Of a stretch of 32,000 nucleotides of DNA, positions 1-32,000 are shown one piece after another (within the stretch, counting starts at the first letter, position 1; each line of letters opens with the position of its first letter). Under the pieces are notes generated by a model. It saw only the letters and a list, made by a program, of their open reading frames with translations. It had not been told where the DNA came from and did no database searches. This DNA comes from an uncultured Chloroflexia bacterium (GTDB lineage: Bacteria > Chloroflexota > Anaerolineae > Anaerolineales > Anaerolineaceae). Made by a program: the position numbers and the translations under genes. The stretch is from assembly GCA_963704755.1 (NCBI GenBank), contig OY969938.1:900001-932000 (forward strand), read 5' to 3'.

Positions 1-408
1 CGCCGTCGGCGAAGGCTCCGGTGTGGGTGTATCCACGATCGACTGGGCCATCATCACTTCGGTGAGCTTTTCTTCAACACCGGGGAAGGAGGGGTCGATC
101 GAGATCACGTACTCAAAGCGGGTGCGGGCCACATCGTACCGTCCCGCCTGCAAATCTACGATACCTTGCTGGAATTGTTGGGTCGCTTCAAAAACGACCT
201 GGTCATTTTGGGCAGCCACGCGCAAGGAAATGCCCTTGAGGTAACCAAAATAACCACCAGCCGCACCACCGACCAGGACAATCACGATACCTACCAGAAT
301 CACCCAAAAACGCAGGCGTTTTTTCTTTTTCGGTGACCCTGTTACTGTTTCAGCGGAATTATCGATCATGACCGGTTCGGTCTCATTGTCATCTTTGATA
401 GCCGTCAT
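1..408 (-). CDS. hypothetical membrane-anchored protein, N-terminal part only (ORF runs off the left edge of the window)
   Basis: The minus strand is open from ATG at 408 (alternative in-frame ATG at 369) down to position 1. It is missing from the ORF track because it has no stop in the window. My translation is MTAIKDDNETEPVMIDNSAETVTGSPKKKKRLRFWVILVGIVIVLVGGAAGGYFGYLKG...QAGRYDVARTRFEYVISIDPSFPG. That gives a basic patch, one hydrophobic helix and then a TPR-like soluble stretch. It lies 25 nt downstream of murJ on the same strand. Confidence 0.45.
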   Translation of the reverse strand, partial: MTAIKDDNETEPVMIDNSAETVTGSPKKKKRLRFWVILVGIVIVLVGGAAGGYFGYLKGISLRVAAQNDQVVFEATQQFQQGIVDLQAGRYDVARTRFEYVISIDPSFPGVEEKLTEVMMAQSIVDTPTPEPSPTA

Positions 409-432
409 GGGCGCAATTATACTCCAGTCCGA

Positions 433-1974
433 TTATAACCTGAATAACAACTTGGCTTCTGGCCAAATAAATGGCAGCGCAACCAGTGCTCCACCGGCCA
501 GGGCAACCCCGCCCTGGAAAATCGGGTGGACTCCGTTCAGCACCGAGATAGCCAGCAAAACGATGATGCTGGCGGCCACACCACCGGCCAGAGCGCGCAA
601 AAAGCTGGCGCGTACCCTGAATTTTTGCACCATTTTACGATTGAGCAATACCAGCAGCAGCAGCGCCTCGCAGGTTTGGGCGATCGTGTCCGACAGGCTG
701 ATGCCCGGCGCGCCCAGCCAGTGATAGAACTGGCTGCTGCAAAACAAATAGATGACCAGCGTCAATGCAGAAGCCAACAAAGGCGTTATGGCATTTTGGC
801 GGGCATAGAACGAGCGGGTAGCCACTTCCACCACCGATTGGCCGAGCAGTCCGGCCATATACGCCCGCGTAACCCACATGAGCAGGTCCGTTCCGGCCGG
901 GTCGAAACCAAAAGCCAGGGACAGCAGCGGCTGCAAGCCTAACGATAGAACCAGCGCCAGCGGAATGGTCAGGCCGATCAAGACGTTGATGGCCTTGTTG
1001 ACACTGCGCTGAAATTCATCCATCTCTCCGCGAGCGAACTGCTCCGAAAGGGTTGGCAGGATGGCCACCCCAATCGCGGTACCGATCAGGGTTTCCGGTA
1101 CCTGGAAGATCATCCAACCGTAGGTCAGGGCAGTCACTGCGCCTGGAGCCAGCCGCGATGCCAAATTGTCGCGGACGATAAAGATCAATTGGATAAAGAA
1201 CATGGTCGCCAAACGCGGGCCCATCAGGCGCAGCACTTTCAGTACCGGCTCGCTCATGATACCCAGGCCAAAGCTCCATTTAAACTTAAAGCGGATCAGG
1301 CCGGGTATTTGAATGGCCAGGTGCAGGACTGCCCCCAGGATCACGCCGTAAACCAGGCCATAAACTCCCATTCCAAAGGCCGGCAGCGTGATTGGGCCAA
1401 TCTGATAGCCGTGGGTTGGCGCAAGGATAACCGCTCCGAAGATCTGGCCGGTGTTGTACAGCAAAGGCGCGATAGCCGGCAGCAAAAAGTGCTGGTTGGC
1501 CTGCAAGCCCGACATGACCAGCCCGCTGATGGAAAAAATCAGTGTGGCGATCAGGTTCAGGCGCATCAGGTTGACGACCAGGTCTTGCTGGGAGGGGGAA
1601 AACCCGGGCGCGATGCCGATTTGCGAGCGGACCAGGGTACCAGCGGCCAGGGCAAACACCACCGCCAAGCCGGCCGTGACCATGAAGGCCAGGTTGGCAA
1701 TTTTAGAAAACAGGTCCCAGGCGGCCGGTTTGCCGCCCTTGTTGAGCTGTTCGGCCAATATCGGGATCAGCGCCATCCCCATAGCCCCACCCGAAATCAG
1801 GGCAAAGAGCAGGTCGGGAACATTATTGGCGACGTTAAACACATCCAGTTCGGGTGAAAGGCCGAACTGGCGGGCGATGAGGATCTGGCGCACGAACCCT
1901 ACGACTTTATCCAGGCCAAAGAAGACCACCAGAATAAAGGTTGCCCGCGTGACTTGGGTTAGTTTAAATTTCAT
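433..1974 (-). CDS. murJ: lipid II flippase MurJ (MviN family)
   Basis: The 513-aa polytopic membrane ORF has a MurJ-like N-terminus: FGLDKVVGFVRQILIARQFGLSPELDVFNVANNVPDLLFALISGGAMGMALIPILAE. Compare E. coli MurJ: [51 protein letters not shown]. Confidence 0.9.
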   Translation of the reverse strand: MKFKLTQVTRATFILVVFFGLDKVVGFVRQILIARQFGLSPELDVFNVANNVPDLLFALISGGAMGMALIPILAEQLNKGGKPAAWDLFSKIANLAFMVTAGLAVVFALAAGTLVRSQIGIAPGFSPSQQDLVVNLMRLNLIATLIFSISGLVMSGLQANQHFLLPAIAPLLYNTGQIFGAVILAPTHGYQIGPITLPAFGMGVYGLVYGVILGAVLHLAIQIPGLIRFKFKWSFGLGIMSEPVLKVLRLMGPRLATMFFIQLIFIVRDNLASRLAPGAVTALTYGWMIFQVPETLIGTAIGVAILPTLSEQFARGEMDEFQRSVNKAINVLIGLTIPLALVLSLGLQPLLSLAFGFDPAGTDLLMWVTRAYMAGLLGQSVVEVATRSFYARQNAITPLLASALTLVIYLFCSSQFYHWLGAPGISLSDTIAQTCEALLLLVLLNRKMVQKFRVRASFLRALAGGVAASIIVLLAISVLNGVHPIFQGGVALAGGALVALPFIWPEAKLLFRL

Positions 1975-2037
1975 ACCAGGAATTTTATCTGAGAATCCGT
2001 TTTACGGGAGGGATTAATCCACACTATAATACTCAGC

Positions 2038-2721
2038 ATGAACCCACCCGGAATCCTTTACATTGTGGCAACACCTATTGGAAATTACGAAGACATCACC
2101 TTGCGCGCCGTACGAATACTTAATTCAGTGGACGTCGTGATCTGCGAAGAACGGCGATTGGGCAGCACCTTATTAAAAAAGCTGGATATCACCCCAAAAG
2201 ACCTGGTCGCCTTGAATGAGCACAACGAAACCACCGATGCGCTGGATGTGGTTATGCGTATTTTGCAAGGCCAGAGTATGGCGTTGATCTCGGATGCCGG
2301 CACGCCGGTATTTGCCGACCCGGGTGCACAATTGATCCGCCAGGCAGTCGAGATGGGCATCCGTGTGGTCCCCCTGCCCGGCCCATCCTCGTTGATGGCC
2401 ACCCTGAGTATATTGGATTTCAAGCTGGAGCAGTTCATTTTCGCCGGGTTCCTCTCGCGCAACCCTGACCAGCGCCGCCAGGAACTCGTGCGCCTGCGTA
2501 ACCAGAACATTCCGGTCGTCCTGTTGGATACTCCCTACCGGCTGAGCTCATTATTAGAAGATATCGCCAAAATCTTCGGCAAATCCCGCCAGCTCACCCT
2601 GGCTTTCGACCTGACCCTTCCCGGCGAAACCATCTGTCGCGGTACACCGGCGGAAGTCGCCCACCAGGTTGGCCCACGCAAAGGGGAATTCGTCCTGGTC
2701 ATTCACGCCCAGGAGAAATGA
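2038..2721 (+). CDS. rsmI: 16S rRNA (cytidine1402-2'-O)-methyltransferase RsmI (tetrapyrrole-methylase fold)
   Basis: The N-terminus GILYIVATPIGNYEDITLRAVRILNSVDVVICEERR matches the RsmI signature (E. coli [34 protein letters not shown]). At 227 aa it is shorter than the E. coli enzyme. Confidence 0.85.
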   Translation: MNPPGILYIVATPIGNYEDITLRAVRILNSVDVVICEERRLGSTLLKKLDITPKDLVALNEHNETTDALDVVMRILQGQSMALISDAGTPVFADPGAQLIRQAVEMGIRVVPLPGPSSLMATLSILDFKLEQFIFAGFLSRNPDQRRQELVRLRNQNIPVVLLDTPYRLSSLLEDIAKIFGKSRQLTLAFDLTLPGETICRGTPAEVAHQVGPRKGEFVLVIHAQEK

Positions 2722-2740
2722 AGTATAGGAACCCGATTTT

Positions 2741-3140
2741 GGGGCGTCATCCTGGCTTCCCAAGCCGGGTGAATTTTGATCCCCTTTTCCAAGGGGGGAT
2801 CGGGGGGATTCTTCACGCCTTGACAATCACCTTGGCCGAATGGGGTGCGAGCCCGGCTTGGGAAGCCGGGCGAATTTGCCCCCCTTTTTCAAGGGGGGGT
2901 GGGGGGATTCTTCACGCCCTGACAATCACCTTGGCCGAATGGGGTGCGAGCCCGGCTTGGGAAGCCGGGCGAATTTTGCCCCCCTTTTTCAAGGGGGGGT
3001 GGGGGGATTCTTCACACCCTGACGATCACCTTGGCCGAATGGGGTGCGAGCCCGGCTTGGGAAGCCGGGCGAATTTTGCCCCCCTTTTTCAAGGGGGGGT
3101 GGGGGGATTCTTCACACCCTGACGATCACCTTGGCCGAAT
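2741..3140. repeat. tandem repeat, period 99-101 bp, 4 copies (first copy diverged)
   Basis: The unit is GGGGTGCGAGCCCGGCTTGGGAAGCCGGGCGAATTT(T)GCCCCCCTTTTTCAAGGGGGGGTGGGGGGATTCTTCAC(G/A)CCCTGAC(A/G)ATCACCTTGGCCGAAT. Copies start at 2741 (diverged), 2842, 2941 and 3041. Each unit has two 8-bp-stem hairpins: CCCGGCTT-GGG-AAGCCGGG and CCCCCCTT-TTTC-AAGGGGGG. The last unit overlaps the 3' end of the GH13 CDS. Confidence 0.9.
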
Positions 3141-4467
3141 GCGGCTCCACAACCACCTCCAGGCGATCGTAGCTCAATTCAACAGGCTGGTCCCCGTTGA
3201 GCGCATCCACCAACGGCTGGTTGGAAAAAGCCGGCAAATTCAGTTTGAATGGCAGCGGGTTCACCCCACCATTGAGCAGAACCAGGGCCCAATCCTGCTC
3301 GGTCTGGCGTGAAAAAGCCAGCCCGCTCGACTGCACGTCCTGCTGGCGATAATCCCCGTAGCGCAAAGCCGGCAGCCGCCTGCGCAGGTTGGCCAATGTG
3401 TGGATATGCCCGGCCAGCCCCGGCTGCGGAGCCGAGTGCTGCAACGAGGCCAGATCCAGGGCCGGCCGCAGGGCATAATCGTATTGGTCCTTGGCTCCGC
3501 TCAGGCCGAACTCGCTCCCGTAATACAGGGAGGGAATCCCTGGCATGGTGAATAGCAAGGTGTAGAGCGTGTTCAAATATGCCGGGTCCTTCAACACACT
3601 GGCCACCCGGCTGACGTCATGGTTGTCCGCGAAATTGTATAGGCCCAGGTCGCGGTACAGGCCGCCTTCGCCGAATTGGCGGTTGAGCGAATAGGCGATC
3701 TCGAAGAAATTTTGGGTGTTATGGCTGGAATACAGGCCCTTGTAACACTCATAGTTGGTCACCGAATCCAGTTCGGCCGGGTTGGCCCAGGCGCGATAAT
3801 CCCCATGAACCACTTCACCCATCAGCCAGAAGTCCGGTTTCATCCCGCGGCAAAAACCGGCCAGTTCTTGCATAAAGGCATGGTCCAGGCAGTCGGCAGC
3901 ATCCAGCCGCAGCCCATCTACGTCGAAGCGTTCGATCCAGCTCCGCACCGCTTGCAGCAGGTGGTCCCGCACCTGTGGATGGCCCAGGTCCAACTTGACC
4001 AGGCTGTAGTGACCGTTCCACCCCTCATACGAAAAAGGATCGTGGAACGAATTGGTCTGGTCGAAACGTAAGCCGGCAAACCAGTCCCGGTAAGCTGATT
4101 GGGCCCCATGCTGGCGCAGGTCGTAAAAAGCCCAAAAATCCCGCCCCACATGGTTGAATACCGCGTCCAACACCAGGCGCATCCCCCGCCGGTGGATCTC
4201 CTGGCTCAATTGCGCCAGGGTCTCATCGCTTCCCAGGCGCCGGTCCACGTGAAAATAATCGACCGTGTCGTAGCCGTGGGCGCTGGATTCGAAAACCGGT
4301 CCCAGGTAGATCGCGTTGGCGCCCAAATCCTGGATGTGGTCCAGCCAGCCGTAGATTTTTTCCAGGCGCGGCACAGCCGGGGAAGAAAAATCATTCTGGC
4401 GCGGTGCCGCGCACAATCCGAGCGGATAAATGTGATAGAAAATTGCATCTTGAGCCCAGGTAATCAT
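3112..4467 (-). CDS. glycoside hydrolase family 13 (alpha-amylase family; neopullulanase/alpha-glucosidase-like)
   Basis: GH13 conserved regions are readable: LVLDAVFNHVGRDF, GLRLDAADCL, FWLMGEVVHGDY and NFADNHDVSRV. I prefer ATG at 4467 (MITWAQDAIFYHIYPLG) because AGGAGA sits 7 nt upstream. The track start at 4515 would place a promoter and operator inside the CDS. Confidence 0.9.
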   Translation of the reverse strand: MITWAQDAIFYHIYPLGLCAAPRQNDFSSPAVPRLEKIYGWLDHIQDLGANAIYLGPVFESSAHGYDTVDYFHVDRRLGSDETLAQLSQEIHRRGMRLVLDAVFNHVGRDFWAFYDLRQHGAQSAYRDWFAGLRFDQTNSFHDPFSYEGWNGHYSLVKLDLGHPQVRDHLLQAVRSWIERFDVDGLRLDAADCLDHAFMQELAGFCRGMKPDFWLMGEVVHGDYRAWANPAELDSVTNYECYKGLYSSHNTQNFFEIAYSLNRQFGEGGLYRDLGLYNFADNHDVSRVASVLKDPAYLNTLYTLLFTMPGIPSLYYGSEFGLSGAKDQYDYALRPALDLASLQHSAPQPGLAGHIHTLANLRRRLPALRYGDYRQQDVQSSGLAFSRQTEQDWALVLLNGGVNPLPFKLNLPAFSNQPLVDALNGDQPVELSYDRLEVVVEPHSAKVIVRV

Positions 4468-4485
4468 TGTTTTTCTCCTGTTCGT

Positions 4486-4515
4486 TCTATACCGAACGGT
4501 ATAGTAATGAGTCAA
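4486..4515 (-). promoter_or_regulatory. sigma70-type promoter of the GH13 gene overlapped by a TetR-type operator palindrome
   Basis: The minus strand reads TTGACT-18 nt-TATAGA (-35 at 4510-4515, -10 at 4486-4491). The palindrome CTATACCG-AA-CGGTATAG (4487-4504) covers the spacer and the -10. The same palindrome core occurs in front of the adjacent TetR gene. Confidence 0.6.
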
Positions 4516-4591
4516 ATTTTTTTATTAATTGACCCTGATTAATAAACTGCGGATACCGCACGAGCGAGGCTTGGGGTGAATAGGGAATGCC

Positions 4592-5161
4592 TTACGAATA
4601 AATCCCATACTGGAATTGGCGGACTGCCTGGTAGGCCAGCGAGTGGTCCAGAACCGTGTACCCGTTCAGCGCCAGGCCGATATAAGTATTGATCATGCCG
4701 ATGAACGTAGCCGTATACGCCTGCTGGCGCCCGGCCATATTGCCGTGATCGCGAGTGGCCTGTAAAAACAGTCTTTCGATATCCTGGTGCTGTGCGTCGA
4801 ACCAGTGTAAAACCGCCTGCTGGGCGTTACTATGTCGGGGAGCAAACCACAAAGCCAGCGAGAAACGGTAAAAACTCGGGTTTTCGTGGGCAAAGGTAAA
4901 AAAGGTCACTACCACGTTGGTCAACGTGCCTTGCAAATCGCCTTTGCGGTAAACCGCCGCTTCCTGGACGCTCGCGTTTAATCGAGAGAAGTAATCTTCC
5001 AACAACGTTTCCAGCAAGCCTTGCTTGGATCCGAAATAATGATACAGGGTCGGTTTGGTAATTCCGGCCGCCTCGGCGATTTCCTGCACCCCCACCGCGT
5101 CATAGCCGCGGTCGGCAAAAAGCTGTAAGGCGCAGGTCAGAATGGTCTGGCGGTTATCCAT
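4592..5161 (-). CDS. TetR/AcrR family transcriptional regulator
   Basis: The N-terminal HTH region is RQTILTCALQLFADRGYDAVGVQEIAEAAGITKPTLYHYFGSKQGLL. I chose the start at ATG 5161 (MDNRQ...). The track start at 5197 is a TTG inside the -35 hexamer of a consensus promoter. Confidence 0.9.
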   Translation of the reverse strand: MDNRQTILTCALQLFADRGYDAVGVQEIAEAAGITKPTLYHYFGSKQGLLETLLEDYFSRLNASVQEAAVYRKGDLQGTLTNVVVTFFTFAHENPSFYRFSLALWFAPRHSNAQQAVLHWFDAQHQDIERLFLQATRDHGNMAGRQQAYTATFIGMINTYIGLALNGYTVLDHSLAYQAVRQFQYGIYS

Positions 5162-5168
5162 AGCGTTT

Positions 5169-5197
5169 ATTATACCGATCGGTATAGTGGTTGTCAA
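5169..5197 (-). promoter_or_regulatory. consensus sigma70 promoter of the TetR gene with a perfect 16-bp operator palindrome; predicts a (near-)leaderless mRNA
   Basis: The minus strand reads TTGACA (5192-5197), a 17-nt spacer and TATAAT (5169-5174), followed by 7 nt and ATG (5161). The palindrome TATACCGATCGGTATA (5171-5186) overlaps the spacer and the -10. Confidence 0.7.
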
Positions 5198-5258
5198 GGT
5201 AATTGTGAATCGGCAATGGAGGATCAGACACCTGGGTTAGGAATCTCAGGTGTACAAA

Positions 5259-6041
5259 TAGCAGCTAAAGCTGCACCTACAACTACACAAAGCCCCACCT
5301 GCGTGGGGCTCCATTTTGGCAAAAGCCGGTTTCGTGGGCCGTATTCGGTTTGGCCGGCGCTTTCTCGGGTTTGAAACCCAAGCTACGCTTTCAAAGCCTG
5401 CCCGTAGCCCGGCTTTCAAAGCCGGGGGGTAGCAAGGCCGGCGCCTCTGACCGGGCCCGTAGCAGCTAAAGCTGCACCTACAAAAACACGAAGACCCACC
5501 TGCGTGGGGCTCCTTTTTGGCGAAAGCCGATTTCGTGGACCGTATTCGGTCCGGCTGGCGCTCTCTCGGGTTTGAAACCCGAGCTACCCCCCAACTGACC
5601 CCGGCGTAGGCTGGGCTTCGAGTTTTTGTTGCAGCGACCTCGGTCGCCTGGTTAACGTACTAAAAAAAAACGTGCGGCAAAGCCGCACGTCAAACACATT
5701 ATCTGTGTCCATCCGTGTCCATCTGTGGCATTATGAGCAAGGCCGGCGCCTCTAACCAGGCCCGTGGCAGCTAAAGCTGCACCTACAACTACACAAAGCC
5801 CCACCTGCGTGGGGCTCCTTTTTGGCGAAAGCCGATTTCGTGGGCCGTATTCGGTTTGACCGGCGCTTTCTCGGGTTTGAAACCCGAGCTACCCCCCAAC
5901 TGACCCCGGCGTAGGCCGGGCTTCGTGTTTTTGTTGCTGCAACCTCGGTTGCCTGGTTAACGTACTAAACAAAAAAACGTGCGGCTTTGCCGCACGTCAA
6001 ACACATTATCTGTGTCCATCCGTGTCCATCTGTGGCATTTT
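5259..6041. repeat. composite tandem repeat, period about 305-307 bp: two full units plus one partial unit
   Basis: The full units are about 5431-5735 and 5736-6041. The partial unit at 5259-5386 matches the first part of a full unit. Each unit is a chain of hairpins: GCAGCT-AA-AGCTGC, AGCCCCAC-CTGC-GTGGGGCT, CGGGTTT-G-AAACCCG, CCCGGC-GTAG-GCCGGG, GCGACC-TC-GGTCGC and ACGTGCGGC-AAA/TTT-GCCGCACGT. Each full unit ends in ATCTGTGTCCATCCGTGTCCATCTGTGG. Confidence 0.85.
5968..5997 (-). terminator. rho-independent terminator of degV (part of the repeat unit)
   Basis: The minus strand reads ACGTGCGGC-AAA-GCCGCACGT followed by TTTTTTTGTTT, starting 9 nt after the degV stop codon. A second copy with a T9 tail lies at 5661-5690. 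Confidence 0.7.
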
Positions 6042-6902
6042 GCTTTCAGATGCATAGCCGCACAACGCCAGCGCTTTGGGACCGGTATGCGCTCCCAGCA
6101 CCGGCGAGGTGATGGTCACGAACAGCTCCTCGGGGTTGAATTCATTCTTAACCCGTTCGGCCAGTTGCAGGGCTTCGTCCTCGGCAGCATTGTGCAATAT
6201 GGCGATGTGCATTGGCTGGCTTTTTTCGATGTGATTGAAAAATTCGTGGTACAGCCCGTCAATGGCCTTCTGGCGGGAGCGTGCCGGGATCGAGGGCAGC
6301 ACACCGCCGGTAGCCGGGTTCACCGAGATCAAGGGCTTTATGTGCAAAACAGAGGTCAGGAATTTGGTCGCGCCTCCAATCCTGCCACCCCGGACGAGAT
6401 ATTCCATGGTATCCAGGGTCACGTAATAGACCATATTTCTGCGTACCTGCGCGGCCGTTTCCAAAATAGCCTCCACGTCGCCGCCGGCATCCCGCACCCG
6501 CGCTGCGGCAACCACCTGCCAGCCCAGTCCCATCGAGTTATTTTTCCCATCTGTCACATGCACTGGCACCGGCGACTCACCCGCCGCTTGCCGGGCCGAT
6601 TCGACTGTGCCACTCATGGCGCTGCTGATAGTAAACACGATAATCTCTTCCGCCCCTTCGGAAGCCACTTTACGGTAAGCCTCTAAAAACATTTTGGGAG
6701 AAGGCTGGGACGTAGAGGGATGGTTCGGGTCATCCGGCAGGCGCCGGTAAAATTCACCCGAAGACAGCTCGACACCGTCCAAATACTGCTGGCTGCCAAA
6801 AATGATGGTGAGGGGGACTACCGCGATCTGGTATTTTTCACGCCATTCGGCGGGAATGTCGCAAGTGCTGTCGGTGATAATGGCAATCCGGTGAGCAGGC
6901 AT
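6006..6902 (-). CDS. DegV family fatty-acid-binding protein
   Basis: DegV hallmarks are present: IAIITDSTCDIPAEW...IAVVPLTIIFG..YLDGVEL...TSQPSP..F..AY...EEIIVFTISSAMSGT. The start is set at ATG 6902 (MPAHRIAIITDST), because the track start at 6977 adds 25 non-homologous residues. The last approximately 10 codons and the stop codon lie in the repeat element. Confidence 0.85.
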   Translation of the reverse strand: MPAHRIAIITDSTCDIPAEWREKYQIAVVPLTIIFGSQQYLDGVELSSGEFYRRLPDDPNHPSTSQPSPKMFLEAYRKVASEGAEEIIVFTISSAMSGTVESARQAAGESPVPVHVTDGKNNSMGLGWQVVAAARVRDAGGDVEAILETAAQVRRNMVYYVTLDTMEYLVRGGRIGGATKFLTSVLHIKPLISVNPATGGVLPSIPARSRQKAIDGLYHEFFNHIEKSQPMHIAILHNAAEDEALQLAERVKNEFNPEELFVTITSPVLGAHTGPKALALCGYASESKMPQMDTDGHR

Positions 6903-7383
6903 ATCTTCTCTCGTCTTCACAGGGTAATAAGGGATTGTTCCAGCCAAAATGGATGAATATACAGACTGGCAATACACAAGGGCACAGAACGCCTCCCCTG
7001 AGGCGTAAAGATTTTAACAGACGAACCGGCACTTGTCGGGTATCCAGGGGCATACTTCAGGTCACAAAAAGGTCACAAATTTTGGCCTTAATATTAAAAA
7101 ACCTCATCGAAAATGAGAAAATCGGGGGAATTTTCCCAAAAATACGGAACCAGTGGTATAATACAAAATTATATTTTTTCGGGGAAACAATACAGGCGTT
7201 TCTTTAACAATCGTCTGCTTTTCTCCTGTTACTGGTAACGTGCAGTAGAATATCTCCCCCGCTAATCTGTTGTACCGTCCTAATTCATTGTCATCACAAC
7301 TTTGTCATCGGCAAAGTTCTGTCATTATACCTGAATGCCAGTGTACGTCTAGTTGGCCTCTTCGCCAGAGGAGAAGATCTGTT

Positions 7384-10300
7384 ATGTCCGACCAAAAGGA
7401 TCCCGTCCACCCATGTAAGCTACCTCCAAAACAAGGTCTCTATGACCCACGGTTCGAACACGATTCGTGTGGAGCCGGCTTTATCGTCAACATAAAAGGG
7501 ATTGCCTCCCACGAACTCGTTGAGCAGGCACTCACGATTATGGAAAACCTGGCCCATCGCGGCGCAGTCGGCAGTGAGTACAACACCGGTGACGGCGCCG
7601 GTGTCTTGATCCAGGTACCCCATGCCTTCCTCGTCAGGGAATGTGCTGCCCTGGGCTTTGATTTGCCTGACCCGCGTTACTACGGCGTGGGCATGATTTT
7701 TCTGCCCACCGACGAAAATCAGCGCCAGGCCATCGAAAAACGCTTCGAAGAAATCATCCAATCCGAGGACCACCGCGTCCTGGGTTGGCGGACTGTACCG
7801 ACCAACGACGCCGGCCTTGGGCCAACCGCCCAAGCCGCTCAGCCGGTTATTCGCCAGGTATTCATCGCGCGCAACCCGCTGATCAAAGACCGCATGTCGT
7901 TCGAGCGCAAACTGTATGTCATCCGCAAGCGCGCCGAGCAGGAAATTCGCTACGGCGATATTCCCGGTGGAGACACATTCTACGTATGCAGCCTGTCTTT
8001 CAAGACCATGGTGTTCAAGGGCATGCTGACCGCCAGTCAGGTGCGCACCTACTTCCCGGATCTTTCGGATCCTTTAGTAGAATCCGCGCTGGGAATGGTG
8101 CACTTACGCTTCAGCACCAACACCTTCCCCTCCTGGGACCGGGCTCACCCCTATCGTTACCTGGCCCACAATGGAGAGATCAATACCCTGCAGGGTAACG
8201 TCAACTGGTTCAACTCCCAGCAAGACCTGTTCCAGTCGGCTATTTTTGGCAACGACCTGCCCAAGATCCTGCCGGTAATCAACCCGGATGGATCCGATTC
8301 CGCTATGTTCGATAACGTCCTGGAATTACTTGTTTTAGCCGGGCGTTCGCTGCCTCATGCCGTCATGATGATGGTGCCCGAACCGTACACCAACCATGAA
8401 AGCATGAGCGACGAGAAGCGCGCCTTCTACGAGTACCACAGCACCCTGATGGAACCCTGGGACGGCCCGGCCTCGATCGTCTTCACCGACGGGCGCGGAA
8501 TTGGCGCCACCCTGGACCGCAACGGCCTGCGTCCCTCGCGCTATTATGTCACCAAAGACGACCGTGTCATCCTGGCCTCGGAAGTAGGGGTGCTCAACAT
8601 CCCGCCGGAAAACATCCTGCAAAAAGGGCGTCTCGAACCCGGCCGGATGCTGTGGATCGATACGGAAGAGGGTCGCATCATCAGCGATGAAGAGATCAAG
8701 CACCAGATTGCCTCGACCCGCCCGTATCGTAAATGGCTGAACGAATATATGGTGGACCTGGAAGATTTACCCGACCCACCGGTTCCGCCCCTGGCCGGCA
8801 TCGGCAAAGACCTGGGCAGCCCAGACCGTACCAAAAAGATGCTCCAGTACCAGCAGACCTTCGGATACACCTACGAGGACCTGCGCTTGATCGTGGCGCC
8901 GATGGCTCAAAATGCCATCGAACCGCTCGGCTCGATGGGTAACGACACCCCCCTGGCCGTGCTCTCCAGCAAGCCCCAAATGCTGTACAACTACTTCAAA
9001 CAGCTTTTCGCCCAGGTGACCAACCCGCCGATCGACTCGATCCGCGAAGAATTGATCACCGACACCCAGGTCATGATCGGCTCGGAGCAAAACCTGCTCG
9101 AACCGCGCGCGGAAAACTGCCGCCAGATCAAGCTAAAAAACTCGGTCCTGACCAATGAAGAATTAGAGAAGATTCGCAACCTGAACCGGCTCTATTTCCG
9201 GACCGTCACGCTGCCGATCCTTTTTAACCCGGCCGAAGACGGCGCCGGGTTGGCTAAGGCTCTGGAAAACCTCTTCGCAAAGGCGGACCAGATCATTTCC
9301 AACGACGAGGCCAACATCCTGATCCTCTCGGATCGCGGCATCGACCGCGATCACGCCCCTATCCCGGCTTTGTTGGCAGTCGCCGGCCTGCACAACCATC
9401 TGATCCGCAACGGAAAACGGGCCCGAGTCGGATTGATCCTCGAATTGGGCGAGCCGCGTGAAGTGCACCAGTTCGCTCTGTTGATCGGCTACGGGGTACT
9501 GGCGATCAACCCCTACCTGGCCTTCGCCTCGATCGAAGAAATGATCAACCAGGGCTTGATGACCGGTATCGAATATCCCAAGGCGGCCAAGAATTATGCC
9601 AAGGCCGTGGTCAAAGGCGTGGTCAAGGTGATCTCCAAAATGGGCATCTCGACCATCATGAGCTATTTCGGTGCCCAAATTTTCGAAGCCGTCGGTTTGA
9701 ACAAGGAATTTATCGACCGTTACTTCACCAACACTCCCTCGCGGATTGGCGGCGTCGGCATCGAAGTGATCTCGCGTGAAACGGCCATGCGTCACGGGCA
9801 CGCCTTTGCCGAACGCCCGGTCAACGGACGCACCCTGGAAGTCGGTGGGCGCTACCAGTGGCGGGATGGCGGTGAAAACCACAATTTCAATCCCGAGACG
9901 GTCTATACCCTGCAATTGGCCACCCGGACCAATAATTACAAGGTCTTCAAGAAGTATTCCCAAATGATCGATGACCAATCCCGGCACGGCAGCACTTTGC
10001 GCGGGCTGCTGGATTTCAAATTCGCGGCCGAGTCCATCCCGTTGGAGGAAGTCGAGCCGGTCGAATCGATCATGAAGCGTTTCAAGACCGGAGCCATGTC
10101 TTATGGCTCGATCAGCAAAGAGGCTCACGAAGCCCTGGCCATTGCCATGAACCGCATCGGCGGCCGCAGCAACACCGGCGAAGGCGGCGAAGACCCGCAG
10201 CGCTATATCCTCGACCCCAACGGCGATTCGCGCAACAGCGCTATCAAGCAGGTCGCCTCGGCCCGCTTCGGCGTGACCAGCTACTACCTGGTCAACGCCC

Positions 10301-12036
10301 GTGAACTGCAAATCAAAATGGCCCAGGGAGCCAAACCCGGCGAAGGCGGCCAGTTACCCGGCAAAAAGGTCTATCCCTGGATCGCTAAAACGCGCCATTC
10401 CACACCCGGCGTCGGCCTGATTTCACCCCCGCCCCACCACGATATCTATTCCATCGAGGATATCGCTCAATTGATCCACGACCTTAAGAATGCCAATCCC
10501 CAGGCGCGGGTCAATGTAAAGCTGGTCTCCGAGGTGGGTGTCGGTACCGTCGCGGCCGGAGTCGCCAAGGCCCATGCGGACGTGATCCTGGTCAGCGGGC
10601 ACGATGGCGGCACAGGCGCCTCGCCATACACGGGCATCCATCACGCCGGACTGCCCTGGGAATTGGGCGTGGCCGAAGCCCACCAGACCTTGCTGCTCAA
10701 CAACCTGCGCAGCCGGGTCGTTTTGGAAACCGATGGCCAGCTCAAGACCGGGCGTGACGTGGTCATTGCCGCCCTGCTGGGAGCCGAAGAATTTGGCTTT
10801 GCCACCGCTCCGCTGGTGGCTTTGGGCTGCGTGATGATGCGCGTTTGTCACATGGATACCTGCCCGACCGGCGTCGCCACCCAGAACCCTGAATTACGCA
10901 AGAATTTTCACGGTGACCCGGCCCATGTGGTCAACTTTATGACCTTTATCGCCAGCGAAATGCGCGAGTGGATGGCTAAACTCGGCTTTCGCACCGTGGA
11001 CGAAATGATCGGCCGCAGCGATAAGCTCGAGCCGCGTCGCGCAATCGAAAACTGGAAAGCCGCTGAGATCGACCTTTCGGCGCTGCTCTACAAGCCCGAA
11101 GTCAGCGACGGCAGCACGCGCTATTGCAGCACCCGCCAGGACCACGGCCTGGAAAAAACCCTCGACCACCAGGTCTTGCTCGACCTGTGCCGGCCGGCCA
11201 TCGAACACTGCGAGCGGGTCGAAGCCGACTTGCCCATCCGTAACATCCACCGGGTGGTCGGCACCCAGGTCGGCAGCGCGGTGACCCGCGCTTACGGCCC
11301 GGACGGCCTGCCCGACGATACCATTCACCTGCGTTTCCACGGCTCGGCCGGGCAGAGTTTCGGCGCCTTCATCCCTCATGGGGTGACGCTCGAGCTGGAA
11401 GGCGATTCCAACGACTACATCGGCAAGGGCCTTTCGGGCGGACGCATCGTGGTCTATCCGCCGGCCGGCTCGACCTTTGCCCCCGAAGAGAACATCCTGA
11501 TCGGCAACGTGGCCTTCTACGGCGCGACCAGCGGTGAAGCCTACATCCACGGCGTGGCCGGCGAACGTTTTTGCGTGCGCAACAGCGGCATCAAGGCCGT
11601 GGTCGAAGGAGTGGGCGACCACGGCTGTGAATACATGACCGGTGGGCGCGTGGTAGTGCTGGGTAAAACCGGCCGCAACTTCGCCGCCGGCATGTCCGGC
11701 GGGATCGCCTATGTGGTCGATTGGAAAGGCGATTTCAGCCGGAAGTGCAACCACGAAATGGTCGAGCTTGAACCGCTGGAAAAACCGGACGAGATCAACC
11801 AGGTGAAACGGATGATCGAGACCCACGCCAAGTCGACTTCCAGCCGCCTGGCCCGCGAGGTGCTGAACGGGTGGGACGAGGTTCTGCCCCGGATCGTCAA
11901 GGTCATCCCCAAAGACTACAAGCGCATGCTGCAAGCCCTGGACCAGGTCGCGGCTTCCGGGTTGAGCGGCGAGCAGGCCGACATGGCTGCCTTTGCGCTG
12001 AACAGCGTCGATATGGCTCGCGTAAGCGGGAACTAA
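7384..12036 (+). CDS. gltB: glutamate synthase (NADPH) large subunit
   Basis: The Ntn-amidotransferase start is [15 protein letters not shown] and Fe-S domain motifs are present ([47 protein letters not shown]), as is the C-terminal [13 protein letters not shown] beta-helix. I set the start at ATG 7384 because GGAGAA lies 8 nt upstream. The track start at 7270 is a TTG in-frame extension. Confidence 0.95.
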
Positions 12037-12050
12037 ACTTAGAGGTAATC

Positions 12051-13544
12051 ATGGCTAAACCAACCGGCTTTATGGAATATCAACGCGAGCTGCCTACCGA
12101 CTTACCCCCGGAAGAACGGATTCTGCATTGGAAAGAGTTCCATCGCTCCCTTCCGGTCGAGAAACTGCGCGCCCAGGGTGCCCGCTGCATGGACTGCGGT
12201 ATCCCTTTCTGCCACACGGGCAAGTTGATGAACGGCATGGCCTCCGGCTGCCCGATCAACAACCTCATCCCGGAGTGGAACGACCTGGTATACCGTGGCA
12301 TGTGGCGCCAGGCCCTGGATAGGCTGCTCAAAACCAACAATTTTCCTGAATTTACCGGGCGAGTTTGCCCGGCGCCCTGTGAAGGGTCGTGTACCCTGGG
12401 GCTGAACGACAGCCCGGTCACCATCAAGAACATCGAACTGGCCATCGTCGAAAAAGGCTACAAAGAGGGCTGGATCACCCCCCAACCCCCGGCCGTACGG
12501 ACCGGCAAGAAGGTCGCGGTGGTGGGTTCCGGGCCGGCCGGCCTGGCCTGCGCCGACCTGCTCAACCGCACCGGCCACAGCGTCACCGTCTACGAGCGGG
12601 CCGACCGGGTTGGCGGGCTGCTCATGTACGGCATCCCCAACATGAAGCTGGACAAGCTGATGGTCAAGCGGCGCATCGATTTGATGGCCGCCGAAGGCAT
12701 CCGCTTCGTCACCGGGGTCGAGGTGGGCAAAGACTACCCGGCCGAAAAGCTGCAATCCGAATTCGATGCGGTCGTTTTGTGCGGCGGCGCCACCAAACCG
12801 CGCGATCTGCCGATCGAAGGGCGCGCGATGAAGGGCATCCACTTCGCCGTGGACTTCCTGACCGCCAACACCCGCAACCTGCTGGGCACTTCCCTGCAGG
12901 ACGAGAACTCCGTCACAATATCCGCCCGCGGCAAGGACGTGATCGTCATCGGCGGCGGCGATACCGGCACCGATTGCGTGGGTACGTCCCTACGCCACGG
13001 CTGCCGCAGCCTGACCCAGTTCGAGATCCTCGAACAGCCCCCGCTGGAACGCCAGCCCGACAACCCCTGGCCGGAGTGGCCGCGGGTGTTCAAGGTCGAT
13101 TACGCCCAGGAAGAGGCCGCCGCCATCTCCGGCAGCGACCCGCGCCAGTTCTGTATCTCTTCCAAACGCTTCGTGGCGGACGAAAACGGGCAGGTCAAAG
13201 AGATCCACACCGTCCAAGTCGAATGGGTCACCGATCCCAACGGTGGTCGCCCCAGCCCGCGTGAAATTCCCGGCACCGAAAAAGTCTGGCCGGCGCAACT
13301 GGTCCTGCTGGCCATGGGCTTTCTGGGTCCCGAAAATCAACTGCTGGAACAACTGGCCATCGAACGGGACCCGCGCAGCAACGTCAAGGCTGCTCCCCCG
13401 GCCTATACCACCAACATTCCCGGCGTATTTACTGCCGGTGACATGCGCCGCGGCCAGAGCCTGGTCGTGTGGGCCATCCACGAAGGACGCGGCGCCGCCC
13501 GCGAGGTGGACCGCTACTTGATGGGCGAGACGCAAATTCCTTAA
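12051..13544 (+). CDS. gltD: glutamate synthase (NADPH) small subunit
   Basis: The sequence [13 protein letters not shown]...[11 protein letters not shown]...[12 protein letters not shown] gives the Fe-S cluster motifs. [14 protein letters not shown] gives the Rossmann fold, followed by [12 protein letters not shown] 12051 follows AGAGGT and lies 14 nt after the gltB stop. Confidence 0.95.
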
Positions 13545-13555
13545 ATTTAAAATCA

Positions 13556-13610
13556 GGGTGATTTTGTTATTTTTCGCGTGCGAAGCACGCGAAAAATAAC
13601 AAAATCACCC
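13556..13610. terminator. 26-bp perfect hairpin between convergent gltD and the response-regulator gene (probable bidirectional terminator; member of a repeat family)
   Basis: The sequence is GGGTGATTTTGTTATTTTTCGCGTGC-GAA-GCACGCGAAAAATAACAAAATCACCC, starting 12 nt after the gltD stop. A related element lies at 18929-18992. Confidence 0.65.
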
Positions 13611-13637
13611 TTTCCCATAAATCAACGCGGCAAAAAA

Positions 13638-14753
13638 CTATTCCCCCTGCAAATCCGAAAGTTCGACGGGAGCTTTCATCGCGGTGGCCCGCGCGACGGC
13701 TGCCGAGCGGGTGTGAATATCCAATTTGCGGAAGATCGCTTTCAAATGGCGTTTGACTGTATTAACCGAAATCACCAGCGTATCGGCAATTTCCTGGTTG
13801 GTCTTGCCTTGGGCCAGCAGGTTGAGGATTTCGTGCTCACGCAGGGTCAACTGATCCAGCTCGTCTTTCGACTGCGAGGCAGATTGGGCTTCTCGTACGG
13901 TGCGCAAGAACGTTTGCCGGTCGAAGGACTGTTTTTCGATAAAGGCAAATACCCCTTTTTCCCGGTAGACCCGTTCGATATCCACCGGTGCGGCCACCCC
14001 GCTGACTACGATAGCCGGCAGCCCCTCTTCGCGGACGGCATCCAGCAATGGATAGCCTTGCGGTTCTCCTTCAGCAGCGGCTTCCGCCCATGAGCCCGCC
14101 CCGCTTAAATCCAGGTCGAGAATGGCCAGGTGATAATGTTCCCGGCGCAGGCTGCCCATGGCTTCCCCAAAACTGGCGCACAACCGTACCTGAAAACCGG
14201 CATCGTTGAGCATCTCGAACAGAATCCCCCGCCAGCCGGCGTCATCTTCGACCACCAAGGCGTGCTTGACGACTACTGCCGGCCGCGGCAAGACTTCCGT
14301 GAATCGCCCGGCATGCGGGGTTACCTCCGCGCTTTCCTTGTGCACCGGCAGGCTGGGTGGGACGCTGGCCAGGGCTTTGTTGATAATGTCTCGGAATTCC
14401 CGGCGTTGAAAGACTTCTTTTTGCAGGCAGGTATAGGCCCCGTACTCTTTAATCGCGCTGACGGCCAGTTCAACTGTGGCAAAGCCAGTCAGCAGCACAG
14501 CTACACAGCCGGGGTCATGCCGGCGGATGATATCCAGCACGCGCAACCCATCCTGGTTATGCGGATCGCGCCCGTCCAATGAGAGATCGACGACTGCGAT
14601 CCGGTGCGGTTGGGCGTGTACCAGCGGAGCGGCCATGTCCAGGCTGTCGGCTACGTCCACGGCAAGCCCGGCGTCATCCAGGATTTCATTCAGGATATCC
14701 TGCCAGGCGTGGCTATCCTCGACGATTAATGCGCGAACGGCCGGCTTTTTCAT
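13638..14753 (-). CDS. response regulator with two receiver domains and a LuxR/FixJ-type HTH output
   Basis: REC1 reads ALIVEDSHAWQDIL...IAVVDLSLDG. REC2 reads ALVVEDDAGWRGIL...LAILDLDLSG. The C-terminal LTLREHEILNLLAQGKTNQEIADTLVISVNTVKRHLKAIFRKLD is a GerE/LuxR HTH. Its ATG overlaps the kinase stop (ATGA), which indicates an operon. Confidence 0.9.
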   Translation of the reverse strand: MKKPAVRALIVEDSHAWQDILNEILDDAGLAVDVADSLDMAAPLVHAQPHRIAVVDLSLDGRDPHNQDGLRVLDIIRRHDPGCVAVLLTGFATVELAVSAIKEYGAYTCLQKEVFQRREFRDIINKALASVPPSLPVHKESAEVTPHAGRFTEVLPRPAVVVKHALVVEDDAGWRGILFEMLNDAGFQVRLCASFGEAMGSLRREHYHLAILDLDLSGAGSWAEAAAEGEPQGYPLLDAVREEGLPAIVVSGVAAPVDIERVYREKGVFAFIEKQSFDRQTFLRTVREAQSASQSKDELDQLTLREHEILNLLAQGKTNQEIADTLVISVNTVKRHLKAIFRKLDIHTRSAAVARATAMKAPVELSDLQGE

Positions 14754-15586
14754 CGCTTCCCCCCGGCCGTTGGCAGGCTCAGGCGGAAAGTGGCTCCATG
14801 GACACCGTCACTTTCGACCGTAACCGCACCACCCAGGCGCACCATCAATGTCTTGACCCACCACAGGCCAAATCCCAATTTGTTCCCGCGAGCCGGTCCT
14901 CGCCCGGAATAATTCAATTCGAAAATACTGCTATGCAGTTCCGGCGGGATGCCCGGGCCTGTATCGCTGACCGCGATATCGACCAGGCCATCGCGAGCAA
15001 AGCCGGTGATGGTGATGTGCCCTTCCCCGCGCATGGCATCGGACGCATTCCCCAACAAGTTGGTAAACACCAGGGTCAGGCTGCGTTTTCCGGCCATAAC
15101 CGGCGGCAGGTCATCCAGATGCTCCAGTTCCACCTGGATTCCCACCGGCAGGTTAGCCCCCTCCAGAGCCGCGCTGACGCTGCCGGCCACTTCCACCTCG
15201 GCGATATTGATCGGCCTCAGGTGCGAAAGGTTATCCCGCACCAATTCCATCGCCTCATTGGCGCTGCGTTCGATTTCGTTCAGATTGGAGGCCAGGTAAG
15301 CATCCGCGATCAAGGCCGGGCGGCACTTATCGCGTATTCCCTGGATGCGCACCGGGATCGTTCCGACTTTATTGTTCAAGTTGTGCAGCACGTTCGCAGT
15401 AATATCCCCGATCGCAGCGAAGGTCTCGGCCACGGCGTGCTGCTCCTGCGCGGCCCGTAACGCTTCCTGGTGGCCGGCATTCTGGACCGAAAGCGCCGCA
15501 TAATAGGCCAGGCAGGAAAGCACCTTTTTATCCCATTCCGAACTCGGTGAAACGCCCGTTTTCCTGATTGGTGCTGTATATGGCAA
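14750..15586 (-). CDS. sensor histidine kinase, catalytic half (DHp H-box plus HATPase_c); probably the frameshifted continuation of 15528..16958
   Basis: The H-box-like segment is FAAIGDITANVLHNLNNKVGTI. The ATP-binding motifs read LTLVFTNLLGNASDAM, DTGPGIP and GFGLWWVKTLMVRLGG. The only start at the 5' end of this ORF is a TTG, and the residues before the H-box (SEWDKKVLSCLAYYAALSVQNA) read like the end of a GAF domain. Confidence 0.8.
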   Translation of the reverse strand: MPYTAPIRKTGVSPSSEWDKKVLSCLAYYAALSVQNAGHQEALRAAQEQHAVAETFAAIGDITANVLHNLNNKVGTIPVRIQGIRDKCRPALIADAYLASNLNEIERSANEAMELVRDNLSHLRPINIAEVEVAGSVSAALEGANLPVGIQVELEHLDDLPPVMAGKRSLTLVFTNLLGNASDAMRGEGHITITGFARDGLVDIAVSDTGPGIPPELHSSIFELNYSGRGPARGNKLGFGLWWVKTLMVRLGGAVTVESDGVHGATFRLSLPTAGGKR

Positions 15587-16958
15587 AGGCTCCCACCGGC
15601 CGGTTGGTATCGCCGGCTAACAGCGGCACGGTCAGCGCATTCACATTCTTATCCAGGTTGGATAGATCCTGCACAGAATCGCCGGATGCTGCAATGACGA
15701 TCGCCCGGCGGCCGTTTAAACTTTTACCGGCCAGGCTGTCGGTCGGGGAAAGGCGTTCGACCGGGTGCAGGCTGCCGCTGGCGGCTTGCAGCATCAACAT
15801 ATCATTCTTAAGGATCCAGATGGCGCTGGTCTCGGCATTTAAAAGATCGCAGGCCAGTTCGACGATCCGCGAAAGGACTTTCGGGTTCGGTTGGGAGAGC
15901 AGGAATTGGGCGACTTCCTGCAGCGCATCCAGCAGACGCACTTCCTGGATGGCGGTTACCGCCTGGGTGGCCAGGGATTGCAGCAGGTGACTGTCCTGGT
16001 CGGTAAATGCGGCTACACGGGGGCTTTCCAGGTTGAGCACGCCCTCCAGCCGGCCGCTGGCGCCGATCAAGGGCACGGCCAGTTCCGAGCGCATCTCCAG
16101 CATCACATCCAGCGGATAATAGACATTTCGCCAGGGGTTTTCGCGCAGGTCGGGGATGCAAACCGGCGTGCGGTTGCGGGCGACCCAGCCCATGACGGTA
16201 TTGGCGCCGGTCGGCAGCGCCTCCACCAACGGCCGGGCCAACCGGTCGCCGGCAATGGCTCGGGTGATCAAATTTTGGCCGGTCTTGTCCAGCAAGCGGA
16301 AGATCCCGTATTGGGCGTTGGTCACTTCCAGCGCCATTTGCAGAATAGCTTCCAGGGTCTCCTCCAGCCGCAGGCGCGAGGAAATCAGCAGCCCGGCCCG
16401 GCGTAACTGTTTCAACTCTTCTTCTTTGCGCGCCAGGTCACGCTGTACCCCCGAGAGGTTATTGGCATGCAAAATCGCCGCCGTGGACAGGTTGGCCAGG
16501 TTTGACAACACCAGTTTTTGCGCCGGCGAAAATGGCACCTGGCCGCGCGTGTTTACCACCATGGCCCCAATCGATACCCCGCTGGCCACGAATGGATAAC
16601 AGGCCTGCACCGGTCCTTCGGGTAAATACAGCGTCGGCGGCTGTTCGTTGGAGAAAATTGGCTGGCGGTCTGTGACCGCCTGGGTAGCCAGAGCTTCCGG
16701 AAAAACACTTGGGTCCATACCTGTGGCGACCAGCGAGTTTGCATCGAAATTTCGTTCCTCTGCCTCGTAGATCACCGCCGCCGCCTCGGAACCCGGAAAT
16801 AAGTCGACGACGGTTTTGGTGATCAGGGTCAACAGGTCTTTCAGGCAAGCGGCATCGCCCACACAAAGGTGGTTAACTGCCAGACTGACCTGATTCAAAT
16901 GAACAAGCGCTTCCAGCAGCCAGGTGTCGGATGAGGGAGAACTTTGTCCAGGGCACAT
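15528..16958 (-). CDS. triple-GAF sensor module (N-terminal part of the histidine kinase)
   Basis: There are three GAF-like units, each ending in an L..LA.QA..AI..-type helix. Examples are FSPAQKLVLSNLANLSTAAILHANNL and FTDQDSHLLQSLATQAVTAIQEVRLL. The third unit is cut at ...GAFAIYSTNQENGRFTEFGMG*. ATG is at 16958. Confidence 0.8.
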   Translation of the reverse strand: MCPGQSSPSSDTWLLEALVHLNQVSLAVNHLCVGDAACLKDLLTLITKTVVDLFPGSEAAAVIYEAEERNFDANSLVATGMDPSVFPEALATQAVTDRQPIFSNEQPPTLYLPEGPVQACYPFVASGVSIGAMVVNTRGQVPFSPAQKLVLSNLANLSTAAILHANNLSGVQRDLARKEEELKQLRRAGLLISSRLRLEETLEAILQMALEVTNAQYGIFRLLDKTGQNLITRAIAGDRLARPLVEALPTGANTVMGWVARNRTPVCIPDLRENPWRNVYYPLDVMLEMRSELAVPLIGASGRLEGVLNLESPRVAAFTDQDSHLLQSLATQAVTAIQEVRLLDALQEVAQFLLSQPNPKVLSRIVELACDLLNAETSAIWILKNDMLMLQAASGSLHPVERLSPTDSLAGKSLNGRRAIVIAASGDSVQDLSNLDKNVNALTVPLLAGDTNRPVGAFAIYSTNQENGRFTEFGMG

Positions 16959-16995
16959 GACAAAATTATACGCTACATGCAGGGTTATTCTAAAC

Positions 16996-17044
16996 GCATA
17001 CCGCGCACTCGGAATTGGCGAAGAAAATCCGGTGCGCGGTATGC
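16996..17044 (-). terminator. possible glnA terminator hairpin
   Basis: The arms GCATACCGCGCAC ... GTGCGCGGTATGC are a perfect 13 bp with a 23-nt loop, 64 nt downstream of the glnA stop. The minus-strand tail GTTTAGAAT is only weakly U-rich. Confidence 0.4.
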
Positions 17045-17107
17045 AGTTCTAAGGAGAAATGGTCGCGAAAGTCAATCCTTCAGCGTAAGGAATAGGACTG
17101 GCAAGAA

Positions 17108-18523
17108 TTAGGCATCGTAATACAGGGTGAATTCGTACGGGTGAGGGCGCACACGCACCGCGTCCAGCTCGGTAACCCGCTTGTACTTGATATAGGCTTC
17201 CAGCAGATCAGTGGTGAAAACATCGCCCTTCAACAGGAAGTCGTGATCGGCTTCCAGGGCATCCAGTACGTCACCCAGTGACCCAGGCACCTGCTTGATC
17301 AGGCGAGCCTCTTCGGCGGGCAGTTCATACAAATCTTTATCGATCGGCTCACCCGGATCGATGCGGTTCTGAATACCGTCCAGGCCGGCCATCATCAGTG
17401 CCGAGAAGCACAGGTAGGGGTTGCAAGAAGGGTCCGGAGCGCGGAATTCGATCCGTTTGGCCTTGGGGCTCTTCGAGTAAACCGGGATACGGCAGATTGC
17501 CGAGCGGTTGCGCTGTGAATAAGCCAGGTTGACGGGTGCCTCGAAACCGGGAACGAGACGGCGATACGAATTGGTGGTCGGTGCAGCCAGGGCCAACAGC
17601 GCCGAGGAGTGCTTGAGCAGACCGCCAATATAGTATTTCGCCATATCGGAAAGTTGCGCGTAACCTGATTCGTCGTAGAAAACGTTCTTATCGTCGGTCC
17701 ACAGGCTCTGGTGAACATGCATACCGGAGCCATTGTCACCGAACAGTGGTTTGGGCATAAAAGTAGCGGTCAAGCCGTTCTTGCGGGCCACGTTCTTGAC
17801 GATGTACTTGTACATCAGCAGTTTATCGGCCATACGGGTCAGCGAATCGAAGCGCAAATCGATCTCTGCCTGGCCGGCTGTGGCGACTTCGTGGTGATGG
17901 ACTTCTACTTCCACACCCGCGTCCAACAGTTCCAGGACGATCCGGCTGCGCACATCCTGCATTTGATCGGCCGGTGGTACCGGGAAGTAGCCACGCTTGG
18001 GAGGAATTTGGCTGCCCAGGTTGGGCTTGGATTCGGTTCCACTGTTCCACCAACCCTCGACGCTGTCGACATAATAAAAGGAGGAATTTACCCCTCCGCC
18101 ATATCGTACGTCGTTGAACAGGAAGAACTCAGCTTCAGGGCCCCAATAGCTGGTTTTGGCCAGGCCTGTTTGCGTCAGGTATGCTTCCGCTTTGCGAGCC
18201 ACGTAACGCGGATCGCGCGAATAGGGTTGGCGGGTTAGCGGATCGTACACATCGCAAATGAGCGCCAACGTGGGGATCTCCAGGACCTTGTCGATGAAAG
18301 CAGTCGTCGGATCCAACAGCAAAAGCATATCCGATTCGTGAATTTCCTGGAAGCCACGGATCGACGAGCCGTCGAAACCAATCCCGTCTTCGAATAGAGA
18401 TTCGGTCAACTCGCCAGCCGGGATACTGAAATGCTGCCAGGTCCCCGGTAAATCCGTAAACCGCAGATCTACCATCTGCACTTCCGATTTCAACTTCATT
18501 ACATCTGCAACAGTTTTGGCCAT
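17108..18523 (-). CDS. glnA: glutamine synthetase, type I
   Basis: The 471-aa ORF has GSI motifs: [40 protein letters not shown] and [13 protein letters not shown]. The adenylylation-loop motif DKDLYELP is present (Tyr399, codon 17327-17329). AAGGAGAG precedes the ATG. Confidence 0.95.
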
Positions 18524-18689
18524 ACTAGTTCTCTCCTTGAGAAATGGGGGTAACGACTCTTCCTTTGGCGAAGGAAATGTGCTTTTAACCCTTCAACAGA
18601 TAATTGCTTGCTTGTTGGCCCATTCGAAAACCCCCACCTCATCACCGGTGGAAATTTCCGCTGGAACCAGGAATTCATCAGGCCAAAGC

Positions 18690-18800
18690 AACTACTCAAC
18701 CTGGCGAGTAAGAATCTCGAATTTGAAGTATTTGCGAAGCGAAGCTTCGGTTCGTAAATACTTCAAATTCGTGAACTTTCTTGCACGTGCCTGAGTAGTT
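18690..18800. repeat. nested palindromic element (54-nt near-perfect palindrome inside a 9-bp outer inverted repeat)
   Basis: The inner palindrome is CGAATTTGAAGTATTTGCGAAGCGAAG/CTTCGGTTCGTAAATACTTCAAATTCG (18718-18771). The outer arms are AACTACTCA (18690-18698) and TGAGTAGTT (18792-18800). It is related to 19017-19066. Confidence 0.7.
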
Positions 18801-18928
18801 AAAGACCTGAAACCTATAATTGAATGATGGGGTCATTATAATGATCCCAAAGTCGCTTAACTATTACCCATAGGGGTAATATTCCAACAATATTTCACAC
18901 CCGGGAAATCTATTTGGCCACCCTAAAA

Positions 18929-18992
18929 GAGAGGGGTGTTTTTACTGATTTTCGCGTGCTGCGCACGCGAAAATCAATAAAAATACCCTCTC
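18929..18992. repeat. long imperfect hairpin of the TTTTCGCGTGC...GCACGCGAAAA family
   Basis: The sequence is GAGAGGGGTGTTTTTACTGATTTTCGCGTGC-TGC-GCACGCGAAAATCAATAAAAATACCCTCTC. Its core is identical to the gltD-distal hairpin at 13556-13610. Confidence 0.7.
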
Positions 18993-19016
18993 CTTCTGAA
19001 CCTGCCTGAGCAGTTA

Positions 19017-19066
19017 CGAATATGAGGTATTTGCTGGAGCGAGGACCAGCCAATACCTCATATTCG
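19017..19066. repeat. 21-bp-stem hairpin, second member of the CGAAT(T/A)TGA(A/G)GTATTTGC family
   Basis: The sequence is CGAATATGAGGTATTTGCTGG-AGCGAGGA-CCAGCCAATACCTCATATTCG. It is preceded by CCTGAGCAGTTA; the first member has CCTGAGTAGTTA after it. Confidence 0.7.
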
Positions 19067-19096
19067 AATCCGTTATTCATACCAGCGGTATAAATC

Positions 19097-19125
19097 GCAC
19101 ATCCGGCTGGTCAGGCCGGATGTGC
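19097..19125 (-). terminator. amt terminator hairpin
   Basis: GCACATCCGGC-TGGTCAG-GCCGGATGTGC is a perfect 11-bp stem, 37 nt after the amt stop. The minus-strand tail is GATTTATA. Confidence 0.55.
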
Positions 19126-19161
19126 TCGAAAGGAAAGGAAGTGAAGTTATAACGGATCGTT

Positions 19162-20751
19162 TCAATCCGTCCCAGTTTGTGCAGGATATCCTTCGAAACC
19201 CGGGGCTGCCACGCTACTGAGGGCCTCGGGTGATGGCACCCAGTCCTTCGGGTAGCCTTCGGCACCCATTTCGGGCAGGTCGAGACCGGCCAGCTCGTCT
19301 TGCGGCGAGACCCGCATCAGTTTCAAAGCCGCCAGGATCTTGAATAATACATATGAAGTGACAAAGGTCCCAATGAATATTGCCGCCACTTCGCTTAATT
19401 GCGCCAGGATTTGAGTCCCGCCGCCGTACAACAGACCTGTGACCGGGGTGGCAACGCCGTTCCAGCCGGCCGTATCAGGATTACCGTTAGCGAAGATACC
19501 CACCGCCAGTACACCCCAGATACCATTGAAGAAATGGACCGGGATTGCGCCCACCGGGTCGTCGATCTTCCATCTCTCCAGCATCGCGCTGGCCACGCAC
19601 ACCCAGACGCCGGCGACCAGGCCAATCACAACCGCTGCCCAACTGGATACGAATGCGCACGGGGCGGTAATGGCCACCAGGCCGGCCAGAATACCGTTGA
19701 CCGACATGGCCGGATCCGGCTTCTTGGTTGAGCCGCTGACCCACATGTAGAACATAGCCGCACAGCCCGCCGCAGCGCCGGCCAGCAGGGTATTGATGGC
19801 CGCAATGGTGGCCAGGTTACGCGCACCGCCGACAAAGCCCAACGCTGAACCAGGATTGAACCCGAACCAACCGAAGAACAGGATGACCGTACCCAGAACG
19901 CCCAGGGGGATGTTGTGGCCCGGGATGGTGTTGGCCGTGCCATCCTTGTTGAACTTGCCGATCCTTGCCCCCAACACAATTGCACCGGCCAGGCCGACTG
20001 CACCTCCGACCATGTGCACCACGCCTGAACCGGCAAAATCAACTGCACCGTTGCCAAAACCGACCGTCCTGCCCAGGTTGGCTAACCAGCCACCACCCCA
20101 GACCCAGTTACCGATCATCGGGTACACGAACATACTTACCCAAAAGCCCATCAGCACAAAGCCTATGAACTTGAGCCGTTCCGCCATCGAGCCGGTCGGG
20201 ATGGTTGCGGCGGTGTCCATGAACACCATTTGGAACAGGAAGAAGGCCAGCACGCCAAAGTTTGCCCCCAGGCCGCCCAGCAGGAAGCCCTTCAAGCCCA
20301 ATACGCCTGAGCCGCCGATCAGCAGGGGTTTATCCAGCAAACCGGTCCAATCGCCCAAGGTGGTGGGAGAGAACGCCCAACTTCCCAGGCTGTGGATCGC
20401 CGGATAAGTGAAGTTGACGCCTCCAAATTGGAACGCAAAACCGGTCAGCCAGTAGCCAATTGCGCCGATACAGAACACCATCATGTTCATCATCATGGTG
20501 TGGGCCACGTTCTTGGCCCGGGTAAAACCCGTCTCCACCAGGGCAAACCCGGCCTGCATAAAGAAGACCAGGAAACCGGTCACCAATACCCACAGTACGT
20601 TGATGCTTACGACAGCGTCACTGGTGGTATCGGACAGTTGTTGGATATCAGGCGGCGGTGCATCGGCTTTTACAATCGATGTGCGCGCGATCAACAAAAC
20701 GGCCAGGACAACGAATAGAATTGCCCATTTAAGTGAAAGTAACTTTTTCAT
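19162..20751 (-). CDS. amt: ammonium transporter (Amt family) with N-terminal signal peptide
   Basis: Amt signatures are present: FFMQAGFALVETGFTRAKNVAHTMMMN, AVDFAGSGVVHMVGG and FFGWFGFNPGS. The signal-like N-terminus is MKKLLSLKWAILFVVLAVLLIA. There are roughly 11 hydrophobic segments. Confidence 0.95.
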   Translation of the reverse strand: MKKLLSLKWAILFVVLAVLLIARTSIVKADAPPPDIQQLSDTTSDAVVSINVLWVLVTGFLVFFMQAGFALVETGFTRAKNVAHTMMMNMMVFCIGAIGYWLTGFAFQFGGVNFTYPAIHSLGSWAFSPTTLGDWTGLLDKPLLIGGSGVLGLKGFLLGGLGANFGVLAFFLFQMVFMDTAATIPTGSMAERLKFIGFVLMGFWVSMFVYPMIGNWVWGGGWLANLGRTVGFGNGAVDFAGSGVVHMVGGAVGLAGAIVLGARIGKFNKDGTANTIPGHNIPLGVLGTVILFFGWFGFNPGSALGFVGGARNLATIAAINTLLAGAAAGCAAMFYMWVSGSTKKPDPAMSVNGILAGLVAITAPCAFVSSWAAVVIGLVAGVWVCVASAMLERWKIDDPVGAIPVHFFNGIWGVLAVGIFANGNPDTAGWNGVATPVTGLLYGGGTQILAQLSEVAAIFIGTFVTSYVLFKILAALKLMRVSPQDELAGLDLPEMGAEGYPKDWVPSPEALSSVAAPGFEGYPAQTGTD

Positions 20752-20970
20752 GATGCTCCTCCAGATAATTAAGGAAATGAGTTAGCCACTTAACTGCGAA
20801 TATATGCCAAGGAATGGGGCGCCGTGGGGATTGCTGACCGCACGCTCACCCCATTTCTTGGCTTTTTCTCCACAGAGAAGTAGTTTTCTGTCTATGACGC
20901 TTGCTATGATTTCCTACCAGCCGAGGCCGGACAGTGACAAATTAAGGTGCTGGGAACAGTGAAATTTCGA

Positions 20971-21414
20971 TCAATACCAGCCGACTACGCCCTTCAAGAA
21001 CACCAGCGAGGAAGCCAGGACCATGATCACAATGGTAGGTGGAGCGGCGATCAGCATCCAGCGTTTCCAGCCAATTGGCCCGTGGTTGCGTTCGATGAAA
21101 GTGTAGGCAACCACATTGGCCGATGCGCCGATCGGAGTCAGGTTTCCGCCGATATCGATGCCCAGGGCCAGTGACCAGACCATCAAGGCCAGGGCAGGCA
21201 TGTTCGGGAAGTGCGAGAGGTCCTTCAAGATGTAGGACATGGCTAAAGCTAGCGGTACATTATCGACCACCCCGCTGAGCAGGCCTGGGCCCCAATGCAG
21301 GGCCATAACCAGCGCCGAGGGGTTGAGTTTTCCGGCCGAAGACAACAGCGTCGCCAGCGAGTTCGAACACCCGTGCTTTTTCCAGGCCGCCCACCAGGAC
21401 GAAGAGCCCGGCAA
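20971..21414 (-). CDS. ArsB/NhaD-superfamily permease, C-terminal fragment (frameshifted relative to 21260..22276)
   Basis: From about nt 21345 downward the translation is transporter-like: LLSSAGKLNPSALVMALHWGPGLLSGVVDNVPLALAM...GIDIGGNLTPIGASANVV. The first approximately 20 residues of the track ORF are out-of-frame noise. Confidence 0.7.
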   Translation of the reverse strand: MPGSSSWWAAWKKHGCSNSLATLLSSAGKLNPSALVMALHWGPGLLSGVVDNVPLALAMSYILKDLSHFPNMPALALMVWSLALGIDIGGNLTPIGASANVVAYTFIERNHGPIGWKRWMLIAAPPTIVIMVLASSLVFLKGVVGWY

Positions 21415-22276
21415 AAAAGAGAATGTTCTCCCCGTCCACCCGTAACAATACGGTCTTGCGATGCTTGGCGCTCAAGAAAAGCAGGGCAAAAGCAGCCGGG
21501 ATGAGCGCCGCTTCGGCTGCGTTGATCGGTATGCCTATCGCGTCCGAAAGCGGACGGTGGATAACTAACAAAGTGACCGCCACGAGGAAGGAAGTCAATC
21601 CGATTTTGGTCAGGTCTTTCTGCAGAGGTTCTTTATTGAACTCTTCCATCTCCTGGCCAATCTCGGAAGAGATATTCTCATGGGCAGCCATCAATATGCG
21701 CCGGTTGGCCAGGTAGAAGATGCCTACCAGGATCAAGCAGGCCACGGCCGAAATCGGGCCGGTGTGCGCCGCGAAATCACTGAAGTTGTACCCTAACACG
21801 GTTCCCAGGATGACATTAGGTGGATCGCCGACCAGGGTCGCCGCGCCACCGGTATTGGCCGCACACACCTCGGCGATAACCATCGGCACCGGGTCGATTT
21901 TGAGCAGTTTGCACAACTGTACCGTCAGGGCCGAGAGGAACATCATCACCGTGATGCTGTCCATGAACATCGCCAGGCCACCGGCCATCAACACCAGCAC
22001 GATAAACAATAACGCAGGGTGATACTTGACCGTCCGGATGGCGGTCATCGCCAGCCAGGAGAAAAACCCGGCTTCCATTAAGATCGAAACCAGGACGAAC
22101 ATTCCCGAAAGCAAACCGAGCGTTTCCCAATTGACAGCTTGAAAAGCGTCCAGGGGAGTCAACACTTTGGTAATCAACAGCATCGCAGCTCCACCTAACG
22201 CCACCCAATGGCGGGGAAGCTTCTCGCTGGCAATGGCTACATAGACAATAACGAAAATGATTAACGCTTTAAGCAT
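21260..22276 (-). CDS. ArsB/NhaD-superfamily (citrate-transporter-like) permease, N-terminal fragment
   Basis: This is a polytopic membrane protein (...AEVCAANTGGAATLVGDPPNVILG...FFAGLFVLVGGLEK...). After about nt 21345-21390 the frame degenerates into the Gly/Pro/Arg-rich tail GRKTQPLGAGYGPALGPRPAQRGGR. The continuation is in the overlapping ORF 20971..21414. Confidence 0.75.
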   Translation of the reverse strand: MLKALIIFVIVYVAIASEKLPRHWVALGGAAMLLITKVLTPLDAFQAVNWETLGLLSGMFVLVSILMEAGFFSWLAMTAIRTVKYHPALLFIVLVLMAGGLAMFMDSITVMMFLSALTVQLCKLLKIDPVPMVIAEVCAANTGGAATLVGDPPNVILGTVLGYNFSDFAAHTGPISAVACLILVGIFYLANRRILMAAHENISSEIGQEMEEFNKEPLQKDLTKIGLTSFLVAVTLLVIHRPLSDAIGIPINAAEAALIPAAFALLFLSAKHRKTVLLRVDGENILFFAGLFVLVGGLEKARVFELAGDAVVFGRKTQPLGAGYGPALGPRPAQRGGR

Positions 22277-22567
22277 AAGACACCTGTCATGGTTATCATG
22301 CGACCGGTCTAAACTGACCGGAATATTTCTACTTGTTTGTACAGGTTCTGCACATATATATTGGACTATTGTAGGGAGCCGAAGAGCGTATTTCTATACC
22401 CCTTATGGAGCATTTTAGCAGGTCGTTTCGCCCCCTAAAAACCGCTTAAAACGGGTACCCATTACCTTTATGGGTACATTTTCGGTAAAAAAGGGTAATA
22501 TTTGGATTGTCTGCGAGGGATTTGCCCGGCTTACCGGCCGCGGGCGTATAATTTTTATCAACACATC

Positions 22568-25500
22568 ATGGACAATTCATTCGAGAAAACCGCAGAAACT
22601 GCCTTTCCCTGGCCAACCCTCTATAATCGCTTGCTCTCCGCCGACCGGGAGACGGTCCGGCGGATCATTGCCCGTTTGATGGCCGGCGATGGCCGCGGTG
22701 CGGTCATCGATGCGCTGCTGCCGAGCCTGCTGACTGAATTTGCCGAGACTGCCGACCCGGTGCGCGGATTGGTCTGTTTCGAGCGTTTCATCAATCGTTT
22801 CGATGATCCCCTGCCTGTGCTGCAACTGCTGGCCAATAACCCCCGCGCAGTCGAAATTCTGGGGAAAGTCTTTTCGGGCAGCCAGTTCCTCACCGAAACG
22901 CTGATCCGCACCCCGCAGGCCTTCGAGCAGTTGATTGCCTACCGGCGCACGGCTCGCCCGAAAAGCTCGGAGCAGCTTTTCAATGAAATACTCATCGACC
23001 TGGCTCACCAGGGGCCAATCGAGGACCAGCTCAACGCCTTGCGCTGTTTTCAAAGCCGGGAAATGCTGCGGATTGGCGCCTGCGATCTGCTCGATTTGTA
23101 TGACCTACCGGCCGTCATTCGCCAGCTATCCAACCTGGCGGATGCCTTGATCCGCGTCTGCCTCAAGCTGGCAGCCGCTCAGGTGGGTGCAACCCCCGAG
23201 CAGTTGACGGTACTGGGTATGGGCAAGTTAGGCGGGCGTGAGCTCAACTACAGTTCCGATATCGATTTACTTTTTATTACGTCCGCGCACCCGGCCGAGG
23301 CTGAGCGCGTTGGCAAGCAGTTGATCGATAACCTGGCTCACATTACCTCGGATGGTTTTCTGTACCGGGTGGATATGCGCCTGCGCCCGTGGGGACAGGT
23401 TGGCCCGCTGGTCACCACCGTGCCGGGATATTTGAATTACCTGCAAAAAAACGCCCGCTGGTGGGAAAAACAGGCCTTATTGAAAGTGCGGGTCATCGCC
23501 GGCGACCTGGAAGCCGGGCGCAGCCTGCTGGAACAGGTCCGGCCGCTGCTCCTGGGCGGCTCGTACGATGATCTCCAGGCTTCCGTGCGTGAGATGAAGC
23601 AGCGCACCGAAGAACAATTGCGCCAGAAAGGGCGCGAATGGGGCGAGGTCAAGCTGGGCCAGGGCTCCATCCGCGATGTGGAATTTACCACCCAGTTCTT
23701 GCAACTGGCCTACGGCGAAACCCACCCGGAGGTGCTTTCACCAAACACGCTGGATGGGCTGGTACGCCTGGCCACAGCGGCCCTGATCAGCCCGGATGAT
23801 TACCGCACCCTGGCCGAGGGTTACGTCTTTCAGCGCACCATCGAACACTTCCTGCAAATTATGGATTATCGCCAGACCCACAGCCTGCCAGAAGACCCGG
23901 CTGCCCAGGCTGCCCTTGCCCGGCGCCTGGGGTTCAGGGGAGAAGACCCGGGTAAGAATTTCGTCGAACGATACACCCAGCATGTGGCCGCGATCCGCGA
24001 TGTGTACCTGCATTATGTGGGAGGCAGCAGTATGAAACCTGTCGGCAGTACTGACCCCGAATTCAGCCCAACCGGGGCTAACCAGGCCCAGATCCACCAC
24101 CACCTCGACCGCATGGCGCCTTCTTACGCAGAAGTTTATTCTGCGGACGAGATCGCCCGGCACGCCGCGTTGGCTGCCCTCCTGAATAGCGACAACCCGG
24201 TGGAAGTGGAAGCCAGCCGCTCGGAAGACGGCTCCTGGCACGTAACCGTGGTCGCCTACGACTTTGCCGGCGAGTTTTCCGCCATCACCGGGCTGCTGTT
24301 CGTCTATGGGTTGAACATCCTTACCGGCGAGGCTTTCACCTACGAACCGCTCAAAGATAGCACCACCTTGCAGGCTGCCCGCGATACCCGCCGCAAGATC
24401 GTGGATGTGTTTAACGTATACCCCTCTGAAGGTATTCAGGTCGATGCGAACACCTGGACACGCTATGCCCAGGACCTGGCCCACTACCATCACGTCTCGC
24501 GCAGCGATATGCAAGGCGACCTCATCCGCCGGGTGGCCCACGGGCTGCAAGGCCACGAAACCACCGCCGAAAAAGAGGCCGTCCCGGCTTTGTACCCGAT
24601 CGGCATCGAAATCGATAACAGCGCCAGCCCGCAAAGTACGGTCTTGCGGATCGACGCCCAGGACACCATCGGCTTCCTGTACGAGTTGACCAACGCACTG
24701 GCGGTCAGCGGCGTGTATATCGAGCGAGTCATGATCGATACGGTCGGCAGCCAGGTCCGCGATGTCCTCTTCGTGACCAATCAGAACGGCCAAAAAATTA
24801 CCTTACCGGACAAACAGCAGGAACTGCGCGCGGCGACTGTATTAATCAAGCATTTCACCCACCTGCTGCCATTTTCACCCAACCCCGAGTCGGCCCTGGT
24901 CCATTTCCGCGATTTCATCGATCAGCTCTTCCACCGACCCAATTGGACTAACGAATTGACCTCGGTCCAGCAGCCCGAAGTCCTCCAGGCCCTGGCCCGT
25001 GTGTTGGGCGTCAGCGACTTCCTCTGGGATGATTTCCTGCGTATGCAGTACGCCAACCTCTTCCCGGTGGTTACCGATATGGATTCCCTCGAGACGGCCA
25101 AATCCCGCCAGCGTTTGCAAACCGAGCTGGAAGCTACCCTCAGCCGGGTGCATGCCGGTCCGCAGGTACCCAGCCAGGATGCCGCCTGGATCGAGAAATT
25201 GACCGCCTGGCGCGACCGCGAAATGTTCCGCATCGATATGCGCCACATCCTGGGCCAGACCCAAGAATTTTGGGACTTCGCCGAAGAATTAACCGACCTG
25301 GCCGAGGTGATCACCAACGCCACCTTCCACCTGTGCCACGAAGATTTGCGCCTGTTGTATGGCTCACCGCTCAAAGAGGACGGCAGCCCCAGCCAGATGT
25401 GTGTGCTCGCCCTGGGCAAGTTCGGTGGCCACGAGCTAGGCTTTGCCTCCGACATCGAGCTCATGTTCGTGTACGACGGCAATGGTTCGACCAGCGGGCC

Positions 25501-26248
25501 CAAGGTGATTTCCACGGCCGAGTTTTACGAGAAGGTAGTCGAAGCCTACGTACCCGCCACCCGCGCACGCCGTGAGGGCATTTTCCAGGTGGACTTGCAA
25601 CTGCGCCCCTACGGCAAGATCGGCAGCCTGGCCGTATCGCTGGAATCCTTCCGGCGCTATTACTCCCAGGGCGGCCCGGCCTGGGCTTACGAGCGCCAGG
25701 CCCTGGTCCGCTTGCGCCCGGTGGCCGGCGACAGGCACCTGGGCGCAGAAGTCGCCCAACTGCGCGACAAGTACGTCTATACCGGCGAGCCCTTCGACGT
25801 GACGTCCATGCGGGCCATGCGCGAACGCCAGTTGCGTCACCTGGTGCAGGCCGGCAGCTTCAACCTCAAGTACAGCCTGGGCGGGCTGGTCGATATCGAA
25901 TACCTGGTGCAAGGACTGCAAATCGCCAACGGGCACAGATTACCCGCCCTGCGCCAGACCAACACCCGCGCCTCCCTGGCCGCCCTGGCGGATGCGGGCC
26001 TCCTTTCCCCAGAAACCTACACGCACTTACGCAAAGCCCATACCTTTCTGCGCTGGCTGATCGATTCCCTGCGCGTGGTACGCGGCAACGCCCGGGATGT
26101 GACCCTGCCGGCCGAAGACAGCGAAGAATTTGCCTTTCTGGCCCGGCGGATGCGCTACGGCGACGACACTGCCCGCCTGTATCAGGAGCTGCTCAGCTAC
26201 ACCGCCTACGTCCGCGAAGCCAACCGGGTCTTGCTGCCACGGGGATAG
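22568..26248 (+). CDS. glnE: bifunctional glutamine synthetase adenylyltransferase/adenylyl-removing enzyme GlnE, with an internal ACT-ACT-like insertion
   Basis: Two nucleotidyltransferase cores are present: GMGKLGGRELNYSSDIDLLF and ALGKFGGHELGFASDIELMFVY. Each is followed by RLRPxG and G(S/G)xxD(V/I)E(F/Y) motifs. I prefer the start at ATG 22568 (MDNSFEK), which gives 1226 aa. Extra sequence of about 250 aa lies at nt 24095-24855. Confidence 0.9.
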   Translation: MDNSFEKTAETAFPWPTLYNRLLSADRETVRRIIARLMAGDGRGAVIDALLPSLLTEFAETADPVRGLVCFERFINRFDDPLPVLQLLANNPRAVEILGKVFSGSQFLTETLIRTPQAFEQLIAYRRTARPKSSEQLFNEILIDLAHQGPIEDQLNALRCFQSREMLRIGACDLLDLYDLPAVIRQLSNLADALIRVCLKLAAAQVGATPEQLTVLGMGKLGGRELNYSSDIDLLFITSAHPAEAERVGKQLIDNLAHITSDGFLYRVDMRLRPWGQVGPLVTTVPGYLNYLQKNARWWEKQALLKVRVIAGDLEAGRSLLEQVRPLLLGGSYDDLQASVREMKQRTEEQLRQKGREWGEVKLGQGSIRDVEFTTQFLQLAYGETHPEVLSPNTLDGLVRLATAALISPDDYRTLAEGYVFQRTIEHFLQIMDYRQTHSLPEDPAAQAALARRLGFRGEDPGKNFVERYTQHVAAIRDVYLHYVGGSSMKPVGSTDPEFSPTGANQAQIHHHLDRMAPSYAEVYSADEIARHAALAALLNSDNPVEVEASRSEDGSWHVTVVAYDFAGEFSAITGLLFVYGLNILTGEAFTYEPLKDSTTLQAARDTRRKIVDVFNVYPSEGIQVDANTWTRYAQDLAHYHHVSRSDMQGDLIRRVAHGLQGHETTAEKEAVPALYPIGIEIDNSASPQSTVLRIDAQDTIGFLYELTNALAVSGVYIERVMIDTVGSQVRDVLFVTNQNGQKITLPDKQQELRAATVLIKHFTHLLPFSPNPESALVHFRDFIDQLFHRPNWTNELTSVQQPEVLQALARVLGVSDFLWDDFLRMQYANLFPVVTDMDSLETAKSRQRLQTELEATLSRVHAGPQVPSQDAAWIEKLTAWRDREMFRIDMRHILGQTQEFWDFAEELTDLAEVITNATFHLCHEDLRLLYGSPLKEDGSPSQMCVLALGKFGGHELGFASDIELMFVYDGNGSTSGPKVISTAEFYEKVVEAYVPATRARREGIFQVDLQLRPYGKIGSLAVSLESFRRYYSQGGPAWAYERQALVRLRPVAGDRHLGAEVAQLRDKYVYTGEPFDVTSMRAMRERQLRHLVQAGSFNLKYSLGGLVDIEYLVQGLQIANGHRLPALRQTNTRASLAALADAGLLSPETYTHLRKAHTFLRWLIDSLRVVRGNARDVTLPAEDSEEFAFLARRMRYGDDTARLYQELLSYTAYVREANRVLLPRG

Positions 26249-26260
26249 TCCTTTAGCAGG

Positions 26261-28003
26261 TCAACCTGGCAATGACCCGCAGGTAAGCAGACACCCCCAA
26301 CTGAGCGGAGACCGGCTATTAAGCTGAGCCTGGCCGGGCAGCAGTTGGTACACTTGCAAAACCGGCAGGCCTTCGACCGAAAACACTTTGACCGGCATGT
26401 AATTTTCCTGGACATACTGGGCGGTTTCGTTCCAATAGCCCGGGCGGTAGAGCAGCAGCACATAAACCGGCGCCTTTTCATCCTGAAAAGCGGCCAGGTC
26501 GTCGGGGTGGATCACCTTCAGATCGGATCGCAGCCAGATTTTGGCGGTGATATCCACCAGGTAGTCCGCCACAGGTGTGTACACCCGCGCGCCCTGGACC
26601 GCATTCTGATCGATCCATTCCATCCCCTGGCGGTACGAAGAGGCCCAATAATCCGTGACTTCGTTCGGGCCAAAATAGTTGCGCGCACCGGCGGTACCGC
26701 CAATCAAGGGGCTGTAATAAATGTACAGGTAAGGGAACAAAGAAACGTAAATCCAGACCAGCGAGAAAACCCAACCGCCAGCGATGGCCGCGGCGATGAT
26801 TCTTTGCAGCTTAACCTGTTTGAATTGGAAGATGAGGAACTGAGCCGCCACCCCGGCCAGGATGGCCGCTGCAGGCACGTATTCCATGTAATGGCGGATG
26901 CCGTCGAAGTTGACCATCCCGGGCATCGAAATACGCACAATCGGCACAATGAGCCAGGCCAGGGCCAAACGCCACCTGGGGTTACGTTGGCGGAACGCCA
27001 TCCACACGGCCAAACCGATCCCCAGCAGCAGTAAGGCCAGCATCCATAAGGGGATAGTCGTCAGCGATTGGATCAACGGCTGCAAATTCCACTGGCCACC
27101 ACTGCTGCGACCGCCTTGCCCGGATATGAAATCAAAATACTTGCGGATCCCGCTGACCGGGTTGTTTCCGACGTAGAGATAAGGCCAACTGCCTACGTAG
27201 ATCCCCAGAGCGGCAACCCCCATGACTGCGTACTGCCAGATATCCCGCAGCCATAAAGAGACTGAAGCCCGCAAAGAACCGGCCGGCAACTTAAACTGCC
27301 ACAGGCCCAGCACCAGGATAAAGGGCACAAAGACCACATTGGCCTTGGTCGCCAGGGCCGCGCCGAAAAGCAGCCCGGCCAGGATAGCCCGCCAGAAGGT
27401 CCGCCGTTTCAACCAGTCTGCGTAAGAGAAAATCAGCAGGCCGATCCAGATTGTCTCAGGCGTATCTTTGGGGTTGAAGTGGATATCGCCCCAAAAACGC
27501 GGGAAAAAAGCCAGGAAGAGGAGCGTAAAGATTGCCGCCGTACTGCCCCACTCGCGTTGGACGAAGCGGTAAAGGAACCACAGGAAAATCACTGCCAGCA
27601 GGATTTTCAAGAAATGAAACGCATCGACCGGATCCATCCAATGCAGGGTATAGCTGAACAGGTACATGCTGCCTGCCGATAGCGTATCTGTGATTGGGGG
27701 AAATTCCTGGGGCGAATTCCGCATCGGAGAGTAAAACAGGTTCAACTCGTCGGCATGCAACGACAGGTCGGCCTTGAAATCGATAAAGTGTTCTTTGAAC
27801 TGGGTCAGGTAGTTGAGGTAGCGTTCGCCAAAGAACAAATTGCCCAAACCCTCATCCCAGGTCAGGCCATAATCCTTGAGCGTCAGGGTTGTGCTCAGAA
27901 AGAATGTCAAAATGATCAGAACGGCCGCCCAATCGTATAATCTTTTATTTCGCTTCGCTTGGGCAGGGCTTGCCGCCGCCAAAACATCTACGCCAGTTTG
28001 CAT
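26261..28003 (-). CDS. GT-C fold membrane glycosyltransferase (GT39 / ArnT-PMT_2-like)
   Basis: The protein has about 580 aa and many TM helices. The first loop reads LKDYGLTWDEGLGNLFFGERY, an Asp/Glu motif after TM1 that is typical for GT-C enzymes. The C-terminal domain is soluble. ATG at 28003 is preferred over the TTG at 28012. The family assignment is from overall look only. Confidence 0.7.
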   Translation of the reverse strand: MQTGVDVLAAASPAQAKRNKRLYDWAAVLIILTFFLSTTLTLKDYGLTWDEGLGNLFFGERYLNYLTQFKEHFIDFKADLSLHADELNLFYSPMRNSPQEFPPITDTLSAGSMYLFSYTLHWMDPVDAFHFLKILLAVIFLWFLYRFVQREWGSTAAIFTLLFLAFFPRFWGDIHFNPKDTPETIWIGLLIFSYADWLKRRTFWRAILAGLLFGAALATKANVVFVPFILVLGLWQFKLPAGSLRASVSLWLRDIWQYAVMGVAALGIYVGSWPYLYVGNNPVSGIRKYFDFISGQGGRSSGGQWNLQPLIQSLTTIPLWMLALLLLGIGLAVWMAFRQRNPRWRLALAWLIVPIVRISMPGMVNFDGIRHYMEYVPAAAILAGVAAQFLIFQFKQVKLQRIIAAAIAGGWVFSLVWIYVSLFPYLYIYYSPLIGGTAGARNYFGPNEVTDYWASSYRQGMEWIDQNAVQGARVYTPVADYLVDITAKIWLRSDLKVIHPDDLAAFQDEKAPVYVLLLYRPGYWNETAQYVQENYMPVKVFSVEGLPVLQVYQLLPGQAQLNSRSPLSWGCLLTCGSLPG

Positions 28004-28051
28004 TGAGACCAACTCGAGAATGGATTTGTTGCCTGGATATTATAAACGGGA

Positions 28052-28130
28052 TAGCGGAGAGCGGTTGACGGAAAGCGGTTAGCGGTTGGCGGTTAGCTGT
28101 TAGCGGTTAGCTGTTAGCGGTTAGCTTTAG
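28052..28130. repeat. heptanucleotide microsatellite (GCNNTTA)n, about 11 units
   Basis: The clearest run is GCGGTTA GCGGTTG GCGGTTA GCTGTTA GCGGTTA GCTGTTA GCGGTTA GCTTTAG (28075-28130). Looser AGCGGNN units precede it. Confidence 0.8.
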
Positions 28131-28133
28131 AGT

Positions 28134-28766
28134 GTAGCCCGGCTTTCTAAGCCGGGGGTATGGCGCACCTCCGGCTACCCATTCATGTAATTAACAAGCC
28201 ATGAAGAGCGGGCTCGGTCTGGAGACCGGCCCGAACAGTAACCAAACATCTCTTCCCATCTGTGTGCATCCGTGCGTATCTGTGGCTAGAGAATCGCTTT
28301 TAGCCGTTAGCGATTAGCTTTTGGTCTTGCTATCCCAAAACGCCCCCTGGCGTAGCCCGGCTTTCTAAGCCGGGGGTACGGCGCACCTCCGGCTGCTCAT
28401 TTATGTAATTAACAAGCCATGAAGAGCGGGCTCGGTCTGGAGACCGGCCCGAACACTAACCAAACATTTCTTCCTATCTGTGTGTATCCGTGAGAATCGG
28501 TGGCTTGAGAATCGCTTTTAGCCGTTAGCGATTAGCTTTTGGTCTTGCTATCCCCAAACGCCCCCTGGCGTAGCCCGGCTTTCTAAGCCGGGGGTACGGC
28601 GCACATCCGGCTACCCATTCATGTAATTAACAAGCCATGAAGAGCGGGCTCGGTCTGGAGACCGGCCCGAACACTAACCAAAATTATCTTCAAATCTGTG
28701 CGCATCCGTGTAAATTTGTGGCGATAAAACTGCTTTTAGCTTTTAGCTTTTAGCTTTTAGCTTTTG
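28134..28766. repeat. tandem repeat, period 218 bp, about 3 units
   Basis: Units start at 28134, 28352 and 28570 with GTAGCCCGGCTTTCTAAGCCGGGGGTA. Each unit contains ...CATGTAATTAACAAGCCATGAAGAGCGGGCTCGGTCTGGAGACCGGCCCGAACA..., a triple-heptamer motif and a GCNNTTA heptad block. Unit 3 ends in GCTTTTA x5. Confidence 0.9.
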
Positions 28767-28810
28767 GTTCATTTATTATCATCTTTATTGAGATTCCTGG
28801 AAAAATTATT

Positions 28811-29023
28811 TCCGGCTTTGAAAGCCGGGCTACAGCTAACCGCTAATTGCTAATTGCTAATTGCGAACGATAAGAGCGGGCTCGGTCTGGAGACCGGCCC
28901 GAACAGTAACCAAGCATCTTTTCTTATCTGTGTGGGTCCGTGTAAATCTGTGGTTAACAAAAAAGCCCGGCCAAGTGACCGAGCCTTTCGCTAATTGCTA
29001 ACAGCTAAACGCTATCAGCTATC
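28811..29023. repeat. inverted and partial modules of the same repeat family
   Basis: There are four modules. 28811-28833: the inverted hairpin module TCCGGCTTTGAAAGCCGGGCTAC. 28834-28868: reverse-orientation heptads AGCTAAC CGCTAAT TGCTAAT TGCTAAT TGCGAAC. 28870-28953: a partial fourth unit. 28989-29023: further reverse heptads. Confidence 0.75.
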
Positions 29024-29027
29024 TTGT

Positions 29028-29091
29028 GCCTCCACAGAGATTCGAACTCTGGTTTTAGCCTTCTGGATACCTCGACGGTATGAAAGGGCTG
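29028..29091 (-). pseudogene. truncated tRNA-Glu copy (positions 27-73 only) with a 19-nt insertion in the anticodon loop
   Basis: Positions 29028-29062 and 29082-29091 are identical to the intact tRNA-Glu at 29131-29165 and 29166-29175. They are interrupted by CTGGATACCTCGACGGTAT. There is no D-arm and no 5' acceptor strand. Confidence 0.75.
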
Positions 29092-29094
29092 AAA

Positions 29095-29126
29095 ATAAAA
29101 AACCCGCCTGGTTAGCGGGTTTTTTC
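29095..29126. terminator. bidirectional rho-independent terminator downstream of tRNA-Glu
   Basis: The sequence is AAAAAACCCGC-CTGGTTA-GCGGGTTTTTT, with A and T runs on both sides. It starts 4 nt after the tRNA 3' end. Confidence 0.7.
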
Positions 29127-29129
29127 GTG

Positions 29130-29202
29130 TGCCTCCACAGAGATTCGAACTCTGGTTTTAGCCTTGAAAGGGCTGCGTCCTGGTCCCCTAGACGATGGAG
29201 GC
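29130..29202 (-). tRNA. tRNA-Glu (anticodon UUC), CCA not encoded
   Basis: I folded it by hand as GCCTCCA TC GTCT AGGGGACCA GGAC G CAGCC CTTTCAA GGCTA AAAC CAGAG TTCGAAT CTCTG TGGAGGC A. The D-arm and anticodon loop closely parallel E. coli tRNA-Glu (GUCUAGAGGCCCAGGAC...CUUUCAC). Confidence 0.9.
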
Positions 29203-29215
29203 GGTAACGGCTGAT

Positions 29216-29244
29216 ATTCTAACGTATAATCTCTTTTCGGTCAA
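29216..29244 (-). promoter_or_regulatory. sigma70-type promoter for tRNA-Glu
   Basis: The minus strand reads TTGACC (29239-29244), a 17-nt spacer and TAGAAT (29216-29221), followed by 13 nt to the tRNA 5' end. Confidence 0.6.
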
Positions 29245-29352
29245 GAAATTGGTGGCAAATTATCCTGCGGGTTTTACCCGGCTTTGGCAGAATAACCACT
29301 CCGGCTTTATACTTGAACTATTCCAATCCATCTAACACTCCGGTGATTCTGC

Positions 29353-30225
29353 ATGAAATCTTCACCTTTGCCATCCAATGATCTTGCCGCAGGTGAGGCA
29401 AGCTCGAGCAATCCCAATTCCCGAAACCTGATTGTCGTAAGGGTTATCTATTTCCTGTTTTTCTCTGGTTTCGGATTAGAGACAGCCTATTTGACCATCT
29501 ATTTCCACTCTCTGGGCCTGAGTGGGGTGAAAATCGGCTATCTATCCGGGACGATCATGCTGGTCGGCCTGGTGATGACCCCCGTCTGGGGTTACCTGAA
29601 TGACATGCTCCAGCGGCCGCGCCTGGTATTGGCCCTGGTGACCATCGGATCTGCCTTCAGTGCCATTTTCTTAGGCAGGGCAGGATCGTTTCCAGCCCTG
29701 GTCGCCGCGTCCGCCGGGTTTGGCCTGTTCTTCAGCAGCCTCATGCCGCTCATCGATCGCCTGAACATGAGCCTGCTCGGCGCGGACAGCCACCGTTACG
29801 CCCAACAGCGCATCTGGGGCTCGATCGGTTTCATCGTCACCACGGTCATTTCCGGGATCATTTTCGACCGGATCAGCCTCCAGCCCATGTTTATCGGCAT
29901 GGCCTTTTTCTTCACCCTGGTGGCTATGCTTTGTTTCCTCCTGCCACGGCCACAGTTGGCCACCCGGTCTGCCTCCAAAGGCGCCCTCATGTCATTCCTG
30001 ACCAAACCGGAATGGGTGCTGTTCACTATCGGCCTGTTCCTGTTGGGCATCCCCACCGGCTGGATGAACAACTTTTTAGGGGTATACATGCGCAACCTGG
30101 GCGGGCGCGAATCACTGGTAGGCTTATCCTTCAGCGTAGGCGCCATCGCCGAACTGCCGGTGATGTATTTCAGCCCGCGGATATTAAGAAGATCGGCATC
30201 CCGGCCATGTTTGGCATCGCCGTAG
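29353..30225 (+). CDS. MFS transporter, N-terminal fragment (authentic to about nt 30185)
   Basis: The hydrophobic 12-TM-type sequence reads RVIYFLFFSGFGLETAYLTIYFHSLGLSG...WGYLND...IWGSIGF. After ...AELPVMYFSPRIL the frame gives RRSASRPCLASP*, while the +1 frame continues as MFS sequence. Confidence 0.8.
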   Translation: MKSSPLPSNDLAAGEASSSNPNSRNLIVVRVIYFLFFSGFGLETAYLTIYFHSLGLSGVKIGYLSGTIMLVGLVMTPVWGYLNDMLQRPRLVLALVTIGSAFSAIFLGRAGSFPALVAASAGFGLFFSSLMPLIDRLNMSLLGADSHRYAQQRIWGSIGFIVTTVISGIIFDRISLQPMFIGMAFFFTLVAMLCFLLPRPQLATRSASKGALMSFLTKPEWVLFTIGLFLLGIPTGWMNNFLGVYMRNLGGRESLVGLSFSVGAIAELPVMYFSPRILRRSASRPCLASP

Positions 30226-30566
30226 TTTCGTCGGTATTGCGTTACGTTTTATATGCGCTCATGCCGGCCGCCGAATGGGCCGTGCCGATCGCGCTGCTCA
30301 ACGGGCTGACCTTTGCTACCTACTGGATCGGATCGGTGGTTTATATCGACCGCATCGCTCCGGAAAACCTGCGCTCCACCGGGCAGACCTTACTGGCGGC
30401 CATCCTGGGACTGGCCAGTGCTTTAGGCGCGCCAATCGGCGGCCAGATCCTCGACCTGGCCGGCGGAGCGGTACTTTTCGCTATCGGAGCCGCCGTGGTA
30501 GGTGCCAGTTACATTTTCTTCCGCCTGGGTTTCAATCGCGAAAGCAAGGCCGGCGTCACGGATTAA
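30186..30566 (+). CDS. MFS transporter, C-terminal fragment (frameshifted continuation)
   Basis: This is the frame of track ORF 29931..30566. Only the part from KKIGIPAMFGIAVVSSVLRYVLYAL...LNGLTFATYWIGSVVYIDRIAPENLRSTGQTLLAA onward looks like TM helices 8-12 of an MFS protein. The first in-frame ATG is at 30207. Confidence 0.7.
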   Translation, partial: KKIGIPAMFGIAVVSSVLRYVLYALMPAAEWAVPIALLNGLTFATYWIGSVVYIDRIAPENLRSTGQTLLAAILGLASALGAPIGGQILDLAGGAVLFAIGAAVVGASYIFFRLGFNRESKAGVTD

Positions 30567-30613
30567 CTAAATTCACCACCTTGCCAATAAACCCGTATCC
30601 CGGATGAAATTTA

Positions 30614-30650
30614 GCGGGTTTTTGAGGCGCAATGTGTCTCAAAAACCCGC
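30614..30650. terminator. 13-bp perfect hairpin between the convergent MFS and lipoprotein genes
   Basis: The sequence is GCGGGTTTTTGAG-GCGCAATGTGT-CTCAAAAACCCGC. Confidence 0.6.
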
Positions 30651-30717
30651 CAGTATCGCCTTCTCTCCTTACCCCGTGTGGGGCGGAGCCGGGGGTTGGG
30701 TGAAAAGGTGCATCGGT

Positions 30718-31668
30718 TTAATTACACGTCAGGTTGAGGTCGTATTCCGGGAAGAGCTGGTGGTTGGGGTTATCGATGTAAACTTTGACCCAGCCACTGA
30801 AGTTGGAATCGACTTCCATATCGTATCCCACGCTGCGCGTGGTGGCGCTATCGAAGGTGATCGACTTGGAATCGGATTTTGTCCCATCCGAGCGTTGCCA
30901 GTAATACGAAACTTCACCTTTGGCAGTGGTCGTAATCGCGGCTGTCAGGTGGAAGGTGTACGGGCAATTCGCAGTGACGTTGGCATTATCCACGCTGACA
31001 GAAACTTTGTTGACTGCAAACGGTACCGAGGTGCTGCCTACCGTAATTTTGACCCAAAACGAGTCTTGCCCATTCGAGCCCAGGCCAAAGCTGGTCCCGC
31101 TGGCATCCTGGAGCTTCCAGTAGCTTTCGTAATCGTCTGCCGTACCCGGCGCAACCATATTGACCGAAATATCGATAGTGTCACCCGGTGCGACTGTGTC
31201 GGGCAAGTTGAAACTGGCCGGAGCGCCCATCGAGACACCGGAATCGAAGACTACCCGATAGCTATTCGTCCAGGTACATGACCCGTTATTCTTCAAACGC
31301 CAGGTTTTGACGAAACTTGCACCGGGAGCAAAAGTGGTCCCATCCGGAACAGTCAAATCTTTCACAAATTCGGCCCGGTTACAGGGCAAAGCCGTAGGGG
31401 CGCCGGCGATGGTTGCCGAGGCCTGGGGAGTGAAAGTCGGTGTAACGGACGAAACCGGCAAAATGGTCGGGGCGCTGGTGATATCTGAAGGCGGAGGGGT
31501 ACCCTGCGGAGCGAGCAGCGTCGAAAGCGCATCCACGGTTTGGGCTGCCGCCGTACTGATCACATCCCCCGTTGGCGTGAGGGCCTGGTTTGGGCGTGGT
31601 AAATTGCAAGACGCCAGTACCAGGGCAGCCATAAGAACAAAGATGAAGAAAACAAATAGCTTACGCAA
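30718..31668 (-). CDS. secreted lipoprotein with an NBR1-type Ig-like (beta-sandwich) domain
   Basis: The lipobox signal peptide is MRKLFVFFIFVLMAALVLASC. A Pro/Thr-rich linker follows. The NBR1-like motif reads CNRAEFVKDLTVPDGTTFAPGASFVKTWRLKNNGSCTWTNSYRVVFDSG...YESYWKLQDASGTSFG. A second beta-rich domain follows. Confidence 0.8.
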   Translation of the reverse strand: MRKLFVFFIFVLMAALVLASCNLPRPNQALTPTGDVISTAAAQTVDALSTLLAPQGTPPPSDITSAPTILPVSSVTPTFTPQASATIAGAPTALPCNRAEFVKDLTVPDGTTFAPGASFVKTWRLKNNGSCTWTNSYRVVFDSGVSMGAPASFNLPDTVAPGDTIDISVNMVAPGTADDYESYWKLQDASGTSFGLGSNGQDSFWVKITVGSTSVPFAVNKVSVSVDNANVTANCPYTFHLTAAITTTAKGEVSYYWQRSDGTKSDSKSITFDSATTRSVGYDMEVDSNFSGWVKVYIDNPNHQLFPEYDLNLTCN

Positions 31669-31694
31669 GAAAAGCTTCTCCTCACTGACAGCAG

Positions 31695-32000
31695 CTATTG
31701 AAGACCACCCCGGGAGCGCAGTAGAACGACTGCCTCCAGGTGACCCTCATCGATGGCGAAGGTCAGCGAGGTTTTTCCTTCCGAATCTCGCGCGTTGACA
31801 TCGGCCTTCGCATCTAATAGCATCTGCAATATGGTGACGTCACCGTTTTGGGCGGCGGCGTGCAAAGGGACGAAATCACCTGACTGGCGCACATTCACAT
31901 CTGCGCCGTAATCGATCAGCCGCCGGACGATTTGTTCGTTCCGGCCGGCCACCGCTGAATGTAGCGGGGTTACGTGAGAGATATTGTACGCCGGCTGGTT
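31695..32000 (-). CDS. ankyrin-repeat protein, C-terminal part (ORF continues beyond the right edge)
   Basis: ANK repeats are readable: TPLHSAVAGRNEQIVRRLIDYGADVN, VPLHAAAQNGDVTILQMLLDAKADVN and TSLTFAIDEGHLEAVVLLRSRG. The frame stays open to position 32000. The gene is 26 nt upstream of the lipoprotein gene on the same strand. Confidence 0.8.
   Translation of the reverse strand, partial: NQPAYNISHVTPLHSAVAGRNEQIVRRLIDYGADVNVRQSGDFVPLHAAAQNGDVTILQMLLDAKADVNARDSEGKTSLTFAIDEGHLEAVVLLRSRGGLQ

Follow-up and report, generated by a model that had tools for sequence, protein, structure and literature searches.

Control of glutamine synthetase (GS) by adenylylation is a textbook signalling cascade and, to our knowledge, the glutamine site of the adenylylating enzyme GlnE has never been structurally defined. 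The glnE gene in a 32-kb window (the whole stretch of DNA analysed, 32,000 nt) from an uncultured member of the Anaerolineaceae raises the question of why a GlnE should carry, between its two catalytic halves, a segment resembling the C-terminal ACT domains of the uridylyltransferase GlnD, and what that segment would do there. The gene, its halves and its presumed substrate lie as follows.

22568-26248, + strand: glnE, consisting of AR half, GlnD-type ACT module and AT half; 1226 aa plus stop (ORF list, Pfam, NCBIfam).
22568-24022, + strand: N-terminal adenylyl-removing (AR) half, aa 1-485 (BLASTP to E. coli GlnE; match to PDB 1v4a, E = 4.9e-47).
23216-23275, + strand: AR nucleotidyltransferase motif GMGKLGGRELNYSSDIDLLF, aa 217-236, almost invariant in 116 homologues.
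24875-26245, + strand: C-terminal adenylyltransferase (AT) half, aa about 770-1226 (BLASTP to E. coli GlnE; second Pfam copies of GlnE and GlnD_UR_UTase).
25409-25468, + strand: AT nucleotidyltransferase motif ALGKFGGHELGFASDIELMF, aa 948-967, with S, D and E invariant among homologues.
17108-18523, - strand: glnA, type I glutamine synthetase, the presumed substrate, with the Tyr399 codon at 17327-17329 (Pfam Gln-synt_N and Gln-synt_C).

The glnE open reading frame spans 22502-26248 (+), with an ATG at 22568 as the likely start of a 1226-aa product that is 100% identical to a database protein (P0001). Pfam analysis revealed PF03710 in two stretches (E = 6.7e-99), each followed by one of two stretches of PF08335 (GlnD_UR_UTase; E = 1.9e-41), the tandem arrangement by which GlnE is recognised, and the GlnE catalytic motif G-x-G-K-x-G-G-x-E-L...S-D-[IL]-[DE] was present in both halves and conserved in homologues. 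E. coli GlnE (946 aa; PDB 1v4a, 3k7d) likewise has two nucleotidyltransferase (NT) halves, each with a GlnD_UR_UTase-type helical domain. The window GlnE shares 29.5-33% identity with it over the aligned halves (residues 101-485 on E. coli 35-437; 866-1162 on 604-908) and retains the catalytic motifs in both. Judged from where the BLASTP blocks end and start, approximately 380 residues lie between the aligned halves compared to approximately 170 in E. coli; in total the window GlnE is about 280 residues longer, and a GlnD-type ACT pair at the junction accounts for about 250 of these. The insert also splits the NCBIfam alignments, with PRK11072 barely over its cut-off (488.3 against 487 bits) and PRK14109 (499.4 against 625 bits) and PRK14108 (360 against 724 bits) below theirs. 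A preliminary description of this locus had judged both halves intact, had placed NT cores close to nt 23216-23275 and 25409-25468, and had stated that the GS retains its adenylylation tyrosine; the paired Pfam domains, the motifs at these positions and Tyr399, which lies within DKDLYELP, agree with it throughout. The adjoining GS gene with this tyrosine is a further likeness to E. coli GlnE, and a glnA with the conserved tyrosine adjoined glnE in every Anaerolineae locus examined. These sequence features are best explained by a genuine bifunctional GlnE, which would AMPylate and de-AMPylate the neighbouring GS at Tyr399.

The region between the halves was divided into six elements.

24023-24082, + strand: tether from AR half to ACT module, aa 486-505, poorly conserved and probably flexible (low pLDDT; consensus mostly 'x').
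24083-24178, + strand: pre-ACT helices, aa 506-537, HL.R....Y......I..H, corresponding by homology to the part of GlnD immediately ahead of ACT1 (hhalign columns 2-60; model helices 30-61).
24200-24487, + strand: ACT1, aa 545-640, with the beta1-alpha1 loop D565-x-x-G568 (AlphaFold2; GlnD tail alignment; D89, G92 and G99 invariant in alignment A1).
24500-24568, + strand: helical linker between ACT1 and ACT2, aa 645-667 (AlphaFold2 helix 169-187, or 169-191 in a longer model).
24602-24778, + strand: ACT2, aa 679-737, with invariant D699-T-x-G702-F-L-Y (PF24931, PF01842, AlphaFold2; D223, G226 and F227 invariant in the alignment).
24806-24916, + strand: junction helix linking ACT2 to the AT half, aa 747-783, ELRAATVLIKHFTHLLPFSPNPESAL..F, conserved throughout the three architectures described below (pLDDT above 90).

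The insert had originally been delimited at nt 24095-24855, corresponding to aa 510-762, and interpreted as a GlnD-type tandem ACT module, an assignment on which GlnD profiles, predicted fold and profile-profile alignment all agree. Homology to the C-terminal tail of GlnD extends over residues about 505-756 and takes in the pre-ACT helices, ACT1 and ACT2. The insert alone (aa 490-780) matched the GlnD models PRK05092 (E = 1.1e-21; positions 688-918 of 940), TIGR01693 (E = 4.9e-21; 616-844 of 850) and PRK03381 (E = 2.2e-16), in each case colinearly. All 22 modules taken from three architectures matched GlnD models, and hhalign of these modules against seven GlnD tails gave a probability of 99.9% (E = 2e-31, 230 columns). 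This match to the GlnD ACT tail is far beyond chance. ACT2 was also detected by Pfam above the cut-off, as PF24931 (ACT_ACR9_3rd; 30.2 and 32.8 bits, cut-off 27), together with PF01842 (E = 0.0014). The Pfam scan proposed in the preliminary description thus returned GlnE twice, GlnD_UR_UTase twice and one ACT domain. ACT1 had no Pfam match in the window GlnE and was recognised through the GlnD models, hhalign and AlphaFold2; weak matches of ACT1 to PF26956 (ACT_ACR_D1) occurred in some homologues. Profile methods were needed because pairwise BLASTP of the whole protein with E. coli GlnD was marginal (19% identity, E = 0.019). When the insert alone was searched by sequence against the PDB, nothing meaningful was matched and no solved structure of a GlnD tail emerged. 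Overall the nearest profile relatives of the pair were the ACT domains of GlnD and ACR proteins, in tandem and colinear.

The likeness to GlnD is confined to its tail. The last approximately 230 residues of GlnD are colinear with the insert including the pre-ACT1 helices, and the D-x-x-G loops are common to both. The window GlnE differs from GlnD in having no HD domain detectable by Pfam, in scoring far under the GlnD cut-offs over its full length (113-133 bits against 519-959, the match covering only the ACT tail and the common NT region), and in identities of 19-26% to GlnD tails. The module also continues through the junction helix into the AT half, whereas GlnD ends there: the GlnD matches stopped 6-22 positions short of the model end, and the hhalign match covered columns 25-256 of 271. 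Y520 and H532 of the pre-ACT helices and the beta1-alpha1 loop residues were invariant among homologues, and the loop motifs were conserved across phyla as well.

A similar protein might arise through mis-assembly or through a gene-calling error that fused GlnE to part of a GlnD, and two other window genes are frameshifted, so the assembly is not error-free. We consider such an artefact extremely improbable and rejected it. The gene is one uninterrupted ORF, it contains no HD domain or second GlnD part, and the insert was present in 115 of 115 homologues at 50-70% identity. The AR-ACT-AT layout occurred in >100 Anaerolineae clusters at 90% identity, 56-69% identical to the window GlnE, and these independent proteins, matched at full coverage, include one from the complete genome of the cultured Anaerolinea thermophila UNI-1 (AP012029).

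The AlphaFold2 model of aa 477-793 (pLDDT 88.6, pTM 0.85) contains two beta-alpha-beta-beta-alpha units, both with pLDDT above 90. In model numbering, ACT1 is predicted to consist of strands 69-75 and 81-88, helix 93-103, strands 106-115 and 134-143 and helix 151-164, and ACT2 of strands 203-207 and 215-222, helix 227-237 and strands 241-250 and 253-261. With the invariant D-x-x-G, both units have the fold of the ACT superfamily. Foldseek comparison, a check that had been suggested for this insert, placed ACT-containing proteins at the top of the PDB matches, at probability 1.0, among them large GDH (7jsr/9hv*), aspartate kinase (3l76) and the ACT-like domain of GL3 (9c7n), the last with a target-normalised TM-score of 0.79. 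Taken over both domains together, the model scored low (TM-scores of 0.2-0.33). Threonine dehydratase and SerB2 were, with aspartate kinase, among the neighbours. The pLDDT of the tether fell below 50 (model residues 1-19, aa 477-495; residues 1-24, aa 477-500, in the longer model). The longer model, of aa 477-1226, reached pLDDT 85.3 and pTM 0.73, with pLDDT of 54-64 at aa about 797-836, and it positions the ACT pair against the AT half with no more than moderate confidence.

The architecture proved to be far from rare. In addition to the >100 Anaerolineae clusters, the module was found in a stand-alone ACT-AT layout and in a permuted one, ACT-AT-AR, the latter in at least 300 species genomes of the Desulfobacterota, Spirochaetota and PVC phyla. 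A scan of genome contigs with five permuted-type modules, in which Anaerolineae were not sampled, yielded 80 loci, 74 of them ACT-AT-AR, a proportion biased towards the permuted layout because of the queries used. One locus (L008) contained a complete stand-alone ACT-AT gene, and a scan of metagenome contigs with the window insert gave six loci. In the permuted and stand-alone relatives (Desulfobacterota, Spirochaetota, PVC, FCPU426), the module including pre-ACT and junction helices is alike at 25-33% identity and the ACT pair directly precedes the AT half, as in the window GlnE; they differ in having the domains in exchanged order or in having no AR half. Among the 150 best cluster representatives, an AT-type domain followed the ACT pair in all 101 cases with at least 150 aa following, and upstream of the pair was either the protein start or an AR half. 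Of the 70 permuted loci with room for it, 46 had glnA immediately upstream in the same orientation. The preliminary description knew of no characterised GlnE with this architecture, and our literature search likewise found no paper joining GlnE and ACT domains. We conclude that the design is genuine, that it is common in several phyla that have received little study, and that it has apparently not been described.

What the ACT pair might do is suggested by its position and relatives. On balance we lean slightly towards a ligand sensor, most probably for glutamine, that would gate the AT activity of GlnE. In such a mechanism a GlnD-tail homologue (helical segment and two ACT domains) would be set exactly at the boundary of the GlnE halves, loosely tethered to the AR half and joined by the conserved helix to the very start of the AT half. 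The pair would bind a small metabolite of nitrogen status at its beta1-alpha1 loops (D565-x-x-G and D699-T-x-G-F-L), and the signal would pass via the junction helix to the AT half, shifting the AT/AR balance and turning on GS AMPylation at plentiful nitrogen. Coupling to the AT half is supported by the constant adjacency of ACT pair and AT half in the three layouts and by the disordered tether on the AR side compared to the confident, conserved junction on the AT side; in ordinary GlnE, too, it is the AT domain on which glutamine acts (bioRxiv 10.64898/2026.09.02.748916). Glutamine is the most probable ligand by analogy with GlnD and the plant ACR proteins. For GlnD, the evidence for glutamine sensing by its ACT domains, as cited in PMC11190351, is genetic (Zhang et al., 2010). 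Plant ACR11 and ACR9 and Chlamydomonas AMA2 belong to the same ACT subfamily as the insert, ACT2 being matched by ACT_ACR9_3rd, and such proteins have been linked to GS/GOGAT control or activation by glutamine (PMC3173338; PMC11190351). They differ from the window GlnE in that ACR proteins consist of ACT repeats only and AMA2 of an N-terminal ACT domain and an alpha-amylase (PMC11190351), neither being fused to a GS-modifying nucleotidyltransferase. The ligands of ACT domains are varied, however, and pairwise similarity to E. coli GlnD is weak, both of which count against a glutamine sensor.

It had further been suggested that the enzyme may read glutamine directly through its ACT pair. Direct reading would be no novelty for a GlnE: in the ACT-less GlnE of E. 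coli and H. seropedicae glutamine already acts on the AT domain (bioRxiv 10.64898/2026.09.02.748916). PII and PII-UMP provide input to E. coli GlnE, and its glutamine sensing resides in the AT domain. Another glutamine site would therefore be partly redundant. This bears on a second explanation, that the ACT pair senses another ligand (another amino acid, glutamate, 2-oxoglutarate or a nucleotide) as a second input beside the glutamine reading of the AT domain, which in ACT-less GlnE is cooperative with ATP. Some genomes encode both the module and GlnD, and the identity between the module and the GlnD tail encoded alongside it is just 22-26%, so the specificities could differ; the Foldseek neighbours aspartate kinase, threonine dehydratase and SerB2 bind varied ligands. 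We nonetheless consider a ligand other than glutamine clearly unlikely, as GlnD models, and not those of other ACT families, were the best match of every module tested, and the modules have kept the Asp and Phe residues of GlnD/ACR type that were highlighted in ACT proteins responding to glutamine. Still less probable, and in our view very unlikely, is a mainly structural module, acting as spacer, oligomerisation element or docking surface for GS or PII with no small-molecule ligand. ACT domains often mediate dimerisation, E. coli GlnE has a mere linker at the same site, and the E. coli inter-domain region has been implicated in intramolecular signalling, all of which would suit such a role. 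However, conservation is strongest in the beta1-alpha1 loops, whose motifs are those usual for ligand sites of ACT domains, and not in surface patches. ACT-AT and ACT-AT-AR proteins, moreover, still begin with the module, a position that rules out a role as spacer between halves.

If the ACT pair is a glutamine sensor acting on the AT half, the next question is whether it replaces the GlnD-PII relay, and here the other nitrogen genes of the window are informative.

19162-20751, - strand: amtB ammonium transporter, with no adjacent glnK (Pfam PF00909).
7270-13544, + strand: gltB-gltD glutamate synthase (Pfam).

The preliminary description had reported a cluster lacking PII and GlnD genes. We observed the same: no ORF for PII was present in 18400-19300 and no PII match anywhere in the 32-kb window, and neither PII nor GlnD genes were found in the window and about 13 related Anaerolineae/Chloroflexota loci. 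The window and these loci total approximately 265 kb centred on glnA, glnE, amtB and gltB, the window being 32 kb of a 4.87-Mb genome. A glnK neighbour accompanied none of five amtB genes in the Anaerolineae/Chloroflexota loci compared to 16 of 17 in Desulfobacterota/PVC loci. The literature search found nothing on PII in Anaerolineae. The GlnEs of S. coelicolor and mycobacteria are proteins of roughly 1000 aa that are not known to carry ACT domains. They provide a precedent for control of GS AMPylation with no PII relay, S. coelicolor GlnE functioning without PII or GlnD, and differ from the window GlnE in that their sensing mechanism has not been ascribed to an ACT module; the GlnB-GlnE-GS pathway varies among bacterial groups (bioRxiv 10.64898/2026.09.02.748916). 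In addition, glnD is reported to be universal in proteobacteria and actinobacteria alone, with scattered occurrence in other groups (PMC4285133).

The nitrogen loci free of PII and GlnD genes, the amtB genes lacking a glnK neighbour, the sporadic glnD and the S. coelicolor precedent would fit a self-contained switch in Anaerolineae. There ACT-GlnE would replace the GlnD-PII relay: glnD would be missing from the genome, PII would not act on GlnE, and the sole nitrogen signal would be the glutamine that the ACT pair reads. We nevertheless regard this as rather unlikely. PII genes are often unlinked and the coverage is of nitrogen loci only, while the sampled amtB genes belong to a single orthologue group of about 525 aa with a CitMHS gene in front, and a second amtB-glnK pair may lie elsewhere. 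Furthermore, six Desulfobacterota loci (L012, L014, L018, L022, L027, L053) encoded ACT-GlnE within 20 kb of canonical GlnD (NT-HD-ACT), PII and amtB. As the homologous ACT-AT unit coexists with these proteins, the module alone does not imply loss of the cascade and in general is no substitute for it. The earlier suggestion that this enzyme may collapse the cascade into one polypeptide is thus supported in part: Anaerolineae nitrogen loci free of PII and GlnD genes are consistent with it, whereas the glutamine sensing of ordinary GlnE and the six Desulfobacterota loci weaken it.

A broader form of the glutamine-sensor reading is that the ACT pair and the AT half constitute an ancient mobile 'sensor-writer' cassette, which would convert glutamine level into GS AMPylation without PII in three layouts (Chloroflexota, Desulfobacterota, Spirochaetota, PVC) and would be the sole post-translational nitrogen sensor in Anaerolineae. 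We put this forward tentatively, as a possibility somewhat short of probable. If true, the three-protein enterobacterial cascade would be one evolutionary solution among several, and in this family a glutamine site of GlnE would for the first time be open to structural study. If the ACT pair senses glutamine, a single domain family would connect the sensing by GlnE with that by GlnD and plant ACR proteins. A large unstudied GlnE family with a discrete putative sensor module always wired to the AT half is in any case a clean experimental handle: the ACT domain is isolable and its loop residues are obvious targets for mutation. The family also shows that the pairing of this module with the AT half survives when the catalytic halves are permuted or split. 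The host lineages (Anaerolineae, Desulfatiglandales, Spirochaetota and PVC phyla) are abundant in the environment.

An Rfam scan found no regulatory RNA in the window. One further pair of genes is syntenic with glnA and glnE across Anaerolineae.

13638-16958, - strand: GerE-type response regulator and multi-GAF histidine kinase, frameshifted here (Pfam).

The frameshifts in the two other window genes lie at about 15541-15570 and about 21353-21432. Synteny of the regulator and kinase was observed at seven loci (L005, L090, L091, L092, L096, L097, L098).

The most plausible start codon of the window's glnE open reading frame (22502-26248, plus strand) is the ATG at 22568, which yields a protein of 1226 aa in which two GlnE nucleotidyltransferase and two GlnD_UR_UTase helical domains were identified (Pfam). 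Both halves are thus intact, as the preliminary description had it, with the catalytic motifs at the sites it gave:

aa 217-236 (nt 23216-23275, plus strand), catalytic motif of the adenylyl-removing (AR) half, GMGKLGGRELNYSSDIDLLF
aa 948-967 (nt 25409-25468, plus strand), catalytic motif of the adenylyltransferase (AT) half, ALGKFGGHELGFASDIELMF

The protein barely passed the NCBIfam model for E. coli-type GlnE (PRK11072; 488.3 bits against a cut-off of 487). In a PDB sequence search its N-terminal half matched an N-terminal-domain structure (1v4a) and, as a paralogous match, a C-terminal-domain structure (3k7d). When aligned with E. coli GlnE, aa 101-485 paired with 35-437 and aa 866-1162 with 604-908, leaving approximately 380 residues between the cores compared to approximately 170 in E. 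coli. The longer stretch includes the ACT module, placed at 24095-24855 (aa 510-762).

This insert is a GlnD-like tandem ACT module, as had been read from the sequence alone. Searched by itself (aa 490-780), it matched the GlnD equivalog model PRK05092 (E=1.1e-21, model positions 688-918 of 940), TIGR01693 (E=4.9e-21, positions 616-844 of 850) and PRK03381 (E=2.2e-16), with matches to several GlnD models colinear across the entire C-terminal tail. ACT2 exceeded the gathering score of the Pfam ACR9-like ACT model; ACT1, with no Pfam match, was supported by profiles and structure prediction. In a profile-profile comparison, 22 GlnE-borne modules aligned with the GlnD tails of six Desulfobacterota and E. 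coli (probability 99.9%, E=2e-31, 230 columns), and all 22 matched GlnD models. The alignment began in the pre-ACT helices, indicating that the entire GlnD tail was the transferred unit and not generic ACT domains alone. Assignment of the window protein as a GlnD was rejected, the HD domain being absent. An AlphaFold2 model of the insert region (115 homologues; pLDDT 88.6, pTM 0.85) contained the following elements:

aa 477-495, disordered tether to the AR half
aa 506-537, three short pre-ACT helices
aa 545-640, ACT1, a beta-alpha-beta-beta-alpha unit
long helix between ACT1 and ACT2
aa 679-737, ACT2, a second beta-alpha-beta-beta-alpha unit
long junction helix from ACT2 to the AT half, confidently modelled

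ACT-containing proteins ranked first in a Foldseek search of the PDB, with matches to the ACT-rich N-terminal region of a mycobacterial large glutamate dehydrogenase, aspartate kinase, the threonine dehydratase regulatory domain, the tandem-ACT proteins 2nyi and 1u8s, and the GL3 ACT-like domain (target-normalised TM 0.79); low whole-model TM scores are expected of a query with two domains. The ACT pair is therefore present in GlnE, predicted by the model to be flexibly tethered to the AR half, whereas its connection with the AT half is conserved and modelled with confidence.

Relatives of the window GlnE numbered 6741 in the protein database. The best 120, which included proteins named Anaerolineaceae, Anaerolineae, Anaerolinea thermolimosa and the cultured A. 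thermophila, were nearly all 1200-1290 aa, with 56-69% identity over full coverage. The insert was kept in 116 of 116 aligned relatives at 50-70% identity, and D565, G568 and G575 in the beta1-alpha1 loop of ACT1 and D699, G702 and F703 in that of ACT2 were invariant. ACT domains of the GlnD/ACR/AMA2 type are marked by a conserved Asp and Phe (PMC11190351). A purely structural role for the module is unlikely. An insert-only search of a 50%-identity representative library recovered 2073 proteins at E<=1e-3, of which 80 reached E<=1e-30. The possibility that ACT-bearing GlnE is an artefact was excluded.

Probes from the window's AR half, ACT module and AT half assigned the best 150 database representatives to three layouts:

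AR-ACT-AT (window type), approximately 1200-1250 aa
ACT-AT, stand-alone, approximately 730-780 aa (e.g., P0164, P0168, P0202, P0218, P0236)
ACT-AT-AR, circularly permuted, approximately 1235-1275 aa among representatives and 1250-1350 aa in loci L010-L089

Where the ACT pair was followed by at least 150 residues, an AT-type domain came next in every case (101 of 101 proteins); upstream lay the protein start (100 of the best 150) or the AR half (49). The ACT-to-AT adjacency is thus kept when the halves are permuted and when the AR half is lost. Common to the three layouts are the pre-ACT helices, the loop motifs of both ACT domains and, after ACT2, a conserved helix (L..A.VLIKQFTHLLP.[AS]P[DN]P..AL..F) with which the AT half begins. 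The stand-alone gene was complete in locus L008 (10001-12244), approximately 2 kb from a glnA, and no AR half was found within or adjoining genes for stand-alone proteins; the permuted gene was complete in L006 and L007. In one representative of 999 aa (P0145) the module begins at aa 280 and the approximately 280 residues before it match neither GlnE half, which may represent a fourth layout with an unfamiliar N-terminal domain.

When permuted-type modules were used to scan GTDB genomes, one for each species, at least 300 stretches matched; this choice of query biases the range of taxa sampled for the permuted form. The 80 best-matching loci came from Desulfobacterota (Desulfatiglandales including strain NaphS2, Desulfobacterales, Smithella), Spirochaetales, Verrucomicrobiota, Kiritimatiellae, Lentisphaerae, Planctomycetota, candidate division FCPU426, a Sandaracinaceae MAG and one Chloroflexota MAG, with the ACT-AT-AR layout in 74. 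Seventy of the permuted loci had room upstream, and in 46 of them the gene immediately preceding glnE on its own strand was a glnA, usually with the tyrosine motif DK[DN]IYDLP. A distant AR-ACT-AT cluster had members named Spirochaetia. The cultured strain NaphS2 (ADZZ01000144, L047) carries a permuted glnE.

The preliminary description knew of no characterised GlnE of this architecture; we likewise found no description in the literature searched, although the layout itself is common rather than rare. No paper combined GlnE (glutamine synthetase adenylyltransferase) with ACT domains, and none of the top-ranked papers linked glnE with Anaerolineae, Chloroflexota or Desulfatiglans. Database annotation names these proteins only as glutamine synthetase adenylyltransferase, and their precomputed Pfam matches already include an ACT domain. 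The GlnE enzyme and ACT sensor families are each known, but no earlier description seems to exist of their fusion, of the three layouts it takes or of the invariant sensor-AT unit.

Genes for nitrogen assimilation precede glnE in the window:

7270-13544, gltB-gltD
13638-16958, minus strand, GerE-type response regulator and multi-GAF histidine kinase
17108-18523, glnA, glutamine synthetase (GS), which carries Tyr399 as previously noted
19162-20751, minus strand, amtB, 529 aa, with a signal-peptide-like N-terminus
20971-21414 and 21260-22276, minus strand, open reading frames of a CitMHS/ArsB-family permease adjoining amtB upstream

The pairing of glnA with glnE recurred in Anaerolineae loci, where the response regulator and GAF kinase usually flanked it and gltB did so in some. 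The kinase (relatives of approximately 690-760 aa) and GerE/LuxR-type regulator were syntenic with glnA, glnE and often gltB in the window, L005, L090, L091, L092, L096, L097 and L098. They form a candidate nitrogen two-component system that could take the place of NtrBC, and the GAF domains may sense metabolites. The window kinase is split into overlapping reading frames (15528-16958 and 14750-15586, minus strand), with a switch from frame -1 to -2 at approximately 15541-15570 against the intact L096 orthologue (tblastn), either a sequencing error or a pseudogene. The permease has a similar frameshift (approximately 21353-21432, minus strand, frame -2 to -3) against the intact L099 orthologue (tblastn); the permease-amtB pair is kept in L099 and L100. 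The listed gltD, with its GTG start at 11871, shares 166 nt (11871-12036) with the end of gltB, and its true start is probably further downstream.

The ACT-bearing GlnE had been proposed to collapse the GlnD-PII-GlnE cascade into one polypeptide. The gene content of the Anaerolineae loci agrees with this: no PII or GlnD gene was found in the 32-kb window or the related Anaerolineae loci examined, none of the five amtB genes of this orthologue group (window, L004, L099, L100, L101) had glnK beside it, and the 640-bp glnA-amtB spacer (18524-19161) held no open reading frame with a family match and no Rfam match. PMC4285133 limits glnD ubiquity to proteobacteria and actinobacteria. However, a PII gene adjoined amtB in 16 of 17 cases in permuted-type loci, and six of these loci (L012, L014, L018, L022, L027, L053) encode canonical GlnD (NT-HD-ACT, 878-931 aa), PII and amtB within 20 kb of glnA-glnE(ACT-AT-AR). 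The module is therefore not simply a remnant of GlnD/PII loss, and it is rather doubtful that Anaerolineae gate GS AMPylation through the ACT pair without any PII or GlnD. The GlnD tail and GlnE module of one genome share only 22-26% identity, so they are old paralogues.

We lean slightly towards a mechanism in which the ACT pair would bind a nitrogen-status ligand, most probably glutamine, at its loop motifs, the bound pair would gate the AMPylation that the AT half carries out on Tyr399 of GS, and the AT/AR balance would thereby be set. GlnD has a single glutamine site (PMC4285133), and its glutamine response needs its ACT domains (PMC11190351). Direct glutamine reading, which had been suggested for this fusion, is not special to it: in E. 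coli and H. seropedicae, GlnE lacks ACT domains and senses glutamine directly via its AT part, in a manner cooperative with ATP. The R. rubrum enzyme shows no glutamine response, and S. coelicolor GlnE works independently of PII and GlnD (bioRxiv 10.64898/2026.09.02.748916). That the pair senses some other ligand seems improbable, at roughly one chance in a few.

Three minor features were also recorded. A tRNA gene (29130-29202, minus strand) was the sole Rfam match in the window at the gathering threshold. In one Anaerolineae genome (L005), glnA and glnE are separated by a 110-aa gene with no Pfam match (9469-9801, minus strand). In the wider neighbourhood, both the window (30718-31668, minus strand) and L098 (18428-18982) encode a protein that carries an NBR1-type Ig-like domain (PF16158).
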